The notes beneath the pieces are model-generated. The model did no database searches. It was given only the letters and a program-made list of their open reading frames with translations, and had not been told where the DNA came from. Source: an archaeon (GTDB lineage: Archaea; EX4484-52; GLR71). From it: a stretch of DNA of 57,273 bases. The DNA is taken from NCBI GenBank assembly GCA_013138805.1, contig WTCA01000015.1, forward strand, positions 1 to 57,273. Direction: 5' to 3'. Made by a program: the position numbers and the translations under genes. Shown here one piece after another: positions 1 through 57,273 of this stretch. Position 1 is the first letter of the stretch; the number at the start of each line of letters is the position of its first letter.

Positions 1-42
1 ATGGATCGCTGGGACAGGGAGATGGGGTGGGTCTCATGTTGA

Positions 43-51
43 CTTATAAAG
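43..51 (+). promoter_or_regulatory. TATA-box-like element (CTTATAAAG) upstream of 73..768
   Basis: TTATAAA core about 22 nt upstream of the ATG at 73. Same core as the recurrent promoter motif in this window. Confidence 0.4.
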
Positions 52-72
52 AGGGGAATGTCATAGTCATGT

Positions 73-768
73 ATGAAGTTCTTTACCAGAGGGAAAGGGA
101 ACAGCAGGAAAATCATTCCTGTGGGTGATATTATAGAAAAGTATGGTGTGAAAAAGCTATCTGTTGGAACTCCTATGGTGCTTACGAAGATGGATAAGAT
201 GTATTTTCACGGTATATTTGATGTGTATGGCTTAATTTTAGCAGATAAGAGGAGATATGATTTCATAGTCAAGAAAGTAGGTAAGGGTGGCTATGATGAC
301 ATGGCTCGGATTCTTAAAGACATCATGGCAGATAGATATGATAAGGCTCTTGTGATCAAGGAAGGTAAATATAAGTTCGGGCTTAAAGATAGACTATCTT
401 TGGATGATGATTATAAGGCTTTTGGGCATCTGGCACATGCTGAAGGCTATGATAAAGATGTTATATATAAGTTCATACATCTTAATATTATGTTTGGCGC
501 AAGAGCACCTGAGGAGTTGAAGCATTTTACTAAAGATATAGAATATGCTGTACCTTTAGATAAAGCTTGGAACTTTGGGCATTATCTTCTCTATGAGAAT
601 CCTAATTATTATGATACTGTCGATGATATCACATCTGGTGAGATTGATGAGTTCAATAGAGACCTGCCAGATGATAGGAGAAAGAACATTGTCGCCAAGA
701 TAGTGAATATGTATAAGGATAAAGCTCCTGAGGATATGCGTATTTTGATTGCGCCTAAGGTCATCTGA
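73..768 (+). CDS. Leader-A family protein (outlying copy), variable body
   Basis: 231 aa ORF. N-terminus MKFFTRGKGNSRKIIPVGD matches the TRFxTKGxGxxRKVIP leader of the 8.4-26.8 kb array. Confidence 0.7.
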   Translation: MKFFTRGKGNSRKIIPVGDIIEKYGVKKLSVGTPMVLTKMDKMYFHGIFDVYGLILADKRRYDFIVKKVGKGGYDDMARILKDIMADRYDKALVIKEGKYKFGLKDRLSLDDDYKAFGHLAHAEGYDKDVIYKFIHLNIMFGARAPEELKHFTKDIEYAVPLDKAWNFGHYLLYENPNYYDTVDDITSGEIDEFNRDLPDDRRKNIVAKIVNMYKDKAPEDMRILIAPKVI

Positions 769-862
769 GATATACTATACTTTCTTCTCTTCTTTCTATT
801 TTGACTGATTTTTAACTGAATCTGCTGTCGGATTTATATAGTTTTCTGTCCCTTCTATTCTT

Positions 863-1432
863 ATGGCAGACCTGCTGATCAGAAAAGCCAATTATTTCGA
901 TATCGATTCGATAGTCAAGATATACAGGGCGCAGATAAATGAGATACGGGCATTCAAGAGATCGTTCATAGATATGTACAGGAAGCACAGGTTCAAGATA
1001 TATGTACTGATACAGGACAAGGACATAATAGGGTTCTATACTGTGGAAGTCATCAACGGTCTGATGCCCCGCAAGTTCGTCAAGGGAGTCAAGACCATAT
1101 GGGTGCATTTCATAGCTGTGTCTGACCATGGCAAGGGCTATGGACGGATATTGATGGACAACATTGAGGTGATGGCGTACCATGACCACTACATAACTGG
1201 GATAGGTCTGCACTCTAACCTGAGATCTTACCCGTTCTACGAGAAGATGGGGCTGGTCATCAAGGGGAAGGTCAAGCACGGGCACCTGAACAAGCTGTAC
1301 ATGTACAAGGATCTTGACAGCGCATCAAAGTATAGGCTGAGGATTGAAGATATGCAGGCTAAGAACTTCACTGCAGAAGATGTGGCTGAAGGGATTGTCA
1401 GGTTAAATAAGCTGAAAGAGATGAGTAAATGA
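863..1432 (+). CDS. GNAT-family N-acetyltransferase
   Basis: 189 aa. The acetyl-CoA motif region IAVSDHGKGYGRILMD and the C-terminal FYEKMGL are typical of the GNAT fold. Confidence 0.7.
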   Translation: MADLLIRKANYFDIDSIVKIYRAQINEIRAFKRSFIDMYRKHRFKIYVLIQDKDIIGFYTVEVINGLMPRKFVKGVKTIWVHFIAVSDHGKGYGRILMDNIEVMAYHDHYITGIGLHSNLRSYPFYEKMGLVIKGKVKHGHLNKLYMYKDLDSASKYRLRIEDMQAKNFTAEDVAEGIVRLNKLKEMSK

Positions 1433-1611
1433 TGAATTACTTTAATGATGATGAAGCTAAGAACCTTCCAAGGAGAGAGCTGTTGCTTCAGGCTGTATTA
1501 GGGATACAGTCCTGCAAGACAAAAGAGGATGGCATAAAGATACTCGATGACATATGGAGCATCGCACAGGATAAGAAAAGGCGTCAGATTATGGGGCATT
1601 GTAAAGATTAG
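1429..1611 (+). CDS. hypothetical protein
   Basis: 60 aa ORF with an ATGA overlap to the upstream gene. Same-strand operon context. Confidence 0.5.
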   Translation: MMNYFNDDEAKNLPRRELLLQAVLGIQSCKTKEDGIKILDDIWSIAQDKKRRQIMGHCKD

Positions 1612-1615
1612 GTGA

Positions 1616-1843
1616 ATGATCATGGGTAATGGCTATGCTAAGATTGAATATATATGCAAAAACTGTCATCTTAAGATGAGTATCAGTGTCACCATGAGTG
1701 AGAAGTTGAGGATCATAGGAAGAATGTTCAGTGGCATCGATCCCTGCGACCCTGATAAGTTCAGAGGAGATACCTTGTATGTACTCAATAACCTGTCAAG
1801 ATGTTGCAGTCATCCTGACTGGCATCGTAAGGATGTGAAGTGA
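1616..1843 (+). CDS. small Cys-rich (zinc-ribbon-like) protein
   Basis: 75 aa. Contains CKNC and a later CC-x-H cluster. GGTGA lies just upstream. Confidence 0.55.
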   Translation: MIMGNGYAKIEYICKNCHLKMSISVTMSEKLRIIGRMFSGIDPCDPDKFRGDTLYVLNNLSRCCSHPDWHRKDVK

Positions 1844-1844
1844 T

Positions 1845-2225
1845 ATGGTCAGGTGTTCGACATGCAATAGAGACGTTGATGATATCAGACCGCAGATCGA
1901 GGGAGTAGGTACATGTTTTGCTTGCAGTGGCAAGCCTATGACAAGGGAAGCGTTGGACAGGTGGATCAAGATAGAGGCTGACAAGAAGAGAGACATAAAG
2001 AAGACGGCAAAGAAGGTATGGGTGACTGGACTGGGTATCTATGATGGTGACCGGAAAGAGACGATGTTCACTGTAACTTTATATGATATACCTCTGACTC
2101 TTGTCACATTTCCTGACCTGAGACAGAGCCAGATGACTATCGCAAGGGATGAGATCTTGCTGTTGAGAGATGCCATAGACAAGATGCTGACAGTAGAGTC
2201 AGGATCAGGTACAGCTAAAGATTAG
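1845..2225 (+). CDS. zinc-ribbon protein
   Basis: 126 aa. CSTC...CFAC (two CxxC pairs) at the N-terminus. Starts 2 nt after the upstream stop. Confidence 0.6.
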   Translation: MVRCSTCNRDVDDIRPQIEGVGTCFACSGKPMTREALDRWIKIEADKKRDIKKTAKKVWVTGLGIYDGDRKETMFTVTLYDIPLTLVTFPDLRQSQMTIARDEILLLRDAIDKMLTVESGSGTAKD

Positions 2226-2241
2226 GGATGTCTGATGTTAT

Positions 2242-2391
2242 ATGGATAAGCAACAATATAGAGAAGACCTGAATACATTGTATACAGATTGCGGGATACT
2301 GAAAAACTGTGATGTCAATGATGACGTAAAGGCTAAGTTGGAGCATATGCAACTTATATTGACGAAGCTGATACTTCAGTTTGATAAATAG
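2242..2391 (+). CDS. hypothetical small protein (49 aa, hand-translated)
   Basis: ATG 2242 to TAG 2389-2391 gives MDKQQYREDLNTLYTDCGILKNCDVNDDVKAKLEHMQLILTKLILQFDK. It fills an otherwise empty same-strand gap. Confidence 0.35.
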   Translation: MDKQQYREDLNTLYTDCGILKNCDVNDDVKAKLEHMQLILTKLILQFDK

Positions 2392-2431
2392 ATATCTAAA
2401 AATATAGATAATAAAAAATAAGTGATGATAC

Positions 2432-3979
2432 ATGGACGACGCTGAGGACAGGAAGGCAGAGCTGGAACGCATCAAGGATCGCATACTCAGCGTCAAGCCT
2501 TCGGATGAGTACAACATTGAGAGAATAAGACCTGAACAGAAAGCTAAGGCTAAGCCTGAACCAAGACCTGAGACAAAGCCTAAGTCTAAGCCTAAGCCTG
2601 AGACAAAGCCTGAACCTAAGCCTAAGCCTGATACAAAGCATGAACCTAAGCCAAAGCCTAAGCCTAAGCCTGTCAAGTCTAGCATACCTAAAAAGCTGGA
2701 ATCCCTGCATAAGCTGTTGGCAAGCGATGTCAATAAGAAAGTCAAGGCTGAACCCAGACAGGAACCCAGACAGGAACCCATACATGAACCTATACAGGAA
2801 CCTAGACAGGAACCTGAACCTGCACCTGAACATGAACTTGATATTGCCAAGACTATGACTGAGATCGATGCCATTGAGAAAGAGATAGCTGAGCTGACAG
2901 AGAAGATAGATGAGATGATGGCTGGTGCCAAGAGACTTGAATCTGAATTAGAGCCTGAACCCAAACCTGAGCCAGAGCCTGAGCCTGTCAAGTCAGGGGC
3001 ACCTGAAGATCAGGATGACCTGCATAAGCTGGTAGATGGCAAAGATGTTGTCGAGTCAGTCCAGTCTGCCAAAGATATGTTCAATGCAGGTACACTCTAT
3101 GAGCCTGTGCCGGTTGCACAGAGACCTAAGACCGTACCCAATCCTGAATTTATAGATATCATAGATGAGATGAAAGCCCGTGCCAAAGAAGGGGTATCCG
3201 AACCTGAAAATGAGCCTGAACAGGAACATGAGAAGGAACAAGAACCTGAACCTGAACCTGATATCACCAAGGTAGAGGCTGACATTGACACCCTAGAGAA
3301 AGAGATGACCAGCCTGCTAGCTAAGATAGACAGGATGATAGCAGGTGTCAAGAATCCTGAACCTGAACCTGATATCACCAAGGCAGAGGCTGACATCGCT
3401 GAATCCATGTCACAGGCACGCCTGAGACATGAGGTGCCTATATTCATTGCACCTGTGGACATCCCAGTCCTGCCTGAACACCAGAGCGATGCATCCAAGT
3501 TTGTGACAGCCCCTAAAGCTGAGCCTGATAAAAGTATACATAAGGATAGGAGACCTAGGCTTGATGTCAAGGTCAAGATAGTCAACATGATCAGGTATCT
3601 TGGGCGTATCAAGAAGAGAATTATGCCTGATGTCAGGGATCCGTCTGACATGGAAGGGTATGTGGCACCTAACATGTTCAGCGACAATGACCGGTTCGTC
3701 GGTGACGATGCCATGACGGTCAAGACATCGGGTGCTGATGCAGGCAAGGACATCGACAGGAAACTTAGCCCTCAGCCTGAGCAGGTCATACAGCCTAGCC
3801 GTGACATGATGTCGGGCAGGAGAAACTGGCAGGCTTCACAGTCTGGACTGGCAGGTGGTATGATGTCTCATGAAGATTATAAGAAAGTTGTTGATGGTAT
3901 TGATGACGATGATGGTAAGGATGAGGATGGGGAAGAAAATGAAAGCGATAAAAAATATGAGAAAGGATTGAAGGAGTAA
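2432..3979 (+). CDS. large intrinsically disordered KP/EP-repeat protein with three coiled-coil-like segments
   Basis: 515 aa. Contains KPEPKPKP and EPRQ tandem repeats. A segment like IDAIEKEIAELTEKIDEMMAGAK / IDTLEKEMTSLLAKIDRMIAGVK is repeated. The tail is acidic. Confidence 0.75.
   Translation: MDDAEDRKAELERIKDRILSVKPSDEYNIERIRPEQKAKAKPEPRPETKPKSKPKPETKPEPKPKPDTKHEPKPKPKPKPVKSSIPKKLESLHKLLASDVNKKVKAEPRQEPRQEPIHEPIQEPRQEPEPAPEHELDIAKTMTEIDAIEKEIAELTEKIDEMMAGAKRLESELEPEPKPEPEPEPVKSGAPEDQDDLHKLVDGKDVVESVQSAKDMFNAGTLYEPVPVAQRPKTVPNPEFIDIIDEMKARAKEGVSEPENEPEQEHEKEQEPEPEPDITKVEADIDTLEKEMTSLLAKIDRMIAGVKNPEPEPDITKAEADIAESMSQARLRHEVPIFIAPVDIPVLPEHQSDASKFVTAPKAEPDKSIHKDRRPRLDVKVKIVNMIRYLGRIKKRIMPDVRDPSDMEGYVAPNMFSDNDRFVGDDAMTVKTSGADAGKDIDRKLSPQPEQVIQPSRDMMSGRRNWQASQSGLAGGMMSHEDYKKVVDGIDDDDGKDEDGEENESDKKYEKGLKE
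2750..2833 (+). repeat. in-frame 12-nt tandem repeat x7 (GAACCCAGACAG, encoding EPRQ/EPIH/EPIQ)
   Basis: Units counted directly: 2750, 2762, 2774, 2786, 2798, 2810, 2822. Confidence 0.85.
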
Positions 3980-3986
3980 GAGCTAA

Positions 3987-4238
3987 ATGTTGAATACTGA
4001 TGGTCTGTTATTGACGGTGATAGGTATTCTTGTACTAAGTATCATCATCGGATACCTGTTGATGTATTGGCATTATAATAAGCTAGAATCTACGCCTGAC
4101 TGTGATTACTGTGTCCATTGCAGAAAGGATATGATGTGCTCTAAGAAGAATGTCGGGGTGGATCATGTCATTATAAAAGATGTCATTGACAATGGCTGTA
4201 AGGATTATGAGTATAGGAAAGGAGACATGTCAGCATGA
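3987..4238 (+). CDS. small membrane protein with Cys-rich tail
   Basis: 83 aa. N-terminal TM segment LLLTVIGILVLSIIIGYLLMYW, then CDYCVHC. Confidence 0.6.
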   Translation: MLNTDGLLLTVIGILVLSIIIGYLLMYWHYNKLESTPDCDYCVHCRKDMMCSKKNVGVDHVIIKDVIDNGCKDYEYRKGDMSA

Positions 4239-4702
4239 TATCTGATGAAGTCAAGGGAGAGGTCAACGAGCTTCATCGCAGGTTCTGTTTCCATTGCAGG
4301 AAAGATCTGGTGTTTCAGGGATATCAGGTAGGCAGGTTCATAGGCATAGACAAGATAACTGTCATATGTCCTGAGTGTGGCGGGGAGACAGGCTGTTTCA
4401 GGTCTCAGGAAGATATCAATTCCAAGAGAGCGTCTATGCTGGTGTTGGACAGTGACATGGCAAAGGTCAAGAGATTTCCTAGCCTGTATAGAGGTAAGAG
4501 GCAGGATGACTGGAAACGCAGGGTATACGGAATCCCTGACATCAAGAGGGAGACCAAGGATGGGTCTATAATGGATTACAGGCATAAGGGTATGTCTGCT
4601 TTCAAGTGTGGTGGCGGTGATGATGAAGATAGTGGTGCAGGTCTGGACAAAGATCTTGATGACTATGATGATGACGATGACGATGAGAGGGGTGTATGTT
4701 GA
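4235..4702 (+). CDS. zinc-ribbon protein with acidic tail
   Basis: 155 aa. CFHC...CPECGGETGC. C-terminal DDYDDDDDDE. ATGA overlap with the upstream gene. Confidence 0.6.
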   Translation: MISDEVKGEVNELHRRFCFHCRKDLVFQGYQVGRFIGIDKITVICPECGGETGCFRSQEDINSKRASMLVLDSDMAKVKRFPSLYRGKRQDDWKRRVYGIPDIKRETKDGSIMDYRHKGMSAFKCGGGDDEDSGAGLDKDLDDYDDDDDDERGVC

Positions 4703-4872
4703 TGATGAGATATCTTATGGTTGCTGTACTGGTATGTGTGCTGGCAGTATCTGGCTGTACTTCGTATGACTCATGCATGGAAGACTGCATGGGTTCTCAT
4801 GATGCTGTCTATGATGCTTCATATATGGAATGTTATGATAGCATAGATTTCAGTGAATGTTTGATAGAATAG
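4702..4872 (+). CDS. small Cys-rich lipobox protein, truncated paralog of 4973..5215
   Basis: Hand-translated 56 aa: MMRYLMVAVLVCVLAVSGCTSYDSCMEDCMGSHDAVYDASYMECYDSIDFSECLIE. Signal peptide plus SGC lipobox. TGATG overlap with the upstream stop. Confidence 0.45.
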   Translation: MMRYLMVAVLVCVLAVSGCTSYDSCMEDCMGSHDAVYDASYMECYDSIDFSECLIE

Positions 4873-4883
4873 ATACTAAACAG

Positions 4884-4973
4884 ATGATCACATGGGAACT
4901 GAATGTATGTAATGTCATGGCGACAGAATCTGTCAATACAGTATGCTATGATGAATGTAGGTGTATGGACTGA
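4884..4973 (+). pseudogene. detached C-terminal fragment of the lipobox-protein paralog
   Basis: The 29-aa frame ends ...SVNTVCYDECRCMD. This aligns with the ...YVNRICYDECRGVD end of 4973..5215. It is in a different frame from 4702..4872. Confidence 0.35.
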
Positions 4974-5215
4974 TGAGATTATATATAATTGCTGTATTGA
5001 TATGCATTCTGGTAATATCTGGCTGTACGTCATATGACTCATGCAGGGGGGACTGCGTAAGGTATCACAATGAAGATTATGACGCTGTGTACTATGAATG
5101 CTATGATAACATCATTCCTGCAGACAGGACTATGTTTGATAAAGGCAACTGCAGAGTTGAAGCGACCAGATATGTCAACAGGATATGCTATGACGAATGC
5201 AGGGGTGTGGACTGA
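4973..5215 (+). CDS. small Cys-rich lipobox (putative lipo)protein
   Basis: Track ORF 4961..5215. The ATG at 4973 gives MRLYIIAVLICILVISGCTSYDSC..., parallel to the paralogs at 4702 and 7953. Confidence 0.6.
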   Translation: MRLYIIAVLICILVISGCTSYDSCRGDCVRYHNEDYDAVYYECYDNIIPADRTMFDKGNCRVEATRYVNRICYDECRGVD

Positions 5216-5547
5216 TGAATGAAGACATGGATTCAAGGAGGAAACCAGTGCATAGACATCACGGGTTCTGGGAATCTTTCAGGGACAGTCTAGGTAAGGT
5301 CAAGGACAGGATCGCTATATATGATGATGTATCTGAGGACACCAAGATATATCTTGTCATGTCATTTAAGCAGTCCTGTGTCTTGATAATAGAATCTGTC
5401 ACATTACTCTTTGTGCTGGTTCGTGCAGTGTGCATGATGTTCTTTTTTGTGGCAGTCCTGATGACAGTCATACTGTTGCGGATAGTCATGGATATCATAG
5501 ACATGGCTATCATGCTCAGCAAAGATAAGCATAATAAACGGAAATGA
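5215..5547 (+). CDS. membrane protein
   Basis: Track ORF 5197..5547. The ATG at 5215 overlaps the upstream stop (TGATG). Two hydrophobic helices in the C-terminal half. Confidence 0.55.
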   Translation: MNEDMDSRRKPVHRHHGFWESFRDSLGKVKDRIAIYDDVSEDTKIYLVMSFKQSCVLIIESVTLLFVLVRAVCMMFFFVAVLMTVILLRIVMDIIDMAIMLSKDKHNKRK

Positions 5548-5957
5548 TATGTATGGATGGCGAAGACCAGAAAGAGTTTGATACTGCATTGAAAGGGGAT
5601 ATAGACAGTATAGACAAGGACGTTATCAGGAAATCATATTATGAGGATTATCCTGCCGGTACATTGAGGGTCAACCTGTTGCCTGTCGAGGTGCAGATAC
5701 TGGTGGTCAGCCTGTATAGTCTCAGGACAGATTCGGATGCAGAGAAAGATATATTCGGGCGGGTGCTCACTGCATATAGAGAATACCGAGATTCTGATAT
5801 CGGTGATGACATCACCATCGAGCTGGTAATATCATTCCTTGATCTGGAGATCATGATGCTCAGCCTGTATGGGTTCGGGTGCAGGGCTGGTGTTGGGCTG
5901 GGCTTGCTGGAATCACTTGATAAGTTGCATAAGAAAGTCAAGGTACAAAGGGGTTAA
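5544..5957 (+). CDS. hypothetical protein
   Basis: 137 aa ORF with an ATGA overlap to the upstream gene. Confidence 0.55.
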   Translation: MICMDGEDQKEFDTALKGDIDSIDKDVIRKSYYEDYPAGTLRVNLLPVEVQILVVSLYSLRTDSDAEKDIFGRVLTAYREYRDSDIGDDITIELVISFLDLEIMMLSLYGFGCRAGVGLGLLESLDKLHKKVKVQRG

Positions 5958-5966
5958 GATATTTAT

Positions 5967-6089
5967 ATGATAACTGCCGAACTGTTCGTGCTGTGCAAGC
6001 TCTTTATCCCGTCAGATGTTGACTGGGTATGGGTGTTGCTGTTCCTGCTGTCTGATTCGATGATGTGGGCTAGCATCAATAAAAAATAA
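5967..6089 (+). CDS. hypothetical mini membrane protein (40 aa, hand-translated)
   Basis: MITAELFVLCKLFIPSDVDWVWVLLFLLSDSMMWASINKK. Fills the gap before 6107. Confidence 0.3.
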   Translation: MITAELFVLCKLFIPSDVDWVWVLLFLLSDSMMWASINKK

Positions 6090-6106
6090 GAGGACGTGAA
6101 TTTTAT

Positions 6107-6388
6107 ATGGACTGGAAAAGGATAAGCAATCGGATGGATATCATAGGCTGTGCAGTCGCATCAGCTCTAGTAGTATTTTATGTGTTTGCAGTGCCTATGT
6201 TATACCTGCTCATGTCAGGCATAGGCATCCTGTATACAGTCATGGTCTTTCTCATGGTCACAGGCATGGTCAGTCTATACATAGGCACTTTCATGTTTCT
6301 CAGGAACCAGACCGCTAAGTTTGACAGGGTGATGGAACGCAGGCAGAGACATAAGAAGGTAATGAAAGGACAGAGGACGTTGGGATGA
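6107..6388 (+). CDS. membrane protein (paralog of 6385..6678)
   Basis: 93 aa with 2 TM helices. Shares the IGCAVASA motif with the next ORF. Confidence 0.6.
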   Translation: MDWKRISNRMDIIGCAVASALVVFYVFAVPMLYLLMSGIGILYTVMVFLMVTGMVSLYIGTFMFLRNQTAKFDRVMERRQRHKKVMKGQRTLG

Positions 6389-6678
6389 TCAGCATGTCAG
6401 TCAAGATCATAGATATATTGGGTCGGCTAGGATGCGCCGTTGCATCTGCCATAGTCACCCTAGACATGTTCATGGTGCTCATCACTGTCCATATGACATC
6501 TGGGTACAGTCTCTGGAACTTGTTGATGGTGATCCTGTTACATATAGGGATGATCACCATGTATCTGTGCCTGTACATATTCTTCATTGATATGCAAAGG
6601 CGTATTCCAGATTATTTCTGGTTCAAGGTAATAGCAGATGTCAATACACAAAAAGAACAAGAAACGGTAGGTGGTTAA
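6385..6678 (+). CDS. membrane protein (paralog of 6107..6388)
   Basis: 97 aa with an LGCAVASA motif and 2-3 TM helices. ATGA overlap. Confidence 0.6.
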   Translation: MISMSVKIIDILGRLGCAVASAIVTLDMFMVLITVHMTSGYSLWNLLMVILLHIGMITMYLCLYIFFIDMQRRIPDYFWFKVIADVNTQKEQETVGG

Positions 6679-6681
6679 ATT

Positions 6682-7947
6682 ATGGCAAGAGACAAGACGA
6701 CATATACAGGGTTCATCAACACGCCCATGAGCGACTACGTCGATGCGCTGAAAGATACCATGACCATGTTTGACGTGCCGGAACAGTTCGCCAAGAAGCA
6801 GGATCCTCACGTGGCATACCAGATATTTGAGAAAGATATACAGTACAGGGTCACGCCGTTGAAGTCTGGTGAGCTGAGGGCTAACCTGAACATCATACTG
6901 AACATATACGGTTCTCAGGGGTCAGGCAAGTCAGTCATAGGTCTGTCCTTATATCACTTGATATGTCAGTATGCAGGCAGGAAGCCAGACATAAGGGAGA
7001 TCTTCTTTTCTATCAATGATATTCATGTATATACCAAGGAGATGGCTGACAAGGGCGACCTGAAATCACGGTGCATACTGCTTGATGAGCAGATGTCGAC
7101 CGAGAGGTACGGCATGGGGTCTGCAGAGAGGGTGGATAAATTGTTTGACATAATCAGGATCATCCGTGACTCACAGGTATCGTTCATAATGATATCGCCC
7201 GATAACGTGTTCAACTTTCCTGCACACTACTGCATCGAGGCATGGCGTAAGAATTTCAGGGAACGTAGCAACCTGTCTTTCCTGATCGAGATGCGGAATA
7301 AGAGACCGATAACTATCATGGCTACACCGTTAATGTTCTCTCTGGAAGGTGACTTCAATCAGGCGTACCTGAAAAAGAAACGTGCATTCATACAGAAGTT
7401 TGCGTCGCAGAAAGAGGATGACATATCCACTGAGATACGGGACAAGGCAGAGAAGATGTGCGCTGAGGACAGGTTCATTAACTGCTACAACAAGATGCTC
7501 CAGCTTGATCTGTACATGCAGATGTTTGGCAAGGCATCCAACGATTTCATGCAGACTGTCTGTGCCAAGGCAGAACAGATGTTGCTCAGCAAGGGTGGGT
7601 TCTTCGAGAAGCCCAAAAGGTTCAGGTCTAAGGGTGCTGGTGGTGGTAAGGCAGATGATCAGGATGACGTGCATGATGCTGGTGCAGACCAGCCTGACCG
7701 GTTCACCGGCGAGACTGATGAAGATAAGCCTAAATCTAAGACTAAGCCTGAGCCTAAGCCTAAGCCTAAGCCCAAAGATATATCTAGGGCAGATGCTGAT
7801 GATGACAGTGACATAGACCTAGACCTGAAAGCCAGCGAAGGTGTCCTGAGCGGGTTTGCAGGTGCCAAGCAGTTAGAGGATCAGATAAAAGGTAAGCCTA
7901 AAGGTAAAGGTAAGAGCAAGGGCAAGAGCAGAAAAGATAAGGAGTGA
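6682..7947 (+). CDS. P-loop NTPase with disordered KP-rich C-terminal tail (possible DNA-translocating/packaging ATPase)
   Basis: Walker A is GSQGSGKS. Walker B is CILLDEQ. The last ~110 aa are low complexity (KPKSKTKPEPKPKPKPK, GKPKGKGKSKGKS). Confidence 0.7.
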   Translation: MARDKTTYTGFINTPMSDYVDALKDTMTMFDVPEQFAKKQDPHVAYQIFEKDIQYRVTPLKSGELRANLNIILNIYGSQGSGKSVIGLSLYHLICQYAGRKPDIREIFFSINDIHVYTKEMADKGDLKSRCILLDEQMSTERYGMGSAERVDKLFDIIRIIRDSQVSFIMISPDNVFNFPAHYCIEAWRKNFRERSNLSFLIEMRNKRPITIMATPLMFSLEGDFNQAYLKKKRAFIQKFASQKEDDISTEIRDKAEKMCAEDRFINCYNKMLQLDLYMQMFGKASNDFMQTVCAKAEQMLLSKGGFFEKPKRFRSKGAGGGKADDQDDVHDAGADQPDRFTGETDEDKPKSKTKPEPKPKPKPKDISRADADDDSDIDLDLKASEGVLSGFAGAKQLEDQIKGKPKGKGKSKGKSRKDKE

Positions 7948-7952
7948 TCAAT

Positions 7953-8207
7953 ATGGATAAGAAGTATATTGTGGTACTGTTGCTGGCTGTATTGTTCATG
8001 TCAGGGTGCGTGTCGGGGAGAACTTCATGCGTGACTGATTGCAGGTATGAACATGCAGATGATTATTTCACTGTAAGGGATGGATGCATTGATGACACTG
8101 AATATGTATATAATGATACCATCGGTGTATATGCCTATTGCGTCTATATAGCCGATGCTGGTCTGGACGAGGACTGTGCCCGCTCTTGCGTAGATATCAA
8201 GAGATAA
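7953..8207 (+). CDS. small Cys-rich lipobox protein (third paralog)
   Basis: Track ORF 7944..8207. The ATG at 7953 gives MDKKYIVVLLLAVLFMSGCVSG.... Cys spacing resembles 4973..5215. Confidence 0.6.
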   Translation: MDKKYIVVLLLAVLFMSGCVSGRTSCVTDCRYEHADDYFTVRDGCIDDTEYVYNDTIGVYAYCVYIADAGLDEDCARSCVDIKR

Positions 8208-8382
8208 GTGTCAATAGGTTTATAAACATGGAATCCTCAGTATTATGTGTGCATGATGCTTTCAGGGTATCACTACACGCAGACGGCATCTGCTGACCGT
8301 TGAATAAATACCAGCACAGGGTCAATAAGAGGTCTCCCTGCCTGATGGCACAGACCCATCAAAGCCTTGTCCTGATTCTTCT

Positions 8383-8400
8383 CATGCTATCTTATAAACA
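8383..8400 (+). promoter_or_regulatory. recurrent promoter motif CATGCTATCTTATAAACA (BRE/TATA-like)
   Basis: Exact motif 34 nt upstream of the ATG at 8434. The same 18-mer occurs at 9997 and 12842. Confidence 0.65.
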
Positions 8401-8433
8401 GACAGATTCAAATAATAGGTAAGGTAATGTTCT

Positions 8434-8673
8434 ATGGTACATAGATTCAGGTCTGATGCACAGCGAAAGGCTGTGATGGGTAATTTTAGATCAAGATTAC
8501 CTAGGGTGGTTGTAGGAAAACATAAAGGGATTAAAGTTAGGCTTAGGTATCCTTCTGAGATGGCAGGCTATATAACCTATACTTTTGCATCCATATCGGA
8601 AGCCAATAGATATTTAGATAGTGGTTGGGTAAGTGACTGGGCTAAAAGGCGGGCAAAGATTACTAGATTATGA
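8434..8673 (+). CDS. Leader-B family protein
   Basis: N-terminus MVHRFRSDAQRKAVMGNF. 79 aa. Confidence 0.8.
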   Translation: MVHRFRSDAQRKAVMGNFRSRLPRVVVGKHKGIKVRLRYPSEMAGYITYTFASISEANRYLDSGWVSDWAKRRAKITRL

Positions 8674-8685
8674 TAAGGGGATTAT

Positions 8686-9189
8686 ATGGCGACAAGATTC
8701 ATGACTAAAGGCAAGGGCAATGGACGTAAAGTCATCCCTCTGAAGGACAGGGCATCTGTCGGGGTTAACCGACATGCTGTTAAGATACATCCTAATAATA
8801 TATCTAAGAATATATTTATATTCGGGGGTAAAGATAAAGATGGTAAAGAGATCATATATCATCTAAAAGATATGTTCTCTCCTGATGCTGTAGATATCGC
8901 AGACAGTTATCATAAGGATATTACTGGTATGGATAGGAATTTTGGTTGGGATTCTTCTGCGAGTGCGACAAAAGAATCTATATCTAGCTATTTTCCAGAT
9001 GGTGTCAGGTTTGTATCTATACCCAAAGATTATAAAGCTAAACCACATAAAAGGGATATCCTTGATGATATCATAGTATATGAATCTGGTGAGATGACTC
9101 CTGCTGAAGAATTAGCATTCTTTAAGAAGAATAAAGATATACTATCTAAGTTACAAGGACATTACGGTAGGCGTATAAGTCGTATGTGA
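8686..9189 (+). CDS. Leader-A family protein
   Basis: N-terminus MATRFMTKGKGNGRKVIPLKD. 167 aa. Confidence 0.8.
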   Translation: MATRFMTKGKGNGRKVIPLKDRASVGVNRHAVKIHPNNISKNIFIFGGKDKDGKEIIYHLKDMFSPDAVDIADSYHKDITGMDRNFGWDSSASATKESISSYFPDGVRFVSIPKDYKAKPHKRDILDDIIVYESGEMTPAEELAFFKKNKDILSKLQGHYGRRISRM

Positions 9190-9194
9190 TACTC

Positions 9195-9545
9195 ATGACA
9201 ACAAGATTCATAACAAAAGGCAAAGGTGCAGGCAGGAGAGTTATCCCTATATCTGCTTCTGTCTCTAATACTGCGCTGGCACGGGTATATAAAGAGATGG
9301 ACAAGACCTTTAAGGTAGGTAAGGAAGATGCATCACTGTATGTACATCTGAACCTTCGTAATGGAGAAGATATTGTATTGGATATCCCTAAAGAAAAGGT
9401 TGCGAAGCTATTGGCGGATATGGATACAGGTAAGTCTAAGAATGTTCTGATATTTGATGATGACTGTGCAGTCAGGATTGCAGATATAGTATCTATACAA
9501 GTAGATGATGCTGAAATGAGTGCTATAAGCCGACCTGAAGATTGA
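9195..9545 (+). CDS. Leader-A family protein
   Basis: Track ORF 9186..9545. The ATG at 9195 gives MTTRFITKGKGAGRRVIPIS. GTGATACTC precedes the ATG, as at 9569. Confidence 0.8.
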   Translation: MTTRFITKGKGAGRRVIPISASVSNTALARVYKEMDKTFKVGKEDASLYVHLNLRNGEDIVLDIPKEKVAKLLADMDTGKSKNVLIFDDDCAVRIADIVSIQVDDAEMSAISRPED

Positions 9546-9568
9546 TTGCATACTGTAAGGTGATACTC

Positions 9569-9970
9569 ATGACGACTAGATTTATGACCCAAGGCAGAGG
9601 TGCTGGCAGGAAAGTCATACCTATGAAAGGAATAGGCAATGGTTCAGTACTGCTTAAAGACATAAAGATTGATATGAGATCAGTCAAGCCTATGTCTGAG
9701 GCAGAGCAACTGTCCCGTATACGTGAACTGGTGAAGGTTCCCAAAGATAAGGATAAGCTTTGGGTCATATATGGTCAGAAAGATATGAAAAGACAGATCA
9801 ATCAGTCAGATGTATTCTTTATAGATTTCTATTTAGGAAAAGATGGTGCAAATAGATTATATACCACATATAAAGATAAGTTGCTTAAGAAATATGGTTA
9901 TGAGAGTGTAGGGGTGGCTAGAATGTTTAATTTCTATAACCCTAGATCACGTAAGTCAAAATATTTTTAG
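9569..9970 (+). CDS. Leader-A family protein
   Basis: Track ORF 9542..9970. The ATG at 9569 gives MTTRFMTQGRGAGRKVIPMKG. SD is AAGGTGA. Confidence 0.8.
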   Translation: MTTRFMTQGRGAGRKVIPMKGIGNGSVLLKDIKIDMRSVKPMSEAEQLSRIRELVKVPKDKDKLWVIYGQKDMKRQINQSDVFFIDFYLGKDGANRLYTTYKDKLLKKYGYESVGVARMFNFYNPRSRKSKYF

Positions 9971-9996
9971 TAAGCAGATGATATAGATATATTTTT

Positions 9997-10014
9997 CATG
10001 CTATCTTATAAACA
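9997..10014 (+). promoter_or_regulatory. recurrent promoter motif CATGCTATCTTATAAACA
   Basis: Exact 18-mer 34 nt upstream of the ATG at 10048. The promoter, 5' UTR and leader (about 115 bp) are duplicated at 12842-12957. Confidence 0.65.
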
Positions 10015-10047
10015 GCCTGATGCATATATCTGGTAGGGATAATCATC

Positions 10048-10617
10048 ATGACGACAGGATTCATGACAAAAGGCAGGGGTGCAGGCAGGAAAGTCATACC
10101 TATGAAAGACAGACCTGAGACTGTCGGGAAAGTCAGGGTCAAGCCTGCAACTGCCAGCCAGAGATTGATGGAAAGCATACATAAGACATGTAACGTCAGG
10201 TCTGCAGATGACCTGTATCCACATAGTGACATTTCACCTAACATGCGTATGGATAAAGATAGCGTAACTGCATATGTCAAGGATGTCAGGAAACCTATTG
10301 ATCCTCCTCATGTCCTAAAGAGGTTTCTGGATAGCATGTTCAAGAGATCTACATCCATCACAGACTTTGAGCCTGTGCCCAGATCAGTCCATCCTGAGGC
10401 TGATGCATTGATGCTGATCAATTCTGATGGCGACAGGACATTCATAGATAAGAGATACCTGAGACATGTCAAGGCTGTATTGGGTGATGATGTATATGTC
10501 CAGTTTGCAGAGAGCGATGCGCCCGTCTTCTTCGTGGACAGGAAGGACAGGGATGCTATCTTGATAGCTCCTATATTTTCTGAGGCACTGAGAAGCTATA
10601 TGTTCTCAAAGATGTAA
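10048..10617 (+). CDS. Leader-A family protein
   Basis: MTTGFMTKGRGAGRKVIPMKD. 189 aa. Confidence 0.8.
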   Translation: MTTGFMTKGRGAGRKVIPMKDRPETVGKVRVKPATASQRLMESIHKTCNVRSADDLYPHSDISPNMRMDKDSVTAYVKDVRKPIDPPHVLKRFLDSMFKRSTSITDFEPVPRSVHPEADALMLINSDGDRTFIDKRYLRHVKAVLGDDVYVQFAESDAPVFFVDRKDRDAILIAPIFSEALRSYMFSKM

Positions 10618-10625
10618 TGATCGAT

Positions 10626-10976
10626 ATGGTACGAAGATTCAAGTCTGAGGCACAGCGCAAGGCTGTCATGAGCAAGATATCCGAAAAAGAGAGTCCGTCA
10701 TATATACCTATATTTAAGAAGGCTCTTGCTGAACATATCAGACAGAAAAAGAAGATTATAGCTGTAGTACGTAGCTCTGATGTACGGGATATGCTGGTTG
10801 AAAATATATTGCATACACCTGAGATGCAAGCTCTCATAAATGAAGATTTTGTACGGATTGAATATCAGGAATCAGATGGTCGGGTGTTCCGTGAATCTAT
10901 ACCACGGAGGCTTTTGTCTAGGACGACTGATGAGTTGATTGATTCAGGCGCAAAGTATGTCGATGTAATTAGGTGA
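10626..10976 (+). CDS. Leader-B family protein
   Basis: Track ORF 10617..10976. The ATG at 10626 gives MVRRFKSEAQRKAVMSKI. Confidence 0.8.
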   Translation: MVRRFKSEAQRKAVMSKISEKESPSYIPIFKKALAEHIRQKKKIIAVVRSSDVRDMLVENILHTPEMQALINEDFVRIEYQESDGRVFRESIPRRLLSRTTDELIDSGAKYVDVIR

Positions 10977-10981
10977 TCATC

Positions 10982-11323
10982 ATGGTATTCAAGTCTCCAG
11001 CACAACGGAAAGCTGTCATGGTCAAGCTTAAAGGCACCCGCAAGCAGAGATTGGTTGAGAGACATCTGGACAACGGTGACATAGGCTCTGCATTCGCAGA
11101 GATCATGACGCAGGCTGGGCTCAGGGACAAGAAGGCAAGAGGCATAGTGTCATCCACAGTGTTCGGCAGGGTACCTCTGGAATATCTGGACGACACCACC
11201 AGAGACTCTGCGATCAAGGGTGTCTGGAACGGTACCAACAAGCAGATGATGGCAAAGAACACAGCTAACATAGTCATCAATGAGGCTATAGCCAAGCCCA
11301 AGCCGAAAGTAAAGAAAAAATAA
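10982..11323 (+). CDS. Leader-B family protein
   Basis: Track ORF 10973..11323. The ATG at 10982 gives MVFKSPAQRKAVMVKL. SD is AGGTGA. Confidence 0.8.
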   Translation: MVFKSPAQRKAVMVKLKGTRKQRLVERHLDNGDIGSAFAEIMTQAGLRDKKARGIVSSTVFGRVPLEYLDDTTRDSAIKGVWNGTNKQMMAKNTANIVINEAIAKPKPKVKKK

Positions 11324-11334
11324 AGGTGATGATA

Positions 11335-11988
11335 ATGGTACTGAGATCTCATGTCAATATGATGCTTGCACTGGTGGTCATGCTGGTGTCCATGTCAGGC
11401 ACCAGCCTTGCATATGTTGAGCTTCTGGATTACAGCTCGTCACCGCTCATGACAGGGCACACCCTCATCCTTGTCGTGCATCAGTTCACTTTAGGATACC
11501 AGCTGTATACCAATGAGACTATAGACAACTGCACCGTCGACTACGCATATATGATATATGAGCCGTATAAGCTGACGCCGTTGACGTTCATAAGATATGA
11601 CACTGTCGTCACTGTCCTGAACAAGACTGACGTCATAGCAGACAATGTCACGTGGAACTACATAACTGTCACCCTGCCCGTCAAGGACGAGGCAGAGTCA
11701 CGGTACATAGCTGATCTTGTATGCACGGACAGCTCAGGGGACTATGTCGAGCTGGGCTGTGTATCTGGATGCCTGTTGCCTGAGACTGACGGCGTGCACA
11801 TATATGACTATACAGAACGTGAGACCACTTTCAAGAACGTGATTGCAGGGTCTGGTCTGGGCGAGATCCCTGCTGGGTTCGTGCTGGGTCTGTCTGAGAA
11901 CGTGTCGATAACCGAGGCAGTCATGCTTCTCATCATACTGGCTGTCCTGTCCACCACTGTCGTGGTAGTCAATAAGATATTTAAATAG
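11335..11988 (+). CDS. secreted protein with GLTEN-type C-terminal anchor module
   Basis: Track ORF 11326..11988. Signal peptide ends ...SGTSLAYV. C-terminus is GLGEIPAGFVLGLSENVSITEAVMLLIILAVLSTTVVVVNKIFK. Confidence 0.75.
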   Translation: MVLRSHVNMMLALVVMLVSMSGTSLAYVELLDYSSSPLMTGHTLILVVHQFTLGYQLYTNETIDNCTVDYAYMIYEPYKLTPLTFIRYDTVVTVLNKTDVIADNVTWNYITVTLPVKDEAESRYIADLVCTDSSGDYVELGCVSGCLLPETDGVHIYDYTERETTFKNVIAGSGLGEIPAGFVLGLSENVSITEAVMLLIILAVLSTTVVVVNKIFK

Positions 11989-11994
11989 CATCTG

Positions 11995-12027
11995 ATCAGT
12001 GACATATCAGTGACTGATCAGCGACTG
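11995..12027 (+). repeat. 3 x 11-bp tandem repeat ATCAG(T/C)GAC(AT/TG)
   Basis: Units at 11995, 12006 and 12017, directly after the stop of 11335..11988. Confidence 0.7.
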
Positions 12028-12046
12028 TTTCTTCTGACCTCATAAA

Positions 12047-12057
12047 GACTTATAAAG
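12047..12057 (+). promoter_or_regulatory. TATA-like box GACTTATAAAG
   Basis: Same core as at 43-51. Upstream of 12137..12553. Confidence 0.35.
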
Positions 12058-12136
12058 TTATCATTGCTAAGATTTAATACAAAGTATCATTTAGTGTTCA
12101 CTGAACATATAATGATACTTGATTGAGATTGATAAT

Positions 12137-12553
12137 ATGAGAAAGAAAGTAACCACAGACATGCTTGTAGATAAGTTGCAGGCACAGTACGATGGCATGG
12201 GTCTGACCTTGCGTGAGCTGGGATCACTGCAACCATCCAAGAACCTGTCGCTGGACAGCATACCTGAATGGGGTAGGCGAAGGTTTGAGGTATGGTGCAG
12301 GATATACAATGAAGGCGGTTCTGTCTCGTTTGACAGGTTCAAGGAGATATGCATCAAGGCAGGATACAGCACTGCTGACGGTGACGGCGGACTCAAGACC
12401 AAAGGTATAGGCGGTCTGTTCTCAGGCGGAAAGAATGCTAGGATACAGTGGGGTGCCAACGGGTCTGATGTGTTCCTGACAGGCTCTGTCAAGGGCTATG
12501 TCGAGGCTTGGACTGGCTTCACCATGGATGAGGTTGCAGGGCTGTTCAAGTAG
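12137..12553 (+). CDS. hypothetical protein (no leader) inside the leader-gene array
   Basis: Track ORF 12119..12553 (TTG). The first ATG at 12137 gives MRKKVTTDML.... 138 aa. Confidence 0.6.
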   Translation: MRKKVTTDMLVDKLQAQYDGMGLTLRELGSLQPSKNLSLDSIPEWGRRRFEVWCRIYNEGGSVSFDRFKEICIKAGYSTADGDGGLKTKGIGGLFSGGKNARIQWGANGSDVFLTGSVKGYVEAWTGFTMDEVAGLFK

Positions 12554-12604
12554 TCCAGCCTAGCTTCATCTTCATCTTCATATTCATCTTTATCTTTTCT
12601 TTTA

Positions 12605-12631
12605 GGGGATTTTTTGTTTATCCCTCCCTTT
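12605..12631 (+). terminator. weak hairpin plus T-tracts (archaeal oligo-T terminator-like)
   Basis: GGGAT-TTTTTGTTT-ATCCC followed by TCCCTTTTTTT, downstream of 12553. Confidence 0.35.
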
Positions 12632-12841
12632 TTTTATAATCCATATTAGAGATATTGAAGCGTTTAGGTGTAGCTGATGAAAAAGATGATGACTAAATGA
12701 AAGGAAGATCCCTATGGTTCTAGAGATGACCCGAACAGGCACCGTAATAGGTTGGAGACTGCAAGGGCAGAGATAAAGAGAAAGTACAGGGATACAGGGC
12801 ATTGGGACTGCTGATGATATGGAAGATGCTGAGATCCATCT

Positions 12842-12859
12842 CATGCTATCTTATAAACA
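12842..12859 (+). promoter_or_regulatory. recurrent promoter motif CATGCTATCTTATAAACA
   Basis: Exact 18-mer 34 nt upstream of the ATG at 12893. Confidence 0.65.
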
Positions 12860-12892
12860 GACCTATGCATATATCTGGTATAGATGATTATC

Positions 12893-13357
12893 ATGGCGAC
12901 TAGATTCATGACCAAAGGCAAGGGTGCAGGCAGGAAAGTCATACCTATGAAAGACAGCGATGCTACCTTGAAACTTAAAATGCCTAAAAAGGTTACACCA
13001 GCAGATATTAAGTCAAGTAAAGATATCTATGTTTTGCAGGATAAGATCAACAGCCTGATATTCGATAGGCAGAAAGGTGCAGTCGACCCAGAGATGCTAC
13101 GGATAGTCATCCTGAATGAGAAAGCATATCATTTCAGGTTCCTGAAAGGGTATACTAAATGGAAAGCCATAGGTACATGGGAGACATATCCTGATGAGAC
13201 CAATACGGTGATAGAGATCATGTACAGAGATACAGAAGATGAAAGAGTAGGCATAGAATTAGTCAAGTTATTAGAGCAGTACAATGAACTTACATCTAAG
13301 GAAGATAAATTATTTGTTGCTACATATCCTATTGAAGAGACTAGCCTGTATACATAG
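12893..13357 (+). CDS. Leader-A family protein
   Basis: Track ORF 12884..13357. The ATG at 12893 gives MATRFMTKGKGAGRKVIPMKD. Confidence 0.8.
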   Translation: MATRFMTKGKGAGRKVIPMKDSDATLKLKMPKKVTPADIKSSKDIYVLQDKINSLIFDRQKGAVDPEMLRIVILNEKAYHFRFLKGYTKWKAIGTWETYPDETNTVIEIMYRDTEDERVGIELVKLLEQYNELTSKEDKLFVATYPIEETSLYT

Positions 13358-13418
13358 ATGCATCAAGATTATTGATATATGATCAAAAGATCAGATATAA
13401 AAAAGATAAGTGATTATC

Positions 13419-14192
13419 ATGGCGACTAGATTCATGACCAAAGGCAAGGGTGATGGCAGGAAGGTCATACCTCTCAAAGGCAGGGCATCTGTCAAGGCTC
13501 CTAAGAACATGGTGCCTAAGTACAGCAAGTTACAGAAGGCTATACTGTCCCTGATGGTCGAGGATACCGGTGCTAACCTATTGGATTCAGGCGGTGCATA
13601 CGGCAGGCACTATGAACGTAACCAGCAGGTCAAGGACTGGACAGCTGTTAAGGATCTCAGCTTTGATGAATTTGGATATACACGTAACCTGTTTCCGTTC
13701 TTGGTACAACAGCTGGATATCAATCCTGAAAGCCAGAAGTTGCAGGGACAGTTTGACAGGATGTCTGCCAAGTCTGACGAGCCGTACCTGAGCGACATGG
13801 AACAGTTCTTGGAGAAGCTGGCTAAGGATGGTAGGCTGGAATCAGATGATTACTTGGTCACTGAAAAACCTACTGTGATCAATACTTACAATGCAGAGTC
13901 TGCACTGTCACAGATACTGCAATATGCCCTGTTCATGGTTGACGGTGAATATTATGTCATATTGCAGGTGCACAACGGCTGTGATGCAAGGGGTGGGTAT
14001 ACCAAGCCTAAGATATTTGCAGTGCCTGACCCTGAATCTTTTATAATCCGTCAGAACGATGCCGATGTCACCACAAAGAAAGGTACATATACGACTGATG
14101 ATACATATAATTTCTATCCTGAGTCAGGTATCTCTGGTGAGCCTAAGCAGTGGGAAGACCTGTGGAAAGAGGGTATAGTGAGGATTAATTGA
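13419..14192 (+). CDS. Leader-A family protein
   Basis: Track ORF 13410..14192. The ATG at 13419 gives MATRFMTKGKGDGRKVIPLKG. The body contains LLDSGGAYGRHYERNQ and HNGCDARGGYTKP motifs. Confidence 0.8.
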   Translation: MATRFMTKGKGDGRKVIPLKGRASVKAPKNMVPKYSKLQKAILSLMVEDTGANLLDSGGAYGRHYERNQQVKDWTAVKDLSFDEFGYTRNLFPFLVQQLDINPESQKLQGQFDRMSAKSDEPYLSDMEQFLEKLAKDGRLESDDYLVTEKPTVINTYNAESALSQILQYALFMVDGEYYVILQVHNGCDARGGYTKPKIFAVPDPESFIIRQNDADVTTKKGTYTTDDTYNFYPESGISGEPKQWEDLWKEGIVRIN

Positions 14193-14193
14193 T

Positions 14194-14967
14194 ATGACAG
14201 CAAGCTTTATCACGAGAGGCAGGGGTGCAGGCAGGAAAGTCATACCTATAGGTATAGGTATACGCAAGCCTGTGGTTGTCAGGTATGAAGGGCTGGGAAG
14301 GGTGGCTCCGTCTAAGGCATATCTTACAGATATCGTAAAAGATGATACGGAACTGGAATACCTGAGCGATATCCATGATGATATGCAGTTCATCAATAAG
14401 ATGCGAAACCTTAAGTCAAGAGTGGTCAAGGCTATAGGACAGTCTGAGTATGATAGATGGATCAAGCTGTACAATGACATTGACTCTGGAGCTTTTGACT
14501 TTGATGAGTATGTCAGGCGTAATAAGGTGCACATATCTCTCTGGAGACATATACGTCACATGAGCGATATCGAGAAGTTTGAGGCAGTGCTAAAGCATAA
14601 GAGATATAGTCCTGATATAATAAGTGATTTTACTGCTATGTATCATTACGATTTCGGGTATCATGACTTGGACGGTGTCTCACGGCTTAAGTTTTTTCAT
14701 GTCGCAAAGCTTGTATATCCGGCAGTCAGGAAATATCTTGATACTGATCTGATAGATGAGGAACCTCAATATTATTATATATCAGGCAAGCGTAGAGAAA
14801 TGTTGCATGAAAAGTTCCTAAGAGAATACAATAATAAATATGGAAACAGGGACGGGTACCAGAGAGTTGAACTGGATGCCAGTGTAGGTACCAAAGAAGG
14901 AGAACCTCCAGAAGATGAGTTTGATGCATCTTTATATGCAGGCGCTATAGCTGGAGGAGCTATCTGA
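14194..14967 (+). CDS. Leader-A family protein (body paralogous to 21275..22015 and 24001..24702)
   Basis: MTASFITRGRGAGRKVIPIG. The body aligns with the two other copies (for example DRWIKLYNDIDSGAFDFDEY vs SGWVKLMCDIDDGSFDADSF). Confidence 0.8.
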   Translation: MTASFITRGRGAGRKVIPIGIGIRKPVVVRYEGLGRVAPSKAYLTDIVKDDTELEYLSDIHDDMQFINKMRNLKSRVVKAIGQSEYDRWIKLYNDIDSGAFDFDEYVRRNKVHISLWRHIRHMSDIEKFEAVLKHKRYSPDIISDFTAMYHYDFGYHDLDGVSRLKFFHVAKLVYPAVRKYLDTDLIDEEPQYYYISGKRREMLHEKFLREYNNKYGNRDGYQRVELDASVGTKEGEPPEDEFDASLYAGAIAGGAI

Positions 14968-14986
14968 ATAATATATGTGAGTACCA

Positions 14987-15775
14987 ATGATTAAAAGATT
15001 CATTACAAAAGGAAAAGGCAAGAGCAGGAAAGTCATACCGCTCAACGATGGAGGGGCTGGTGCCAAGGTGCCTGCAAAACGGTCTGTGAAAGCGGAAGAC
15101 TATACGGATTACAAGACGTCTAAAAGATACCTTGAGAACAAGCTGTCTGATGAGGGCGGTGACCTGTTAGGGAACCATTGGTCTATAGGTCGTACCTTTA
15201 CAGGCATCAAGTTAACCTTAGGCAATATGACCACTGCAGGCTGGTATTGGGTGGGTGAGGCTAAAGACATGGCAGGGTTTCTTGTCCGTATCATAGGTTC
15301 TAGGGTGCGCAAAGAGTTCATAGAGACCATGCGCAGGAACAATGTGGATTTCAGGAAAGTCAAGGGTGTTATGCTAAAGTCAATCTCTGAAGGTGACGGT
15401 CTGTACGAGATGACAGGCGATACTTTAAGATGGAAGTTCGGTACCACTATGCCAGAGGTTGATGAAGATACAGACTTTGATGATTTTGCGCAGGACAGAG
15501 ATGTCACGTTGACTGACGAGTTCAAGGATGAGGTCAGGGACAGGTATTATCCAGACATGCCTGACTATGATCATGTCAAGAAAAGATACATGGCAAGGTA
15601 CAAGGAAGAGATGAGAGAGGCAGTCATGGACTCTGGGTCATTTGAGGAGTTTACGGGCAAGGTGGCTGACATCCAGAAATCATTTGACTATGATATCATT
15701 GAAGATCTCAGCGAGACCATGGGTGCAGGGTTCAGGTCTGTGATGTTTGCTGTGGCAAAAGAGAGGAATATGTGA
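14987..15775 (+). CDS. Leader-A family protein
   Basis: MIKRFITKGKGKSRKVIPLND. 262 aa. Confidence 0.8.
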   Translation: MIKRFITKGKGKSRKVIPLNDGGAGAKVPAKRSVKAEDYTDYKTSKRYLENKLSDEGGDLLGNHWSIGRTFTGIKLTLGNMTTAGWYWVGEAKDMAGFLVRIIGSRVRKEFIETMRRNNVDFRKVKGVMLKSISEGDGLYEMTGDTLRWKFGTTMPEVDEDTDFDDFAQDRDVTLTDEFKDEVRDRYYPDMPDYDHVKKRYMARYKEEMREAVMDSGSFEEFTGKVADIQKSFDYDIIEDLSETMGAGFRSVMFAVAKERNM

Positions 15776-15785
15776 TGTGGTATAT

Positions 15786-16301
15786 ATGGTGAAGACAAGA
15801 TTCATTACGAAAGGCAAGGGTGCTGGTAAGAAAGTAATTCCGCTTAGGAGCATGGCTATATCTCAGGGTAAGAAAAATATATTCAGTAAAGATACTACTG
15901 CCAAAGAACTTCGTATATTTGTCAAGAGTAAGGTAGTGACCCAAGGTCGTAAGGCTGGAATGTCATATTCCTCATTTGATAAAGATGAACAGGTAACTCT
16001 TATGTCAATGGGCGTGACACCATTCTCTTATGTTTCAGTGGTCACGGATGACATGTTTCAGGCTAAGTTGCATAGGCTTGTTGACATGTTCTGGTCTGAT
16101 TCACACAGTGCATTCAAGGATGCATATGATATGTATATAGAGAGGCTACCTATATCAGATAACGCTAAGGAATGGTTCAAGGAAGACACTGTCCTGCAGG
16201 GGAATTTTGAAGAAGGTGCAAGAGATACATATGATATTGAGCAGGATATCATAGACCATTTTCCTGAGATGAAGAAAGTGTCTATGCAACTAAAAAAGTG
16301 A
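15786..16301 (+). CDS. Leader-A family protein
   Basis: Track ORF 15747..16301. The ATG at 15786 gives MVKTRFITKGKGAGKKVIPLRS. Confidence 0.8.
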   Translation: MVKTRFITKGKGAGKKVIPLRSMAISQGKKNIFSKDTTAKELRIFVKSKVVTQGRKAGMSYSSFDKDEQVTLMSMGVTPFSYVSVVTDDMFQAKLHRLVDMFWSDSHSAFKDAYDMYIERLPISDNAKEWFKEDTVLQGNFEEGARDTYDIEQDIIDHFPEMKKVSMQLKK

Positions 16302-16313
16302 TATGTGATATAT

Positions 16314-16829
16314 ATGGTGAAGACAAGATTCATGACAAAAGGCAGGGGTGCAGGACGTAAAGTTATACCTATGAAAGACCGACCTATGGCTGGCAAGGTC
16401 AATGTCAAGGTCAAGATAGACCCTAAGATGCAACTGCTAAAAAATATCAGGAAACGTAACGTCATAACTGAGCAGGAGCTTGGTCTGGTGATGGGACGGT
16501 TGAATAGCAAGGCATACGCTGTCGGTCAGGTCACAGAGATGATAGGGGATGAAGGTCTGGAGCTGACACCTGAACAGTCTCGGAAAGGTTACGGTTACCT
16601 GATGAACCAATGGAAAAGCCCTAAGACTGGTATGGAACGCAAGAACAATCCGTTTGGGTACATTGAACAGGAGATACTCAAGGATTTTGATAGGTTCTGC
16701 CTGAAAGATACATTTGATGCAGGCACAATTAATTTCAGTCATCATATCCCTATATATAAAGTATACTCAAAAATCTATGGATCATTTGAGTATCATATGG
16801 CTGGTGGCAAGGTCAATATCATAGGGTGA
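16314..16829 (+). CDS. Leader-A family protein
   Basis: Track ORF 16305..16829. The ATG at 16314 gives MVKTRFMTKGRGAGRKVIPMKD. Confidence 0.8.
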   Translation: MVKTRFMTKGRGAGRKVIPMKDRPMAGKVNVKVKIDPKMQLLKNIRKRNVITEQELGLVMGRLNSKAYAVGQVTEMIGDEGLELTPEQSRKGYGYLMNQWKSPKTGMERKNNPFGYIEQEILKDFDRFCLKDTFDAGTINFSHHIPIYKVYSKIYGSFEYHMAGGKVNIIG

Positions 16830-16834
16830 ATATC

Positions 16835-17242
16835 ATGACTAGATTCATAACGAAAGGCAGGGGTACTGGCAGGAAAGTCATACCTATCAAAGACAGGAAC
16901 AAGGCTGTCAAGTTCAGTATGGATGATGATGAGCTTGAGAGACCGTCTTTCAAGGACAGGTACCTGCGCAGTCTCAGGGACGATGCCAAGACCATGACAA
17001 CATCTGACCTGCAAGGCGTGGTGGGTGCAAAAGTGCACAGTCTGGCTGATGAGCAAGGCATTGTCCTCAAGGTGCCATTGCAGGCAGAGCTGGAAGACAT
17101 AATGCTCCAGTACGCATATGGTGAGATGGACATCAACTCAGCCCAGAGATTCATGACTGATATAATCATGAAAGCGGACAAGATACCTATCCAGTCAGGA
17201 GATGACAGGGCTAATTATGTATCTGAAGATGGATTATTTTAG
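16835..17242 (+). CDS. Leader-A family protein
   Basis: Track ORF 16826..17242. The ATG at 16835 gives MTRFITKGRGTGRKVIPIKD. Confidence 0.8.
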   Translation: MTRFITKGRGTGRKVIPIKDRNKAVKFSMDDDELERPSFKDRYLRSLRDDAKTMTTSDLQGVVGAKVHSLADEQGIVLKVPLQAELEDIMLQYAYGEMDINSAQRFMTDIIMKADKIPIQSGDDRANYVSEDGLF

Positions 17243-17257
17243 GGAGATGACTGTAAT

Positions 17258-17530
17258 ATGATAACTAAATTCATTACGAAAGGAAAAGGTAAGAGCATGA
17301 AATTTATATCTATAAGAGCTATATTGCTTCTGTTTATTATATGTGGGTCTGTTTTATGTACCATAACTCCTTCAGCTTATGCCTCTGTCGATGATACTAA
17401 GGTCATAGGCGAAATTCCTGCAGGGTTTATTTTGGGTCTGACTGAGAATATCACAATACCTATAGTTATACAACTATTTATTGTAGCTTTTGTGGGGTCT
17501 GTATTATTGATACTTATAATGAAGTTATGA
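17258..17530 (+). CDS. hybrid mini-protein: degenerate leader A + signal peptide + GLTEN anchor module
   Basis: MITKFITKGKGKSMKFISIRAILLLFIICGSVLCTITPSAYA / SVDDTKVIGEIPAGFILGLTENITIPIVIQLFIVAFVGSVLLILIMKL. Confidence 0.75.
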   Translation: MITKFITKGKGKSMKFISIRAILLLFIICGSVLCTITPSAYASVDDTKVIGEIPAGFILGLTENITIPIVIQLFIVAFVGSVLLILIMKL

Positions 17531-17547
17531 ATGGATATGAGGATATT

Positions 17548-18297
17548 ATGACGACAAGGTTCATTACTAAGGGCAAAGGGCAGAGCAGGAAATTCATACC
17601 GCTCAATGACAAGGTGGCAAAGCCTAAGCTAAGTGCCAAGACCAGAAGTCTGATGAAGAGTCCGTTGGCTGACACATTCGACATTGACGTGGTCAAGGCA
17701 GTCACTGATGAGGTAGGTGCAGTCAAGTCTGTTGATGATGAGGGCAAGTTCTGGACGGTCACGACTGAGGACGGCAAGGAATACATGCTGTTTGAGGATA
17801 AAGACTTAGCCAAAGACTTTGCGGTGGAGAGAGTGGCAGATGACCTGAGCGACCAGCCTGAGCTGTTCACCCGTGACTGGCTGATGTCTCATGTTAATGA
17901 GGACGGGTTGCGAGACAGTCTAAGGGCTGATGAAGAGAACATGAATAGGGATTATGTCAATGAGATTGAGGATGAGGAAGATGCTGAGCATGGGACTAGA
18001 CTGAAAGCTGAGCTTATAGAGAGAGGTATCATAAGTGAGGATGCTGATGTCACAGACGAAGTCAAGGAAGATATGGTCGGTCAGATGACGGATGAACGTC
18101 TTGAAGACCCGATGGCTTATCTTGATGAGCTAGGGTATGAGGGTGAGAGACTCATGGATATCCTGACACCTCACATAGACCTTGATGAGGCTTCTGAGGA
18201 TGCAGTAGATACTGATGGTATGGCTCATTTCCTTGCCACCTATGACGGCGAGCAGGTGGACACTGCGACTGAGCATGTACTGTTCAGACAGAATTAG
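17548..18297 (+). CDS. Leader-A family protein (acidic body paralogous to leaderless 22536..23072)
   Basis: Track ORF 17527..18297. The ATG at 17548 gives MTTRFITKGKGQSRKFIPLND. Confidence 0.8.
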   Translation: MTTRFITKGKGQSRKFIPLNDKVAKPKLSAKTRSLMKSPLADTFDIDVVKAVTDEVGAVKSVDDEGKFWTVTTEDGKEYMLFEDKDLAKDFAVERVADDLSDQPELFTRDWLMSHVNEDGLRDSLRADEENMNRDYVNEIEDEEDAEHGTRLKAELIERGIISEDADVTDEVKEDMVGQMTDERLEDPMAYLDELGYEGERLMDILTPHIDLDEASEDAVDTDGMAHFLATYDGEQVDTATEHVLFRQN

Positions 18298-18310
18298 GAT
18301 TTGATTATGT

Positions 18311-18727
18311 ATGACGACGACAAGATTCATGACTAAGGGACGAGGAGCATCACGCAAGGTGATACCTCTTAAGTACGGTACTGCCGTCCAGAGATATAAG
18401 AGACAGAAAGCTGTGGTCTCAGGAGACATAGAACATCTCAAGACCAATAAGGCTAAGCTCATCTCTGAGCTGGGCACTGCAAAGACACATATGATGGATG
18501 TCATGAAAGATACAGGGCATACCCTCAGACTGCTTAGGCTGGATGCTGTGCAGTTGCGGGATACCAATAAGATGGTAGTCATAGCAAAAGTTCAGAAAGG
18601 CAATGATGTGTACCATCACGTCATCGATGACGTTGTCCTGAAAGAGAAGATGCTTGCAGACGATTTTCATAGGCTCATAGAATCCATAAAGTCTAAGTAC
18701 CATAAGACCATAGAGATCTGGAGATGA
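18311..18727 (+). CDS. Leader-A family protein
   Basis: MTTTRFMTKGRGASRKVIPLKY. 138 aa. Confidence 0.8.
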   Translation: MTTTRFMTKGRGASRKVIPLKYGTAVQRYKRQKAVVSGDIEHLKTNKAKLISELGTAKTHMMDVMKDTGHTLRLLRLDAVQLRDTNKMVVIAKVQKGNDVYHHVIDDVVLKEKMLADDFHRLIESIKSKYHKTIEIWR

Positions 18728-18732
18728 TTTGA

Positions 18733-19479
18733 ATGACGAGATTCATAACAGTCACGGGTAAGGCTGGCAGACGGGCAGTGCCGATAGACGGCAAGAAGAG
18801 TTCGGTATGTCCAATCAATATAGTGCCTTCAGGGATGCGTAATCTCAAGAGTGCGGTGACCAAATATCATGAGGGCAGGCTCAATGAAGCACTCAAGAAG
18901 ATAGAGACTGCCGACGGTCTCAAGAATGAGATGGGGTATGAGGGCAAGAAATATGCCGGTGACGATGATGCTGTAAGGGTTAAATTTACCAGATACCTGC
19001 AGACTGCACATGATAAGAAGATAGCTGAAGACATGGATAGGATCAAAGCTGTTGAGGGTGCAGAGGATTTCAAGGATGAGCTTGTCGTGACTGTCGAATG
19101 GAAGAAGAGCAGGATGTGGGGCAATAACCCGACAGCGCATACCAGTGACGGTGACCGGTCTGAAAGCATAGGCGGTTGCGGGTATGATAAGGAGAGCACG
19201 GCGATAGCGCAGGTGCTGAACCAAAACATGCCACTGCTGAAATTGATGTATAGCAGGAAAGACAAGGATCACAGCAGATGGAAAGATTTTGATGATCATA
19301 GTGATTATAACCGCAAGGTGCTGGGCTATGGGTCAGGGTACGGTATACTGCCACAGTTCGAGGGCGGTGTAGGTGTGTCATCGCATCAGAACATAATGAA
19401 GAACATAGGTCTGGAGATGCAACATCTGGTGACTACTGACCGGTCAGATACATATGTGATCAAGAAAGCTGGGAAGTGA
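18733..19479 (+). CDS. Leader-A family protein (degenerate leader)
   Basis: MTRFITVTGKAGRRAVPIDG. The body contains GGCGYDKESTAIAQVLNQ and GYGSGYGILPQFEGGVG motifs. Confidence 0.75.
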   Translation: MTRFITVTGKAGRRAVPIDGKKSSVCPINIVPSGMRNLKSAVTKYHEGRLNEALKKIETADGLKNEMGYEGKKYAGDDDAVRVKFTRYLQTAHDKKIAEDMDRIKAVEGAEDFKDELVVTVEWKKSRMWGNNPTAHTSDGDRSESIGGCGYDKESTAIAQVLNQNMPLLKLMYSRKDKDHSRWKDFDDHSDYNRKVLGYGSGYGILPQFEGGVGVSSHQNIMKNIGLEMQHLVTTDRSDTYVIKKAGK

Positions 19480-19484
19480 TATCT

Positions 19485-19700
19485 ATGGTACGAAAATTCA
19501 GGTCGGATGCACAGCGTAAGGCTGTCATGAGCAAGGTGAAAGATAATATGAATACTGGCTCTAAGAATATAAGTGCTATAACTATAGTGCATGATAAGGT
19601 GATAATGCCTATTAGTGCTGTTGAAGAGCGTGAACGCCTCATAGCTGATGGTTATAAGGTCTTAGAGACTAAGGGCAATGTGGTATATTTATATAAGTGA
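19485..19700 (+). CDS. Leader-B family protein
   Basis: Track ORF 19476..19700. The ATG at 19485 gives MVRKFRSDAQRKAVMSKV. GTGATATCT precedes the ATG, as at 19706. Confidence 0.8.
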   Translation: MVRKFRSDAQRKAVMSKVKDNMNTGSKNISAITIVHDKVIMPISAVEERERLIADGYKVLETKGNVVYLYK

Positions 19701-19705
19701 TATCT

Positions 19706-20125
19706 ATGGTAAGAAAATTCAGGTCGGATGCACAGCGCAAGGCTGTGATGAGCAAGGTCAAGGGCAGGACGGTGACGTTCAGGGTACCTGCCAAGAAGAT
19801 CCCTGAGCATTCTGAACCTATAGATGTTGGCAGGCTGACTTTCGATAAGATGAAGACCATGTCCAGAAAGGCTGGTCTGCACTGGTTCGATAAGGATTCC
19901 ATGAGCTTCTTCAATTCCAAGTTGCATGGGACTGTATTCGTATCTCCCGCCAAGAATGTGTATTTCATATCTTCTGAGACCTTTGAGGAGGACAATCCTG
20001 ACTATCCACGAAAGTATACCATCAGGCAGTTCAATCCCAGAGACGGTTCAGTCAGTGAAGTGGGCGGGTTTCAGGCATATGATACTTTCGGTGATGCAAC
20101 TAAAGATATGGTAAGGTTAGATTGA
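19706..20125 (+). CDS. Leader-B family protein
   Basis: Track ORF 19697..20125. The ATG at 19706 gives MVRKFRSDAQRKAVMSKV. Confidence 0.8.
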   Translation: MVRKFRSDAQRKAVMSKVKGRTVTFRVPAKKIPEHSEPIDVGRLTFDKMKTMSRKAGLHWFDKDSMSFFNSKLHGTVFVSPAKNVYFISSETFEEDNPDYPRKYTIRQFNPRDGSVSEVGGFQAYDTFGDATKDMVRLD

Positions 20126-20126
20126 T

Positions 20127-20579
20127 ATGGTACGAAGATTCATAACTAAAGGCAAGGGCAAGGGCAGGAAAGTCATACCTATATCTGGCAGAGCAACAGA
20201 GGTACCTGTAAAGGTCAAGCCAGACATATTGTCTAAGCCGTTCACTGAAGATATAACTTTATCAGGCAATGACTTCTTTATCGAGTATGATCCTAAGCAT
20301 AAAGGACTGTACCTGACTGAGAGGACAGACTACGTGTCTGGAGAAGATGATGAAGAAGAGATGGATGATTCATCTTATCCATATGAGACTTTTGACTTTG
20401 AACTGGTCAAGGACTCTAAGGTACTGGATAGGTTGATCAGGTCAGAGCTGGAATCGATAGTATCATCCACTGTTGTCGTGGACGGTCAGATACTGCGTGT
20501 GGACTGGTATCCTGAAGGTGAGGTGCTGGTCTTGGTATCTCTGCCTGACAACACAAAATATATATTCAAGGAAGTATAA
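20127..20579 (+). CDS. Leader-A family protein
   Basis: MVRRFITKGKGKGRKVIPISG. Note the MVRRF start, which is shared with leader B. Confidence 0.8.
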   Translation: MVRRFITKGKGKGRKVIPISGRATEVPVKVKPDILSKPFTEDITLSGNDFFIEYDPKHKGLYLTERTDYVSGEDDEEEMDDSSYPYETFDFELVKDSKVLDRLIRSELESIVSSTVVVDGQILRVDWYPEGEVLVLVSLPDNTKYIFKEV

Positions 20580-20598
20580 TAAAAGATAGGTGACCTCT

Positions 20599-21258
20599 AT
20601 GGTACGAAGATTCAAGTCGGATGCACAGCGCAAGGCTGTCATGAGCAAGATAAATGATAGAGGTAGCCCTACCATCAAGTACAGGACACCTAAGAGACAT
20701 CTGGATCTGGATGTCCGTGCGTATGAACTGGGCAACCTGAGAGTGTCCAAGGGCGGTAACTTTGAGAGGTTTCTGGATAATCTGATACGGTATTATAGGT
20801 CTGACAGCAAAGGTTCTGCTGTGCTGAGACTGAACCCATCCCAACGTGAATACATAGATATGAACCTTGATTCCTATGAGCTGGGCAATCTTGAGATATC
20901 TGAGGGCGGTAACTTCAAGAACTGGTTACAGAACCTGATACAGTTTTATATGCGTGACACAGGTCAGGATAAGGAGTACATGAAAGATGTCAAGGAACAG
21001 AGGGTCAGGGTAGAACGTCGCAGGAAGGTTGAGAGAGACATAAGACCTATGCTGGACAGGTTCAAGGAGATGACCGCATCTGCACTAGACCCTGAGCATG
21101 TCAGCGGTGGCGGTCTGACAGTGACTAAGGATGGAGAACTCATAAGCATGTTGCATTACAAAGGAACCCTTATGGAGAAAGAAGCACTGGCGGTGCTGAG
21201 ACCTGCACTGGAGAAGAAGGGGCTGAAGGTCTATGAGGAAGACCTGTGGTATCCATGA
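20599..21258 (+). CDS. Leader-B family protein with internal ~45-aa duplication
   Basis: Track ORF 20590..21258. The ATG at 20599 gives MVRRFKSDAQRKAVMSKI. YELGNLRVSKGGNFERFLDNLIRYY and YELGNLEISEGGNFKNWLQNLIQFY are duplicated. Confidence 0.8.
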   Translation: MVRRFKSDAQRKAVMSKINDRGSPTIKYRTPKRHLDLDVRAYELGNLRVSKGGNFERFLDNLIRYYRSDSKGSAVLRLNPSQREYIDMNLDSYELGNLEISEGGNFKNWLQNLIQFYMRDTGQDKEYMKDVKEQRVRVERRRKVERDIRPMLDRFKEMTASALDPEHVSGGGLTVTKDGELISMLHYKGTLMEKEALAVLRPALEKKGLKVYEEDLWYP

Positions 21259-21274
21259 TATATGATGTTAATAT

Positions 21275-22015
21275 ATGATGAAGGATATGGTTAAGATGAC
21301 AGGTACAAGATTTATCACGAAAGGCAGAGGGACGGGTAGGAAAGTCATACCTATGACCAGCAAGTCCAGATCTAAGGTTCCTGCACTGGACATGTCAGAT
21401 AGGTTCTATTCAATGCCTCAGTATATATTGCACATGACCCTTGATGAAGATGAACGTATATATCTACAGAAACTGCATGAGAATTATCAGCTCCTCAATC
21501 ATCTCAGGTTGGCTAAGAGAGATCTGATAGGTCATATAGGAGATGATACATATTCTGGCTGGGTCAAGCTGATGTGTGACATAGATGACGGCTCCTTTGA
21601 TGCAGATAGTTTCCTTAAGTCCAAAGGTGCATATAGATATCATCTCTTCACAGTATCTGTCGATCATAAGTTCAGGGCTGTGCTCAGGGCACAGGGTGTA
21701 GGGGACAGGTTCATAGATGATTTCCTGTATATCTATGGACGGCATTATAAGTTTGTGGGCATAGATGGACTCAGCTATGATATCAAGTTTCCTCTAGCGC
21801 ATTACGGTGACATGATAATGACATCTATGAAACCTGCATTCAATAAGTATATTGGGATGAGTTCTATATTTTATTTTAGGGATGATGATGATTTTAAAAG
21901 ATATACTGTATTCATTGACTTATCTTTTAAGGACAGATGGAAATCTTTATCTTCAATGATGGATAAAAAGTATCATGAAGCATATAAGGATAAGAAAGGA
22001 TATCTTAAGGTATGA
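21275..22015 (+). CDS. Leader-A family protein (body paralog of 14194 and 24001 genes)
   Basis: MMKDMVKMTGTRFITKGRGTGRKVIPMTS. The start could also be 21287 or 21296. Ends KYHEAYKDKKGYLKV. Confidence 0.8.
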   Translation: MMKDMVKMTGTRFITKGRGTGRKVIPMTSKSRSKVPALDMSDRFYSMPQYILHMTLDEDERIYLQKLHENYQLLNHLRLAKRDLIGHIGDDTYSGWVKLMCDIDDGSFDADSFLKSKGAYRYHLFTVSVDHKFRAVLRAQGVGDRFIDDFLYIYGRHYKFVGIDGLSYDIKFPLAHYGDMIMTSMKPAFNKYIGMSSIFYFRDDDDFKRYTVFIDLSFKDRWKSLSSMMDKKYHEAYKDKKGYLKV

Positions 22016-22038
22016 GCATCAAAGATAGGTGATTTGAT

Positions 22039-22503
22039 ATGAAATTCGTAAACGACAGACAGCGAAAGGCTGTCATGAGCCGGCTGAGGACGTACAGGGT
22101 TCAGGTACCTGTGTATAACGAGATCGAGGTCTTGGTGAAGGCGCCGGAGGGCGATCTTGGCAAGATAATGGATAAGGCGGTCAAGCAGGCTGAGATAGAT
22201 GAGCCTAAGACACCTTGGATGTATGACGAGGACAGTGCGGACGCATCTGAATGGGATATTGTAAAGATGGAAGATAGAGATGACAATGACAGACCTGTCA
22301 GTAAAGCATATTCTGTCAAAGGACTCAAGAAAGAGTATGCTGAAGATATTGCGAAGGTAGAAGCCCGCAAGGATGTCAGCACCTCTGAGAAAGAAGATAT
22401 AAAGAAGCGACTGAAACTTCTGCTGGATACGAATATCAAGATTGTCTCAAGAGATACAGGAGATACGAAGACCAGATTGGTCTCAACAGAGGTACCGAGA
22501 TAG
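22039..22503 (+). CDS. Leader-B family protein (short leader variant)
   Basis: MKFVNDRQRKAVMSRL. SD is TAGGTGA. Confidence 0.8.
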   Translation: MKFVNDRQRKAVMSRLRTYRVQVPVYNEIEVLVKAPEGDLGKIMDKAVKQAEIDEPKTPWMYDEDSADASEWDIVKMEDRDDNDRPVSKAYSVKGLKKEYAEDIAKVEARKDVSTSEKEDIKKRLKLLLDTNIKIVSRDTGDTKTRLVSTEVPR

Positions 22504-22535
22504 AGACAGGATCGAATAATCAAAGATGATGTTAC

Positions 22536-23072
22536 ATGACAGGTCAGATAGGTGACTGGTTCAGTCTAGATGTAGTCAGGGCAGTCACCGAGGTGACAGG
22601 CAAGATAAGGTCTGTTGACCGTGAAGACTATGAGGAAGATAGAGAGGGGCAAGAAAGAGAAAATAAGAGGGTATGCTGGCGGATCATCACTGATGACGGC
22701 TGTGAATACATGATGTTTGAAGACATCAGGTCTGCAGAGAGGTTCACAGTATGTCATGTCAGGGAAGAGATCAGGACTGAGCCTGAGATGTTCGACCATG
22801 ACTGGCTCATCACTTTCATTGACCTGCAAGGTATCTGTGATGATCACAGGGCTGATATGGCAGACGCTGACATAGGCGGTGACCCTGTCCAGCAACTTAA
22901 TGATGCAGGGTACTACGGCGAGAACCTGACCGATATGCTAGGATCTCGGCTTGATCTTGACAGGGCATCACAGGACATGGTTGATAAGGTAGGCTACAGG
23001 CATTTCCTGACAGGCGATGTGGACAGCATCGAGGTCACTGTCAGGACAGGGCATGTAATATTGAAGGTGTAG
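22536..23072 (+). CDS. leaderless paralog of the 17548..18297 body
   Basis: SLDVVRAVTEVTGKIRSVD...CEYMMFEDIRSAERF...PEMFDHDWL aligns with DIDVVKAVTDEVGAVKSVD...KEYMLFEDKDLAKDF...PELFTRDWL. Confidence 0.75.
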   Translation: MTGQIGDWFSLDVVRAVTEVTGKIRSVDREDYEEDREGQERENKRVCWRIITDDGCEYMMFEDIRSAERFTVCHVREEIRTEPEMFDHDWLITFIDLQGICDDHRADMADADIGGDPVQQLNDAGYYGENLTDMLGSRLDLDRASQDMVDKVGYRHFLTGDVDSIEVTVRTGHVILKV

Positions 23073-23077
23073 ATGAT

Positions 23078-23611
23078 ATGGTATTTAAGAACGATAGGCA
23101 GAGAAAGGCTGTCATGTGCAAGATAGGTCTTAAGCATGGCGGTAAGCTGGACAGCATGTTTGACCGGATACAGCTGGACAAGGGTACCAAGATAGAGATG
23201 GAACACACGGATGACAGGGCTGTGGCTGGGGCGATAGCCAAGGCGCACCTGATCGAGAACCCTAAATATTACCTGTACCTTGAGATGATGGAAGCGCAGA
23301 TGAAAGGCGATGCTAGGCTTGATGCCAAGATAGGCAAGGGCGACACGGTAAGGTTCCTTGACCTGTACGGACAGCTGAAGGAAGGCAAGGTCACAGGGTT
23401 CAGGACAGCCGATGACACTGACAGGACATCTGTGGTAGACATAAGGTCTGACGGCATACTGTACGGTGCGCCGAGAGAGAAGGTCATGAAGACAGGCAAT
23501 CCTCTAGGAAGCTATAAGGACTTTTCATCCTGTGTCAGTGCCAATCTGGACAAGAGAGACCCGAAAGCGTACTGCGGTGCGATCAGGCATAAGGTAGAAG
23601 GAAGGCGTTGA
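23078..23611 (+). CDS. Leader-B family protein (short leader variant)
   Basis: MVFKNDRQRKAVMCKI. The body has an EMEHTDDRAVAGAIAKAHLIENPKYYLYLEMME motif of the kind seen in some phage hypothetical proteins (recollection only). Confidence 0.8.
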   Translation: MVFKNDRQRKAVMCKIGLKHGGKLDSMFDRIQLDKGTKIEMEHTDDRAVAGAIAKAHLIENPKYYLYLEMMEAQMKGDARLDAKIGKGDTVRFLDLYGQLKEGKVTGFRTADDTDRTSVVDIRSDGILYGAPREKVMKTGNPLGSYKDFSSCVSANLDKRDPKAYCGAIRHKVEGRR

Positions 23612-23613
23612 CC

Positions 23614-23994
23614 ATGGCATTCAAGAATGACAGGCAGAGGAAGAAGGTCATGATGACATTGAAGTCAGGCATCAAGCCTGTGAATAGTTTTAAGGCATAT
23701 TCACCTGAACAGCTCAGGTCTAAGGCTGTCAGTGTATACATGACAGACAAGGTAGGCAGTAGTGTCATAGATGCATATCTTCAAGATAATCTTGACTTGG
23801 TCAACCATAAGGACTATGAGCTTATAACCAACCAGACCCTGTCAGGAAAACCTGTCAATGTTCTGGTCGTACTGACACAGAAAGCAGGGTATCGCATAGC
23901 TGACAGCAGGATATCTTCACAGTCTAAGATATGGGATATGAATATTACGACCATCAAAGACCTGACAGATTCAGGTTATGGATTATGGAAATGA
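23614..23994 (+). CDS. Leader-B family protein (short leader variant)
   Basis: Track ORF 23608..23994. The ATG at 23614 gives MAFKNDRQRKKVMMTL. Confidence 0.75.
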   Translation: MAFKNDRQRKKVMMTLKSGIKPVNSFKAYSPEQLRSKAVSVYMTDKVGSSVIDAYLQDNLDLVNHKDYELITNQTLSGKPVNVLVVLTQKAGYRIADSRISSQSKIWDMNITTIKDLTDSGYGLWK

Positions 23995-24000
23995 TACAGC

Positions 24001-24702
24001 ATGACGACAAGGTTCATGACCAAGGGCAAAGGACAGAGCAGGAAAATCATACCTATGAAAGGTAGGCAGGAGCCAAAGCCTAAAGGTATACGTCGTGATG
24101 TATCTGAACAGTTTTATGATATCCCTAAATATATACGGGATATTACTCTTTATGAGAATGAACGAGGTTATCTTATGGCTCTGCATAAGGATAGGCAACT
24201 GCTCAATCATCTCAGGAACATACAGGCTGGGTTGATATCCAATATAGGTGCAGTTGAGTATCATAGGCTTGTCGGTCTGTATGTTGACGTGCAACTGTCT
24301 GTCTTTGACATAGGTAAATATATGCGATCAAAAGGTATACCTGCCCTTATGTATTGGTTGCTTTCAACCTCAGATAAGTTTAAGATGATGCTCAGGACAA
24401 AAGGATTGTCTGATAAAGATATATCTGATTTTATGTATCTTCATGGCAATGATTATAAGTTTACAGGTATTGACGGCAATCAATATAAGCTCAGATCTTC
24501 AATCTTCTCTAGAGATACCATTACAGAAGACATGCAACCGTCTTTTGATAGATATCTTAATATGAGAACAACATTTCCTATAGGTGTCACAAAGAGAGGT
24601 AGATATGTGAAAGATGATAAGAGGATAGACCAGCTTAAGACCCTCTCTGATAAGATCTATCATAAGGCTTATAAGGACAAGAGAGGATACCTTAAGGATT
24701 GA
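24001..24702 (+). CDS. Leader-A family protein (body paralog of 14194 and 21275 genes)
   Basis: MTTRFMTKGKGQSRKIIPMKG. Ends KIYHKAYKDKRGYLKD. Confidence 0.8.
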   Translation: MTTRFMTKGKGQSRKIIPMKGRQEPKPKGIRRDVSEQFYDIPKYIRDITLYENERGYLMALHKDRQLLNHLRNIQAGLISNIGAVEYHRLVGLYVDVQLSVFDIGKYMRSKGIPALMYWLLSTSDKFKMMLRTKGLSDKDISDFMYLHGNDYKFTGIDGNQYKLRSSIFSRDTITEDMQPSFDRYLNMRTTFPIGVTKRGRYVKDDKRIDQLKTLSDKIYHKAYKDKRGYLKD

Positions 24703-24709
24703 TGATATT

Positions 24710-24985
24710 ATGACGACAAGGTTCATGACAAAGAACAAGAGACGGATACCCATCACCGACAGGTCTGCATCGCTCAAGCTCAGGGTACCCGCCCTGCCGT
24801 CATCAGGCACTGTCAAGAAGACCGTCAAGGTCAGCAAGGCTTTCGCCGGCGACAATGATTTCTGGCTGGTTCAGGAAGTGCATACTGCGGGCAAGGATGT
24901 CATAGCAGTCCCTGAATCCCAGATAGTCAAGGGGAAAGATAAGGCGGAAGCTTTGAAGAGACTGTATGAGAAACATCTGGGCTGA
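24710..24985 (+). CDS. Leader-A family protein (leader with internal deletion)
   Basis: MTTRFMTKNKRRIPITD. 91 aa. Confidence 0.7.
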   Translation: MTTRFMTKNKRRIPITDRSASLKLRVPALPSSGTVKKTVKVSKAFAGDNDFWLVQEVHTAGKDVIAVPESQIVKGKDKAEALKRLYEKHLG

Positions 24986-24996
24986 GAAGAAGTGTT

Positions 24997-25014
24997 CATG
25001 CTATCTTATATAGA
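24997..25014 (+). promoter_or_regulatory. recurrent promoter motif variant CATGCTATCTTATATAGA
   Basis: Ends 20 nt upstream of the ATG at 25035. Confidence 0.6.
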
Positions 25015-25034
25015 GAGAAAAGAAATGATTGTGT

Positions 25035-25325
25035 ATGGTACAGAAGTTCAGGTCGGATGCACAGCGCAAGACTGTGATGGCTAAGTTGGTCAGGAAAGAT
25101 AAGGTCATAAGACCTAAATCACCCGTATACAGACCATCATCTGCAGTGGCGTATATGGATACTAAGGATGGTAAGATAAAAGGTGTTGTAAAATACAATG
25201 ATTTCTATGAAAGATATAATTTGTTCATTGATGGGTCTCATTATGGTCAGTTCAAGAATTTTAATGATGGTGTTGATGAACTGAAAAGGTCGGGGTTCAA
25301 GAAGATAACGATAAGGGTACCGTGA
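25035..25325 (+). CDS. Leader-B family protein
   Basis: Track ORF 25029..25325 (TTG). The ATG at 25035 gives MVQKFRSDAQRKTVMAKL. Confidence 0.8.
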   Translation: MVQKFRSDAQRKTVMAKLVRKDKVIRPKSPVYRPSSAVAYMDTKDGKIKGVVKYNDFYERYNLFIDGSHYGQFKNFNDGVDELKRSGFKKITIRVP

Positions 25326-25330
25326 TTATC

Positions 25331-25657
25331 ATGACGACAGGATTCATAACGAAAGGAAAAGGTGCAGGCAGGAAAGTCATACCTATGTTTGACTTTCGCA
25401 AGGGCAAGGTCAAGCAGACAGTGGCAAGATCCAAGAAAGTCAAGATCAAGCCAGAGCCATGGGCTGTCATAATCGGTGAAGAGGTGAATGTCTTTGGCAG
25501 TCGCAAGGAAGCCATGGATTCTCTGGCTGACTATTCAGACACAGGTTATGTGTCTCTGGGCAAGAGACAGAAAGACGGGTCTTATGCTGTAAAGGTGCCA
25601 AGTCAGTACGGTGACGATGGGACTGCTACATTGATACTGACACCTTATGAGGAATGA
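25331..25657 (+). CDS. Leader-A family protein
   Basis: Track ORF 25322..25657. The ATG at 25331 gives MTTGFITKGKGAGRKVIPMFD. Confidence 0.8.
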   Translation: MTTGFITKGKGAGRKVIPMFDFRKGKVKQTVARSKKVKIKPEPWAVIIGEEVNVFGSRKEAMDSLADYSDTGYVSLGKRQKDGSYAVKVPSQYGDDGTATLILTPYEE

Positions 25658-25676
25658 TCTAAGAGCTGTGATTGTG

Positions 25677-25946
25677 ATGACAAGATTCAAGAGTGACAGG
25701 CAACGGAAGGCTGTGATGAGCAGGCTGTCAAGGGCTGGCATTGCAACAGGAATACATGATGATAAACCTGTTGAGTTCTCTATCGATCTGGTGCAGGCTG
25801 AGTTCATGAATGACGATACTGACATCAGCAACGTATGGGACTGGAAGAGCGGACAGAACCTGACAAGGATCATGGACGGTAGCCAGTGGGTCATAGCCAA
25901 TGTGGACAGGTACCCTGAAAGCAGTATACAGCTGATAAAGAAATGA
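25677..25946 (+). CDS. Leader-B family protein (A/B chimeric start MTRFKSD)
   Basis: Track ORF 25647..25946. The ATG at 25677 gives MTRFKSDRQRKAVMSRL. Confidence 0.75.
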   Translation: MTRFKSDRQRKAVMSRLSRAGIATGIHDDKPVEFSIDLVQAEFMNDDTDISNVWDWKSGQNLTRIMDGSQWVIANVDRYPESSIQLIKK

Positions 25947-25960
25947 TGATAGTGATATGC

Positions 25961-26449
25961 ATGACGACAGGATTCATAACGAAAGGCAGGGGTGCAGGCA
26001 GGAAGGTCATACCTATCAAGGACAGGCATACTGTCGCAGAGCCGAAAGTGACCAAGGACAAGAGCTACAATAAGGTGCTGTGGCAGGATATAGTCACCAA
26101 GGGCAGGAAGAGAGAGCCAACCGCACTGACTGGCGGTATGAACCATCTGGACGATTCTGAGATCACTACGATAGTCGCCACCATGGAGTTCTTCGATGCC
26201 ACCGACATCTGGATGAAGCAGACCGTGTTTGATCTGGGAGGCTTGCCTAGGTTCAGGGTGTTTGACTGGCTAGCCATGAATGTCATGGGCAGGAACGATG
26301 ATGACAGGCGACAGAATGAGCAGGCTCTGAAAGTGCTGGTTCATGCATGGACAAAGGCTGATGGAGATGTCAAGGGCTTCATCAGGAACCTGCGTGAAGA
26401 CGACTATGATGTTGACCGTAGCTGGGAAAAGATACAGATCGATATATGA
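25961..26449 (+). CDS. Leader-A family protein
   Basis: Track ORF 25943..26449. The ATG at 25961 gives MTTGFITKGRGAGRKVIPIKD. Confidence 0.8.
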   Translation: MTTGFITKGRGAGRKVIPIKDRHTVAEPKVTKDKSYNKVLWQDIVTKGRKREPTALTGGMNHLDDSEITTIVATMEFFDATDIWMKQTVFDLGGLPRFRVFDWLAMNVMGRNDDDRRQNEQALKVLVHAWTKADGDVKGFIRNLREDDYDVDRSWEKIQIDI

Positions 26450-26463
26450 TTCAAGTGATATGA

Positions 26464-26754
26464 ATGACAAGGTTCAAGAGTGATAGGCAGAGAAAGGCTG
26501 TCATGTCCAAGGTCAAGAACGGGCAGGGTCTGGTGTCAGCCGTCAGGAAGGCTGTCGGTCTGGAGATGTCTGCTGATGAGCGCAAGAGACTGATCAAGGC
26601 GTATGAGCGTGAGATAGAGGCTGACAAGAGGTTGATCAAGGCAGGCAAGGACTTGCCATCCACATTATTGGGCGAGGCGCTGACAGTCACTGGAAAGATC
26701 AGGCTCAGGAATGACCAGAAATTCTTGGACAGGTTGAGGAAGAAAAGAAAGTGA
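26464..26754 (+). CDS. Leader-B family protein (A/B chimeric start MTRFKSD)
   Basis: MTRFKSDRQRKAVMSKV. 96 aa with a basic tail. Confidence 0.8.
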   Translation: MTRFKSDRQRKAVMSKVKNGQGLVSAVRKAVGLEMSADERKRLIKAYEREIEADKRLIKAGKDLPSTLLGEALTVTGKIRLRNDQKFLDRLRKKRK

Positions 26755-26766
26755 ACTGAGCCATAA

Positions 26767-26780
26767 GCTATCTTATAAAC
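26767..26780 (+). promoter_or_regulatory. recurrent promoter motif variant GCTATCTTATAAAC
   Basis: About 22 nt upstream of the ATG at 26802. This implies a leaderless or near-leaderless mRNA. Confidence 0.55.
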
Positions 26781-26801
26781 TATCAGGTCTCATTATCATA
26801 C

Positions 26802-27044
26802 ATGGGTTTCTTGACTTCTTACCTCCAGTTCTGGGACACCCTATGGTACATCATGTTCAGTGGCATGGTCAAGATAGCAAACATCATAACATTCAGCCCT
26901 GAACTTGCACCGCTCAATGTCATAGGTCAACCCACTCCTATCCTTGCGCCGTCCGGCGAGTTTCAGATATCGGTATATTTCTTCATGACATTCATACTGC
27001 ACTTCATAGTGCTGGTCGCACTGATGGACAAGGGCAAGCGTTGA
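26802..27044 (+). CDS. small membrane protein
   Basis: 80 aa with two hydrophobic segments and a KGKR tail. Has its own promoter motif and a T-rich tract after the stop. Confidence 0.6.
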   Translation: MGFLTSYLQFWDTLWYIMFSGMVKIANIITFSPELAPLNVIGQPTPILAPSGEFQISVYFFMTFILHFIVLVALMDKGKR

Positions 27045-27060
27045 AATCTTTTGTTTTTCT
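27041..27060 (+). terminator. oligo-T terminator-like tract
   Basis: TTGAAATCTTTTGTTTTTCT, overlapping and following the stop of 26802..27044. Confidence 0.35.
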
Positions 27061-27072
27061 ACATGCAATAAA

Positions 27073-27233
27073 GGTAAATCTCCATAAGAAATCAAGGTCA
27101 ATCTCCATAGGAAATCAAGGTAAATATCCATAAGAAATCAGGGTAAATCTCCATAGGAAATCAGGGTAAATCTCCATAGGAAATCAAGGTAAATCTCCAT
27201 AGGAAATAAGGGTATGTCTGCATGAGGTAGGGG
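27073..27233. repeat. 23-bp tandem repeat x6 plus one degenerate unit (GGTAAATCTCCATAGGAAATCAR), iteron-like
   Basis: Units counted at 27073, 27096, 27119, 27142, 27165 and 27188, plus a degenerate unit at 27211. Head-to-tail, with no spacers. Lies in a convergent intergenic region. Confidence 0.9.
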
Positions 27234-27396
27234 TGGAGCCGGAAGCCCTGACTTGCCGTGCATCAGGCGCTCCTGACATCCAAGGGTACTCTGCCGACAT
27301 ATATGAACAGGTATGATCGTGTGCTATGTGGACAGGACATATAATTATATCTCTGATGCTTATATACCTGCAGAGATGGATGTATATAAAGTTAAT

Positions 27397-27717
27397 TTAG
27401 ATGATCTGTAGGACACAGCAATGGCAGTCACACCTGTGCTCTCTCCTGTCACCCTTGAAGCGTCCGACAGGATGCACGGCACCGTGACTGCATGTCCAGC
27501 CTATGCCACCGTCAGGATCATGGGACAGGTCAGATTCCCTGAGTCCGTACATGTGTGCTGTCCTTCTCAGCATGTCTCCTCTGGTCTCTTTGAGTATCCC
27601 CAGATCGACAAGGTCGATGTGCTGTCCTGCCGTATGTCCTGACCTCTTGCAGATGGAGCACCAGTTAGAATTGTCTCTGTCTGATGCCGTGTCTGTCTGG
27701 GCGTACATGATGATCAT
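27397..27717 (-). CDS. Cys/His-rich protein with zinc-knuckle-like motif
   Basis: 106 aa. CSICKRSGHTAGQH (CX2CX4HX4H) and HRCDCHCC. ATGA overlap with the upstream minus-strand gene. Confidence 0.55.
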   Translation of the reverse strand: MIIMYAQTDTASDRDNSNWCSICKRSGHTAGQHIDLVDLGILKETRGDMLRRTAHMYGLRESDLSHDPDGGIGWTCSHGAVHPVGRFKGDRREHRCDCHCCVLQII

Positions 27718-27947
27718 CTCTCAGCTATTCTTGATCTTAATGCTTCTTTGATCGCTGATTTCAGACCTTTTATCCTGAGACTATCTTCATGTAGCACTCT
27801 GTCATTTGTCTTCATGTAACCGTTTAATGATACACAGCTGTCAACAGAGATCAGGTGCAGTAGATCTTCCGCTTCTTCAATTGTTTCCAGCTTGATTATG
27901 ATCGGTACGAACGGTTCAGTCTCTCTTTCAATTCTCATCATTTTCAC
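27714..27947 (-). CDS. hypothetical protein
   Basis: 77 aa ORF in the minus-strand operon. Confidence 0.5.
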   Translation of the reverse strand: MKMMRIERETEPFVPIIIKLETIEEAEDLLHLISVDSCVSLNGYMKTNDRVLHEDSLRIKGLKSAIKEALRSRIAER

Positions 27948-28323
27948 CTGTATTCAATAATTCTGGATTCTTGAACCTGTTTCCTATGATGACATACGCA
28001 TTTTTTGAGACGTAGTGCCATAGGCTGTCATTCCCTAGACAGAACATGCCATACTCTAAAGTGACGACCTTCTTACTTGCATCTTTATGTCCTTCAAATT
28101 GCAGTATGTCACCTACATAGATATCTTTGCCGTCCTTGTCTTGGAGTCCTGTGAACTGTACAAGGTCAACACGTTCTGCAGTGACAAATTCATTACAGTA
28201 TCTATTTTGGATCTCTATGATGAAAGTTGATTTACCATACTCTGTGATATATCTTATGCTGTTTACTCTCTTGAACAGTTTTTCTTTTTTGTCCCATGCC
28301 TTAAATTGTGGGTGTGCTTCCAT
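27928..28323 (-). CDS. YopX-family protein
   Basis: 131 aa. DKDGKDIYVGDIL ... IIGNRFKNPELL is the characteristic YopX pattern. Confidence 0.75.
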   Translation of the reverse strand: MEAHPQFKAWDKKEKLFKRVNSIRYITEYGKSTFIIEIQNRYCNEFVTAERVDLVQFTGLQDKDGKDIYVGDILQFEGHKDASKKVVTLEYGMFCLGNDSLWHYVSKNAYVIIGNRFKNPELLNTGENDEN

Positions 28324-28362
28324 GATATATCATCTATTATCTGATAAAAATTGGAGAGTTGT

Positions 28363-28393
28363 CAGGAACCCCTGAGAAGACTGAGGGTTCCTG
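28363..28393 (-). terminator. 9-bp stem hairpin (CAGGAACCC/GGGTTCCTG) followed by a T-tract on the minus strand
   Basis: Perfect inverted repeat with a 13-nt loop, between the stop of 28471..28950 and the start of the YopX gene. Confidence 0.45.
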
Positions 28394-28470
28394 ATAACTT
28401 GGATCTGTCCACGACATCCCCTTCACAGGATATCAGGTGAACTATGATATGTGATATGTGTGCGACTTCC

Positions 28471-28950
28471 TTATATGTCCTGAAGCCTTCTCATGTACAG
28501 TCCCATCATGCACACTAAGATAGGTATCATGGCGCTGGAGAACTCAGGTATCGCCACATCCTCTTCAGGCTCGCCGTTCGATGACGATGATGACAGGCTG
28601 TATGAACTACCGCCACCGGAGAACGATCCGCATGAGTTGGTCTTGTTGTGCAGGTACAGTATGCATACCTCTCCGTCTGACAGGTCTGGGTCTATGGGAT
28701 TGCTGAGCACGATATATTCATCTGTGTCTGGCTCAGGCTCTGGCTCTGGCTCTGGCTCTGGCATGTCCATCATGCCTTCTATGGCATCTGCAAGGTCAGG
28801 GGTAAGGTCTGAGGCAAGGGCTACTGTGTCATTGTCAGGATCCTGATGCCGGCTCACCATGTTGTTGTCATTGATTATATAGAACAGGGAAAGGGTTATG
28901 CATAGCACTGATACGATCGCTATTGTGATCAGCTTTCCTTTAATCTCCAT
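28471..28950 (-). CDS. membrane/secreted protein with PEF-CTERM-like sorting tail
   Basis: N-terminal TM segment, a (PE)6 repeat and a Ser-rich linker. C-terminus IPEFSSAMIPILVCMMGLYMRRLQDI is a PEF motif, then a TM helix, then RR. Confidence 0.65.
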   Translation of the reverse strand: MEIKGKLITIAIVSVLCITLSLFYIINDNNMVSRHQDPDNDTVALASDLTPDLADAIEGMMDMPEPEPEPEPEPDTDEYIVLSNPIDPDLSDGEVCILYLHNKTNSCGSFSGGGSSYSLSSSSSNGEPEEDVAIPEFSSAMIPILVCMMGLYMRRLQDI

Positions 28951-28965
28951 GTCATCTCATCCTCA

Positions 28966-29544
28966 TCATTGATTTATAGAGATATCTTTAAATCCTTTGT
29001 GTAGCATCTTCAGGTGTGACATGTCTACCACGGCGCCATGCCTGATGAAGACGTCATGAAATCTCTCATAATGATCGCCCCAGTAGATCATGGCACATGC
29101 CATAGGGGCACCCTTCCCTATGTCCTCTCCATCCTCTAAAAATCTTAGGCGGGTGTCAGACAAGAAGCAGACAGCGTTCGCTCTCCCATAGATGCTCCTT
29201 TTCCAATGTCCTGTGTTCGTGGCTACGGGGACAAGCGCCATGACCTCTGAACCGTATTCTTCATGTGCCTGCGCACATCTCTCTAACCATTGCCCTATCG
29301 TCGTCTTTCTCTCTCTGTCTCTTCCGTACGGTGGGTTGACATAGATGTTCAGATAGTTCCAAGACTCTTTCAGCCCATCTTTTTCAGGCAGGGTATATTC
29401 TATGTCGGCGTCGGTGATCGAGTGCTTATTTGAGCAGGGATCTAAGGCTATGTCTGCCCTGAACACTTCTCTGACAGCATCAACATACTTTTTAGGTGTG
29501 CCCCATTCTTTATTCTTTGAGATGACTTCTCTTCCTGCGGTCAT
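28966..29544 (-). CDS. DNA N6-adenine methyltransferase (phage Dam-type)
   Basis: EWGTPKKYVDAVREVF..IALDPCS and the catalytic NPPYG motif. 192 aa. Confidence 0.8.
   Translation of the reverse strand: MTAGREVISKNKEWGTPKKYVDAVREVFRADIALDPCSNKHSITDADIEYTLPEKDGLKESWNYLNIYVNPPYGRDRERKTTIGQWLERCAQAHEEYGSEVMALVPVATNTGHWKRSIYGRANAVCFLSDTRLRFLEDGEDIGKGAPMACAMIYWGDHYERFHDVFIRHGAVVDMSHLKMLHKGFKDISINQ
28977..29015. repeat. 39-bp perfect direct repeat, copy 1
   Basis: TAGAGATATCTTTAAATCCTTTGTGTAGCATCTTCAGGT. Identical to 29567-29605. Encodes LKMLHKGFKDIS at the 3' end of the methyltransferase gene. Confidence 0.95.
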
Positions 29545-29555
29545 CTTTTACCCCA

Positions 29556-29852
29556 TCATAAAATTTTAGAGATATCTTTAAATCCTTTGTGTAGCATCTT
29601 CAGGTATATTCTTAGCATCCTGACAGGCATGTAACGTAGGTCTTTGCACCTTGTCCTGTATCCTGCGATCAGCTCCATGCTATCGCAGGTGACAGGGTTC
29701 CTGAGACGGGCATACAGATTGTCAGTCCACTTTGAGCTGTTGGCACACCTGTTCTGGTATATGCATAGCGGGCACCATCTAGGTCTTTTCAGACCATAGG
29801 TACTGAAATCTGTACTGCTCTTCGTACTGCTCCTGTGCTTGTCTATAGCCAT
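29556..29852 (-). CDS. Cys-rich hypothetical protein
   Basis: 98 aa. The C-terminal 12 codons are identical to those of the Dam gene (39-bp repeat). Confidence 0.55.
   Translation of the reverse strand: MAIDKHRSSTKSSTDFSTYGLKRPRWCPLCIYQNRCANSSKWTDNLYARLRNPVTCDSMELIAGYRTRCKDLRYMPVRMLRIYLKMLHKGFKDISKIL
29567..29605. repeat. 39-bp perfect direct repeat, copy 2
   Basis: Identical to 28977-29015. Confidence 0.95.
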
Positions 29853-29889
29853 GGTCTCATATCATATTTGGTGTCTGTCCTTATTAAAT

Positions 29890-29911
29890 CTTGTACATTC
29901 AGATGTACAAG
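29890..29911. promoter_or_regulatory. operator-like palindrome CTTGTACAT-TCAG-ATGTACAAG
   Basis: Perfect 9-bp arms. Lies in the divergent intergenic region. Confidence 0.6.
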
Positions 29912-29923
29912 ACTATATAAATG

Positions 29924-29945
29924 CTTATACATTATAATGTATAAG
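29924..29945. promoter_or_regulatory. operator-like perfect 22-bp palindrome CTTATACATTATAATGTATAAG
   Basis: Self-complementary over all 22 nt. Related half-site to the palindrome at 29890. TATATAAA lies between the two. Confidence 0.6.
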
Positions 29946-30022
29946 TTTTGACCAAAATATTTATGACTTTACAGTGATAGATACATTTATAAAGGTATAT
30001 GTCCTATATATAATTAATAGGA

Positions 30023-30036
30023 CTTATAAATCCTAT
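30023..30036 (+). promoter_or_regulatory. TATA-like promoter CTTATAAATCCTAT
   Basis: Followed by AAAGGAG (SD) and the ATG at 30049. The TATAAATCCTAT string recurs at 32805-32819. Confidence 0.5.
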
Positions 30037-30048
30037 AAAGGAGATTCG

Positions 30049-30381
30049 ATGATCATGCAAGATACAAGAGATGTGCCTGCCAAAGAGAAGATGGTAGACC
30101 TGACTGACGCTCTGGAAAGATATACCGTAGAGGCGACCAGAGAGTTTCTGGAGAACCTGAAGAAGAGCGATATCATGGAGATGAGCTTTAATCACGGCGA
30201 GATAATCATAGTACGAGTTCTAGAGGAAGATCTGGGATCCACGCCTGATGACATGAAATATGTCGTGGAGGTCTTATATGTAATCAGGTCAGAAGGGGTG
30301 ACCAATGAATCCCATAAGGTCGGGGACAGGAGATGGGTCAGGGTCTACAACCTGAAAAGGTGCGGGTCAATCAAGACCTGA
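30049..30381 (+). CDS. hypothetical protein
   Basis: Track ORF 29974..30381. The ATG at 30049 follows the GGAG SD and gives MIMQDTRDVPAKEK.... Confidence 0.6.
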   Translation: MIMQDTRDVPAKEKMVDLTDALERYTVEATREFLENLKKSDIMEMSFNHGEIIIVRVLEEDLGSTPDDMKYVVEVLYVIRSEGVTNESHKVGDRRWVRVYNLKRCGSIKT

Positions 30382-30415
30382 TAACCTTGACCTTATATAT
30401 GAGGGGCTGATTATT

Positions 30416-30523
30416 ATGGAAGAGAAGAAAAATATGATCAAGGTGTATATCTTGAAGCATATGGCTGAGGAGCTGAGAGCCTGCGACCATGATGTCATGG
30501 AAGGTCATGCCGATCTGGGCTGA
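30416..30523 (+). CDS. hypothetical small protein (35 aa, hand-translated)
   Basis: MEEKKNMIKVYILKHMAEELRACDHDVMEGHADLG. GAGGGG lies upstream. Confidence 0.35.
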   Translation: MEEKKNMIKVYILKHMAEELRACDHDVMEGHADLG

Positions 30524-30533
30524 TGGAGGATTG

Positions 30534-30848
30534 ATGGATATGAAATTGATTGAACTGCTGAAAGGCATGGAAGAGTTTGACGGTAGGCTGATAGTCAAGG
30601 ATGCGTTTGAGAGCCGGTTCGGCTTCTGCTGGGGCAATGACACGACCGTCACAGCCGAGGGCTTGGACAGGTTCAGGAAGATGCTCAATTCAGAGATAAA
30701 GATAGACGGCAACGTGATAATATTGCTGGATGAGACCATAGAGGAAGACGAGTATGACTTCTTCATGTCAACCTTTGCAGGGTTCGGGTCTGCGAAGGAC
30801 TATGACAGATGGTTCAAGGAAGAAGGCATAGATTATACCAGAGACTGA
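30534..30848 (+). CDS. hypothetical protein
   Basis: Track ORF 30489..30848. The ATG at 30534 is preceded by GGAGGA. Confidence 0.55.
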   Translation: MDMKLIELLKGMEEFDGRLIVKDAFESRFGFCWGNDTTVTAEGLDRFRKMLNSEIKIDGNVIILLDETIEEDEYDFFMSTFAGFGSAKDYDRWFKEEGIDYTRD

Positions 30849-30858
30849 GGCAATTTAT

Positions 30859-31335
30859 ATGGCAGAAGACGACAAGGCAGAGGAAGGCGAGATGACAGCA
30901 TTGAGATATGCAGGTCAGGACAGGGAGAGACAGCTATGGCTGACTGCGGAACAGACAGAGAACCTAAAGTCATTCATGGCACAGGATCATGTATACTCGG
31001 CTGACGGGACGTGCCATGTACGGTACGTGGCAGACTTTGGGACATTGTACATATCACCTGTCAATAGATGTGGCTCATTCATGTTCTTAGGGACTAAGAG
31101 ACATAGGGACGATCTATGTCAAAGAGAGATTGTGCAGAGAGATACAGAACTGCGAGATGCCATCATCAAGGCTGAATCAATACTTAAAGCCAATATCATA
31201 GATGCAGACAAGGCATTCAAGGCAGGGCTGATAACAGATGATCAGAAATATATGCTCATCCGCATCTGCCAGAAAGAGGTCGATATCCTGAAGAAGAGGG
31301 CTATGGTGCTTAACATAGATATAGGAGGTAAGTGA
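30859..31335 (+). CDS. hypothetical protein
   Basis: 158 aa ORF in a same-strand operon. Confidence 0.6.
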   Translation: MAEDDKAEEGEMTALRYAGQDRERQLWLTAEQTENLKSFMAQDHVYSADGTCHVRYVADFGTLYISPVNRCGSFMFLGTKRHRDDLCQREIVQRDTELRDAIIKAESILKANIIDADKAFKAGLITDDQKYMLIRICQKEVDILKKRAMVLNIDIGGK

Positions 31336-31336
31336 C

Positions 31337-32209
31337 ATGGTGAATAGCAAGTGCAGGACAGAAGACATGTACGGCATGGTCACCGACAGGCTGATAGCTG
31401 AGATCGAGAAAGGAGGTCTCAGGTGGGTCAAGGGCTGGACTCAGACAGGTCTGCCTATGAACGGTGCCACCAAGACCAGTTACAGAGGCATCAACATGCT
31501 ATGGCTCATGATGGAGATACGGGACAAGGGCTATAAGTCTAACAGGTTCTACACCTACAGGCAGGTCAAGGGACTCAAAGGGCATGTGATCGCAGGGTCT
31601 AAGGGACTGCCTATATTCTTCTACAAGCCGATCGAGATATCTGTTGAGAACAAGGAGACGGGCAAGCAGGAGATCAAGAGGATACCTATGTTGCGCAGTT
31701 TCATCGTGTTCAACCAAGACCAGACATCGCTGAAAGGCATGGATGCTGATGCGGTGAGAGAGCCGGTGGAGATCATCAAGATCTGCGAGGACATAGCAGG
31801 ATGGTCTGACAGTCCCAGAATGATGACTGACAGCTCGGCATATTACATGTCTAGGTGGGATATCATAGGGATTCCAGACATGCAGTCGTTCCGCACTGCT
31901 GAGATGTATTACGCCACGCTGTTCCATGAGATGATCCATAGCACTGGGTCTAAGGGCAGGCTGAACCGTGACGGTATCGTCAAGACCAATGCGTTCGGCT
32001 CAGACATGTATTCAAGAGAGGAGATCATAGCCGAGCTGGGTGCCAGTATACTGTGTGCCAAGGCAGGAATATTTGAGGACAATGTCAGCAACAGCAGTGC
32101 ATATATAGACAGCTGGCTCAGGAGCCTCAAGAAAGATAAGAGATTCATATTCAAGGTGATGAGTCAGGTGCAGGCATCTGTCGACCTCATCACAGGTACA
32201 GGATCGTAG
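31337..32209 (+). CDS. ardC: ArdC-like antirestriction protein (ssDNA-binding N-domain + zincin metallopeptidase domain)
   Basis: N-terminal GGLRWVKGW...PMNGATKTSYRGINMLWL and C-terminal LFHEMIHSTGSKGRLNRD (HExxH) match the ArdC architecture. Confidence 0.8.
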   Translation: MVNSKCRTEDMYGMVTDRLIAEIEKGGLRWVKGWTQTGLPMNGATKTSYRGINMLWLMMEIRDKGYKSNRFYTYRQVKGLKGHVIAGSKGLPIFFYKPIEISVENKETGKQEIKRIPMLRSFIVFNQDQTSLKGMDADAVREPVEIIKICEDIAGWSDSPRMMTDSSAYYMSRWDIIGIPDMQSFRTAEMYYATLFHEMIHSTGSKGRLNRDGIVKTNAFGSDMYSREEIIAELGASILCAKAGIFEDNVSNSSAYIDSWLRSLKKDKRFIFKVMSQVQASVDLITGTGS

Positions 32210-32226
32210 AGGGATAGGTGTAAATT

Positions 32227-32541
32227 ATGAAGACTGTAGATAAAGAGAACAGCAGGATCACTATTGAGCTGGCGGATGATACGGACGGACAATCTGCGCT
32301 GGTGCATATATCATTGAAGTCACATAAGGATGCCAGACAGATCATCAAGGTACTGGACAATGTCAAGAGACGCATGATAGAAATATCTGAGAAAGGCATA
32401 GGCTTGGACAGGGTCAGGGAATGTCTAAAAGACGATGTTGATGCAGGTAGCTCTCAGTCCTATGAGGAAGACCTGTCCAAGCTGGTCGGGGATGATAAGG
32501 ACATGGATGATGGCAAGGGCAAGAGAAAGGAACGGAGCTGA
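32227..32541 (+). CDS. hypothetical protein
   Basis: 104 aa ORF. Confidence 0.55.
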   Translation: MKTVDKENSRITIELADDTDGQSALVHISLKSHKDARQIIKVLDNVKRRMIEISEKGIGLDRVRECLKDDVDAGSSQSYEEDLSKLVGDDKDMDDGKGKRKERS

Positions 32542-32542
32542 T

Positions 32543-32755
32543 ATGACGATGATACTGATAGACAATGACCAGAAAGCCTTGATAGGCGTGACCCAGACAT
32601 CGTACTTGCTTGATCTGGACGGCGGTCTGTCCGACAGGCTGAGAGCATTGCTCAGACATGAGTTGCTGGCTATACTGAAGTCTAAAGGGATAACTGATGT
32701 CAACAAGCTAGATGTATCGATCAGCGCACACATAATGGCGGTCACGAAAGAGTAA
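32543..32755 (+). CDS. hypothetical protein
   Basis: Track ORF 32435..32755. The ATG at 32543 starts 2 nt after the upstream stop and gives MTMILIDNDQK.... Confidence 0.5.
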   Translation: MTMILIDNDQKALIGVTQTSYLLDLDGGLSDRLRALLRHELLAILKSKGITDVNKLDVSISAHIMAVTKE

Positions 32756-32804
32756 TCACCAGACAGGAACACTTATAAAGATATTCAGTGAACCTATATT
32801 AAGA

Positions 32805-32819
32805 ATATATAAATCCTAT
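32805..32819 (+). promoter_or_regulatory. TATA-like promoter ATATATAAATCCTAT
   Basis: Same TATAAATCCTAT string as at 30025. Followed by GGAGAG and the ATG at 32838. Confidence 0.5.
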
Positions 32820-32837
32820 TGGAGAGTTGAGATACAT

Positions 32838-33017
32838 ATGACTATGACAAACTTTAAGCTTGCACAGAAGCAAGAGGACATATTGGTGGATGCACTGTCT
32901 AACGTACCGCTGAACCAGATAAAGCTAAGCTATACAGACATGACATCACTGATTCATATAGTTCGGGACTATGGTATGATTAGCCGTAGATCTGAAGGTG
33001 GAAAGGAGACTGAGTAA
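32838..33017 (+). CDS. hypothetical small protein (59 aa, hand-translated)
   Basis: MTMTNFKLAQKQEDILVDALSNVPLNQIKLSYTDMTSLIHIVRDYGMISRRSEGGKETE. Promoter and SD lie upstream. Confidence 0.5.
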   Translation: MTMTNFKLAQKQEDILVDALSNVPLNQIKLSYTDMTSLIHIVRDYGMISRRSEGGKETE

Positions 33018-33018
33018 G

Positions 33019-33570
33019 ATGGGATACGAGACAGAGTTGATATTCATACAGGTGAACCATAGATTGAAAGGGTTTCAGAGAGTGATAGCTACCCTTCAGA
33101 TGGGTAAGATATGCTATGGTAAAATATACCAGCTGGTGCAAGAGTCAAAGGTGCATGACAAAGACCAGAAGCTTGGGGCTGAGATAGATGCATATGAGAG
33201 ACAGGCAGGAAGATGTTACATAGCTGACGGTGATTATACAGAGACCCTGAAGAAGATGCCTGAACAGGAGCGCAAGGCTGAGATAGACAAGCTGTTGAAG
33301 ATGTCAGCCACGCTGGACAGGAAACTGTGCTACATATATCGTGACTCAGACAGGCAGTGCTATACAGATAAATGCGGAGACATATTGATGGTGGTCAGTC
33401 TGAGCAACCTATACGCTACACTGATTGAGGAACAGGCTAGACTGATTTCAGAAGGTGAATTTGAAGTGGGATACAGACGGTTTGAGATGGCTATCAGGAT
33501 GATAGACAAATTCATGGACAAGAAGATCTGGGGGAACGAAGAACTCAAGGTCATAATGTGGGGTCATTGA
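33019..33570 (+). CDS. hypothetical protein
   Basis: Track ORF 32998..33570 (GTG). The ATG at 33019 follows AAGGAG. Confidence 0.6.
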   Translation: MGYETELIFIQVNHRLKGFQRVIATLQMGKICYGKIYQLVQESKVHDKDQKLGAEIDAYERQAGRCYIADGDYTETLKKMPEQERKAEIDKLLKMSATLDRKLCYIYRDSDRQCYTDKCGDILMVVSLSNLYATLIEEQARLISEGEFEVGYRRFEMAIRMIDKFMDKKIWGNEELKVIMWGH

Positions 33571-33571
33571 T

Positions 33572-34288
33572 ATGGATAATGATAAACTGAAAAAGATGAA
33601 ATTTTTATTTCACCTGAAAGAAGAACTGGATGCCGTGAGCATGACAGCTGATGAGCTGGTAGCCATATTGTCTGAGACCGATGGGCATGATAAGATAGAT
33701 GTTGCAGGCAGAGAATCTGTTGACAGGATCCCAGAGACATTGAAAGATAAGGATTGTGGGATCTCATCAACTGCGGTACAGCCCGATATAGATACTGGTG
33801 GCAATGCATCAGCCAAAGATTTAGGTGGCAATGCATCAGCAGACGCCAGAGCAGTTATATCTACGTTCCTGAGACGGACAGTATTGGCAGATGACCTGAC
33901 CGACGTCGCCAAGGACTTGATACATATGACATTTTTTGAAGGGCTTGATGATGATGACAATATCATCACTCCTGCTGTATCTATGCATAGGGCTATGATG
34001 CACAGGACAGGCAAGGACTTTGATATAGGGCTGGTATACAGCCTGCGGACTTGCTACAGTAAGTATCTGAAACAGACAGGACGTAAGGCAGTCAGTCTCA
34101 GGCGTGCTCATGACTTACGTACTATAGATAAAGATAACAGTATCCGTAACCTGCTCTATGACCTGCTGAACGACAGTGTGAGGAATAAAGATGTGATCAA
34201 AGTAATCAAGAAAAAGTTTGGTGTTGACATCACCAAGGAACAGGTCAAGTATTTCAAGAAGGTCAAGGAGAGCTACATAAAGAAATAG
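33572..34288 (+). CDS. hypothetical protein, paralog of the next gene
   Basis: MDNDKLKKMKFLFHLKEELDAVSMTADELVAILS resembles the next gene's N-terminus. C-terminal KKKFGVDITKEQVKYF motif. Confidence 0.65.
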   Translation: MDNDKLKKMKFLFHLKEELDAVSMTADELVAILSETDGHDKIDVAGRESVDRIPETLKDKDCGISSTAVQPDIDTGGNASAKDLGGNASADARAVISTFLRRTVLADDLTDVAKDLIHMTFFEGLDDDDNIITPAVSMHRAMMHRTGKDFDIGLVYSLRTCYSKYLKQTGRKAVSLRRAHDLRTIDKDNSIRNLLYDLLNDSVRNKDVIKVIKKKFGVDITKEQVKYFKKVKESYIKK

Positions 34289-34291
34289 GTG

Positions 34292-35551
34292 ATGCGTATG
34301 ACTATGAATGATACTGAAATTGAGAAGATGCGGTTTATCTTCAATCTGGGAAATAGGATAGAACATGTAGGATTGACTGCAGATGACCTGATCAAGATCT
34401 TGTCAGGTATCCATGAAGAACCTGTCAGTGAACCTGCCAGTGAACCTGTCAGTGAACCTGTCAGTGAACCTGTCAGTGAACCTGTCAGTGAACCTGTCGG
34501 TGAACCTGTCGCTGTAGATGTCAAGGGACTTATGGCTATGGACAGGATATCACCCACCAAGAATAAAGATAAGTTGGTAAGGCAGTATATCCACAGGTTC
34601 TTGATGCGGACTAAGTACACCAAAGATCTTGACTCGACAGACATAGGCAAGATAGAGTCTATGTTCTGTGCCAGTCTCGACAGCCGAGGACATCTGATAC
34701 CTGCATCTGACATGGTAGACATGATCGAGGCAGGTCTGGAAGGTATACATATAGACTGCTTTCTTGTATACGGTCTGCGCAGTGCGTACAGGAACTCTGT
34801 CAGGGATATCAAGCGTATAGCCATACCTAGGGTTGTACCCATAAGACCTTCAAAGTACAGGATGTCAGGCAAGCCTACCATGAAAGTTCTGGACAGGACA
34901 GGCAACATACGTAAGTTCATACTGACAGGTATCAATCTTGAGCTGTCCTGCAAGAAGGTCAAGCAGGCTGTCAAGAAAAAGTTTGGTGTTGACATGACAG
35001 TCAAACAGGTATCTACTGTCAGGTATATGGACAGGCTCAGTAAGGATACCAAGAGAACTATGCCTAAGCTTGAGACAGGCAAGACATACAAGGCAGATAA
35101 GACTGACAAGGCAGACAAGACTGATAAGACTGACAAGATAGATAAGCAACGTAGCATAATAACCATGCCTAAAGAACTGTCTGATGACAGGAGACTTAGG
35201 ATCAGCAGGTTCATCATAGCTCGGCATCATGACAATGTTCATGCCAAGGACATAGTCACCAAGGTCAAGGAAGTGTTCGGGGTAGACATCAACCTGCAGA
35301 GAGTATATGACACGACGTATGAAGACAGGAAGAGACGCAAGGAAAAGACTGCTGATAGGTTCAGCGCAAAGGATCCTGACACTGCCAAGGGCTATAAAGA
35401 TAGGAAGACTTACATAGATAAAGATAAAGACAAGGATAATGATAAGGATAAGGATAAAGATAAGGATAAGGATACAGGCAAGAGCCGTAAGCGTGGCAAG
35501 AAGGTCAGCGTGTTCATGGGGCAGGTCAGCAAAGTCATAAGTAGACAATAG
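34292..35551 (+). CDS. hypothetical protein with SEPV and KD tandem repeats, paralog of 33572..34288
   Basis: Track ORF 34289..35551. The start is ambiguous (34292, 34298 or 34304). KKKFGVDMTVKQV and KEVFGVDINLQRV motifs. Confidence 0.65.
   Translation: MRMTMNDTEIEKMRFIFNLGNRIEHVGLTADDLIKILSGIHEEPVSEPASEPVSEPVSEPVSEPVSEPVGEPVAVDVKGLMAMDRISPTKNKDKLVRQYIHRFLMRTKYTKDLDSTDIGKIESMFCASLDSRGHLIPASDMVDMIEAGLEGIHIDCFLVYGLRSAYRNSVRDIKRIAIPRVVPIRPSKYRMSGKPTMKVLDRTGNIRKFILTGINLELSCKKVKQAVKKKFGVDMTVKQVSTVRYMDRLSKDTKRTMPKLETGKTYKADKTDKADKTDKTDKIDKQRSIITMPKELSDDRRLRISRFIIARHHDNVHAKDIVTKVKEVFGVDINLQRVYDTTYEDRKRRKEKTADRFSAKDPDTAKGYKDRKTYIDKDKDKDNDKDKDKDKDKDTGKSRKRGKKVSVFMGQVSKVISRQ
34418..34513 (+). repeat. 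in-frame 12-nt tandem repeat x8 (GAACCTGTCAGT, encoding EPVS)
   Basis: Units at 34418, 34430, 34442, 34454, 34466, 34478, 34490 and 34502. Units 1 and 3-6 are identical to each other. Confidence 0.9.
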
Positions 35552-35571
35552 ATCATAGGAGATGATTGTGT

Positions 35572-36468
35572 ATGGATGTCAAGATCAAGATGGATGAAGA
35601 CCCTGTACTGGCTAAGTTCATGCACAGGCTTTATCAGTTGCCACCGTATCATTTCACGATAGCGTACTATGAGCATACCCTGACAGATGAGATACTTGAC
35701 ACTGTCGAGGAAAGAGGAGTGCGGGAATCACAGGTCAGGACGTTCAAGAGACTAAGGTCACCACAGCTCAGGCTGGTCGATCTGGATATGAGACTGGTCG
35801 GCATGATCGAGAACACTGATAATTCCATATTTTACAGACCTCTGTTCCATCCTAATATATTCATCAATAACGAGTTCATGTATCTTGAACATATCATCAA
35901 AGGCATCATGATAACTGAGTATGAGACCCATGCAGACACTAAGGACTGGATGGTCAGTTTCGTGGCTGTCGGTCTGAGAGACGGTATCTTGACAGGGCTA
36001 GATTATACAGGTAGCATAAAGCTCATAGAGTCAGACATAGAGCATAAGACCATGAAAGACGGTGCCAAGCAGTCAACGTATAACAAGATATGCAAGAGAG
36101 TACGGGTGCTGGCGGTCAACATAATCGATATGGTAGAGAATGAGAATGATTATCTGGGCATCCAGACTGTCAGCAGGTCACCTGAACAGAACGCCAAACG
36201 TGTCAAGAGAGGACAGATACCGATACCTACGACAGTCAAGATAAGACCTATAGGCGGGTTCATATCACAGGTGGAGAGCTTCAATGCGCATCTTGATGAT
36301 CACAGGAATAACAGGGCATACTCGCATAAGTTCATGGTGCGAGGTCACTGGCGACATTTCAGGTCTGAGAGATACAGCGATAAGAAGAGAGGCACTAAGA
36401 CATGGGTGTTCCCGTTCTATAAAGGGACAGGACTGATGGTCACCAAAGATTACGAGGTCAGGATCTGA
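35572..36468 (+). CDS. hypothetical protein
   Basis: Track ORF 35566..36468 (TTG). ATG at 35572. C-terminal HKFMVRGHWRHFRSERY...TWVFPFYKG motif of unknown meaning. Confidence 0.6.
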   Translation: MDVKIKMDEDPVLAKFMHRLYQLPPYHFTIAYYEHTLTDEILDTVEERGVRESQVRTFKRLRSPQLRLVDLDMRLVGMIENTDNSIFYRPLFHPNIFINNEFMYLEHIIKGIMITEYETHADTKDWMVSFVAVGLRDGILTGLDYTGSIKLIESDIEHKTMKDGAKQSTYNKICKRVRVLAVNIIDMVENENDYLGIQTVSRSPEQNAKRVKRGQIPIPTTVKIRPIGGFISQVESFNAHLDDHRNNRAYSHKFMVRGHWRHFRSERYSDKKRGTKTWVFPFYKGTGLMVTKDYEVRI

Positions 36469-36473
36469 TACAT

Positions 36474-37157
36474 ATGGCACATGATAGATCTGAGCTATAC
36501 ATCCTTATGATAGTCATTGTCATCGTTCCTATAGCTACCTTGTATGTCAACCATGAGACTGCACAGAGATACGCATCATTGACAGCAGACCATGAGGCTA
36601 CACTGGACAGGCTGGCTGTCATAGGTCAGGATCTTGAGCACATGACCGAACTGCATGAGATTGAGCGGGACATCAAGGTCAGGGAGATAGAGACACTGTC
36701 AGGAGACCTGAAAGAGGTCACCCACGAAAATTTTAACCTGAAACGAGAGCTGAGAGACAATGAGATACAGTTTTATGAGACCTATGACCTCAAGACCAGC
36801 CCGACATATGCAGATGTCATAGAGTTCATAGACGCAGATGACACAGATAGGCTTTCATATGTACTCCATGACCATGACTGCACGCAGTTCTCTAATACAG
36901 TTATACGGAACGCATTGACATCGGGACTGTTTGCCTGCGCAGTGGACATCAGCCTTGACTCTGACGCAGATGGTATAGTGGATATGGGTCATGCTATCGT
37001 GGCATTCAATACTGTTGACCGAGGCATAATATATATAGAGCCTCAAGATGACAGGGTACTGGATATGCATATAGGCATGATCATTAACAGGCTTCAAGTA
37101 CTGCAATATGATTCTTGTTTTGAAATGAGACATATGGGACATTTTATGGGACATTGA
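36474..37157 (+). CDS. membrane-anchored protein with transglutaminase-like/papain-fold Cys-His-Asp candidate domain
   Basis: N-terminal TM segment, then a coiled-coil, then DHDCTQFSNTVIRNAL...GHAIVAFNTVDRGIIYIEPQDD. This is the C...H...D order typical of transglutaminase-like peptidases. Confidence 0.4.
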   Translation: MAHDRSELYILMIVIVIVPIATLYVNHETAQRYASLTADHEATLDRLAVIGQDLEHMTELHEIERDIKVREIETLSGDLKEVTHENFNLKRELRDNEIQFYETYDLKTSPTYADVIEFIDADDTDRLSYVLHDHDCTQFSNTVIRNALTSGLFACAVDISLDSDADGIVDMGHAIVAFNTVDRGIIYIEPQDDRVLDMHIGMIINRLQVLQYDSCFEMRHMGHFMGH

Positions 37158-37158
37158 G

Positions 37159-37335
37159 ATGATGGGTATGGTACGGACAAAGGAACAATTAGAAGAGTAT
37201 TTCAGGCAACAAGAAAAGATTGAGACTGAAGAATTGAGACAGGTAATAAATTTCATGATATTCCTTACAGAAAAATATGATCTGAGAGGTATTGACCTGT
37301 TAGAATTAGAAGGGATGTTACCGCCGGAAAACTGA
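37159..37335 (+). CDS. hypothetical small protein (58 aa, hand-translated)
   Basis: MMGMVRTKEQLEEYFRQQEKIETEELRQVINFMIFLTEKYDLRGIDLLELEGMLPPEN. Confidence 0.4.
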   Translation: MMGMVRTKEQLEEYFRQQEKIETEELRQVINFMIFLTEKYDLRGIDLLELEGMLPPEN

Positions 37336-37345
37336 TGTGATAGAT

Positions 37346-38026
37346 ATGGCAGAGACCAAGATACATAAGAGAAAGACTGATCTGGAAAAGGCAGACATCA
37401 AGCTCAAGAGAGATATGTCTGAGTTCATGGGCATCTGGAAATGGGTAGGCATACTGATAATATTGACCTTGATATTCTCAGGTGGCACAGAGATAGTCGA
37501 GATAGAGGTACCCAAGATAGTTCAGACAGTCTCTACGATGACTCTCCTGAGCGATGTGACCGGCAGTGTAGATATCAAGTGCTACAATGACAGTGCAGGA
37601 GATGACAGTGAACCTTACAGGTATTTCTATGACATCCCCATACTGAACGATGACCTAAGCCCTGACCTGTCTAAGGTGCGGACAGAAGCCATAGATACCT
37701 TGCCGAAAGGTTCTCTGACACAGATAGATACATTTATGTATCCTGTCATAGAAGAACCGTACGTGGACACTTATGTGGCTGTATATGACTATGATTCCTG
37801 TGCATTGACCAAGATACATATAAGGTATAATCTGGTCAGGTACATAGACAATATCAAGGTGATCGATATAGACACGTCCAGCTATGGACATATATCACCA
37901 TCCTCAGGTGATTTCTGCAATGATGATGACTCATATGAGATCCATAGATGCCTTAACGACCAGCTGTCTGAGTATGTTGACCTGACATCTGTACAGGGCT
38001 GGAAAGATATAATATATGAAATGTGA
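37346..38026 (+). CDS. membrane protein
   Basis: Track ORF 37337..38026 (GTG). ATG at 37346. TM segment WKWVGILIILTLIFSGG. Confidence 0.6.
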   Translation: MAETKIHKRKTDLEKADIKLKRDMSEFMGIWKWVGILIILTLIFSGGTEIVEIEVPKIVQTVSTMTLLSDVTGSVDIKCYNDSAGDDSEPYRYFYDIPILNDDLSPDLSKVRTEAIDTLPKGSLTQIDTFMYPVIEEPYVDTYVAVYDYDSCALTKIHIRYNLVRYIDNIKVIDIDTSSYGHISPSSGDFCNDDDSYEIHRCLNDQLSEYVDLTSVQGWKDIIYEM

Positions 38027-38035
38027 TAGGTGTAA

Positions 38036-39145
38036 ATGATGGAATTTGACTTGAGCAAGAAAGCGACTGATGAAAGGTTACATGAATTTGCTGAGAAGAT
38101 ACAGGCTCTGTCTAGACAGATAGGGTTTAAGGTCTCTGCTAGAGGTTGGGCGTACCAGCTTGAGACAGAACGACTGGTCAACAAGGATGAGTTCGACAAG
38201 GTAGAATCTTGGATCAATAGGTGTAGACGAAATGGTATATTGCCTATAGATTTCACTGCTGAGGAAGAGGGCAGAAAATTCAGCGGTGTCGAGGTTCCAG
38301 AATCTAGGTCACCAAAAAAGTATCTGAGGTCATGGATAGACCAGACCATGAGAGCTGAAAAATGGTATGTACCAGATTGGTGGACGGGTGAAAAGTATTA
38401 TATACAGATGCTGGTCGAGAAAGTAGACCTGAAGACATTATTTATGCCTATATGTGAAGAGTTCCATATCCCTATCGCAACCAGCAAAGGTTGGAGCAGT
38501 ATGTTGCAGAGATCTGAATATGCACGGAGATTCAAGGAAGCTGAGGATAAGGGTCTTAAATGTGTCCTGCTATACTGTGGCGATTTTGACCCTGACGGAC
38601 TCAGGATATCTGAGCATATCAGAAAAAATCTATCAGACCTGAAGAACGTGAGATGGGATGATAGGGTACAAGGATACAATCCTAAGAACCTGATAATAGA
38701 GCGGTTCGGTCTTGAGCATGACTTCATACAGAAACATGGACTGACATGGATAGATAACCTGATCACGGGAAGCGGTTGTGAACTGGCAAGAGTTGTAGAC
38801 GGAAAGATCGTTGCAGGTCTGAACAAGAAACATCAACCCCACAAGAATTTTGGTATGATATATCTTCAGGAGTACCTGAAAAATTATGGGGTACGGAAAT
38901 GTGAAGCTAACGCATTGATCGTGTTGCCAGACATAGCCAGAGAGCTGGTGAAAGATACCATAATCGAGTATCTCGGTACAGGCGCACTGGAAAGGTTCGA
39001 TAATAAGAAACAGAATATTGTGGACAGGTTCAATGATTTCAGGGCTAGGTCAGGTCTGCAGGAATCATTGCAGAATGCATTGGACTTGATAGATGAAGAT
39101 GAAGATGACGCTGAGGATGAGGATGAAGATACTTATGAAATGTGA
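38036..39145 (+). CDS. Top6A/Spo11-like Toprim-domain protein (orphan)
   Basis: MLVEKVDLKTLF (Toprim Glu) and LLYCGDFDPDGLRI (DxDPxG) match the Topo VI-A/Spo11 Toprim signature. Acidic tail. Confidence 0.5.
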   Translation: MMEFDLSKKATDERLHEFAEKIQALSRQIGFKVSARGWAYQLETERLVNKDEFDKVESWINRCRRNGILPIDFTAEEEGRKFSGVEVPESRSPKKYLRSWIDQTMRAEKWYVPDWWTGEKYYIQMLVEKVDLKTLFMPICEEFHIPIATSKGWSSMLQRSEYARRFKEAEDKGLKCVLLYCGDFDPDGLRISEHIRKNLSDLKNVRWDDRVQGYNPKNLIIERFGLEHDFIQKHGLTWIDNLITGSGCELARVVDGKIVAGLNKKHQPHKNFGMIYLQEYLKNYGVRKCEANALIVLPDIARELVKDTIIEYLGTGALERFDNKKQNIVDRFNDFRARSGLQESLQNALDLIDEDEDDAEDEDEDTYEM

Positions 39146-39278
39146 ATTAACAATAGAGGGTATACTTATTATTGAATCTGAAAGTGATATTGAAGAATAT
39201 GCTCTCAGGAGATGGAAAGAAAAAAATGAATATGACACCTATTTTACTGATGTTATAAAGATTAAAAAAAGGCGATGA
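39135..39278 (+). CDS. hypothetical small protein
   Basis: The ATG at 39135 overlaps the end of the previous gene. 47 aa. Confidence 0.35.
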   Translation: MKCELTIEGILIIESESDIEEYALRRWKEKNEYDTYFTDVIKIKKRR

Positions 39279-39297
39279 ATGTGATAGGTGACAATGA

Positions 39298-39849
39298 ATG
39301 GTACTAAAGACAATCAAGATAGATGGCTATGATATTAATTCTGATGATGTCTGGATGTACATCCAGCATTTTGGAAAAGATAGATCAAATCTGAACGCTT
39401 GGGAAAAGATGCGCAGAGCATTGCATGACTATATATTTGAAAACCTGAACCTTGACAGACATTCAGATGAAGGACTAAAGTTTGGAAAACAGTTTGATGC
39501 TTGGGCAGAGCCACATATATTGAAATATGACCCGATCTCCGCCAAGGCTAAGAGATTAGCGACTGCAGATACAGATACAGAGATAGAAGCATCTCAGATG
39601 ATGTTAAAGATAGAGATAGAAAGACAAAAAATGTTAGATAGATCTGGTGGACGAAATTTCACAGTCAATGATAAGAACTTCTGCAGGATCTGTGACAGAG
39701 AGTTGGTAGACTGTGTGGGTCGCATGAATGATCATCTTATGTGTCCGACAGGTTTTGATCCTATAGATGCCCCGATCTGTCTGGACTGCGCACATAAAAA
39801 TCCAGATGAGTATCATATTGCATTCAAAAAACAATCTATACAACGGTGA
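39298..39849 (+). CDS. Cys-rich (zinc-binding-like) protein
   Basis: 183 aa. CRICDRELVDC...CPTG...CLDCAH cluster. Confidence 0.6.
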   Translation: MVLKTIKIDGYDINSDDVWMYIQHFGKDRSNLNAWEKMRRALHDYIFENLNLDRHSDEGLKFGKQFDAWAEPHILKYDPISAKAKRLATADTDTEIEASQMMLKIEIERQKMLDRSGGRNFTVNDKNFCRICDRELVDCVGRMNDHLMCPTGFDPIDAPICLDCAHKNPDEYHIAFKKQSIQR

Positions 39850-39851
39850 AG

Positions 39852-40232
39852 ATGATGGAGATAATATTTGAGGGACGAAGAGAAGATAAAGATGAATTGG
39901 TCAAGGGCAATCTAGTGGTAGGCTCGCAGGAAGGACATGCATTGCATAGGATCGTGAATCAGGACACTGAACAAGAAGTGACAGGCGAATTTACGAGCTA
40001 TTCAGTCATTCCATCAACAGTCAGACAGATAAAGACATCTAGGATGCTGTTGGATGAAGCGATAGCGCAGTTCATAGGATTTGTATTATGCAACGGCGGT
40101 TTTGATATAGTTGAACTTGTCAGTGGCATGGGCTTGAAACATGATGAATGGATGACCATAAAAGAGGAGACCAGCAATCTAGATGAAGGACAGGTCAAGG
40201 AAATAGATGATTATTTCAAGGAGCGTGATTGA
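39852..40232 (+). CDS. hypothetical protein
   Basis: Track ORF 39846..40232 (GTG). ATG at 39852. Confidence 0.55.
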   Translation: MMEIIFEGRREDKDELVKGNLVVGSQEGHALHRIVNQDTEQEVTGEFTSYSVIPSTVRQIKTSRMLLDEAIAQFIGFVLCNGGFDIVELVSGMGLKHDEWMTIKEETSNLDEGQVKEIDDYFKERD

Positions 40233-40233
40233 C

Positions 40234-40581
40234 ATGTCAATACTGAATGCTTGCTCGACAGATATACCAGAGGTCATATCTATGTTGATAGATAAGATGG
40301 GCAATAAATCGAGCATATATACAGGCTCGCCGGTGAGCCTTGTACTGGATGACCTTGAGGCAGGTATGATGGCTCTTGCCAATGTGCAGATAAATAAGGA
40401 AGGTGGCAAGGACAGGATATCTGACATGCTCATCAGAGAGATCGATGATGCCAAAGGCAAAGAGGCAGAGTTGGATACATTGATAGAGGACATGACAGTC
40501 AAGTTCTTTGTCATCAAGATAATACAGGCGCTGGTCGAGAAAGAAAATCTAAGGAGAGCTAAGGGGTCATATATATGTTGA
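40234..40581 (+). CDS. hypothetical protein
   Basis: Track ORF 40207..40581. The ATG at 40234 starts 2 nt after the upstream stop. Confidence 0.55.
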   Translation: MSILNACSTDIPEVISMLIDKMGNKSSIYTGSPVSLVLDDLEAGMMALANVQINKEGGKDRISDMLIREIDDAKGKEAELDTLIEDMTVKFFVIKIIQALVEKENLRRAKGSYIC

Positions 40582-40799
40582 TAGAGAAATATGATACATG
40601 GGACACGTTTGACTCAGTCATGAACGTGCTGTTGAGGTTAGAGGCTGAGAAATACAGGATATTGTCAGACAGTCCTGAGCAGGTGCCGGCAATACAGTAT
40701 ATACTGATGGAAGTCAGACTGCAAGACATTGAGATGGCACAACAGAAAGGTCTGGATTATGTACACGGATTTCTGGAGAGACATTTTGCAGGGTGCTGA
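40575..40799 (+). CDS. hypothetical protein
   Basis: 74 aa ORF. Confidence 0.5.
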   Translation: MLIEKYDTWDTFDSVMNVLLRLEAEKYRILSDSPEQVPAIQYILMEVRLQDIEMAQQKGLDYVHGFLERHFAGC

Positions 40800-40800
40800 C

Positions 40801-40995
40801 ATGTTAAGATGCTTGTTGCTGGGTCATGACTGGCTGTACTATGACAAGGCGCAGTTTATCAGGACATATCCTGACAGAGACGTTGCGCCTGTCATAAGAT
40901 ATAAACACTGCAAGAGACGGTGTATCAGGTGCAGACGGAAAGAGGAGACTGTCAGTGGTGGGATATACGGGATGAAATGGAAGAGGATAGGATAA
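40801..40995 (+). CDS. small Cys-rich prophage-type protein (DUF1660-like, from memory)
   Basis: MLRCLLLGHDWLYYD...HCKRRCIRCRRKE. The C-x-x-x-G-H-x-W start plus a late CxxC resembles that small prophage family. Confidence 0.45.
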   Translation: MLRCLLLGHDWLYYDKAQFIRTYPDRDVAPVIRYKHCKRRCIRCRRKEETVSGGIYGMKWKRIG

Positions 40996-40997
40996 AT

Positions 40998-41264
40998 ATG
41001 ATAGAGAATGAATTGTTGCTGAACCTCATGACACCTTATGTGTACATGTTCATAGGGATCGTATGTGGATACATGATAGGTATCAGGACAGGAATAATCA
41101 GGTGCTGGTCTGACCTGTGGTACGCATTCTTTCCGTTACAGACAGTGCCCATGACAGACTGGGAGATTGAGTCTGAGAGACAGAGGGTCAATAATATAGG
41201 CTACGGTATCTTATGCTTCATCTTGGCTGTGACCTGTTTTGTGCTTGCAGTATTTATGAGGTAA
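40998..41264 (+). CDS. membrane protein
   Basis: Track ORF 40920..41264. ATG at 40998. Two TM helices. Confidence 0.5.
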   Translation: MIENELLLNLMTPYVYMFIGIVCGYMIGIRTGIIRCWSDLWYAFFPLQTVPMTDWEIESERQRVNNIGYGILCFILAVTCFVLAVFMR

Positions 41265-41269
41265 ATTAT

Positions 41270-41524
41270 ATGAGAGACAAGATACGGATCACAGGACAGC
41301 CACATAAGATGTGGGCTGTGTTCAGGAGATGCACCACATACACCGAATGGTCTCTCCAAGAGATCTGTGAGGAAAGCACAGCCAGAGCAATGCTCAGGTT
41401 CGAGGATTTTGTGGGTGGCAAGATGTCCAACACAGTCAGGCTGATAGGTCTTGAAAGACAGATATTGCCAGTCACTGTGACACTGAAGAGACGGAGACAC
41501 AGCAAGGCTGGGGACAGTGCATGA
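41270..41524 (+). CDS. hypothetical protein
   Basis: Track ORF 41213..41524. ATG at 41270. Confidence 0.5.
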   Translation: MRDKIRITGQPHKMWAVFRRCTTYTEWSLQEICEESTARAMLRFEDFVGGKMSNTVRLIGLERQILPVTVTLKRRRHSKAGDSA

Positions 41525-41526
41525 AA

Positions 41527-41688
41527 TGGATTATAAGAGAGCATGGGATACCTTGAAAGCCGAGTCTGGGTACAGGGATACCAAGAGCGGATCTCATATC
41601 AGCGATGTATCTCTCCTAGAGCTGATGGAAGCCATGGAACTGAGGATCAGGCACGAAGATAAACTGAAAAGGACGGATAAGATATGAG
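41527..41688 (+). CDS. hypothetical small protein (53 aa, hand-translated)
   Basis: MDYKRAWDTLKAESGYRDTK.... ATGA overlap with the next gene. Confidence 0.4.
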
Positions 41689-42424
41689 TCTAAGCGACAG
41701 GTACAGAAAGATGCTGGACATGACCATAGATTTCTGTGACATGTATCCGTTGACGGTACTGAGATACGGGATAGTCTCACATCCCCTGTTCACCAGTTTG
41801 ACCTGTAGAGATATAGAGACAGGCAAGATAGTCATCTTATGCCCTGATAACATCAAAGAGCAGAAGACCAAGATATATGACAGGATGTCTGAAAGGCTGA
41901 CACGGTCGCCTGATATAGGGAGTATCATGACATTCATACAGAAACCGTATAAGATACCGTTACTGCTACTGCTGGAACGGTACATGACCTGTAAGCAGTT
42001 CAGTGTCTATGCCATAGCACTCTGGACTCAGACTGAGTTTCCGCATCAGAACGGTCAGAAGACCATGATGTCTATGTTCGATAAGACTGAGCGCAGGCAT
42101 ATCATGACCGAATCTGACAGGGAAGCATATGACATGTTGCCTGATCAGGTCAAGGTATACAGGGGTCTCCAGAAAGATGCTATGAAGAGAGGTCTGTCAT
42201 GGACGGTCAGCCTCAGTGTGGCAGAATGGTTCGCTGACAGGTTCAGTCGCAAGGGACAGGTACTTGTCGCCATGATACCTAAGGACAGGATATACGCATT
42301 CATAAAGAGCAGGCATGAAGATGAGATAATACTCAACCCATTGCATCTCAGGTCTGTCAGGATCCTTGACAGGTCAGAAGATCCTGAGGAACCTGAACCT
42401 GAGCCTGAGATTGAGGTGACATGA
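41684..42424 (+). CDS. putative ADP-ribosyltransferase-like protein (R-S-ExE motif order)
   Basis: VYRG ... GLSWTVSLSVAEWFA ... RHEDEIILNP resembles the R / STS / ExE(V/I)(L/I)LN triad of C3-like ARTs. The Arg-to-Ser spacing is unusually short. Confidence 0.4.
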   Translation: MSLSDRYRKMLDMTIDFCDMYPLTVLRYGIVSHPLFTSLTCRDIETGKIVILCPDNIKEQKTKIYDRMSERLTRSPDIGSIMTFIQKPYKIPLLLLLERYMTCKQFSVYAIALWTQTEFPHQNGQKTMMSMFDKTERRHIMTESDREAYDMLPDQVKVYRGLQKDAMKRGLSWTVSLSVAEWFADRFSRKGQVLVAMIPKDRIYAFIKSRHEDEIILNPLHLRSVRILDRSEDPEEPEPEPEIEVT

Positions 42425-42425
42425 C

Positions 42426-42607
42426 ATGTCATATGCAGTAGCGTATAGACTGGCAAGCGATAAGCATGAAGGACAGCTTAGATGGGATGGCACCACCACA
42501 ATGTCTCATGCCATCGCAGTCGCATCTCAGTTCGTCGATGTGAAAGTCTGGAAGTATGCGTGACAAGTATCTGATGGCACTGCATATGCTGGGAGAAGAT
42601 ATCTGAT
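42426..42607 (+). pseudogene. possible frameshifted remnant of an HD-domain (SpoT-like hydrolase) gene
   Basis: Frame 1 reads AYRLASDKHEGQLRWDGTTTMSHAIAVA, like the H..GQ.R..G.PY..H...VA start of HD hydrolases. The next frame reads YLMALHMLGEDI, like LLHD..ED but with HD changed to HM. Confidence 0.25.
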
Positions 42608-42755
42608 GGGTCTTGAATGTCCAGCCTATGCATCCAACAGTACATATGACCATTGCATAGGCGGTATCATGTTGACAGACCCAGTCATAGCCTATGTATT
42701 ATGTCTATGCCTTGTCGCCATCATGTTATACATGCTATCAAATCTGGATAATTGA
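42606..42755 (+). CDS. hypothetical small membrane protein (49 aa, hand-translated)
   Basis: MGLECPAYASNSTYDHCIGGIMLTDPVIAYVLCLCLVAIMLYMLSNLDN. Confidence 0.3.
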   Translation: MGLECPAYASNSTYDHCIGGIMLTDPVIAYVLCLCLVAIMLYMLSNLDN

Positions 42756-42760
42756 TAAAG

Positions 42761-42771
42761 ATATATAAATA
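42761..42771 (+). promoter_or_regulatory. TATA-like box ATATATAAATA
   Basis: About 24 nt upstream of the ATG at 42795. Confidence 0.4.
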
Positions 42772-42794
42772 CAAGAACACCATTAAGGATTTAT

Positions 42795-43124
42795 ATGGTT
42801 TCTATTGCCCGCACAGTTCCCAGACCTAGACATCACCCTAAGACAGCTCTTGACATACCATGCTATGTCATGTTGCTGGCACTCATGGCAGATAGACCTG
42901 ACCTGTGCACCAAGCTGACCGACATGTCCAAGGTGATGGATGTCACCTACTCTCATGTGCAGAGTATCAGGGACAGGCTGATACGTCTGGGCTACGTCAA
43001 CAAGCATAGAGATGGACGGAATGTAGGCATGACACTGACCGTCAGAGGCAAGGCACTGGCTGTCATCTGCAACAGGCTGGTCACTGAACTGACGATTAAA
43101 AAATATAAAGAAAAGCAAAAGTAA
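42795..43124 (+). CDS. winged helix-turn-helix (MarR-like) transcriptional regulator
   Basis: LCTKLTDMSKVMDVTYSHVQSIRDRLIRLGYVNKHRDGRNVGMTLTVRGKAL is the typical wHTH recognition helix plus wing. Confidence 0.7.
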   Translation: MVSIARTVPRPRHHPKTALDIPCYVMLLALMADRPDLCTKLTDMSKVMDVTYSHVQSIRDRLIRLGYVNKHRDGRNVGMTLTVRGKALAVICNRLVTELTIKKYKEKQK

Positions 43125-43136
43125 AGATCAAGACAG

Positions 43137-43307
43137 TCATTTCATTCTTTTCTTGCCCTTGTTCAGGTAGTACATGCCTATGCCTAGTATAGGAAGCACT
43201 ATGAGAACAAAGATACCGTCAGCGACTGTCAGGTTCTCGGTAACGCCAAGGATGATACCGGACGGTATCTCACCTATGGCTTTTGTATCTTCTACGACAG
43301 ATGACAT
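43137..43307 (-). CDS. GLTEN-module mini-protein (56 aa, hand-translated)
   Basis: MSSVVEDTKAIGEIPSGIILGVTENLTVADGIFVLIVLPILGIGMYYLNKGKKRMK. Confidence 0.7.
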   Translation of the reverse strand: MSSVVEDTKAIGEIPSGIILGVTENLTVADGIFVLIVLPILGIGMYYLNKGKKRMK

Positions 43308-43338
43308 GATAGATCACATATAAAGATTAAGATTCTAT

Positions 43339-43375
43339 AAAAAAAAAACAAAAAAGGTCGGGTCTCTGAGACCCG
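43339..43375 (-). terminator. hairpin (CGGGTCTC/GAGACCCG) followed by a long T-tract on the minus strand
   Basis: Directly downstream of the stop of 43386..43562. The minus-strand RNA reads ...CGGGUCUCAGAGACCCGACCUUUUUUGUUUUUUUUUU. Confidence 0.7.
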
Positions 43376-43385
43376 AAAGGTTCAC

Positions 43386-43562
43386 TTATTTTACAAGCTT
43401 ACCTTTCTTTGCATTTCCGTAGAAATACATACCGCCACCGATGACAGCAAGCAGGATACCGAATGTTATTGCTGTACCGATGCTGACATTCTCAGTCATA
43501 CCAAGAATTGCACCTGCTGGGATCTCTCCCAGTGCTTTAGTTCCGTTCAGAGTTTCAGACAT
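43386..43562 (-). CDS. GLTEN-module mini-protein (58 aa, hand-translated), candidate abundant membrane/structural protein
   Basis: MSETLNGTKALGEIPAGAILGMTENVSIGTAITFGILLAVIGGGMYFYGNAKKGKLVK. Has its own TATA region and a strong terminator. Confidence 0.75.
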   Translation of the reverse strand: MSETLNGTKALGEIPAGAILGMTENVSIGTAITFGILLAVIGGGMYFYGNAKKGKLVK

Positions 43563-43622
43563 AGTAGTTCACCAAATATTGCGACTGATCATGAGTCACT
43601 GTATATCAGTTGGGCACCAGAG

Positions 43623-43659
43623 TTTATAAAACAGTATCAGCACTATACTGTTTTATAAA
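43623..43659. promoter_or_regulatory. perfect 15-bp inverted repeat built from two TATA boxes (TTTATAAAACAGTAT-N7-ATACTGTTTTATAAA)
   Basis: Arms at 43623-43637 and 43645-43659. Lies between the mini-protein genes. CAGTAT recurs at 43661-43666. Confidence 0.6.
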
Positions 43660-43670
43660 GCAGTATAGTT

Positions 43671-43832
43671 CTAGCGGTTTCCAGCCCTGTCTTTCCTGCC
43701 CATCAGCAGTATCAGACCACCCACAGCCAATAGTATGATAAAGGTAGCTGTGAACAGGTCGACAGACTCTGTGACACCAGTCATGAACCCACCCACTGTG
43801 TTGCTGAAATCTAGCATGAACGTATTTTCCAT
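43671..43832 (-). CDS. GLTEN-module mini-protein, divergent variant (53 aa)
   Basis: Track ORF 43671..43865. An internal ATG gives MENTFMLDFSNTVGGFMTGVTESVDLFTATFIILLAVGGLILLMGRKDRAGNR. Confidence 0.55.
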   Translation of the reverse strand: MENTFMLDFSNTVGGFMTGVTESVDLFTATFIILLAVGGLILLMGRKDRAGNR

Positions 43833-43895
43833 CTGATACACCTCAAAGAGTAATACCCTTTTCAAAGGATGGTCATTGACCAGCCTTGACCTTTA

Positions 43896-45446
43896 TTATG
43901 ACTTTCTATTAGATGCTTCTGAAAACACGAATATACTGAAACCGATTATGATAGCTAATATACCCATATAGATAGCATCTGATATAGCTAAGTTCTCAGT
44001 CAGACCCAGTATGGCTCCTGCCGGCACCTCACCTATCGCCTTGGTCGCCGTGATGGTGGCTATGGATTCAAGGTATGCCTGATAAGACTGATATTCACTG
44101 GTTACAGCCCTCGTATCTGTGCAGTTGATGTTGCCTGCAGTGTCATTGACGCAGGCATAATATGTATATGACCCATCTGCACCGAATGTCTTGACCGTCT
44201 CAAAGCCAGTCACGGTCTCGTTGGTGCCATTCCAGTTCAGCGTGACTGTATCTATGTCAGCATCTATGACTGACAGGTTGACTGTCATCGAAGCTGTCTG
44301 GACAGTCGAGCTGTCGTCAGGCGTAGGGGCTATGAAATCTATGGTGGGCACTATCGTATCGACAGTGAAATATATGGTCTCATCCTCAACCAGACCCGCA
44401 TAGGTCACTGAATACATATATATCTTATTTATACCTTCAACAGCTGTCAATGTAGAGTTATAGATATCCCACCTGAACCCTGTATCCATATTATAATATT
44501 TATTTCCGCTGAGGAGATAATGATACCCATCAATGTCATACACTGTAGTGTCCAGATACATGCGTGATACTACACCTTCATCTATGTGCCCTGCATCACT
44601 CTGCCATGAGCCTGTTGTACTATTATACATGTATCCTACCGCTACATACGGTGCGAAACTACTGGCTGAAATGAGAAGATATTGGACATCATTGAACTTG
44701 AATGCTTCAGGCTGTGCATAATTGACCCCTGCAGGTGCCTCGGGGCTAGGTCTTATAGAATCATCAGACTGCCAAGCAGTCCCAGTCCAGTTGAAACCAA
44801 ATACATTACTGTCAGACCTATATATGAGCATGTAACTGACATCATCTATATCAAACACTACTGGATCTGCATGCCTTGTGTATGTCCCATAAGCACCATC
44901 TAACCCAGACACTATCGCACTGTCTTCCTGCCAAGAGCTACCAGTCCAGTTATATCCTATAAGATCATTGGTCTCATTGCCTTTTATGAAGTACCATATA
45001 TCTGATATATTGAATACAGTCTGACCTGATGGAACTGTGTTAGATTCATAAGTATAATATGTACCTAGACCAGTCACTATAGCAGTATCAGACAGCCAAG
45101 CTGTCCCAGTCCAGTTATATCCATGAAAACTGCCACCATATCCTTGAATAAGATACTGTGTACTGTCTTTATACAGACCTGTATAACTAGATATATACTG
45201 ACCTGTCACACCTGCCCTCTTAGACTCATCAGCCAGCCACTTGATAGCATAAGTATATTCATTATCGTTAAGCCTATATTTGACATCATCATAGCCTATT
45301 GATGAACTTAGAGATAGAGGTATTGATACAGTACTATAAGATATGTTCTGAGGGCTGTCTATCGTCAATGCAGGCACTGCATACGCAGGCATGGACAGCA
45401 ATAAGATTGCTGTCATAAGAGCAGATAGGACAATGCTATATCTCAT
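43896..45446 (-). CDS. secreted repeat protein (GYNWTG-x-WQSD repeats) with GLTEN anchor, adhesin/receptor-binding-like
   Basis: Signal peptide ends ...SMPAYAVP. About 6 repeats of the F/GYNWTGTAWQSD..I..GL type. C-terminus KAIGEVPAGAILGLTENLAISDA-TM-NRKS. Confidence 0.8.
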   Translation of the reverse strand: MRYSIVLSALMTAILLLSMPAYAVPALTIDSPQNISYSTVSIPLSLSSSIGYDDVKYRLNDNEYTYAIKWLADESKRAGVTGQYISSYTGLYKDSTQYLIQGYGGSFHGYNWTGTAWLSDTAIVTGLGTYYTYESNTVPSGQTVFNISDIWYFIKGNETNDLIGYNWTGSSWQEDSAIVSGLDGAYGTYTRHADPVVFDIDDVSYMLIYRSDSNVFGFNWTGTAWQSDDSIRPSPEAPAGVNYAQPEAFKFNDVQYLLISASSFAPYVAVGYMYNSTTGSWQSDAGHIDEGVVSRMYLDTTVYDIDGYHYLLSGNKYYNMDTGFRWDIYNSTLTAVEGINKIYMYSVTYAGLVEDETIYFTVDTIVPTIDFIAPTPDDSSTVQTASMTVNLSVIDADIDTVTLNWNGTNETVTGFETVKTFGADGSYTYYACVNDTAGNINCTDTRAVTSEYQSYQAYLESIATITATKAIGEVPAGAILGLTENLAISDAIYMGILAIIIGFSIFVFSEASNRKS

Positions 45447-45477
45447 GGTATCTCACTGACTGTATATTTGACACGGC

Positions 45478-45495
45478 TGTTTATAAGGTAGCATC
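45478..45495 (-). promoter_or_regulatory. recurrent promoter motif (minus strand GATGCTACCTTATAAACA)
   Basis: 32 nt upstream of the ATG at 45446. Overlaps the stop codon of 45494..46987. Confidence 0.6.
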
Positions 45496-46987
45496 AGCGT
45501 CTCTTAGACCATGCGGTGTACCCGAATATCCCGAACCCTATGATGGTCAGGATTATGACCGCATTGATGCCGTCTGCCACAGACACGTTCTCAGTCAGAC
45601 CAAGGATCGCTCCGGCAGGCAGTTCACCCAATGCTTTGGTAGAGTCTATGGTGCTCTGCACCTCAGCTTCAGGTATGGTGTCCACAGTGAATGAGACAGA
45701 TGAGTAGCCCATGTCATCTGATGTGTTGGTAGCATAGACGACAATGTCATTGGCACCTTCCTGTGCAGTGATGGTCTTGTTGAGGAATGCCTTGTCCGCT
45801 TCAAGCCATGCCATGCGCAGGTATGTATCAGTATCATCCCAATAGCTGAAATAGATATTGTCATCTGAATCAGTCACAGATGCCAGACCCAAGCCAGTAG
45901 CAGAATCACTGTCCACTGTATTGATAGTCCATGATGCACCATCCCATACAGCCACACTCAGGTTACCTGTCGTCTCAGCCGTAAATCCTATGTATATATT
46001 GTTGTCAGAATCCATGGTCATAGATGAATGATCACCAGATATAGGAGTCACAGTCTCTATGTTCCATGTACCGTTCCACTTAGCGAACTTAAGGTCTGCA
46101 TTGGTGACATCATGGTAACTTATGTAGATATCGCCTTCAGGATGAACTGCAGTAGATGTGATCTCACCTACACTGCCTGTGCTGTCGACAGTCTCAGTGT
46201 TCCATGTACCGTTCCACTTAGCGAACTTGAGGTCAAGGTTGGTAACATCATAGTAGCTTATGTATACCTCGCTGTTATCAGGGCTGGTTGCGATTGACGT
46301 ATATATCCCTACACTGCCTGCGCTGTCCACAGTCTCTATGTTCCAGCTACCGTTCCACTTGGCATATTTAAGGGCAGTATTAGGGGTGTCTCTGTAACTT
46401 ATATGTATGGTGTCATCAGAGTCTATCTCCATAGCAGGATAGTCACCTACATTGCTTGTGCTGTCCACAGTCTCTATGTTCCAGCTACCGTTCCATTTAG
46501 CCAGATTAAGAGTTCCTGCAGTCCCGTCAGTGTAAGCGATATATATGTAATCGTTAGAATCAGTTGCTACTGCACTGAACAGACCGACGTCACCGTCACT
46601 GTCAACAGTCTCCAATGTCCAACTGCCGTTCCATCTAGCTATCTTGAGGTCTCCACCTACACTGTCATAATAGCCTATAAAGACATTACCTTCAGAATCT
46701 GTCGCAATCCCTGTAAATTCCTGCACTTCAGATACATTGTCACCAGTCATGGTAACCCATGTATCTCCTGCTCCTGAATATGTGAACAGGCTGATGTTAT
46801 CTGCATCATTCAATGAATAGTATGCATCACTCAGTGTCTCGTCAGCTGACCAGTTAAGGTCGATTGTCGCATTGTCATAGGTGGTCGCAGTCGGGCTGTC
46901 TATGGTGACAGTCGGGACTGCATATGCAGACATGGACAGTAACATGAATGTTACGAGGATGACAGGCAATATATTACTGTATTTCAT
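45494..46987 (-). CDS. secreted beta-propeller-like repeat protein with GLTEN anchor
   Basis: About 7-8 repeats of ~44 aa (L-K-F/Y-A-K-W-N-G-S/T-W-N-I/T-E-T-V-D-S...Y-I-S-Y). The N- and C-terminal ~60-90 aa are near-identical to 47035..48324. Confidence 0.8.
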   Translation of the reverse strand: MKYSNILPVILVTFMLLSMSAYAVPTVTIDSPTATTYDNATIDLNWSADETLSDAYYSLNDADNISLFTYSGAGDTWVTMTGDNVSEVQEFTGIATDSEGNVFIGYYDSVGGDLKIARWNGSWTLETVDSDGDVGLFSAVATDSNDYIYIAYTDGTAGTLNLAKWNGSWNIETVDSTSNVGDYPAMEIDSDDTIHISYRDTPNTALKYAKWNGSWNIETVDSAGSVGIYTSIATSPDNSEVYISYYDVTNLDLKFAKWNGTWNTETVDSTGSVGEITSTAVHPEGDIYISYHDVTNADLKFAKWNGTWNIETVTPISGDHSSMTMDSDNNIYIGFTAETTGNLSVAVWDGASWTINTVDSDSATGLGLASVTDSDDNIYFSYWDDTDTYLRMAWLEADKAFLNKTITAQEGANDIVVYATNTSDDMGYSSVSFTVDTIPEAEVQSTIDSTKALGELPAGAILGLTENVSVADGINAVIILTIIGFGIFGYTAWSKRR

Positions 46988-47018
46988 AAGGACTCACTGT
47001 ATATATATTTGACATGAG

Positions 47019-47036
47019 TATTTATAAGATAGCATC
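47019..47036 (-). promoter_or_regulatory. recurrent promoter motif (minus strand GATGCTATCTTATAAATA)
   Basis: 32 nt upstream of the ATG at 46987. Overlaps the stop of 47035..48324. Confidence 0.6.
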
Positions 47037-48324
47037 AGCCTCTCTTAGACCATACCGTGAACATGAACATCCCGAAACCTAAGATAACAGCCAGTATGCC
47101 TATACGGATCCCGTCTGCCACAGACACGTTCTCAGTCAGACCAAGGATCGCTCCGGCAGGCAGTTCACCCAATGCCTTGGCAGAGTCTATGTTGCTCTGC
47201 ACCCCAGTATCAAGGATGGCGTCCACAGTGAATGAGACAGATGAGTAGCCCATGTCATCTGATGTGTTGGTAGCATAGATGACCACTGTATTCTGTCCTT
47301 CAATACCAGTTATTGTTGTATTGATAAAATTATAATCAAGAGATTGTGTAATATTATATCCTTTAAATGTTCCTGTATAATCCAATGATAAAAAATACAT
47401 CGTATCATTCAGTTCATAGATAACTGGTGATGTGTATATATTTGCTGTTGCAAGACCTCCAATAATAGCCGTATCGCTCTGCCAAGATGTACCTGTCCAA
47501 TTATATCCATAAAAATTGCCACTAGATTCACCTGATATAAGATACCAGTACCCATTCATCTCAAATACATTGGGTGTTGAAATTTGACCAATATCACTAA
47601 GTCCATTTACGATAGCAGTATCGCTTTGCCATGTATTGCCTGTCCAATTATAACCATTGAAAGTACCAGCTTGGTTACCTTGAATTGCATACCATACATT
47701 ATCTTTCTCAAATACAGTTATTGCACTGTTAGTTGAACTGGATATCCCACTTATCACAGAAGAATTGGTCTGCCATATAGTCCCATTCCATGTAAAGCCA
47801 TATCTTGTTGCACCGTCACCAGTACCCATTATCATGTGCAACTGACTGTCCCAATAAAAAGTTTCTGGAACAGCCGAACTTCTACCACCGATTAAACTAT
47901 AAAGACCGTTATCTATGCTACCATTAAGTTGCCATACAGCCCCATCCCATGTAAGTGCATCTTTAGTGGAATCCAGACCACCGTATAAAAAACCCCCAAG
48001 AATAAGATGCCATTGACTGCCATAATAAAATACCGTTCCAGATTGTTGTGCATTTGCGACCATGCTACTGAGGATATAATCATCGCTTGTCCAATTACCT
48101 GTATATATTAAATTTCCTTCAGCTAAACTGACATTGCTGGCATCATTCAATGAATAGTATGCATCACCTAAGGTCTCGTCAGCTGACCAGTTAAGGTCGA
48201 TTGTCGCATTGTCATATGTGGTCGCAGTCGGGCTGTCTATGGTGACAGTCGGGACTGCATATGCAGACATGGACATTAACATGAATGTTGCGAAGATGAC
48301 AGGCAATATATTACTGTATTTCAT
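47035..48324 (-). CDS. secreted repeat protein (YNWTG-x-WQSD repeats) with GLTEN anchor
   Basis: Same ends as 45494..46987, but the core is of the 43896..45446 repeat type. Confidence 0.8.
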   Translation of the reverse strand: MKYSNILPVIFATFMLMSMSAYAVPTVTIDSPTATTYDNATIDLNWSADETLGDAYYSLNDASNVSLAEGNLIYTGNWTSDDYILSSMVANAQQSGTVFYYGSQWHLILGGFLYGGLDSTKDALTWDGAVWQLNGSIDNGLYSLIGGRSSAVPETFYWDSQLHMIMGTGDGATRYGFTWNGTIWQTNSSVISGISSSTNSAITVFEKDNVWYAIQGNQAGTFNGYNWTGNTWQSDTAIVNGLSDIGQISTPNVFEMNGYWYLISGESSGNFYGYNWTGTSWQSDTAIIGGLATANIYTSPVIYELNDTMYFLSLDYTGTFKGYNITQSLDYNFINTTITGIEGQNTVVIYATNTSDDMGYSSVSFTVDAILDTGVQSNIDSAKALGELPAGAILGLTENVSVADGIRIGILAVILGFGMFMFTVWSKRG

Positions 48325-48356
48325 AAAAATCCCTGTACGATATATTTATTGTCTAT

Positions 48357-48374
48357 CATTTATAAGGTAGCATC
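48357..48374 (-). promoter_or_regulatory. recurrent promoter motif (minus strand GATGCTACCTTATAAATG)
   Basis: About 33 nt upstream of the ATG at 48324. Immediately downstream of the stop of the 48377 gene. Confidence 0.6.
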
Positions 48375-48376
48375 AA

Positions 48377-50863
48377 TCACTTAAACACCAGCAGGAATCC
48401 ACCTATGACCAGTCCCATGACCACTATGGCGACCGCAAGGTTAGTGTTCTCGACAATGCCTGTCACCAGACCGCCTGCTTTGGCAGTGGCATCATATCCC
48501 TTGCTGTGCGTCAGTATGGTCTCAGGGATGAATATGGTCAGGTTACGTGCATTGCTGACTGTACCTGTACCGAACTCGTCCCTGCACTGTCCCACAGCGC
48601 TCCAGACATCACCGTACCCAGTGCTACCCGATGGTATGGTGACCAGATTAACTGACGTGTCAGGCAACATGAATCCTGACCCAGACAGGGATCCCACCAC
48701 TGCACCGTTCCTTGTCACGTTCCATACAGCAGTCAGCAATGCACCCGCATCTGCGTCAGTGCAGTGCATGTGCAGGTATATGTTATTGTATGTGTATGCC
48801 GTATCATTGTCGAACGGGTCGAACGCTATGTCTGTCATCGCAAACGCAATGATCTCGGCAGGACTGTTGATTATATATGTATAGTCAGATATGTCGACAG
48901 GACTGATGTCTGTACCGTCACCGCAGGTCGTATACGCCCTGACAAACTGACTGCCACTGAATGTATGTTCAGGCACTGTCTTGACCAGTGTGGACTCGCT
49001 GTCATTGACTGTCATGCTACCCGACAGGTCAGGCAATAACGATATGCCTGCATAGATGTCCCAGTAAGCTGTCAATGTCTCCCCAGAATCTGAGTCTGAG
49101 CATGTCACGGTCAGGTTCAGAGTCTCATTGTTATACATGCTGTCAGGGTACAGGTCATTCTCAGATACCACAGGCACTGCATTGACGACAGTGAAATCAT
49201 ATAGTGCACTGGATGACTGGTGCCCTGCAGTATCATTGACGTAGTACCTGTAATAGACGATGTCGCCCTTGGCATATCCCGTATGGCTCATGACATGCCA
49301 GTATTCGTCCACTGAATATGTCAAGATCGTGTAATTGGTCGTCTGGTTGTACTCGAACAGGACAGTGTCTATGTCAGTCTCTATGACGGTCACGTTGAAC
49401 ATAGTATCTTGGTCAGTGGTGGGTGTGGCATTGATGGTCACTGCAGACAAGACTGGATATGTATTGTCTATCCTCATGGTACTGCTTAATATATCTGATG
49501 ATACTGCGATGCCGTCGGTCACGTTGGCAAGGACATAATAGTCAGCGTCTGGCACAGTATTCGTATCCCATTCATAGTAGCAGGTACCGTAGCTGGCGTT
49601 CAGCTCAAACACGGACAGGATCGTCCTGTTCGGGCTGAGGTCATCGTTCAGAAGATAGTAACTGCAATTTACCCAGTCCTGATTAGGGTCTGACACAGTC
49701 GTGTTGATCCATATGATGCCTGTCTCGGATATGCCCGTACCTGAGTATATGGTAGGAAACCCACCCCTGACACTGTCGGTATGCAACGTGAGTGCAGGTG
49801 GCAGGTTATCCAGCTGTCCTATCAGGTCATATATGACTTCGCCGGCATTATTATATACAGTGTCATTGACCTTGACCCTGAACTCACCCTGAAACCCGTT
49901 AAAGAATGTCAGGTGATGATTGCCACAGGATCCGGTCACGTCATTCCAAGTGACACCGTAATCTGCAGATAACTGATACTTGTCAGGGCATGAGATACCA
50001 TCGGTAGCCCAGACATCCCAGCTCTGTTCAAGGTTATTGGCATTGAAGCTGGTACCGATAGCATACATGGTATCTGTCACCTCGATGCCGTTGAAGGTGC
50101 CATTCTCGTCAGTGACGAAATTGAGGTTGTAATATGTCCCTTCATCATACAGGTCACCCACGCTGACTGCATCAGCAGGTGTGCAGACATCACTCAGCCT
50201 TACGTCTCCTGTGACATATGACTTATTGCATCCGTACACCACAAAGTCTATGGCTGTGGACACTGAGTTCTCGTCCGCCTGAAACCTGAACACGTAACTT
50301 GTATTGGCTGACACGGTCACGTTATTGATCTGCACCTTGACTATGTTACCCTGATACGCATTGATGGATGTGTCCTTGGATACGTTATCGGGATGAAAAT
50401 TGAATGTGGTCGGCATCCATTCATGAGCACCGGTCAGGTTAAGGCTGACCCGCACTGTCGTATTGTCAGGATTGCCCGCCACGAAACCGCAGTCCTTGTT
50501 GAGCCACCCGTCACTGTCCAGTGCAGGGTTCAGTGACCCGTTGATGAAAGACCAGTTGGCTTGGTATGAGTCTATGATGTCATATGCACGGTATGATACA
50601 CTGCATGACGACAGGTCTAGGTTAGGATCTGACAGGTTCCATCTAGCGTACAGCCCGCCCGTGACCGTCTCGTTCAGGTCGATGGGTGAATAGTAATGAT
50701 CTGTAAGGGCATAGTCAGATATGACAGGTGCAGTATTGTCCACCTCTATGCTGTAATATTCAGTCTGAGTATTGAGACCTCCTATGACTATGGCAGAGGC
50801 TGATGAAGACAATGACAGTAATACTATCAGGCTGACTGCTAAATATATAGTCATCTTATCCAT
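48377..50863 (-). CDS. large secreted surface protein with divergent GLTEN-like anchor
   Basis: Track ORF 48377..50872 (GTG). ATG at 50863. Signal peptide ends ...SSSASA. C-terminus KAGGLVTGIVENTNLAVAIVVMGLVIGGFLLVFK. Confidence 0.75.
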   Translation of the reverse strand: MDKMTIYLAVSLIVLLSLSSSASAIVIGGLNTQTEYYSIEVDNTAPVISDYALTDHYYSPIDLNETVTGGLYARWNLSDPNLDLSSCSVSYRAYDIIDSYQANWSFINGSLNPALDSDGWLNKDCGFVAGNPDNTTVRVSLNLTGAHEWMPTTFNFHPDNVSKDTSINAYQGNIVKVQINNVTVSANTSYVFRFQADENSVSTAIDFVVYGCNKSYVTGDVRLSDVCTPADAVSVGDLYDEGTYYNLNFVTDENGTFNGIEVTDTMYAIGTSFNANNLEQSWDVWATDGISCPDKYQLSADYGVTWNDVTGSCGNHHLTFFNGFQGEFRVKVNDTVYNNAGEVIYDLIGQLDNLPPALTLHTDSVRGGFPTIYSGTGISETGIIWINTTVSDPNQDWVNCSYYLLNDDLSPNRTILSVFELNASYGTCYYEWDTNTVPDADYYVLANVTDGIAVSSDILSSTMRIDNTYPVLSAVTINATPTTDQDTMFNVTVIETDIDTVLFEYNQTTNYTILTYSVDEYWHVMSHTGYAKGDIVYYRYYVNDTAGHQSSSALYDFTVVNAVPVVSENDLYPDSMYNNETLNLTVTCSDSDSGETLTAYWDIYAGISLLPDLSGSMTVNDSESTLVKTVPEHTFSGSQFVRAYTTCGDGTDISPVDISDYTYIINSPAEIIAFAMTDIAFDPFDNDTAYTYNNIYLHMHCTDADAGALLTAVWNVTRNGAVVGSLSGSGFMLPDTSVNLVTIPSGSTGYGDVWSAVGQCRDEFGTGTVSNARNLTIFIPETILTHSKGYDATAKAGGLVTGIVENTNLAVAIVVMGLVIGGFLLVFK

Positions 50864-50868
50864 GTATA

Positions 50869-52989
50869 TCACTCAAGCTTGCATCTTTCTCCTACAGCCA
50901 CGTCACAGTATGCTGTGCTGGTATATATGACATGATACTGTACAGTCTCAATATATGTTATCGGGAACCCTGTACCCAATAGGTCTTCAAAGTCTATGTA
51001 CCAGTCACGCCATATGAAATGACCAGTACCAGTATCTCTCACAGTCATCAATGATTTCGGTATAGCAAAACCGAACAGGACATCTGTGGCAGGTCTGTCA
51101 AATTCCATATTGAAAACATACTCACCGTTACCTGTATCATATATGCCTGCAGTCACATTGAAATTGGTCACCTGTGCAGGTGTCAGGACATGATATTCAC
51201 CGCCTGAATAATACCCAAAATAGATCTTCTTGCACACTGCACCCTTGCAGAAATTGATGCCGTCTATCTGGATATCATAGGTCAGACCACACAGGTCACC
51301 GTAAGTATGATCATCCGTCGCAGACAGCTCAACCGTGTAATCACCGTCATCCCAACCACTCGTATCTATGACATGCCCGAAACTGAATATGGTGGTGTTC
51401 CAGTCATCGGTGTAATTGCTGTGCTTGACCGCATCGTACTGGTCAGTCACGTTGAGGAGTATACGGTACAGGTTAGCGTCATTGACTGATGCGTCCCATG
51501 TCACGCTGTCCGCCACGACTGTGCTGTTGTCATAGGCTGGATATGAACCCAGTGTCCAGTCTGGATATACGGTATCGATGGTGACATTGTAATATGCAGA
51601 CCATGAACCGTAACCGTTACCTAGAGTATCATTGGCTCTGACATGCCAGTGATACAGACCGTCACCCAGCTCGTCCACGGCTGTCAGTGCATTGTACAGG
51701 TCATAGATGCTATCTATGTCAGTGGTTATGTTGCCCGCCTCAAAACCGGTGCTGTTGGATACCTGCAACTGATATGCGTCCACACTGGTCTGGTCATATG
51801 GCTGTGTCCAAGTAAAGTTAGTCTGGTTGACATTGGTATGGTCAGTGTCATAGGGCAACAGGTTGACCGGCATTGCCGGTGGCAATGTATCCACGCTGAA
51901 ATGTACAGTGGCAGATATGTTCTGGTTGTCAGCCGTGTCATTGCACATGAAATATACCTGATGACTGCCCTGTGTCATGGTAGAGTTCTCACCGTAATAA
52001 TCGTCACCGTACCCAGCGTAAGGCAGGTGTATGTAGCCAACACTGTCAAGGTCATACCAGCAGGTGTCCAAGTTGATGTCTATGGCGGTCACGTTAAAGG
52101 CGATTGTGGTTGACGGGTATGTCGTGTTGAACGGTGAATTGACGGTCAGTACAGGATATATTGTATCTACTGTCAGCGTATATGCACCTGACCAGCTACC
52201 AAAACCGTTACCCTCAGTATCATTGGCACGGACTCGCCAATGATAGATGCTGTCGTCTAACGATTCAGGAGCAGTCACTGTATAATCACTGTCTGATATG
52301 TCATCCCTGTCAAGGGTCAGGTTACCAGCCTCAAACCCTGTGCTGTTAGATACCTGCAACTGATACACGTCAATGCCTGTCCTGTCATACGGTTCAGTCC
52401 AGTCAAGATATGGCGTGTCAGTATTGATGAGAGACCCGTTATCTGGCGATACCAATACGGGCGCTTCAGGAGGTGCAATGTCTGGAGGGCGTGTGACATC
52501 AAGATATATATGGTCATAACTCACACTGACACCTATCATGTATGCCTGAACTTCCAAGCCGTTCAGCTCTGAGCCAGTATCGACACTGCAGTTGCCTGTC
52601 AGGTTGCAGGAGTACAGTCCAGTAAAGCCCACTGCAGTCATACAAGACCCGCACTGGCTATGTGACCCAGTCACATTCGTATATATATATGTGTAAGCAT
52701 TCGGGTGCGTAAAATCAATCTCGACGTATATCATGACTGATGGCAATACCTCTCCTGCTTCGACGGTACCGTTCCAACCATGGACTGTTATGTTCTCACT
52801 GTCAGCAAGAGAGTACAGGACACCATCTGACTGGTTGACTCTAGATGTCACATCAGTTGCACCACCGTCATAGGCTGTCGCATCGGTAGGTATCCATGTC
52901 TCAGATACTGCCATGACAGGGTAGGATAGTGACAGGATAGCTAAGGCTACTATGACATAGACCCATCGTGATCTTGATACCCTGTACAT
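50869..52989 (-). CDS. large secreted protein with duplicated ~100-aa Ig/FN3-like modules
   Basis: Track ORF to 52992 (TTG). The ATG at 52989 is preceded by GAGGTGA. The YQLQVSNSTGFEAGN...YHWRVRANDTEGNGFGSWS module occurs twice. No TM anchor. Confidence 0.75.
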   Translation of the reverse strand: MYRVSRSRWVYVIVALAILSLSYPVMAVSETWIPTDATAYDGGATDVTSRVNQSDGVLYSLADSENITVHGWNGTVEAGEVLPSVMIYVEIDFTHPNAYTYIYTNVTGSHSQCGSCMTAVGFTGLYSCNLTGNCSVDTGSELNGLEVQAYMIGVSVSYDHIYLDVTRPPDIAPPEAPVLVSPDNGSLINTDTPYLDWTEPYDRTGIDVYQLQVSNSTGFEAGNLTLDRDDISDSDYTVTAPESLDDSIYHWRVRANDTEGNGFGSWSGAYTLTVDTIYPVLTVNSPFNTTYPSTTIAFNVTAIDINLDTCWYDLDSVGYIHLPYAGYGDDYYGENSTMTQGSHQVYFMCNDTADNQNISATVHFSVDTLPPAMPVNLLPYDTDHTNVNQTNFTWTQPYDQTSVDAYQLQVSNSTGFEAGNITTDIDSIYDLYNALTAVDELGDGLYHWHVRANDTLGNGYGSWSAYYNVTIDTVYPDWTLGSYPAYDNSTVVADSVTWDASVNDANLYRILLNVTDQYDAVKHSNYTDDWNTTIFSFGHVIDTSGWDDGDYTVELSATDDHTYGDLCGLTYDIQIDGINFCKGAVCKKIYFGYYSGGEYHVLTPAQVTNFNVTAGIYDTGNGEYVFNMEFDRPATDVLFGFAIPKSLMTVRDTGTGHFIWRDWYIDFEDLLGTGFPITYIETVQYHVIYTSTAYCDVAVGERCKLE

Positions 52990-53019
52990 CAACTTTCACC
53001 TCTTTCGTCCTTTCAATCG

Positions 53020-53424
53020 TCAGCCTTCATCTCTCCGAAGATACCTGTCTGGCGGTCTGTCCTGTTGCCTGTCTTCATACACAGGTTCCGGTTCCGGTTC
53101 AGCCACTTCATCATCACCGTCAGACATCCGTTTAAGTCTCTCTATCAGGTTTTGGTCTATCCAGTCCACACCTTGCATTACTATAGGATATATGTTCAAT
53201 ATAGCTTTAATGCCCCTGTAATATACCCAGAAGAATAGGTATATCATCCCCAGTGCGACTGCTATGACAGTTATCAATATGATCCAGTACGCCAGTGACG
53301 TGACAAAGAAAGACACTGCCTGCGTAGATGTCTGGATGAATGTTGACAGTGAATCAAAAGATGTACTGACCGCCTTGAAGCTCAGGTCACTCACTGTCAC
53401 ATTGTCAATAGCCATATTTGACAC
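53020..53424 (-). CDS. membrane protein
   Basis: 134 aa with 2 TM helices and a PEPEP tail. Confidence 0.6.
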   Translation of the reverse strand: MSNMAIDNVTVSDLSFKAVSTSFDSLSTFIQTSTQAVSFFVTSLAYWIILITVIAVALGMIYLFFWVYYRGIKAILNIYPIVMQGVDWIDQNLIERLKRMSDGDDEVAEPEPEPVYEDRQQDRPPDRYLRRDEG

Positions 53425-53430
53425 CCCTCG

Positions 53431-54249
53431 TCATCTCTGTGTCATCCTCTTGGACAGGAACCTGACGCCTATCAGGATAGATAACAGCAGTGCAGGGAAC
53501 AGGATGTACTTGACCAGTATGAGCAGTATGGTTATGGTCACATAATATACCAGTGCCACTATGTTGATCAGGTACTGGCTTATCTTCTGGATGATGACCA
53601 GCCAGCTGTTGACCGTCTTCTTCTGGCAGACTAGGACGCTCTCTGACGCATCAAACACTGAGTAGTCATATATAGAATCCTTGACTGTGTATATGACTTC
53701 AAGGGTGACATCATAGTGGGGGACGAACAGGCAGAAATCTGAGCTGATACCATTTGCGTCAGGCAACGGTAACTGATAAGCCATGTAATAACTGCCCGTG
53801 CTGGCATATGTAGATCCCTGAGATATGTCTATCACATATTTCGCAGACATACCGCACCTGATATATACAGGATTGTACACAGACGTGTTATAGGTACCTG
53901 TACTGTCCGTGAACTTGAACAGCACCAGCCTGTTCTTGCCGGTCACGTCCATGACTATGAACTGATATGGCGGTGCGGATATCAGTGTATCATTGGCGAT
54001 CTCATTGGCACCAAAGTCATATACTGTGTCACCCGTACCACTGAATACCATGGCAAGGTCAAACAGCCAGTCATACTCGTCATATGTCCGTGCTATGCTG
54101 TCCAGCGAGTCGTCGTCTATGTACTCAGCAGACTCATTGAACGGCGTGGCATAGACTGATGTGGCTGAGGCTGACAATGACAGCAGTATGATGAACAGCA
54201 ATGCTGTGACAGTATATGATCTTTTTGTTACATCTTTAAATGTTATCAT
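53431..54249 (-). CDS. membrane protein (signal anchor + C-terminal TM pair)
   Basis: 272 aa. ATGA overlap with the upstream gene. Confidence 0.65.
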   Translation of the reverse strand: MITFKDVTKRSYTVTALLFIILLSLSASATSVYATPFNESAEYIDDDSLDSIARTYDEYDWLFDLAMVFSGTGDTVYDFGANEIANDTLISAPPYQFIVMDVTGKNRLVLFKFTDSTGTYNTSVYNPVYIRCGMSAKYVIDISQGSTYASTGSYYMAYQLPLPDANGISSDFCLFVPHYDVTLEVIYTVKDSIYDYSVFDASESVLVCQKKTVNSWLVIIQKISQYLINIVALVYYVTITILLILVKYILFPALLLSILIGVRFLSKRMTQR

Positions 54250-54959
54250 ACCAATACCCCCTGCAACGTAGTCCAGCCCTCGATTAGCACCTTGATGACG
54301 ACAGCCAGTATGATCGCCTTGCCTAGACCCTGACCAGTACCTACCATGACACCTATCACGGCAAGGAGCAGGAATATCTGAAGCGCTGACTTATACTCGT
54401 TGTAATAATACCTGAACGGATTGACCGTCGCCTCATCAATGCTGAAGTCATATGAATATATGCCCTTGTCAAGCACGTCCAGCTCACCCACGACAATCTG
54501 CTGTGTCAATGAGCTGATGTCAGGTGTCTGGTTATATGCCACCCACCTATAACTGCCTTTGATCAGGTATGTGTCATAGGTACCGAAAGATGATATGTTG
54601 ACGCAGGACTGACCATCCCTGTATATGTTGTGGTACGCTTCCTGCGGTGTGTATTCCTTGGTGAAGTTAAGTGACAGTAGCTTACCTATGCTCTTGCCCC
54701 AGTCATACCCGTCATCATATGCATCCACGTCAGGAGCTACTCTCTTGATGAACACGATGTCCATGAAATCGTTGTAATAAGGTCTGTCTCTCAGCTCGGA
54801 CATGTTGACAGATGACGCATTGACGACGTAGCCGTATACGCAGATCTCAGTGTAGTTGGCGTCTGTGACACCTGTCGACACTGCTGACACTGTGCATGGC
54901 ATCATAATGGTCAGTGCCAGTATCATAAGACCTATGACTATCAGATTATACCTTGACAT
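54246..54959 (-). CDS. secreted/membrane protein
   Basis: 237 aa. Signal peptide ends ...CTVSAVS. C-terminal TM helices. Confidence 0.65.
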   Translation of the reverse strand: MSRYNLIVIGLMILALTIMMPCTVSAVSTGVTDANYTEICVYGYVVNASSVNMSELRDRPYYNDFMDIVFIKRVAPDVDAYDDGYDWGKSIGKLLSLNFTKEYTPQEAYHNIYRDGQSCVNISSFGTYDTYLIKGSYRWVAYNQTPDISSLTQQIVVGELDVLDKGIYSYDFSIDEATVNPFRYYYNEYKSALQIFLLLAVIGVMVGTGQGLGKAIILAVVIKVLIEGWTTLQGVLV

Positions 54960-54960
54960 A

Positions 54961-57117
54961 TCAGATCCGACCTCCCTTTTTCCTGAACAGGTTGAACAGG
55001 TCGATAAAGATGTAGAATATTGTCACCAGCAACGCAATCGAAAATATTATCATCATTATGTTGGCAAAGGGTGACCACAGCACCGAGTCGACGTACAGTA
55101 TGGTGGCATGTATCTCCTCAGCCCAGTATACGTTATCGCTCTCCACACAGGTCGATCTTCGGTATACCTTGGGCACTGCCTCATGGCAAGTGTTGATATC
55201 CACGCAGGTCTGGGTCTTCTGACTATTGACGCAGTCTGACCATTGCGTACATTCATACTGTGGCTGGCATGTGGTGTACAATATATAGGTCTGCAGGTCA
55301 CCTGACCCTACCAGAGACGTATTGATGCCAGTCACAGGGTCATATCCTTCAACATCACAGGTCTGCGTGGTGTCTGGCTTATATATCTCAGTACCGCAAG
55401 CGTTCAGGTCAGTGACTGTCCGTGTCTGGATACCCAGCGAGCACAGGCTCCATGCACCAGTGTACCAGTTTTCAGTGCAGGTCAATGGCGACACAGTATC
55501 TACCTTAGATGTCGAGTATACCGTGAACCCTGTAGACCCTGCAAATAGCATGTCCTGATTTTCAGTCAAAGGTTCCACTATGTTATATTCACCGTCCAGA
55601 TTGGTATTGAGTCCTACATTGGGCAGAGACAGGTACCCTGCTACATGCTCAGGGAAATCCTCGTAACCGACAGTGTACCTGTATATGATTATACCCTCAT
55701 CATTCTGGAATATGACCTCTGGTATGTTACCGAACATGGTCGACTTGCCCATTGTAGAGATGTCTGTGAGCGTTATCGTCATGCTACCTGAATATACACC
55801 GCCGTAAATCATGTTATAATTATTGTCATCAGTGATAAATGATATCTCGGCACCGTCTGAACGCACGTCAAAGTTATCGACATCTATATTGTTATATGTC
55901 ACCTGCGGTTCATATATGTCTGCACCTATTATTGTCTCTGAAAGGTTATTGTATACGTCATCCACCTTGACAGATATCAGTCCTGACTTGGCAAGGCTAT
56001 CTATATAGAACAGAAAATTGACCTCTGAATAACCATCAAAATTAGTGTCGCCTACACCCACACCGTAGATGCCTTCCAGATAATCTGCACTGACATTGCC
56101 TGACTCAGTGAACTCAAATATCTGGCTGATCGTACTTGAGCTTATCCTGTATCCGTACACACCGCACAGTGCCCCCAGACTGTAATTCTCGCACATGGAA
56201 TATATCACGTCAACATAGTCATAATCGACGAACTTACCTATGTCTGCACCTGTTATGACACCGCCCTGAGCTATATACGGCAGGACTGGTATAGTATCAT
56301 TGGACTGCTCGACAAGGCTGGTATCCAACAGTGCCACGTTACCGCTCGTCACACCTACCTGTGCATCTCCAGTATGAACTATTATCACGTTGTCATCATA
56401 GTTATCATATATGAGATTGATGATGCCTGTGTAATCTGAATTGACCTTATTGACCAGCCCTGTAGCCTTGTCTACCCTTGCCACTGTAGTAGATGTCGCA
56501 TAGTATAGGTACCCTGAATCCTGTGACCCGTCAATGCTGACCAGACCAGTCACAGGCACTGAGTACAGTTCTTCCAGCTGATATGACGAGAACCGTGAAG
56601 GCTCATCTTCGTCTGTCTGGATATATGCCAGTATATTGATGTGACCATCACCAGTCTGAGGTTCTGCAGATGATATAGATACATGAGCATAACTGCCATC
56701 TGTCGTAATCATGTCAAATACATTATATTGCGTGTTGCAGTTGCTCAGGGTTATATCCCAATCTACCTGAGTCAGCAGGCTATCGTTTATATTTGAGCCT
56801 ATGACCTTATCTGTAATAGGTAAGCTACCGAAAGATATATGGTTCATCAGAGATACATTAAGCATGTCCAGATGCCGATTAGCAGAGCATCCGCCTGTCC
56901 TAAGTATCTGAAACGAGAAGTCATCAATGCTATCAGAATCTATATCAAAATAATATACAGATGTAGTGGTCGCCAGATTGATATCTGAATGTATATCTAT
57001 GTCTCCGTACAGATAGCCTACATCAATGGATGCAGACCCGACAGGACATATCATGAGAAGTATCAATAATGCCACAAAAAATGATTTACATACATTGGAT
57101 GTCATGACGATAACCAT
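54961..57117 (-). CDS. large surface protein: FG-GAP/VCBS-like Ca-binding loops, two Cys-rich TSP1-like repeats, C-terminal TM anchor
   Basis: Signal peptide ends ...CPVGSA. DIDSDSIDD and DTNFDGYSE loops. CTENWYTGAWSLCSLGIQTRTVTDLNACG and CTQWSDCVNSQKTQTCVDINTCH repeats. A TM helix and RKKGGRI tail. Confidence 0.7.
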   Translation of the reverse strand: MVIVMTSNVCKSFFVALLILLMICPVGSASIDVGYLYGDIDIHSDINLATTTSVYYFDIDSDSIDDFSFQILRTGGCSANRHLDMLNVSLMNHISFGSLPITDKVIGSNINDSLLTQVDWDITLSNCNTQYNVFDMITTDGSYAHVSISSAEPQTGDGHINILAYIQTDEDEPSRFSSYQLEELYSVPVTGLVSIDGSQDSGYLYYATSTTVARVDKATGLVNKVNSDYTGIINLIYDNYDDNVIIVHTGDAQVGVTSGNVALLDTSLVEQSNDTIPVLPYIAQGGVITGADIGKFVDYDYVDVIYSMCENYSLGALCGVYGYRISSSTISQIFEFTESGNVSADYLEGIYGVGVGDTNFDGYSEVNFLFYIDSLAKSGLISVKVDDVYNNLSETIIGADIYEPQVTYNNIDVDNFDVRSDGAEISFITDDNNYNMIYGGVYSGSMTITLTDISTMGKSTMFGNIPEVIFQNDEGIIIYRYTVGYEDFPEHVAGYLSLPNVGLNTNLDGEYNIVEPLTENQDMLFAGSTGFTVYSTSKVDTVSPLTCTENWYTGAWSLCSLGIQTRTVTDLNACGTEIYKPDTTQTCDVEGYDPVTGINTSLVGSGDLQTYILYTTCQPQYECTQWSDCVNSQKTQTCVDINTCHEAVPKVYRRSTCVESDNVYWAEEIHATILYVDSVLWSPFANIMMIIFSIALLVTIFYIFIDLFNLFRKKGGRI

Positions 57118-57143
57118 AATACTCTATATTTTAGAATCCTCTC

Positions 57144-57159
57144 TATATAAGATAACATC
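57144..57159 (-). promoter_or_regulatory. recurrent promoter motif variant (minus strand GATGTTATCTTATATA)
   Basis: About 27 nt upstream of the ATG at 57117, so the mRNA is probably near-leaderless. Heads the six-gene minus-strand operon. Confidence 0.55.
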
Positions 57160-57273
57160 AACGTGACCTGACCGACATAGCTTTCATGCATATCATGTGA
57201 TATCATATGATTTACATTGCAATATACACTGTTTCAGCATAGAGGATCAGCTGACATTGAACTTATCTATCTT

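Follow-up and report, generated by a model that had tools for sequence, protein, structure and literature searches.

The array and its surroundings

The window analysed here is the whole of a 57,273-bp contig (C37) that was binned with a 1.33-Mb, 103-contig metagenome-assembled genome (MAG; G000); binning is not proof of the host. Tandem Repeats Finder places one array at 27067-27211, with a period of 23, 6.3 copies, 91% matches and no indels. The consensus unit is present six times with 0-2 mismatches each, starting at 27073, 27096, 27119, 27142, 27165 and 27188, and a degenerate seventh unit follows the sixth at 27211-27233 in the register of the earlier note on this DNA. That note had described six 23-bp units and a degenerate seventh, in a block beginning 28 nt past the stop codon of the ORF at 26802..27044, and both descriptions are borne out. 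The block starts right after the T-run TTTTGTTTTTC, which is likely, from its sequence, to be an archaeal oligo-T terminator for the plus-strand genes. When rotated to the register of an origin-recognition box (ORB), the unit reads ATCTCCATARGAAATCARGGTAA (Table 1). No further copy of the consensus unit was found in the 57-kb window, and dinucleotide shuffles gave 0 matches. Since 23 is not divisible by three, no repeated peptide is encoded by the array. Tandem Repeats Finder shows the contig to be rich in tandem repeats overall; since the remaining high-scoring ones lie inside long ORFs, the array is the only sizeable non-coding tandem array of the window, as the note had claimed.

Table 1. 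Features at and around the repeat array (positions in the 57,273-bp window)
Feature	Position	Strand	Remarks
Gene for 80-aa hydrophobic protein	26802..27044	+	Ends long plus-strand block; left synteny anchor
T-run TTTTGTTTTTC	27053..27063	+	9 nt past stop codon of 26802..27044
Six head-to-tail ORB-like boxes	27078..27215	+	23-bp pitch; register ATCTCCATARGAAATCARGGTAA
Unit starts in ORB register	27078, 27101, 27124, 27147, 27170, 27193	+	Equals array 27073-27210 in register of the earlier note
Degenerate seventh unit GTCTGCATGAGGTA fused to G-string-like GGGGTGGAG	27216..27238	+	From sequence and alignment with relatives
Non-coding element, ~175 bp	27229..27404		~80% identity kept in both related lineages
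GC-rich imperfect inverted repeat GGAGC ... GCTCC, inner arms CCCTGA/TCAGG	27235..27273		From sequence and alignment
Gene for small Cys/His-rich protein	27397..27717	-	Right synteny anchor; third-codon-position substitution excess backs minus frame
YopX	27928-28323	-	Pfam match; not in relatives
159-aa membrane protein	within 27928..29544	-	Between YopX and Dam
Dam-type N6-adenine methyltransferase	28966-29544	-	Pfam match; not in relatives

The array had also been taken to mark a switch from plus- to minus-strand genes. There is such a switch at the array, but it is local only: the plus-strand block, which extends from ~70 to ~43,000, is broken by a 2.5-kb minus-strand cassette (27397-29852) with the genes for the Cys/His-rich protein, a 77-aa ORF, YopX, the membrane protein, Dam and a 98-aa ORF. 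GC skew, which had been proposed as a check on the location of the origin, follows gene strand and gives no origin signal either way. The recognisable genes of the contig are few, namely YopX, Dam, ArdC and a very conserved Toprim/Top6A-like protein, and many genes have no assignable function; the contig has no tRNA gene and no Rfam family.

Six-frame searches of the contig gave no match to Cdc6_C, AAA_22, MCM or Prim-Pol, no initiator gene (orc1/cdc6 or whiP) adjoins the array, and a comparison of the neighbouring proteins with PHROGs, NCBIfam and PDB sequences assigned none of them to a DNA-binding or initiator function. A single orc1/cdc6 gene was recognised in the MAG, by a Cdc6_C match, and it lies on a chromosomal contig (C79, 4503-5711). 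The absence of an initiator gene applies to the sequence of C37; the contig is unclosed, and such a gene could lie outside it. A circular form of C37 was rejected, as its two ends show no mutual overlap. A second contig of 17.4 kb (C9) has an exact 59 bp in common with the left end of C37 and carries the same two leader-tag gene families, and so belongs either to the same element or to a sister of it. Among its products is a 784-aa MCM-like protein with the MCM P-loop domain, and no ORB-like site was found on C9.

Relation of the repeat unit to origin-recognition boxes

The unit can be compared with several published recognition boxes of the initiator Orc1/Cdc6. Consensus sequences have been given for archaeal ORBs in general (CTTCCAGTGGAAACGAAAGGGGT) and for those of the Methanomassiliicoccales (GTTCCAGTGGAAATGG-AGGGGTA; both PMC4153887 Table 2), and for euryarchaeal ORBs (GTTCCAGTGGAAAC-AAA----GGGGG; PMC1868953), while in the mini-ORBs of Pyrococcus, for example TTCCAGTGGAACT, TTCC and GAA are 'perfectly conserved' and lie 4 nt apart (PMC1904270). 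The core of our unit, CTCCATAGGAAAT, fits the published mini-ORB form (TTCC, 4 nt, GAA), and the units, which read CTCC-ATAR-GAAAT, have the ORB dyad core with an A-rich tail of the TTCCAGTGGAAAC type. Five of the six fit YTCC-N4-GAAR, the third unit reading ATCC, and four are within one mismatch of the literature core. Two departures from the published boxes should be mentioned. The units start with CTCC or ATCC in place of the 'invariant' TTCC of the published mini-ORB, and they end in ARGGTAA, a truncated G-string; only the decayed seventh unit adjoins the G-string-like GGGGTGGAG. Mini-ORBs are by definition without a G-string. The ORB likeness of the seventh unit is not significant by itself; the stretch GGGGTGGAGCC within this segment of seventh unit and G-string (27216..27238) is invariant across all three lineages compared below.

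Every match of the window to a core taken only from the literature falls inside the array. With a position weight matrix (PWM) built from ORBs of the host lineage, the six units score 17.3-24.8 and no other site in the window reaches 9, so neither host-derived nor literature-derived motifs reveal a second ORB cluster on C37. All six units keep every ORB core position despite an overall divergence of 9%. The apparent constraint on ORB-critical positions had p = 0.017 with a circular reference set and p = 0.14 with a literature-defined, non-circular one, and a claim of purifying selection on these positions was dropped for that reason.

In a scan with no preselected loci, a PWM made from the six units alone was run against the remaining 1.28 Mb of the MAG; it gave 5 sites of at least 16 bits as against 0 in the reversed genome. 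The second-best of the sites, TTTTCTATAGGAAATAAAGGTTT, lies 70 bp upstream of the sole orc1/cdc6 gene on C79, where two further boxes in inverted orientation flank a 75-bp AT-only stretch. Weaker matches fall in a four-box cluster (for example GTTTCCATAAGAAATTAGGGGGT) directly downstream of PolD DP2 on C75. Two more boxes are in an AT-rich gap on C33, beside an ORF that we take, from sequence alone, to be ftsZ.

The same word recurs beyond this MAG. The 16-mer CCATARGAAATNARGG is present in 9 of 40 relatives, with 0 in the reversed control (41 genomes including G000); the relatives searched, together with G000, are all but one of the genomes returned for the phylum, and all belong to one order. 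At six loci the variant TTTCCATARGAAATnARGGGGT precedes orc1/cdc6 by 50-220 bp: four are in genomes of the phylum to which the MAG belongs (G000:C79, G025:C24, G040:C129 and G021:C64) and two on unrelated metagenome contigs (L048 and L073). For G025, G040 and G021 the distance from box to cdc6 is within these 50-220 bp, and the boxes are directly upstream of the gene on L048 and L073, which had been retrieved by a two-box pattern alone; the matches to this pattern in metagenomes and IMG/VR were mostly coding repeats or satellites. The chromosomal box closest to an array unit is that of G040 (AACTCCATAAGAAATCAAGGAGT), a genome of another family than G000, and has an exact 18-mer in common with unit 1. 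The array units carry the ATAR centre typical of the lineage, where the host-lineage specificity of this ORB flavour is judged within the one order to which all searchable relatives belong. By the usual in-silico standard, placement beside orc1/cdc6 or other replication genes in a lineage, the unit word is a genuine ORB variant. On these sequence comparisons the array units very probably represent an archaeal ORB variant, that is, recognition boxes for Orc1/Cdc6.

Boxes of the same flavour also form dense clusters next to HNH-terminase genes on two unrelated tailed-virus contigs in IMG/VR (L029 and L033). The exact unit had no match in IMG/VR, and the core of the conserved non-coding element described below had none in IMG/VR and the JGI metagenomes. 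The sole match, among genome contigs (L010), lies inside a bacterial gene and was discarded as chance.

In principle, the repeats could instead be the site of a protein encoded by the element, serving as Rep iterons or as a partition centromere, with a coincidental resemblance to ORBs. Direct repeats of 17-23 bp are the classical format of iterons and centromeres, and the many element genes of no assignable function are compatible with such a protein. However, no Rep family was recognised near the array or elsewhere on C37, the contig has no ParA-type (AAA_31) match, and there is neither ParB nor RHH among the neighbouring genes. The agreement with host-lineage ORBs over 16-18 contiguous bases, the presence of the same word upstream of six cdc6 genes and the lack of isolated unit copies elsewhere on the element also make this explanation very unlikely. 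The earlier note had offered both functions: its partition (centromere-like) site is not supported, there being no ParA-type ATPase on the contig, while its replication-origin iteron set survives in the form of archaeal ORBs with a candidate origin role, and not as plasmid Rep iterons.

The adjacent conserved element and the syntenic relatives

Homologues of the 80-aa protein with 74-75% identity (P0004, P0005) are encoded on cold-seep contigs. Two related lineages, one represented by L003/L004/L005 (97-kb contig) and the other by L009 (23.5-kb contig), are syntenic with the window on either side of the array. Neither contains the array or a comparable non-coding tandem repeat in the 17-20 kb compared, and six copies are thus not required for the element family. 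In the relatives, ~2.4 kb stand in place of 218 bp of the window (27045-27262) and hold three genes on the minus strand, namely a 106-aa ORF, a cytidylate-kinase-like gene and one for a B12-binding radical SAM protein. A derivation of the array from the radical-SAM promoter region that it replaces was considered and rejected, as there is no significant similarity. On the other side of the array, the conservation of the Cys/His-rich protein in the relatives is limited to its C-terminal ~59 aa (...HRCDCHCCVLQII).

Between the array and this gene lies the conserved non-coding element, which contains the G-string, the GC-rich inverted repeat, a block CTGACATCCAAGGGTACTCTGCCGACATATATGA and an AT-rich, TATA-like tract (27320-27400). 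The outer arms of the inverted repeat are kept in the relatives, and its loop has an extra 12-13 nt in the window. The earlier note's remark that a locally GC-rich segment follows the repeats is confirmed by duplex stability: among windows of 40 and 80 bp, ~27220-27280 ranks in the most stable 0.1-0.4% of the contig. The AT-rich tract belongs to the least stable 1.5-3% of contig windows, and about ten places are less stable. Folding of the GC-rich segment, as structured RNA or DNA, is no better than that of shuffles, and ARAGORN found no tRNA or attP fragment in it.

A role in RNA was also considered for the repeats themselves, in which a minus-strand read-through transcript would fold as a long imperfect hairpin and stabilise or end the minus-strand mRNA. 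This possibility draws on the fold of the minus strand (-39.6 kcal/mol, z = -6.3), the plus strand being less structured than shuffles, and on the lack of an oligo-T terminator after the minus-strand gene. Such a fold, however, is what the dyad of the ORB core, together with G-U pairs, would produce in any case, the relatives have no array, and no Rfam family matches the locus at the gathering threshold (a relaxed search gave a chance lncRNA match, E = 0.55). We therefore give this explanation next to no credence.

Read in reverse complement, the unit has a single-copy match in both related lineages, immediately right of the conserved element. The match of L009 to the unit plus spacer is 20/24, which was equalled by 2 of 2000 shuffles, and the ORB remnant of L003 matches at 13/13, equalled by 4 of 2000. 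In L009 this is a canonical inverted ORB, ATTCCTGTGGAAACAAAGGTCAATCTCC, beside the conserved element and the only core match in 17.5 kb. At the left edge of the element, L009 also has a weak box on the plus strand, CTATTGGATATG...GGGGT (p = 0.04); a long ORB at this edge was not upheld for the window or L003, where it is not significant. The conserved element of L009 consequently lies between two boxes, the weak one on the plus strand and the canonical ORB on the minus strand, which is the classical inverted layout; in the window the box on the right seems to have disappeared and the one on the left to have been multiplied. Because there are single-copy matches in both relatives, the unit is best regarded as an old resident of this intergenic region that was amplified only in the lineage of the window. 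As grounds for refuting its proposal, the earlier note had named an origin placed elsewhere by GC skew or replication mapping, together with absence of the repeats from syntenic relatives. The second half of this applies, the array being absent, but the conserved element and a single ORB or its remnant are kept. Between closely related members of one element family, an origin-type site appears to have been multiplied as well as lost.

This history leaves a small but real chance that the array is a neutral by-product. On that view, slippage or unequal exchange at a cassette junction multiplied an ORB or ORB-like word beside the conserved element, giving additional copies that serve no purpose of their own. 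The array is specific to one lineage and sits exactly where the relatives have the 2.4-kb three-gene cassette, on an element that is generally rich in tandem repeats; its seventh unit is decaying, and selective constraint among the units is not significant (p = 0.14). What argues against neutrality is the retention of every ORB core position by all six diverged units, as well as the similar dense ORB array on the unrelated tailed-virus contig L029, which suggests that such arrays are of use to mobile elements.

A candidate origin and its known parallels

The explanation that we favour, at about even odds and on the strength of the sequence features described above, is that the array is a locally amplified landing pad for Orc1/Cdc6 at the element's replication origin. 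It would have arisen by lineage-specific tandem amplification of one ancestral ORB. Each 23-bp unit would correspond to roughly one initiator footprint, a 22-bp ORB being enough for ORC1 of Aeropyrum (PMC1904270). Six or seven Orc1/Cdc6 molecules of the host could assemble side by side on the array, probably cooperatively; Cdc6-1 of Methanothermobacter binds multiple mini-ORBs cooperatively (PMC1904270). As the contig has no recognisable Orc1/Cdc6 of its own, the boxes presumably recruit that of the host cell. The initiator would then load a helicase at the adjoining conserved element, either the host MCM or the MCM-like protein of C9. An enhancer role has been proven for the G-rich inverted repeat that lies between the ORBs in oriC1 of Haloarcula hispanica (PMC3936714), which may be a functional parallel for the GC-rich segment of the window. 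We infer each of these activities at the array, from Orc1/Cdc6 binding through DNA melting and helicase loading to origin function.

Several observations speak against an origin. The seven boxes share one orientation and are all to the same side of the AT-rich tract, with no inverted partner in the window; the locus is at a convergent gene junction, which is an unusual place for an origin; and the AT-rich tract is only moderately unstable. The same traits, namely dense and spacer-free boxes in one orientation, no obvious strong DUE and a convergent junction, would suit an initiator sponge or regulatory ORB cluster that binds host Orc1/Cdc6 without firing and titrates it. By doing so it could depress initiation on the host chromosome, or set or couple the copy number of the element, in the manner of oriC2D or of datA in E. 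coli. This alternative is also consistent with the ORB identity of the units and with the dispensability of the array in the relatives, and it has a precedent in 11 ORBs within 722 bp that show no ARS activity and exert negative control of oriC2 via titration of Cdc6E (PMC3936714). If true, the array would be the counterpart of datA and oriC2D on a parasitic element of a tiny symbiotic (DPANN-type) archaeon, soaking up the single initiator of its host and in this way throttling replication of the host chromosome, or tying the copy number of the element to that initiator. We nevertheless consider it unlikely, since the element needs some origin and neither C37 nor C9 has another ORB cluster, and since the array adjoins a conserved element with origin-like features. 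Six sites are also few for the titration of a cellular protein unless the copy number of the element is high.

If the array is an origin, the element would replicate by presenting copies of the initiator boxes of the host chromosome, supplying at most a helicase (the MCM-like gene of C9) and borrowing Orc1/Cdc6 from its host. The ORB flavour carried by a mobile element might then serve as a signal for host prediction, and a 330-bp fragment together with the Orc1/Cdc6 encoded on C79 would make a defined pair for direct binding. To our knowledge, nothing is known experimentally about the replication of viruses or plasmids of DPANN-type archaea, whose hosts can rarely be assigned. ORB clusters as such are familiar from archaeal chromosomes and from the plasmids and viruses of haloarchaea. 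Our literature search did not find the combination seen here, a strict and spacer-free tandem of host-type ORBs, amplified in one lineage only, on a mobile element that is associated with a DPANN-type archaeon and has no initiator gene on the available sequence. The dense box clusters of L029 and L033 suggest that the strategy of using ORB arrays is not unique. The lack of host ORBs has been given weight elsewhere, in that AGV1 was judged unable to replicate autonomously for this reason (bioRxiv 10.1101/2021.04.21.440749).

Among described loci, clusters of 13-bp mini-ORBs occur at the putative origin of Methanothermobacter thermautotrophicus (Capaldi & Berger 2004, as cited in PMC1904270) and at Pyrococcus oriC/dp1 (Matsunaga et al. 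2007). Like the array, these clusters consist of multiple short cores with the TTCC-N4-GAA dyad, and their stable recognition needs cooperative or multi-site binding of Orc1/Cdc6. In contrast to the array, they are chromosomal, lie beside cdc6, are irregularly spaced and are mixed with inverted long ORBs, whereas in the array, on a mobile element that lacks cdc6, the units follow each other at a strict 23-bp pitch with no spacers, and the core begins with CTCC and has the centre ATAR, not AGTG. The Haloarcula hispanica loci (PMC3936714) are similar in that oriC1 has ORBs directly beside a G/C-rich inverted repeat and oriC2D has many ORBs packed into a short non-coding stretch. They differ in being chromosomal, paired with their own cdc6 genes and genetically tested; the array is known from its sequence, and its boxes appear to serve a foreign initiator, that of the host.

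Origins on extrachromosomal or viral DNA of haloarchaea resemble the locus in carrying ORB repeats. The pHV1/4 origin of Haloferax volcanii has 13 repeats on a replicon with its own orc1/cdc6, as have all replicons of this species but pHV2 (PMC1868953), and the origin of the pleolipovirus HHPV4 has ORBs (PMC5867852). Unlike the units of the array, the ORBs of such plasmids, minichromosomes and pleolipoviruses are dispersed around the DUE.

In its manner of working the array would resemble the iterons of bacterial theta plasmids (pPS10, RK2, F), head-to-tail 17-22-bp repeats that bind the initiator and lie, as the array does, beside an AT-rich tract. Iterons bind a plasmid-encoded Rep whose gene adjoins them, whereas the array has no Rep gene and its unit belongs to the Orc1/Cdc6 box family. 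A likeness to the repeats of large extrachromosomal elements of methane-cycling archaea had been raised in the earlier note. The tandem repeats of the Borgs of Methanoperedens reportedly have 100% identical units and are frequent across the element, while those of the array are imperfect (91% alike, 0-2 differences each) and have a recognisable identity as protein-binding ORBs, and this comparison does not hold.

Further parallels are the chromosomal ORBs of the MAG's own phylum (C79 and C75 of G000, G025, G040 and G021). They have the identical 16-18-nt core CCATARGAAATnARGG, with the lineage-typical ATAR centre, in common with the array, but their G-string is complete (GGGGT), the boxes are spaced 25-120 bp from each other, and they are located next to cdc6 or PolD.

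Cassette turnover around a conserved non-coding island

The roughly 175-bp non-coding element beside the six-unit array is retained in the syntenic relatives that lack the array. At the array's exact position these relatives carry a minus-strand cassette of three genes, and they are also without the window's YopX, 77-aa ORF and Dam genes. The element is one conserved non-coding island, with cassettes turning over on both of its flanks. On one side of it, conservation of the window's 106-aa ORF is confined to the C-terminal ~59 residues, relatives beginning at MDIKKIAKQYGF..., and the N-terminal extension, which contains a CX2CX4HX4H knuckle-like motif, may not be translated. In the lineage of L003 and L005, a 265-bp insert separates the conserved element from the Cys-rich gene, the counterpart of this ORF. 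Downstream of the conserved TATA-like box, the insert has a 12-bp stem with perfect pairing, GTTGCACAGGCA ... TGCCTGTGCAAC, and T-runs come after the stem. It is a candidate small RNA; a search of Rfam gave no match for it.

Coordinates of features on the window, its relatives and other contigs
Feature	Position	Description
Relatives' cassette	L003 10240-12467; L009 10240-12470	Minus strand; 106-aa ORF, cytidylate-kinase-like gene, B12-binding radical SAM gene
265-bp insert	L003 12744-13008; L005 3097-3361	Candidate small RNA
106-aa ORF	window 27397-27717
Toprim-like protein	window 38036-39145	369 aa; motifs LVEK ... LLYCGDHDPDGLRIS; Top6A/Spo11-like
G000 contig C9 (L159)	1-17380
59-bp identity	C9 761-819; window 1-59
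MCM P-loop protein	C9 4056-6410	784 aa
AT-rich, ORB-dense starts	L029 1-420; L033 200-420	IMG/VR contigs
DUF5906 gene with ORB pair	L056 4805-6420	ORB pair just downstream
Host ORB cluster	G000 contig C75 4797-5075	Four ORBs
657-aa ORF	G000 contig C33 7485-9458	ORB-like words at 7971 and 8647

Probable extent of the element and a conserved Toprim-like protein

The window's left end is exactly identical over 59 bp to a stretch of C9, another contig of the same MAG, and six C9 genes bear the same two N-terminal leader tags as window genes. C9, which encodes an N6/N4 DNA methylase and a Band 7 protein in addition to the MCM protein, is probably part of the window's element or of a sister element, and the element would thus extend beyond the window. 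The window's Toprim-like protein contains no Pfam domain and matches phrog_6247, annotated 'DNA topoisomerase'. Sediment and groundwater contigs of 40-90 kb encode more than 2,000 homologues of this protein, with identities of 55-72%, a conservation that is unusually strong for a mobile-element gene.

ORBs on other mobile elements and on host contigs

Dense clusters of ORBs of the window's flavour occur at the starts of two tailed-virus contig fragments encoding HNH, large terminase, portal and capsid proteins. In one of them, L029, five to six ORB cores are packed into ~95 bp, and over 68 nt its sequence agrees with the window's array at 78%; neither fragment has protein similarity to the window. 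On L056, a 7-kb metagenome contig, a tight ORB pair with a 27-bp pitch follows a gene for a primase-helicase-type NTPase, and this contig may belong to a further mobile element in which ORBs are combined with a helicase of the element's own.

The host cluster on C75 lies directly downstream of PolD DP2, an arrangement shared by the related genomes G003 and G005, and two of its ORBs have a TATA-like box immediately 5' (ATATATAAGCG-GTTTCTATAGG..., GTATATAAAGG-GTTTCCATAAG...). The two ORB-like words on C33, one of which is the MAG's best match to the weight matrix built from the array units, fall within an ORF that, judging from its N-terminal sequence, looks like an ATP-dependent DNA ligase. Their presence there may be due to chance; a similar placement is known from Pyrococcus, where an ORB cluster lies inside dp1.

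Follow-up and report, generated by a model that had tools for sequence, protein, structure and literature searches.

A perfect 39-bp direct repeat as the probable scar of the capture of an orphan Dam-type methyltransferase gene by an archaeal virus-like element

The two copies of a 39-bp direct repeat that bracket a gene for a Dam-type DNA methyltransferase (Dam) are read here as the scar left when, in a single event, an archaeal virus-like mobile element captured an orphan methylase gene in the manner of a moron; we put the probability of this reading at about three in four. Ancestrally, a gene for a 98-aa Cys-rich protein would have been followed by a gene for a 159-aa membrane protein, as is still the case in related elements, and the Dam gene would have entered the former of these at its final codons. 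The DNA analysed, referred to below as the window, is a complete 57-kb contig (57,273 nt; C37) from a 1.33-Mb genome bin of 92.7% completeness (G000), which is archaeal: two TBP genes are present, and all matching control genomes are those of archaea. Judged by its sequence, the contig represents a virus-like or plasmid-like element and carries an ArdC-like gene, YopX, large surface-protein genes, iterons and arrays in which small genes have leaders in common; a comparison with the phage database returned nothing similar apart from a low-complexity PE-repeat stretch. The three genes form a leftward unit in the order 98-aa gene, Dam, 159-aa membrane protein gene, which originates at a divergent control region (29853-30048) and is closed by a strong hairpin and U-tract at approximately 28346-28399. 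The features concerned are given below in window coordinates.

29556..29852, minus strand: 98-aa Cys-rich gene, the proposed recipient of the insertion and first gene of the leftward operon.
28966..29544, minus strand: Dam-type N6-adenine DNA methyltransferase, 192 aa, an apparent orphan with a chimeric C-terminus (PF05869, PADLOC oMTase).
28471..28950, minus strand: 159-aa membrane protein gene, ancestral downstream neighbour of the 98-aa gene, with homologues in the related loci L016 and L031.
29567..29605, minus strand: repeat copy 2, the 3' end native to the 98-aa gene, with codons ...(Y)LKMLHKGFKDIS; homologous DNA lies in the same place in L016, L017 and L031.
28977..29015, minus strand: repeat copy 1, the duplicate, now the 3' end of Dam, codons ...(H)LKMLHKGFKDIS; present in no Dam homologue examined.
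29008..29015, minus strand: right-hand junction zone ACCTGAAG, where the Dam-family H-L-K overlaps the 98-aa-family Y-L-K.
29016..29566, minus strand: inserted unique segment of 551 bp, consisting of a 22-nt spacer and of Dam from codon 1 to the first base of codon 177.
29545..29566, minus strand: spacer after copy 2, AAATTTTATGATGGGGTAAAAG, which gives the KIL-stop end of the 98-aa gene and the GGGG ribosome-binding site of Dam.
28951..28976, minus strand: spacer after copy 1, TAAATCAATGATGAGGATGAGATGAC, which gives the INQ-stop end of Dam and the GAGGA ribosome-binding site of the 159-aa gene.
28980..28998 (copy 1) and 29570-29588 (copy 2), minus strand: conserved core AAAGGATTTAAAGATATCT, containing a TATA-like TTTAAAG and the palindrome AGATATCT.

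A preliminary description of this DNA had reported a perfect 39-bp direct repeat bracketing Dam, and this was confirmed: TAGAGATATCTTTAAATCCTTTGTGTAGCATCTTCAGGT occurs in exactly two copies (28977-29015 and 29567-29605), the window contains no further copy even when three mismatches are allowed, and none of 100 dinucleotide-preserving shuffles produced a match. The edges of the repeat are sharp, the copies differing directly after the last base (G versus A) and directly before the first (A versus T). Over the 22-26 nt past each copy the similarity is at chance level, with 1032 of 5000 shuffles scoring equally high, and the score of these flanks is also reached by 5-19% of the other gene-upstream regions in the window. 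A longer, diverged duplication extending up to the next start codon, which appeared approximately 70% alike by eye, was ruled out, as 21% of shuffles match its score. The repeat is thus taken to be 39 bp and no longer, since the flanks beyond its edges are alike only to the extent expected by chance. When exact repeats of at least 20 nt were considered across the whole window, the 39-mer was the sole case in which a long exact repeat links unrelated genes; the repeats that exceed it in length lie inside paralogous spike genes, leader sequences or tandem arrays. As the contig derives from a metagenome bin, strain variants might have been misjoined at a common 39-mer, but such an assembly artefact is extremely improbable: at 39 bp the repeat falls below the usual size of final k-mers and far below read length, all four junctions would be required as distinct sequences in the reads, and both open reading frames (ORFs) are intact and equipped with proper ribosome-binding sites.

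Both genes, on the minus strand, read through the repeat in the same frame. The earlier claim that the 12 residues shared by the two proteins form the C-terminal end of each holds with respect to position (the 3' ends of both genes) and frame, but not with respect to the terminus itself, because both ORFs extend three codons further: the 98-aa protein ends in ...RIYLKMLHKGFKDISKIL, with private last codons after the shared part (...DISKIL-stop), and Dam ends in ...DMSHLKMLHKGFKDISINQ, likewise with private last codons (...DISINQ-stop). Similarly, the distance from the start of one copy to the start of the next is 590 bp, as had been stated, but this unit does not correspond exactly to the Dam ORF, as it includes the 22-nt spacer and lacks the last 11 nt of the ORF. 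The in-frame join requires neither selection nor any special explanation, since the 39-mer ends an ORF within 15 codons in any of its three frames (through a TGA at once, through a TAA after eight codons, or in the frame that is used).

The comparison of the two gene families indicates to which of the genes the repeated stretch originally belonged. Three relatives of the 98-aa protein were found, namely P0002 (77%, locus L016), P0003 (67%, L017) and an uncalled copy (76%, L031/L032), and their loci are syntenic with the window element, having the ArdC-like gene, the control region and leader-tag genes in common with it. In all three relatives, DNA homologous to the 39-mer is located at the 3' end of the 98-aa homologue; in L017 it reads ...TACCTGAAGATGCTCCGAAAAAGATTTAAAG..., which encodes RYLKMLRKRFK. 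The window, L016 and L031 share the 19-nt core without a difference, though it is read in three different frames, as the L016 homologue passes through this DNA in another frame (...IAKKDLKIS-stop) and that of L031 stops within it (...KRI-stop). No Pfam family was found for the 98-aa protein. Alignment scans of metagenome, genome and viral contigs for additional relatives of the gene returned spurious short matches only, and an exhaustive phmmer search yielded just two weak partial matches.

The earlier description had named the tails of Dam homologues as the test of its claim that the C-terminus of Dam is borrowed, and among approximately 200 homologues examined the repeat-encoded tail was not present in a single one (0/119 closest proteins, at 61-77% identity; 0/80 GTDB loci; 0/9 IMG/VR loci). 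The 119 closest proteins are conserved through ...GAVVD(I)SHLK and then continue into a common tail of their own, approximately (K/G)E(K)IGxxRKxxKLxx; none of them contains MLHK, HKGF or FKDI, and the GTDB and IMG/VR loci agree in both respects. Most BLAST alignments of Dam cover 93% of the query and end at residue 178-179, which is the edge of the repeat, and the family's invariant columns end with L178. At the DNA level, the similarity of Dam to its four nearest genes (approximately 70-72%) stops at nt 524-530, with the repeat starting at nt 530. The different tail of the homologues and the end of similarity at the repeat edge thus bear out the borrowed C-terminus. Since the relatives of the 98-aa gene carry the DNA and the Dam homologues do not, the tail is considered to stem from the 98-aa gene and to be foreign to Dam; the L-K at the start of the repeat fits both parents, and the strictly borrowed part of Dam is MLHKGFKDIS plus INQ. 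On the donor side, it counts against capture that the closest Dam relative is only 77% identical.

A tail of 12-13 residues shared by two proteins could alternatively be a selected C-terminal peptide, serving as a sorting, degradation or partner-binding tag, the identity of the DNA being maintained by gene conversion. The element does place shared N-terminal peptides on many unrelated proteins, and the join is in frame; however, the 98-aa family does not conserve the tail at the protein level, given the other frame in L016 and the stop inside it in L031, and this largely refutes the proposal. Furthermore, the tail is found in no other protein of the window, it is modelled with low AF2 confidence, and the ORF would have closed soon in any frame. 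A selected tag is therefore very improbable.

Dam itself matches PF05869 with 50.9 bits (cut-off 28.1; E = 1.8e-13) over residues 11-155, as well as the PADLOC oMTase (orphan methylase) model. It carries the catalytic (D/N)PPY motif as NPPYG at residues 70-74, and the window protein keeps each of the 59 columns that are invariant in an alignment of 54 sequences. In the AF2 model of Dam the fold ends with a strand (residues 170-174) and a short helix, while the last two blocks have pLDDT values of 49 and then 36; the tail of a native relative (P0005) is likewise low in its AlphaFold model (58, then 40). As both tails are of low confidence, the swap would affect a flexible appendage. The enzyme is probably active, the replaced tail being predicted by the model to lie outside the folded catalytic core. 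A search for solved structures related to Dam by sequence returned none.

It had been proposed from the window sequence that Dam was inserted into the 3' end of its neighbour with duplication of that end, and the discovery of Dam-less, single-copy relatives (L016 and L031/L032) supports this proposal. In L016, the 98-aa homologue (3548-3832) is followed after 22 nt by a 166-aa homologue of the 159-aa gene (3855-4355), with no Dam between them. In L031/L032, the homologues of the 98-aa gene and of the 159-aa gene (the latter at 8001-8474 in L031) are 39 nt apart, again with no Dam between them. The homologues of the 159-aa gene in L016 and L031 are 46% identical to it, and each of these two loci has one copy of the core. 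Relative to this arrangement, Dam in the window amounts to a 551-bp insertion plus a 39-bp duplication. The nine IMG/VR contigs that carry Dam have no gene other than Dam in common with the window.

The base composition of Dam (GC 0.49, GC3 0.545) is like that of its neighbours (0.45/0.556 and 0.50/0.581) and by these two measures carries no sign of a recent foreign origin, which points to either a compositionally similar donor or a long residence. The order of events could also be reversed: the Dam insertion may have been ancestral to the group and lost secondarily from L016 and L031/L032 through recombination between the copies. A deletion of this kind yields exactly the single-copy arrangement that is observed, and the composition of Dam is fully adapted to the element. 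However, old copies should have diverged like the region as a whole, in which the relatives differ by approximately 22% (approximately 78% identity), yet the two copies are identical at 39 of 39 positions; a perfect repeat despite an old insertion would need an identity kept by either conversion or selection. Additionally, L017 is without Dam together with the whole cargo block. We consider the reversed order quite unlikely; the elements are too few to root the order of events, and the conclusion that the tail of Dam is borrowed is unaffected by it.

If Dam was inserted into the 98-aa gene, the two joins can be placed closely. The repeat opens on the coding strand with the 8 nt AC CTG AAG, translated as (H)LK within Dam and as (Y)LK within the 98-aa protein; the closest relatives of Dam conserve H-L-K, as the 98-aa family does Y-L-K or Y-I-K. 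Because these motifs overlap, the crossover is placed inside a stretch that fits both parents, and the right-hand join within ACCTGAAG bears, as judged from the sequence, the signature of a microhomology join. It counts against microhomology in the actual donor that the Dam relatives use CAT TTA AAA at this point and not CAC CTG AAG. The right-hand join would have removed the native last 13-20 codons of the methylase and all that lay beyond, where the restriction enzyme gene is located in the relatives, and Dam would now run through a second copy of its neighbour's 3' end and terminate at the neighbour's former stop codon. The left-hand join would fall in the 22 nt after copy 2, with Dam retaining its native start codon and drawing on a ribosome-binding site within the spacer; the Dam start (ATGACNGCNGG) and the SD-like GGGG are as in the Dam relatives, and the spacer probably came with Dam or as junction filler. 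No significant similarity was detected between the spacer after copy 2 and that after copy 1. Since the latter is contiguous with the ancestral 159-aa gene, INQ-stop is probably the original end of the 98-aa protein, and KIL-stop probably its new end. The 39-bp stretch would have been duplicated because the two joins lie at target positions 39 bp apart. Such an outcome might be reached through two illegitimate joins (by template switching or staggered-break repair) or through single-crossover integration of a small circle bearing the 39-mer.

The source gene would have been the methylase of a type II restriction-modification pair, as in the closest relatives. Among the Dam relatives with gene context, the closest three (L026/L027, L028 and L029; 71-73% identity) have Dam convergent with a gene of 367-384 aa, which overlaps the 3' end of Dam in a tail-to-tail manner; the two copies of this gene that were scored matched PADLOC REase_II with E values of 9e-57 (L026) and 2.6e-49 (L029). 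As only 11 of the 80 GTDB Dam loci possess an adjacent homologue of that restriction enzyme, the restriction-modification origin rests on these three closest contexts. No cognate nuclease stands beside Dam in the window, its neighbours being the 98-aa and 159-aa genes, and a homologue of the relatives' REase_II was not found in the 92.7%-complete genome bin; the window Dam is thus classed as an orphan, since its genome holds no homologue of the relatives' nuclease. A search of 60 related archaeal genomes did not find a Dam homologue. On the sequence comparisons, the window Dam looks like a captured orphan methylase. It would be expressed from the leftward operon of the element, and it most likely protects the element's own DNA against restriction by methylating it. 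The layout of the repeats also allows the possibility, raised in the preliminary description, that recombination or slippage between them could delete Dam cleanly as an excisable cassette; if this occurs, GATATCTCTA would be joined directly to TAAATCAATGATGAGG, with 590 bp skipped.

The 39-mer might, alternatively, be a working recombination and expression handle, equivalent in archaea to the PeSL cassettes of T4-type phages, which would supply a BRE/TATA promoter to the next gene and allow single genes to enter and leave a cargo hotspot as small circles (590 bp) through homologous recombination. The duplication would then have a function besides marking the insertion. Its topology is that of PeSL-flanked ORFans, with two copies around one ORF here and a single copy in the relative, and the 19-nt core is the same in the window, L016 and L031 despite the three different reading frames. 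Additionally, TTTAAAG stands 38-42 nt ahead of the next ATG at four of four sites (38 nt in the case of the Dam ATG), the element's own TATA boxes standing at 40-42 nt, and three different breakpoints (window, L016/L031 and L017) fall within approximately 12 nt of the core. Conversely, there are two copies only and no dispersed family, the 39-mer does not match the promoter motif of the element (ATGCTAYCTTATAWA, 10 copies against 0.95 expected by chance), and it contains no stem-loop terminator but only an A/T-rich near-palindrome without a G+C-rich stem-loop; nor was a terminator found between Dam and the 159-aa gene, which are 15 nt apart. The 19-nt identity is itself unexceptional, as the same alignment contains other identical runs of 16-20 nt where the gene is ordinary coding sequence, and a scan of viral and genome contigs for the core returned 79 loci, all of them chance matches and none with the three genes. 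Because the promoter motif is not matched and comparable identical runs occur in coding parts, a promoter or docking role is judged unlikely. In its full form this proposal would have the cargo region bordered by a dedicated docking site, formed by the 3' end of the 98-aa gene, at which a conserved, partly palindromic and TATA-bearing 39-mer drives the next gene and plugs single genes in and out as mini-circles; we regard such a site as doubtful, and, if real, it would represent an archaeal-virus analogue of the PeSL system.

Insertion of a captured orphan methylase is the preferred reading of the repeat, and read in this manner the locus would be an unusually readable record of single-gene gain by a virus-like element of uncultivated archaea, in which both parents of the junction are identifiable, empty sites are present in relatives and the breakpoints are placed to within a few bases. 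A restriction-modification methylase would have been shorn of its nuclease and of its own C-terminus to become a likely self-protection gene, and the 3' end of the 98-aa gene marks the border of a cargo hotspot where three relatives differ. As illegitimate recombination, morons and orphan methylases are well known in phages, the value of the case lies in a documented archaeal example and not in a new mechanism.

Several known systems resemble the locus in part. Juhala, Hendrix and colleagues reportedly described morons in the lambdoid phages HK97 and HK022 as single extra genes located between genes that are adjacent in related phages. Classic morons carry their own promoter and terminator and often have a deviant base composition. 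Dam is similarly one accessory gene, from an unrelated source, between direct neighbours of related elements in a variable cargo region, and a benefit of Dam to the element is probable; in contrast to morons, its composition matches that of its neighbours, the insertion lies within a coding 3' end and comes with a 39-bp duplication and a chimeric tail, and the host is an archaeon (TBP genes). The orphan Dam-like methyltransferases of phages (PF05869, of the phage T1 Dam type) serve against host restriction. The window Dam is of the same family, has no homologue of its relatives' nuclease partner in its genome and likewise resides on a mobile or viral carrier, whereas its closest relatives are halves of type II restriction-modification systems and its C-terminal 13 residues are foreign. 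Target-site duplications of transposable elements are usually 2-15 bp in length. The present repeat is comparable in that a direct repeat of target sequence stands on either side of inserted DNA, but its 39 bp are far longer; a transposon model was rejected, as the unit contains neither a transposase nor terminal inverted repeats and holds only Dam. The PeSL of T4-type phages are intergenic motifs of approximately 100 bp, present in many copies and with proven promoter and terminator function (Arbiol et al. 2010, PMC2839356; Comeau et al. 2014, PMC4122927), and in these phages ORF192 is located between two PeSLs in one genome, with one PeSL in a relative, and mini-circles were detected (PMC2839356). 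The likeness lies in the direct repeats around a single ORF, in the relative with one repeat and no ORF, and in the small circle that recombination would release; here, however, the copies number two, measure 39 bp, lie in coding sequence and lack a stem-loop. The PeSL-flanked ORFan cassette is the closest described system with this topology.

A cargo hotspot lies between the 98-aa Cys-rich gene and the convergent array of leader genes, and its content was compared with that of three related elements (L016, L031 and L017) which carry a homologue of the 98-aa gene without Dam at this site. The positions concerned are:

Cargo hotspot: window 27397-29544, versus L016:3855-7296, L031:8001-11745 and L017:10460-10873
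3' end of the 98-aa gene: window 29556-29605, compared with L016:3548-3832, L031:7692-7961 and L017:10001-10459
106-aa gene: window 27397-27717, minus strand; counterpart, a 59-aa gene at L016:4530-4709
Strong hairpin CAGGAACCCUCAG...CAGGGGUUCCUG followed by UUUUU: window about 28346-28399, minus strand, after the 159-aa gene

The window carries Dam, the 159-aa gene, YopX, a 77-aa gene and the 106-aa gene, while the cargo of L016 and L031 consists of the homologue of the 159-aa gene, a small Cys/His-rich gene that was called in L016 only, a B12-binding radical-SAM gene and a cytidylate-kinase-like gene. In L017 there is no cargo between the 98-aa gene and the leader-gene array. Conservation of the 106-aa gene is limited to its C-terminal half (…GDRR.HRCDCHCC…), which corresponds to the 59-aa gene and may represent a small metal-binding module.

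At the hotspot's edge, where the 98-aa gene ends, an identical 19-nt core of the repeat is read in three frames across the window and its relatives (…KGFKDISKIL*, …KKDLKIS* and …KRI*), and in L017 homology stops within the core, the ORF continuing to 152 aa. Centred on GATATC, the 3' half of the repeat forms an A/T-rich near-palindrome (TTTAAAGATATCTCTAAA; window 29565-29582 and 28977-28990), symmetric at 16 of 18 positions in copy 2, and the perfect 10-bp palindrome AAGATATCTT is present in both L016 and L031. The palindromic sequence is a possible protein-binding site.

The hairpin downstream of the 159-aa gene, where the whole-stretch z-score is only -1.9, would likely terminate the 98-aa/Dam/159-aa transcription unit. 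The element also possesses a promoter-like motif, ATGCTAYCTTATAWA, found 10 times in the window against 0.95 expected, with at least 10 copies in 0 of 100 shuffles:

8384-8398, 9998-10012, 12843-12857, 24998-25012, 26765-26779: plus strand, motif matches
41530-41544, 45480-45494, 47021-47035, 48359-48373, 57144-57158: minus strand, motif matches

In the copies checked, its TTATAAA lies 40-42 nt upstream of a start codon. The motif is probably a composite of a TATA box and an upstream regulator or BRE element.

At the loci of the three closest Dam relatives with gene context, the small Dam-type methylase gene is accompanied by a convergent type II restriction enzyme gene (367-384 aa) that overlaps the methylase 3' end:

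L026:8574-9728, L028:3037-4191, L029:7282-8385: minus strand, type II restriction enzyme gene

None of these three copies gave a Pfam match. Two of the three were scored against PADLOC REase_II, and both matched it.

Follow-up and report, generated by a model that had tools for sequence, protein, structure and literature searches.

Why should one genetic element encode nine proteins that end in the same membrane-associated segment, three of them consisting of little else? The window, meaning the whole 57,273-nt stretch of DNA that was analysed, seems to be a contig covering all or nearly all of an uncultivated virus-like element that is probably archaeal. No terminal repeats were found on the contig, and its completeness and viral nature are therefore unproven. 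The source setting of the element is methane-seep sediments.

A six-frame scan of the window gave exactly nine module-terminated ORFs (Table 1), confirming the count in the first-pass annotation as well as its three mini-proteins that are little more than module. In all nine the motif lies at the extreme C-terminus and is followed by a TM-like segment. The annotation had described one motif, with a divergent copy in the gene at 48377; the motif holds for seven copies, here termed type A: K-x-x-G-E-[ILV]-P-[AS]-G-x-[IV]-L-G-x-[TS]-E-N, then 6-8 residues, a TM helix and a short basic tail. The remaining two, in the 53-aa mini-protein and the 831-aa protein, form a distinct and divergent sub-family, type B (G-G-x-x-T-G-[VI]-x-E-[ST]). 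The basic tail after the TM helix, also annotated, is present but weak in four of the nine copies (1-2 Lys). The strict expression GE[ILV]P[AS]G.[IV]LG[LVM][TS]EN matched seven times, against a mean of 0.0 in 100 shuffles, and the loose core G[LVMI][STV]E[NS] nine times, against 1.07 by shuffling.

The conserved stretch comprises 14-17 residues set 6-8 residues before the TM helix, with invariant G, E, P, G, L, G, E and N and a G-x3-G spacing; the TM part is likewise conserved, at I and G-x-G positions. Among paralogues the module DNA is 57-82% identical, with 3-18 synonymous codon differences. On the sequences compared, conservation of the module is at the protein level and is not that of a DNA repeat. 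As the annotation had supposed, the module is unfamiliar: no match was found in Pfam, NCBIfam (archaeosortase CTERM models included), PHROG or PDB, no sequence similarity of module proteins to any solved structure was found, the mini-proteins and the six large structural proteins scanned had no PHROG match of meaningful E-value, and by such comparisons it is an orphan without known family.

Table 1. Module carriers and adjoining block genes in the window.
Feature	Position	Strand	Content
Mini-protein A2, 56 aa	43137-43307	-	G-E-I-P-S-G-I-I-L-G-V-T-E-N, TM helix, tail KGKKRMK
Mini-protein A1, 58 aa	43386-43562	-	Short acidic N-terminus; K-A-L-G-E-I-P-A-G-A-I-L-G-M-T-E-N, TM helix, tail KKGKLVK
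Mini-protein B, 53 aa (P0010)	43671-43832	-	N-T-V-G-G-F-M-T-G-V-T-E-S, TM helix, tail GRKDRAGNR
516-aa spike-like protein	43896-45446	-	Sec signal peptide, repeat region, Ig/PKD-like domain, type A module ~43896-44045
497-aa spike-like protein	45494-46987	-	Signal peptide, repeats ('KWNGSWNIETVDS'), type A module ~45494-45640
429-aa spike-like protein	47035-48324	-	Signal peptide, beta-propeller (predicted), small beta domain, type A module ~47035-47181
831-aa carrier, largest	48377-50872	-	Signal peptide, long Cys- and sequon-rich ectodomain, type B A-K-A-G-G-L-V-T-G-I-V-E-N, TM helix, K
220-aa carrier, outside main block	11326-11988	+	Signal peptide, small ectodomain, type A G-E-I-P-A-G-F-V-L-G-L-S-E-N
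90-aa carrier (P0008)	17258-17530	+	N-terminal TKFITKGKG motif merging into signal-peptide-like segment, type A module
Upstream part of block, five genes (707, 134, 272, 237, 718 aa)	50869-57117	-	

A profile search with the module, as the annotation had suggested, returned only 13 module proteins from 1.84 billion representative proteins, all at E<=1e-10. The module is also absent from 185,579 GTDB species genomes. P0024, the 220-aa carrier, scored 65 bits in this search. All traced module proteins lie either on the source contig or on its relatives, contigs of up to 57-97 kb that come for the most part from a cold seep in the South China Sea. Taken together, the GTDB absence and the 13 proteins, with all traced ones on the element lineage, mean that no host-proteome substrate set is visible. 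The possibility, raised in the annotation, that the motif is absent outside this one element falls away, since at least five related elements carry the module too, although all belong to one narrow lineage.

In every relative examined within this lineage the block of secreted and membrane proteins finishes at its 3' end with the mini-proteins, ordered B, A1, A2, with B first of the trio in L001, L007, L009 and L010; in L010 a 282-aa module-bearing gene separates B from A1. In L007 and L008 a truncated module fragment, 'YKAIGEIPAGAILDKMGDNQ', stands upstream of mini-protein B, from which it follows that module-bearing genes decay and turn over. Mini-protein A1 is the lineage's most conserved protein, with identities of 91-98% (L001, L007, L009 and L010) against 24-80% for other shared proteins, and its synonymous to non-synonymous codon differences in four comparisons are 18:0, 15:3, 19:3 and 17:1. 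Such near-purely synonymous divergence is the pattern that would be expected for a densely packed structural subunit. Identities in relatives are 73-95% for mini-protein A2 and 54-87% for B, whose open frame in the window extends to a TTG at 43865. A GC hairpin and a T-run follow the stop codon of A1, and a T-rich, TATA-like sequence lies directly upstream of A2.

The mini-proteins are without signal peptide; their N-half is acidic (-2 to -4) and their tail basic (+3 to +5). The charges of the first 30 and last 12 residues are -2 and +4 in A1, and -4 and +5 in A2. AlphaFold2 models A1 as one helix, residues 16-52, at a mean pLDDT of 70, with the module region of the mini-protein monomer at low confidence (pLDDT 57-69). 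The large carriers are predicted to have AxA-type signal peptides, a C-terminal TM segment and a basic tail. Because the predicted topologies match, the motif would lie on the same outer side in mini-proteins and large carriers.

Types A and B are each found in both mini-proteins and large proteins in every element with the relevant ORFs compared. The type B pair, a mini-protein and the largest protein, recurs in every relative with both ORFs in the compared sequence, and homologues of the 831-aa carrier, of 799, 1084 and 1524 aa, have the same type B ending. Large carriers differ in number and type between elements. Co-variation within elements between the modules of large proteins and those of mini-proteins is weak, amounting to one shared S-to-G change (L007) and an identity of 0.69 versus 0.64-0.67.

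The ectodomains of the large carriers are variable. In the AlphaFold2 model of the 429-aa protein the propeller core is mostly at pLDDT 75-93 and the module region at 28-49. Foldseek placed this model closest to the beta-propeller lectins RSL, AFL and PHL and to GH43 (E 3e-8 to 1e-6, TM 0.3-0.5), with tail-fibre and kelch-like proteins among its viral matches; a lectin-like beta-propeller is predicted for this ectodomain from the model. The 497-aa protein (P0017) has weak propeller-repeat matches and scores 86 bits against the module profile. The 516-aa protein has 13 sequons and sub-threshold PKD_4 and Big_13 matches, the 831-aa carrier 28 sequons and 12 Cys, and a 1183-aa carrier of L010 precomputed Pfam matches to Laminin_G_3 and DUF2341. 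The three paralogues of 497, 429 and 516 aa have conserved N- and C-terminal ends and variable centres. Among window proteins, nine that are secreted or anchored average 2.6 N-glycosylation sequons per 100 aa and 23 others 0.21, a 12-fold difference. The 220-aa carrier (NCBI call from 11335, 217 aa) and the 90-aa carrier, which has an 82-aa homologue, P0009, on a 71-kb relative, lie far from the structural block, amid unrelated plus-strand genes.

None of the five upstream block genes carries the module, and each has a signal peptide and/or TM segments; they are presumed to be further particle or envelope components. Their order is the same in L001 and L012. The 707-aa protein has a Big_13 Ig-like domain (Pfam), and the 237-aa protein has homologues only within the lineage (five proteins).

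An answer to the question posed at the outset, given about an even chance of being right, is that the mini-proteins are single-helix major coat or envelope proteins and that the module is a matching anchor by which spikes are inserted into that layer. The minus-strand block 43137-57117 would be a particle or envelope gene module, and its three mini-proteins, presumably abundant, would be the major membrane-embedded subunits, one long helix each. The short acidic N-terminus would lie outside, the Gly-rich G-E-I-P-A-G-x-I-L-G-x-T-E-N with its small-xxx-small spacing at the outer membrane surface, followed by the one TM helix, and the Lys/Arg tail inside, where it would at first face the cytoplasm and later on the packaged DNA or the lumen of the particle. 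The large proteins would leave by way of a Sec signal peptide, be N-glycosylated and be anchored by the module in the mini-protein-like orientation. Because the tail of the large protein copies a mini-protein, the two are proposed to pack side by side, with type A tails next to A1 and A2 and type B next to B, and the large proteins would thereby enter the particle surface as glycan-binding spikes. What is assembled would be a virion, and not a vesicle or an array on the cell surface. Co-assembly of spikes and mini-proteins next to the membrane, one of two alternatives in the annotation, fits all the findings, with physical contact between the partners as its inferred part; it is favoured by the conserved trio order, the purifying selection, the matched topology, the lectin-like model and the type A/B pairing. 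In its favour, too, no tailed-virus or jelly-roll capsid family was detected among window proteins while phage-type accessory genes are present, and SSV19, discussed below, offers a precedent. Against it stand the weak co-variation within elements, the low confidence of the module region in the monomer models, the two carriers far from the structural block, and the finding that neither sequence nor fold linked the module proteins to known capsid or envelope proteins.

The same co-assembly may also serve a product other than a virion, namely a plasmid-borne adhesion or mating array on the cell surface, or plasmid-carrying membrane vesicles that bear these proteins, in which the mini-proteins form the membrane scaffold and the large proteins are adhesins. 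The haloarchaeal plasmid pR1SE has been reported to spread in plasmid-carrying membrane vesicles. No capsid, portal, terminase or packaging family was detected among window proteins, and by topology prediction every block protein is membrane or secreted, with no soluble capsid-like protein. The missing terminal repeats are also in keeping with a plasmid. So is a gene for an ArdC-like anti-restriction and ssDNA-binding protein with a zincin domain, one of the phage-type accessory genes of the window, the others being YopX, Dam and a PHROG 'DNA topoisomerase'. A plasmid apparatus is nevertheless considered unlikely. Conjugation ATPase and relaxase families were unmatched among window proteins. 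Several genes matched phage families (YopX, Dam, phrog_4776 and phrog_6247), though plasmids carry such genes too. Conservation as strong as that of mini-protein A1, relative to everything else, is seen more typically in the subunit of a capsid-like lattice than in a scaffold for adhesins.

The other alternative in the annotation, a new C-terminal sorting or processing signal, would have a host membrane enzyme (archaeosortase-, rhombosortase- or signal-peptide-peptidase-like) recognise G-E-I-P-A-G...T-E-N, remove what follows, TM helix and tail, and join the ectodomain to lipid or cell wall, the mini-proteins being competitive substrates, regulators or precursors of small peptides. Several secreted proteins do end in such a layout of motif, TM helix and basic tail, which agrees with this, as does a PEF-CTERM-like tail at 28471-28950, a hint that the host may have an archaeosortase. 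That tail, annotated as canonical-looking, reaches only 11.9 bits against the TIGR03024 cut-off of 23 (E=0.2), and its membership is unconfirmed. The annotation had set the motif apart from PGF, PEF, VPXXXP and PIP, and in line with this the module gave no match to any of the curated CTERM sorting-domain models at a threshold as lax as E<=1. A scan of 72 distinct window proteins yielded no member of the exosortase, archaeosortase, rhomboid or sortase families, so that the co-occurring processing gene envisaged in the annotation did not appear, and neither GTDB genomes nor JGI metagenomes nor the 1.84 billion representatives contained a host-type carrier. The conserved segment exceeds the 3-5 residues of known signals and stands off from the TM helix, conservation extends into the TM part, and mini-proteins without cargo, the best-conserved genes of the lineage, are hard to square with a discarded tag. 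The module is probably not a new protein-sorting signal, and this reading is given a low probability.

Least probable, and scarcely to be expected, is a generic anchor spread by duplication and recombination among spike paralogues, with gene ends as handles for swapping ectodomain cassettes and the mini-proteins either functionally unrelated (e.g. holin- or viroporin-like) or decayed spike-gene remnants: the conserved ends around variable centres and the truncated fragment agree with it, but the mini-proteins are under stronger purifying selection than any other gene and are therefore not remnants, the trio order is kept across elements, module DNA with its limited identity and many synonymous changes is too diverged for a recombination handle, and a generic anchor has no need of conserved residues outside the TM core.

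Returning to the proposed matching anchor of coat and spikes, parallels in several known systems can be drawn. The archaeosortase and exosortase signals (PGF-, PEF-, VPXXXP-, PIP- and PEP-CTERM) share the succession of motif, TM helix and basic cluster. In the module the motif is far longer and stands at a distance from the TM helix, its cargo-less carriers are the most conserved genes, and a cognate enzyme (among window proteins) and host substrates (in the databases searched) were not found. In type IV pili, minor and modular pilins are accessory subunits, some with large domains, that share the hydrophobic assembly helix of the major pilin, and as here accessory subunits bearing the membrane helix of the major subunit would be incorporated into the same polymer. 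The pilin helix is N-terminal, after a class III signal peptide cut by prepilin peptidase, whereas the module is C-terminal, has no K/R-G cleavage motif directly before the hydrophobic segment, and has its hydrophobic run broken by T-E-N.

The pVIII and Pf3 coat proteins of filamentous phages, of ~45-55 residues, form one helix that is acidic outside, hydrophobic in the middle and basic inside, and the Pf3 coat is made without a signal peptide. The mini-proteins are of the same size class and layout and, as in Pf3, lack a signal peptide. The adsorption protein pIII is made with a signal peptide, has domains that bind the receptor, and stays in the membrane until assembly, held by a TM anchor at its C-terminus that has a basic tail. 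The large proteins likewise have a signal peptide, C-terminal TM anchor and basic tail, and would also carry receptor-binding domains and await assembly in the membrane. Differences lie in the genome, at least 57 kb here versus 5-12 kb of ssDNA, in the Zot/pI-type ATPase and secretin families, unmatched among window proteins, and in the pIII anchor, which is not a sequence copy of pVIII. Pfam coat-protein families did not match the nine module carriers.

At the tail-capsid junction of the fusellovirus SSV19, according to the available portion of its description (PMC9351363), the tailspike VP4 and the adaptor B210 contribute their C-terminal three-helix bundles to a ring on which the hydrophobic major capsid protein VP1, an 84-residue two-helix hairpin, stacks. 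SSV19 is an archaeal virus, as is proposed for the present element, and has no jelly-roll or HK97-type capsid genes; its large, heavily N-glycosylated receptor-binding protein has a C-terminal hydrophobic helical element (PMC9351363), and this element shares a layer with a small hydrophobic helical capsid protein and nucleates or joins the lattice. The mini-proteins differ from the VP1 hairpin in being single predicted helices of 53-58 residues. In that portion of the description the VP4 and B210 bundles are not presented as sequence copies of VP1, whereas in the present element the tail of the spike is a sequence homologue of the mini-protein.

A module shared by the C-termini of nine proteins, three of them little more than the module itself, had been noted in the first-pass annotation. 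A six-frame scan of the window returned nine module-terminated ORFs, the three without cargo being mini-proteins A1, A2 and B. The strict motif occurs 7 times in the window versus 0.0 in 100 shuffles, and the loose core 9 times versus 1.07 in shuffles. Of the layout originally described, motif followed by TM helix and basic cluster, the helix and the extreme C-terminal position hold in 9/9 copies; the basic tail is weak, with only 1-2 Lys, in 4/9 window copies.

Module copies fall into two sub-types. Type A, K-x-x-G-E-[ILV]-P-[AS]-G-x-[IVL]-L-G-x-[TS]-[ED]-N, is present in 7 copies in the window, and type B, G-G-x-x-T-G-[VIL]-x-x-x, in the 53-aa mini-protein and the 831-aa protein. Together with related contigs, i.e. 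other elements of the same lineage, the distinct sequences available number 22 for type A and 9 for type B, C-terminal in 31/31. Eight motif positions never vary (G, E, P, G, L, G, E, and N, spaced G-x4-G-x3-G), and neither do an Ile and a G-x-G within the TM helix; glycine patterns of this sort are typical of helix-helix contact surfaces in TM helix packing. The sequon T-E-N-x-[ST] is frequent yet not invariant, and the N is retained where the sequon is lost, therefore glycosylation alone does not account for the motif. At DNA level the modules of paralogues share only 57-82% identity (3-18 synonymous codon differences), so the module is conserved as protein and not as a DNA repeat.

Features of the window and of related contigs (L numbers) discussed in the text
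Feature	Position	Strand	Length	Remark
Membrane and secretion gene block	43137-57117	-	12 genes	
Mini A2	43137-43307	-	56 aa	module ORF, type A
Hairpin and T-run	43340-43386	-		
Mini A1	43386-43562	-	58 aa	module ORF, type A
Mini B	43671-43832	-	53 aa	module ORF, type B
516-aa carrier	43896-45446	-	516 aa	module ORF, type A
497-aa carrier	45494-46987	-	497 aa	module ORF, type A
429-aa carrier	47035-48324	-	429 aa	module ORF, type A
831-aa carrier	48377-50872	-	831 aa	module ORF, type B
707- and 831-aa gene pair	48377-52992	-		4-base overlap
Module ORF	11326-11988	+	220 aa	six-frame scan
Module ORF	17258-17530	+	90 aa	six-frame scan
ORFs with shared N-terminal peptides	73-26754	+		
PEF-CTERM-like protein	28471-28950	-	159 aa	
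ArdC-like protein	31337-32209	+		
PHROG 6247 match	38036-39145	+	369 aa	
L007, single ORF	730-3984		1084 aa	matches 707- and 831-aa proteins
L012, single ORF	11847-16421		1524 aa	matches 707- and 831-aa proteins
L007, truncated type A module	9677-9778			
L008, truncated type A module	155-256			
L010, homologue of 369-aa protein	11056-14283		1075 aa	

Judged by their codon differences and conservation, the minis are genuine genes under strong constraint. Identity across elements is 91-98% for mini A1, 73-95% for mini A2, and 54-87% for mini B, the other shared proteins ranging from 24 to 80%, and synonymous to non-synonymous differences in mini A1 are 18:0, 15:3, 19:3, and 17:1. These 53-58 aa proteins lack a signal peptide, carry a charge of -2 to -4 over the first 30 residues and +3 to +5 over the last 12, and show one TM-like segment each in a hydropathy scan. 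AF2 predicts mini A1 as a single continuous helix over residues 16-52, beginning straight after the invariant Pro (mean pLDDT 70); a Foldseek search of the PDB with the mini model gave 0 matches, as expected for a single helix. From the acidic N-terminal half and the basic tail, the positive-inside rule would place the motif facing outward in minis and large proteins alike. A concerted-evolution test of large-protein modules versus minis of the same element gave only a marginal signal. TATA-like AT-rich boxes lie upstream of mini A2 and of the three mid-size spike genes. Directly 3' of the mini A1 stop codon and ahead of the mini A2 box, a GC-rich hairpin (GGGTCTCAGAGACCC) is followed, in the minus-strand reading, by T6-G-T10; the arrangement looks like a strong terminator and then a restart between the two genes.

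The large carriers in the gene block (516, 497, 429, and 831 aa) combine a signal peptide of the Sec type (A-x-A site), an ectodomain, and the module with its C-terminal TM segment and short basic tail. The 516-, 497-, and 429-aa proteins are paralogues with a common signal peptide and first domain and a common C-terminal region, and their centres hold differing repeat arrays. In the AF2 model of the 429-aa protein the predicted fold class of the ectodomain, a beta-propeller (pLDDT mostly 75-93), is clear. Among solved structures it is matched best by fucose-binding propeller lectins (RSL, AFL, and PHL) and by GH43/62 propellers (E about 1e-8 to 1e-6, TM 0.3-0.5), and matches in a viral library include tail-fibre and kelch-like proteins. 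In the relatives, LamG/DUF2341 and Ig-like domains are joined to the same module tail. N-x-[ST] sequons occur at 2.6 per 100 aa (115 in 4427 aa) in nine secreted or anchored proteins, drawn from 43896-57117 on the minus strand and 11326-11988 on the plus strand, versus 0.21 per 100 aa (13 in 6126 aa) in 23 other window proteins. At sequence level this 12-fold excess is in keeping with proteins of an archaeal system that are extracellular and carry heavy N-glycosylation.

All 12 consecutive genes of the block encode a signal peptide and/or TM segments, in the order 718, 237, 272, 134, 707, 831 (B), 429 (A), 497 (A), 516 (A), mini B, mini A1, and mini A2. Relatives have the same 5' block genes, a type B tail on the largest protein, and one to three type A carriers (281-1183 aa). 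In relatives the block closes with the trio B, A1, A2, with two exceptions, L001, in which a 281-aa carrier is placed after the trio, and L010, in which a 282-aa carrier stands between mini B and mini A1. No homologues of the structural block were found beyond the lineage; a search with the 237-aa block protein returned 5 proteins only, all from this lineage. The 707-aa gene, without an anchor, overlaps the 831-aa gene, which has its own signal peptide and type B anchor, and in two relatives single ORFs match both products; genes that split or fused, or Ig-like repeats that expanded, could underlie the difference. Immediately upstream of mini B in L007 and L008, a short frame encodes a truncated type A module, Y-K-A-I-G-E-I-P-A-G-A-I-L-D-K-M-G-D-N-Q, apparently left over from a carrier gene since lost.

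Elsewhere in the window, about 20 ORFs between 73 and 26754 open with near-identical M-(x)-T-R-F-[IM]-T-K-G-[KR]-G-x-G-R-K-V-I-P-x-K-D (16 strict regex matches) and twelve others with M-V-R-[KR]-F-[KR]-S-D-A-Q-R-K-A-V-M; the sequences that follow are dissimilar, and neither peptide was seen in the compared portions of related contigs. The 90-aa module ORF joins the M-(x)-T-R-F N-terminal motif and the GEIPAG module in one protein. The 369-aa protein matches PHROG 6247, 'DNA topoisomerase' (2e-69), and has more than 2000 homologues, of which the best 120 listed are 55-72% identical, lie in some cases on 40-91 kb contigs, and include no Pfam domains. The protein may be one of the Topo VI-A-like 'Mini-A' proteins, a group reported from mobile elements (PMC7671362). 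Its L010 homologue contains faint intein and LAGLIDADG matches.

The module is an orphan, restricted to elements of one small lineage from seep sediments. A word-indexed search across 5.8 billion proteins yielded 13 small ones, and the profile search proposed by the first-pass annotation, run exhaustively with HMMER (13-sequence profile, 1.84 billion representatives), returned 13, each at E<=1e-10, the range from 1e-10 to 1e-3 being empty; every one that was traced sits on this element lineage. When the mini alignment was used for pattern scans, IMG/VR, GTDB genomes, and JGI metagenomes yielded pattern matches, none confirmed as a relative, and no module carrier emerged from either the GTDB species genomes or the JGI metagenomes. 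With all carriers as queries, Pfam, NCBIfam, and PHROG showed nothing that meaningfully matches the module (PHROG, nothing below E=0.098), and defined sorting-domain and pilin models in Pfam and NCBIfam were among those unmatched. A PDB profile search with the module produced chance TM matches only, and 50,697 phage records, a collection without the ANME-1 spindle virus OP413839, yielded no match by megablast or tblastn. The window itself spans an entire NCBI contig of 57,273 bp, labelled 'archaeon' and with GQ472_ locus tags. Related contigs of up to 57, 71, and 97 kb come from South China Sea Site-F cold-seep metagenomes, the samples being identified in PMC9357000, and one more run (SRR3715698) holds a relative.

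Of the two roles first suggested for the module, co-assembly of large spikes with mini-subunits is the one supported. In the particle of the element, the minis would be the main coat or envelope subunits embedded in the membrane, and the module of each large protein would be a copy of a mini subunit by which lectin-type spikes are incorporated beside the minis, types A and B acting as two compatibility classes. A mini coat with matching spike anchors is the simplest model covering all the observations; we infer physical co-assembly from the shared module, and a virion from the block of membrane proteins. Extended to the whole lineage, the model tentatively points to a new family of archaeal viruses with large dsDNA genomes (57-97 kb) and a virion design that has not been seen before, possible though doubtful as a whole, in which a shell or envelope of three single-helix, filamentous-phage-like coat proteins would accept changeable lectin-type spikes plugged in by a C-terminal coat-protein copy, with classes A and B fixing spike-coat neighbours.

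The same co-assembly mechanism could instead serve a plasmid's surface or vesicle apparatus unconnected with any virion, an explanation regarded as rather unlikely. Outside the block, the window has accessory genes of types known from phages and plasmids (YopX, Dam, GNAT acetyltransferases, an ArdC-like protein with a zincin domain, and the PHROG 6247 match). In favour of a plasmid are the ArdC-like gene and the fact that no capsid genes were detected; among the window proteins scanned, portal, terminase, integrase, conjugation, and sortase-type families also went undetected, and neither terminal repeats, direct or inverted, nor tRNAs turned up in the window. The ArdC-like protein has an N-terminal ArdcN domain (2.7e-31) and a zincin MPTase-PolyVal domain (2.5e-32), and is probably the source of a PHROG 'anti-restriction protein' match at 7e-66 among 53 scanned proteins. 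Such proteins are commoner on conjugative plasmids, which is relevant to the element's status as virus or plasmid.

The other role first suggested, a sortase-type sorting or processing signal, is disfavoured and now seems improbable. The nine carriers match no archaeosortase CTERM model (NCBIfam, E<=1), as had been supposed from the motif. In CTERM sorting domains (PGF-, PEF-, VPXXXP-, PIP-, and PEP-CTERM) a short signature motif abuts the TM helix and is borne by a set of cellular cargo, whereas here the conserved segment is 14-17 residues long, ends 6-8 residues ahead of the helix, and is found, in every case traced, on the element lineage. No exosortase, rhomboid, or sortase Pfam family was hit among the 72 distinct window proteins scanned, though the host could encode such an enzyme, and no search returned host substrates. 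The genes conserved best across the lineage are, moreover, the carriers without cargo. A separate 159-aa protein, unrelated to the module carriers, has a C-terminus that reads I-P-E-F, then a TM helix, then R-R-L-Q-D-I; its tail, once called canonical-looking, is PEF-CTERM-like but below threshold (TIGR03024 11.9 bits, cut-off 23, E=0.2) and, if genuine, would suggest an archaeosortase in the host. That the module is a generic anchor or recombination handle and the minis functionally unrelated to it is very unlikely, the selection data on the minis and the divergence of the module DNA both fitting poorly.

If the mini-coat and spike-anchor model is true, the surface of an uncultivated archaeal virus could be read from sequence by a simple rule, that a protein with a coat-module ending is a virion surface protein, and receptor-binding proteins of the lineage could be picked directly from metagenomes. 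It would also add a coat protein class without relatives among known capsid proteins, from methane-seep sediments where hosts may include methane-oxidising archaea. The module is a compact, natural candidate 'display tag' for archaeal membranes or particles, with a practical reach limited by its confinement to a very small lineage. More generally, a layout of motif, TM helix, and basic tail is not necessarily a sortase signal.

Several known systems resemble parts of this arrangement. The minis parallel filamentous-phage coat proteins and are like inovirus coats (pVIII, Pf3 coat) in layout only: small, single-helix, with an acidic N-terminal end, hydrophobic core, and basic C-terminal end. The module carriers match no coat-protein Pfam family, no Zot or secretin family was found among the window proteins scanned, and inovirus genomes are small ssDNA with a Zot/pI ATPase and secretin, unlike this 57 kb contig. 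The large carriers likewise resemble pleolipovirus spikes in layout only (N-terminal signal peptide, C-terminal TM anchor); homology to pleolipovirus core proteins was not found, as the structural proteins scanned gave no significant PHROG match and tblastn against phage and archaeal-virus records was negative, and pleolipovirus genomes are 7-17 kb versus 57 kb here. The co-assembly logic parallels that of minor pilins. Type IV pilin-like processing was itself rejected because the module is C-terminal in every distinct copy; type IV pilins have an N-terminal class III signal peptide followed by the assembly helix, in contrast to the Sec-type carriers, which match no pilin family in Pfam or NCBIfam.

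Spindle-shaped viruses offer a close comparison. Identity of the minis with their major capsid proteins was rejected, as SSV1/SSV19 VP1 and His1 VP21 are about 70-90 residues long and form a hairpin of two hydrophobic helices, whereas each mini has one helix in 53-58 aa; no similarity was found by PHROG, PDB, tblastn (50,697 phage records), or exhaustive profile search. Assignment of the element to the ANME-1 spindle-shaped viruses (Itzamnaviridae or Tepeuviridae) was rejected on the single predicted helix and the lack of a sequence link, and the supplements of the ANME-1 spindle virus paper do not mention the contig. In SSV19, according to PMC9351363, the tailspike VP4 and the adaptor B210 form, through their C-terminal helical bundles, a ring on which the hydrophobic capsid protein VP1 stacks. 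This junction is a close precedent for the proposed anchoring of spikes among minis. The underlying principle, an accessory protein that bears the assembly helix of the major subunit, is already known, and the module is a variant of it.

Follow-up and report, generated by a model that had tools for sequence, protein, structure and literature searches.

The window analysed here, the whole stretch of 57,273 nucleotides, contains three consecutive small genes on the minus strand, designated m3, m2 and m1. The features of this locus are as follows.

42795 to 43124, plus strand: convergent gene for a putative winged-helix regulator (weak Pfam HTH_27 match), adjoining m1 in every lineage that reaches that far
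43137 to 43307, minus strand: m1, an open reading frame (ORF) of 56 residues, with ..TKAIGEIPSGIILGVTEN, a transmembrane (TM) helix and KGKKRMK; a free-standing class A module
43339 to 43376, minus strand: terminator-like element after m2, with a stem at 43358-43376 (8 bp, G+C-rich, 3-nt loop), then T6GT10 at 43339-43357
43386 to 43562, minus strand: m2, an ORF of 58 residues, with MSETLNGTKALGEIPAGAILGMTEN, a TM helix and KKGKLVK; a free-standing class A module
43568 to 43573, minus strand: ribosome-binding site of m2, GGTGAA, 5-8 nt before the ATG and kept in all six lineages
43609 to 43637, minus strand: proximal promoter of m2, with ATACTGTTTTATAAA, a variant of the BRE/TATA-like box of the element, then the nearly invariant CTCTGGTGCCCAAC
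43639 to 43672, no strand assigned: palindrome upstream of m2 around the second TTTATAAA, with a forward box at 43652-43666 (minus) and a reverse box at 43645-43659 (plus)
43671 to 43832, minus strand: m3, 53 residues from an ATG start, with MENTFMLDFSNTVGGFMTGVTES, a TM helix and GRKDRAGNR; a free-standing class B module

The original prediction described three consecutive minus-strand ORFs of 53 to 58 residues, some of them possibly mis-started. The ORFs are present (53, 58 and 56 residues), and the mis-start is true for the third, m3. The TTG start listed at 43865, which gives m3 64 residues, was ruled out by the ATG at 43832 and the MENTF beginning, which are kept in all six lineages; conservation begins exactly at MENTF.

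Known members of the element family come from about six metagenomic lineages of low coverage, and the order m3-m2-m1 recurs in five lineages besides that of the window. The first residues of the proteins (MSETLNG, MENTF and MSS[VI]V) are kept in six lineages, together with the start codons and ribosome-binding sites. The three are real genes under purifying selection, with dN/dS values in four lineages of 0.02-0.09 for m2 (at dS 0.5-1.2), 0.06-0.10 for m1 and 0.06-0.45 for m3. Within a single sample, two co-occurring variant contigs differ in m2 at synonymous third-codon positions only. The orthologs of m2 are 91-98% identical across the five other lineages, versus 36-76% for other proteins of the same block, and no other protein of the whole element is as strongly conserved. 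The orthologs of m1, found in all lineages, are 73-95% identical and form a separate cluster, apart from m2 and from the large-protein tails described below. An antisense ORF at 43441-43629 was rejected: similar antisense ORFs lie over other module copies in the window and in its relatives, and the substitutions fit the m2 frame.

Dedicated expression signals had been predicted for the middle gene, and we found them present and conserved across lineages. The promoter box ATRCTRYYTTATAWA has 12 matches in the window against 0.33 expected, one of them being the proximal box of m2. Three copies of the promoter box, two forward and one reverse, precede m2. The proximal box is near-invariant in six lineages, and the 5' untranslated region behind it is variable. 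As for the double-TATA palindrome proposed upstream of m2, both parts are there: the palindrome at 43639-43672 and a further TTTATAAA box 29 nt downstream, at 43623-43637. All six lineages retain the palindrome, and changes in its arms partly compensate each other; it may serve as a promoter in both directions, as an operator, or as a hairpin that ends the m3 transcript. The winged-helix regulator is a candidate for binding it, and a small convergent gene occupies the same position in lineages L007, L009 and L011, its product being 26-42% identical to that of the window. The hairpin after m2 (8 bp, then T6GT10) had been singled out as the clearest terminator in the window; with a dG of -12.4 kcal/mol, it is the strongest among 26 runs of at least six T. 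In the other lineages read, a hairpin and T-run occur at the same place after m2, with different stem sequences in L001, L007 and L014 and with a near-identical stem in L009.

The claim that each of the three genes has its own TATA box held for m2, whose promoter is clear and conserved, but not for the others. m3, which lies 30 nt after the stop codon of a gene for a 516-residue protein, is preceded by GAGGTG as ribosome-binding site and has no TATA box in the window, although in lineage L014 it has a box to itself. m1 has a T-rich TATAG element overlapping the m2 terminator and a conserved ATGTGAT just before its ATG, with no further promoter signal.

In each mini-protein, a single hydrophobic segment, 19-22 residues long, separates an acidic N-flank of 25 residues (net charge -2 to -4) from a C-flank that is basic (+3 to +5). 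This sole hydrophobic segment lies at residues 26-47 (one hydrophobic window of at least 19 residues per protein), and there is no signal peptide. The predicted order of polar N-terminus, GLTEN motif, TM helix and basic tail is found in all three as a layout, but none has a literal GLTEN (GVTEN in m1, GMTEN in m2, GVTES in m3). The G-x-T-E-N pattern with its context, searched in DNA, has 6 matches against 0.12 expected by chance. An AlphaFold2 model of m2 is one continuous helix at residues 16-52, of moderate confidence (pLDDT 69.5), although any TM peptide would give a single helix. In our preferred reading, the mini-proteins are type-III single-helix membrane proteins, N-outside and C-inside, inserted without a signal peptide. 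The earlier reading of tiny single-pass membrane proteins agrees with the selection, the conserved signals and the layout, which are those of selected, expressed-looking genes.

The same C-terminal modules are carried by larger proteins of the window.

11326 to 11988, plus strand: 220-residue secreted protein (P0018) ending in a class A module (11836-11988; GLSEN variant)
17258 to 17530, plus strand: 90-residue protein in which a class A module comes straight after an N-terminus resembling a signal peptide (ortholog in a relative, P0014)
43896 to 44057, minus strand: class A tail of a 516-residue secreted protein (gene 43896-45446)
45494 to 45652, minus strand: class A tail of a 497-residue secreted protein (gene 45494-46987), in which WNGxWxxETVDS-type repeats suggest a beta-propeller (weak Pfam propeller-repeat matches)
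47035 to 47193, minus strand: class A tail of a 429-residue secreted lectin-like beta-propeller protein (gene 47035-48324; AlphaFold2 model)
48377 to 48502, minus strand: class B tail (..KGYDATAKAGGLVTGIVENTNLAV, a TM helix and K) of an 831-residue secreted protein (gene 48377-50872); the fused counterpart of m3

The class A module has about 50 residues and consists of TKAxGE(I/L/V)P(A/S)GxILGxTEN, a TM helix and a basic tail. We found 25 class A modules in the six loci scanned, every one of them at the C-terminus; their invariant core is G-E-[ILV]-P-[AS]-G-x-[IV]-L-G-x-[TS]-[ED]-N. The conserved motif of about 18 residues occurs also in proteins without a signal peptide. The original prediction had hinted at large anchor-bearing proteins without stating that their C-terminus is the same module. 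In a Foldseek search, the model of the 429-residue protein matched lectin propellers for fucose and other sugars, so that its ectodomain is predicted to be a lectin-like propeller; in its tail, AGAIL is modelled with low confidence as a short helix of its own ahead of the TM helix. m3 matches the tail of the 831-residue protein (class B, the tails of proteins of 800-1500 residues) with an hhalign probability of 95.8% (E 7e-9), and class A, the GLTEN class, only weakly (27-36%). Judged by their sequences, m1 and m2 are free-standing paralogs of the class A anchor tails, and m3 is a paralog of the class B tail. The large surface proteins with these tails are lectin/Ig-like and rich in glycosylation sites.

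In L007, all three large tails cluster with m2 of the same genome (65-72% identity, with TENVGIGTAI in common), and in L011 a 282-residue protein ends in the YGNxKKGK tail of m2. These tails suggest module exchange between the free and fused forms. We considered whether the mini-genes are non-functional remnants or silent cassettes, that is, duplicated adhesin 3' ends kept as recombination donors. Their homology to the adhesin 3' ends and the signs of exchange fit this idea. However, six lineages keep the starts, ribosome-binding sites and first residues, dN/dS stays far under 1 along the entire length, m2 is equipped with a promoter and a terminator of its own, and neither an invertase or recombinase nor flanking inverted repeats were found for the mini-genes in the window. 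The selection pattern and the expression signals in effect rule the idea out, and we give it almost no credence.

The block at 43137-57117 encodes solely secreted or membrane proteins. N-x-S/T sequons are found there at 2.56 per 100 residues, against 0.33 in the block at 27-42 kb, and the Asn of TEN lies inside such a sequon in 19 of the 25 modules; this sequon is lost in every L007 module, m2 included. The mini-genes always stand at the 3' end of the adhesin block. m2 is constant between lineages, whereas the adhesin set changes completely.

The element, from cold-seep sediment, is mobile, previously unseen and probably archaeal. ArdC-like and other plasmid-type genes are present in it. The contig has no terminal repeats or circular overlap. 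A Pfam and PHROG screen of 78 window proteins detected no capsid, portal, terminase, packaging ATPase or other particle hallmark. The mini-proteins and the module profile had no match in NCBIfam, Pfam, PHROGs, the PDB (profile search) or Foldseek. Deposited phage and archaeal virus genomes (megablast and tblastn), IMG/VR and the JGI metagenome contigs contained no relatives, and plasmids (tblastn) gave chance TM matches only. Among indexed RNA-seq runs, none contained the region. Searches for integrated copies or hosts with the 369-, 237- and 497-residue proteins returned nothing, or an uninformative bacterial propeller. In a PDB search with the 421-residue NTPase-like protein and the intein-bearing 1075-residue protein of L011, only the intein endonuclease matched. 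Similar proteins of 50-60 residues beside large anchor proteins, for which a search of other archaeal mobile elements had been suggested, exist in the five other metagenomic lineages, and none was found in deposited archaeal virus genomes.

The module itself had 14 matches among 1.84 billion representative proteins, of which 13 are true and C-terminal and one is spurious; all that could be traced come from this element family. A scan of GTDB genomes with the pattern yielded 41 stretches where about 20 were expected (an estimate), which is near chance, and one weak, pattern-biased tail match in a surface protein of an Aenigmatarchaeota metagenome-assembled genome. These counts bear on the possibility that the module is a C-terminal sorting signal, like PGF-CTERM or PEP-CTERM, that an enzyme of processing, lipid attachment or glycosylation would recognise, with the mini-proteins as minimal substrates, decoys or primers. 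The tripartite architecture with which many secreted paralogs of each genome end, as well as the sequon at the Asn of TEN in 19/25 modules, would suit a sorting signal. A host signal is nevertheless unlikely, because the module has so few matches and the traced ones are element-borne; it is missing from cellular proteomes, and the genome-wide scan gave about a chance count with one weak relative. No known CTERM sorting domain in NCBIfam or Pfam was matched. The window encodes no polytopic membrane protein (at most 3 hydrophobic segments per protein) that might be the enzyme, although the host may encode one. The mini-proteins also have no signal peptides, and the loss of the sequon in L007 extends to m2. 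We regard a sorting signal as improbable.

Since the mini-proteins are free copies of the adhesin anchor module, the likely mechanism is an assembly or anchor module common to free and fused forms rather than simply a coat protein. Beyond the reality of the genes, the selection on them, the topology signals and the sharing of the module, what follows is our interpretation. We give almost an even chance to the view that the mini-proteins, as single-helix subunits in N-out/C-in orientation, assemble together with the adhesin tails and that m2 is the bulk subunit. The conserved juxtamembrane segment and the TM helix would form the assembly module. Free mini-proteins would pack side by side in the membrane, m2 being abundant through its tandem promoter and terminator, and would make up most of a coat, envelope or patch embedded in the membrane. 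Through the identical module, the adhesins would join the same array and thereby display their ectodomains, and the basic tails of the mini-proteins would face inward, towards the cytoplasm or DNA. We infer co-assembly, abundance and presence in a particle, and we assume that the element forms particles. The top rank of m2 in conservation agrees with a major subunit in dense packing, and we regard m2 as the strongest candidate for the main building block of the particle or surface structure. Its conservation and strong promoter would also fit an abundant regulator or immunity protein.

A more specific form of the co-assembly view is tentative, and we consider it possible rather than expected. 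The class A module would be a new C-terminal polymerisation helix, with which m2 (m1 and m3 being minor or specialised) builds the coat or envelope lattice or filament of an unrecognised archaeal virus-like lineage without a known capsid protein. Host recognition would be diversified by fusing interchangeable lectin or Ig ectodomain cassettes to that helix.

The sharing of the module admits another reading, in which the mini-proteins are accessory proteins that mimic the anchors: they would bind the TM or juxtamembrane segments of the adhesins, one mini class per tail class, and chaperone, cluster, gate or down-regulate them, in the way that small TM regulators control larger membrane proteins. 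The one-to-one pairing of tail classes with mini-proteins (class A with m1 and m2, class B with m3) and the invariable place of the mini-genes at the 3' end of the adhesin block agree with such a role, and the residues common to m2 and the large tails in L007 could reflect a co-evolving interface. However, m2 is far more conserved than any adhesin tail or ectodomain and stays constant while the adhesin set changes, and its dedicated tandem promoter and terminator suggest a high output rather than that of a regulator. We consider anchor mimicry fairly unlikely.

The subunits proposed under co-assembly might instead build a filament or pilus-like polymer on the host cell, not a virion, with the mini-proteins as major subunits and the adhesins at the tip or as decoration. 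The logic would be that of modular type IV pilins or of inovirus pVIII/pIII, except for the C-terminal place of the assembly helix, and the polymer might help cells to make contact and pass on the element. In size, in charge layout and in having a single long helix, the mini-proteins match inovirus coat proteins (Pf3 and fd), and the plasmid-type genes and the lack of detected capsid genes point the same way. But the screen of 78 window proteins detected no assembly ATPase, secretin-like, VirB4/CedB-like, Zot/pI-like or prepilin peptidase gene, and the mini-proteins have no class III signal peptide. A cellular filament seems rather improbable to us. Still less probable, in our view, is a role as holin-like, lysis or superinfection-exclusion peptides; as small TM proteins whose C-termini are charged, they would permeabilise or modify the host membrane. 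The mini-proteins are indeed small, with one TM segment and a highly charged C-terminus, their genes close a late-looking block, and one is strongly expressed as judged by its promoter signals. Yet the same screen found no lytic enzyme gene, no holin family was matched, and neither homology to the anchors of secreted adhesins nor extreme conservation of an external juxtamembrane motif is expected of holins.

If co-assembly is true, m2 would be a candidate major structural protein, and the shared module an assembly principle, for a 57-kb element family without recognisable capsid, portal, terminase or conjugation genes. By a simple evolutionary route, the free anchor helix and the anchor-fused adhesin cassettes would exchange by recombination, so that receptor-binding domains are swapped while one invariant membrane subunit is kept. 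The family is rare, and billions of database proteins include virtually none related to it. For recognising more members in sediment metagenomes, the 18-residue motif and the m3-m2-m1 order serve as sharp markers.

Of the known systems, spindle-shaped archaeal viruses have major capsid proteins (MCPs) that are small, very hydrophobic and alpha-helical, with N-glycosylation sites; paralogous copies often lie next to each other and to large receptor-binding genes, within the 'structural arm' of the large genomes of archaeal viruses from marine sediments (PMC9894754, PMC10866085). The mini-proteins are likewise small, hydrophobic and helical when compared with VP1 and VP3 of SSV1/SSV19 and the MCPs of SMV1, thaspivirus and the ANME-1 itzamnavirus. 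In contrast to the two hydrophobic helices that form a hairpin in the spindle-virus coat proteins (PMC10866085), each mini-protein has one hydrophobic segment and a single predicted helix, and there is no match to solved structures (profile search), PHROGs or deposited archaeal virus genomes. An MCP like VP1 of SSV1 was rejected on the helix number and on the lack of sequence or profile similarity; the low-confidence short helix in the tail of the 429-residue model is a caveat to the former.

A type IV pilin-like subunit, its stated alternative, fails as well: the N-termini are acidic (-2 to -4) without a class III signal peptide, the hydrophobic helix is C-terminal, no pilin Pfam family was matched, and no gene for a prepilin peptidase or an assembly ATPase or platform was detected. 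With holins, the layout is compatible. Archaeosortase and exosortase signals (PGF-CTERM, PEP-CTERM) share the tripartite arrangement of motif, TM helix and basic cluster, but the eight module-bearing proteins match no curated CTERM entry (0 NCBIfam families). A sortase-type signal was rejected, as no cognate enzyme is encoded in the window and no host proteins with the motif were found.

Pleolipoviruses, with genomes of 7-17 kb, have a small integral membrane protein, VP3, and a C-terminally TM-anchored spike with a signal peptide, VP4, encoded side by side. The composition of a small membrane protein plus an anchored surface protein is alike; there is no sequence similarity, and VP3 is not known to be a paralog of the VP4 anchor. 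The inovirus coat proteins Pf3 and fd/M13 pVIII resemble the mini-proteins in length (44-58 residues), in an acidic N-part on the outside and in a hydrophobic helix with a basic end on the inside, and each forms one long alpha-helix. Pf3 enters the membrane N-out and lacks a signal peptide. Several such tiny proteins are encoded beside the large receptor-binding protein pIII, which is held in the assembly by its C-terminal helix. The mini-proteins show the same layout (about 50 residues, acidic N-terminus, one TM helix, basic C-terminus), but the resemblance is of design only. There is no sequence similarity, the contig has 57,273 bp (5-20 kb in inovirus genomes) and archaeal-type promoters, and neither a Zot/pI ATPase nor a rolling-circle Rep was detected among the window proteins. 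The inovirus coat protein is not known to be homologous to the pIII anchor, whereas the free and fused modules of the element are clear paralogs by sequence.

In modular type IV pilins, a short hydrophobic assembly helix is common to a small abundant subunit and to rarer subunits fused to an adhesin or lectin. The logic of a shared helix is the same here and the polarity is opposite, the helix of the mini-proteins being C-terminal. Co-assembly with cassette fusion would thus in effect be, by analogy, the modular-pilin principle with inverted polarity in a 57-kb DNA element.

Three small genes, m1, m2, and m3, encode free-standing versions of the anchor modules that end several large secreted proteins of the window.

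43137-43307, minus strand: m1, ORF of 56 aa
43386-43562, minus strand: m2, ORF of 58 aa
start at ATG 43832, minus strand: m3 (MENTF...), ORF of 53 aa; the listed TTG start at 43865 (64 aa) is wrong

The original prediction of three small minus-strand ORFs at 43137-43865, below the ORF-track cutoff or mis-started, was largely correct: ORFs of 53, 58, and 56 aa are present, and the start of m3 was moved to ATG 43832, which is used by all orthologs and is exactly where DNA conservation sets in. The short polar N-terminus, single TM helix, and basic tail described at that time were also found. In each protein, an acidic N-flank of 25 residues (net charge -2 to -4) precedes a single 19-22-residue hydrophobic segment, after which comes a basic C-flank (+3 to +5). 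AlphaFold2, given an 11-sequence alignment, modelled m2 as a single helix at residues 16-52 with a disordered N-terminus (pLDDT 69.5, TM part 86-89). The positive-inside rule places basic flanks on the cytoplasmic or interior side; thus, the basic tails are predicted to be inside and the acidic, sequon-bearing N-parts outside. This would be the orientation of the adhesin tails once exported by Sec. In m2, the sequon N6 was found in five of the six lineages scored and N25 in four of five. A 62-aa ORF at 43441-43629 (plus strand) overlaps m2, and comparable ORFs lie antisense to further copies of the module, both in the window and in relatives. We rejected it as a gene because the substitutions match the m2 reading frame instead; it is a by-product of the module codon pattern.

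The DNA pattern for G-x-T-E-N with its context gave six matches in the window against 0.12 expected. Beyond m1 and m2, they fell in the C-terminal ~50 residues of the secreted 516-aa (43896-45446), 497-aa (45494-46987), and 429-aa (47035-48324) proteins, whose genes lie directly upstream on the same strand, and in a 90-aa ORF at 17258-17530; a full HMMER scan additionally recovered a 220-aa protein at 11326-11988. By alignment, the module (class A) consists of TKAxGE(I/L/V)P(A/S)GxILGxTEN, a TM helix, and a basic tail. Its most conserved stretch is the external juxtamembrane motif, not the TM core, which points to a specific protein-protein contact. The motif of m3 deviates (GGFMTGVTES). This protein matched the tail of the 831-aa protein (48377-50872) and its 799-1524-aa orthologs (..KAGGLVTGIVENTNLAV..) strongly (hhalign probability 95.8%, E 7e-9) and class A weakly (27-36%); there are therefore two tail classes, A and B, with a free-standing mini-protein for each. 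This relationship between free and fused anchors in two classes is new, as are the extreme conservation of m2 and its dedicated signals.

A word-indexed search of 5.8 billion proteins gave eight relatives of the module, and an exhaustive search of 1.84 billion representatives gave 14, 13 of which have the module at the C-terminus; one of the 14 (P0019), a low-scoring repeat protein, was discarded. All module-bearing matches traced to a contig belong to the element family of the window. That the C-terminal module is a sorting signal is very unlikely, as there were zero curated CTERM matches, no host proteins bearing the motif were found, and the window has no candidate for a polytopic enzyme.

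Contigs were recovered from five further lineages (L001/L002/L003, L007/L008, L009, L011, and L014). In all five, the secreted-protein gene block has the trio at its 3' end, in the order m3, m2, m1. The dN/dS values (Nei-Gojobori, four lineages) were 0.02-0.09 for m2 (dS 0.5-1.2), 0.06-0.10 for m1, and 0.06-0.45 for m3. All three are real, conserved genes, and it is extremely improbable that they are silent remnants. The identity of m2 between lineages is 91-98%, against 36-76% (L001) or 38-55% (L007) for the rest of the block; thus, no other protein of the element is as conserved as m2. In variant contigs co-occurring in the source samples (marine-sediment and cold-seep metagenomes), m2 has two differing sites, both at third codon positions and, as we worked out, synonymous; its 5' UTR has about 22 substitutions and 11 indels relative to the window, and its promoter boxes have zero differences.

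A 15-nt box, ATRCTRYYTTATAWA, occurs at 12 sites in the window against 0.33 expected.

Positions of the promoter-like box ATGCTAYCTTATAAA, found element-wide
8384, 9998, 12843, 24998, 26765, 43645, plus strand: promoter-like box
43623, 43652, 45480, 47021, 48359, 57144, minus strand: promoter-like box

The box lies about 40 nt ahead of the start codons of the 516-, 497-, 429-, and 718-aa genes and also precedes several plus-strand gene blocks. Three copies, two forward and one reverse, precede m2 and jointly form a palindrome around TTTATAAA, and TTTATAAA recurs after another 29 nt. The conserved block directly adjoins a TATA-like element, as expected of a BRE/TATA pair, and no conserved element was found at the bacterial -35 position (17 bp upstream of the TATA-like element). 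The box looks like an archaeal BRE/TATA unit. The proximal m2 box together with CTCTGGTGCCCAAC, and a GGTGAA ribosome-binding site, are near-invariant in six lineages, while the intervening UTR is variable. Changes in the palindrome arms are partly compensating: position 6 is a G-C pair in two cases, A-T in three, and G-T in one. The copy at 43645-43659 (plus strand) faces away from m2 and could produce an antisense transcript covering m3 and the 516-aa gene's 3' end; in L009, L011, and L014, the equivalent arm is the canonical ATGCTAC box. A small winged-helix regulator gene (42795-43124, plus strand), which converges on m1, encodes a candidate binder of the palindrome. L007, L009, and L011 have a convergent small gene at the same spot, with a product 26-42% identical to that of the window.

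The claim that the mini-genes have their own TATA boxes was firm for m2 only. In the window, m3 has no promoter box and starts 30 nt past the 516-aa stop codon (it has a GAGGTG ribosome-binding site, and its own box in L014), and m1 is preceded by nothing more than a T-rich TATAG element and the conserved ATGTGAT. The predicted clear terminator after m2 was confirmed: of the hairpins at the window's 26 T6+ runs, the one here (43358-43376, 8 bp, dG -12.4), followed by T6GT10, is the strongest. In the four lineages read, a hairpin and T-run also follow m2, with different stems in L001, L007, and L014 and a near-identical stem in L009.

The model of the 429-aa protein contains a signal peptide, a beta-propeller (pLDDT 70-90), an Ig-like domain, and a tail helix; the best structural matches of the propeller were lectins for fucose and other sugars and GH43-type propellers. 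Promoters, signal peptides, the first ~60 residues, and the last ~90 residues are near-identical between the 497- and 429-aa genes (45494-48373, minus strand); their cores are unrelated and of two distinct repeat types, one modelled as a propeller and one presumed to be a propeller. This architecture suggests receptor-binding domains swapped by recombination. Orthologs of m1 and of m2 form separate clusters; in L007, all three large tails group with m2 (65-72% identity) and share the lineage-specific TENVGIGTAI, and a 282-aa protein of L011 ends in the YGNxKKGK tail of m2. Anchor-bearing genes lie upstream of the trio (window, L007), between m3 and m2 (L011), or after m1 (L001). Taken together, these sequence patterns resemble an exchange of cassettes around an unchanging anchor. 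The mini-proteins might be accessory partners that mimic the anchor, which we consider unlikely.

The window is the entire 57,273-bp contig, on which we found no terminal repeats or tRNA genes. Recognisable genes (Pfam, PHROGs) were ArdC-like, Dam-type methyltransferase, YopX, GNAT, topoisomerase-like (phrog_6247), DUF7447, and DUF5661; the same screen found no capsid, portal, terminase, packaging ATPase, conjugation ATPase, or lytic enzyme. Holin or immunity peptides would be a highly unlikely role for the mini-proteins. The topoisomerase-like protein (38036-39145, plus strand; phrog_6247, E 2e-69) has a 1075-aa homolog in L011 (13557-16784, minus strand; 61% identity over 178 aa) with intein-splicing and LAGLIDADG domains, and a protein of L007 (12151-14301, minus strand) is only a weak match (24% identity), with a borderline LAGLIDADG hit.

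The block 43137-57117 encodes secreted or membrane proteins exclusively, and its N-x-S/T sequons are 2-3-fold above shuffles, reaching 2.56 per 100 aa, whereas the 27-42 kb block has 0.33. Enrichment in the secreted proteins of 43896-57117 (minus strand; z up to 8) suggests N-glycosylated surface proteins. The host is likely archaeal, given the promoter type, the sequon enrichment, the LAGLIDADG inteins of the relatives, which are similar to a Thermococcus intein endonuclease, and the only genomic tail-like match, in an Aenigmatarchaeota MAG (JBHIDR010000010.1; L010, 4805-10150). The 1781-aa surface protein matched there ends in ..GAILGVTEN, a TM helix, and KGKKKR, and has a Cys-rich WxxC..G.QTRT motif as in the 718-aa protein of the window; the match could be due to chance in a pattern-biased search or hint at the host lineage.

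At 73-26754 (plus strand), 30 of the 48 plus-strand genes open with either of two near-identical peptides at the N-terminus, M(T)TRF(I/M)TKG(K/R)GxGRKVIP(L/M)KD (20 genes) or MVR(R/K)F(K/R)SDAQRKAVMSK (10 genes), and the remainder differs per protein. A Pfam scan of 10 tagged proteins gave one above the cut-off (DUF5661, gene 23078-23611); a DUF7417 match in gene 8686-9189 was below it. Genes of this family also occupy the beginning of the L001 contig (L012). The peptides look like a common tag for targeting, packaging, or cleavage, borne by a large and diversified family; this feature could be more unusual than the three mini-genes. In three small paralogs (4696-4872, 4961-5215, and 7944-8207, plus strand), a lipoprotein-like signal peptide with (S/A)GC at its end precedes Cys-rich TSYDSC..DC motifs.

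From the topology, the m2 model, and the conserved juxtamembrane motif, we tentatively favour a shared assembly module, at somewhat under even chances. Free mini-proteins and anchor-fused adhesins would pack together into a single membrane-embedded array, with m2 as the bulk subunit. The original idea of a major structural protein is a reasonable hypothesis. A filament formed by the mini-proteins on the host cell is decidedly unlikely; they contain no class III signal peptide. They have one helix and lack such a signal peptide, and neither they nor the module showed similarity in sequence or profile to inovirus, spindle-shaped, or pleomorphic virus proteins, so they were rejected as members of these families; the MCPs of spindle-shaped viruses, in contrast, are two-helix hairpins. 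In design, the nearest are inovirus coat proteins, by a layout computation with the Pf3 and fd coat sequences. In genomic setting, the nearest are the small hydrophobic capsid or membrane proteins of spindle-shaped and pleomorphic archaeal viruses, which adjoin spike genes (PMC9894754, PMC10866085).
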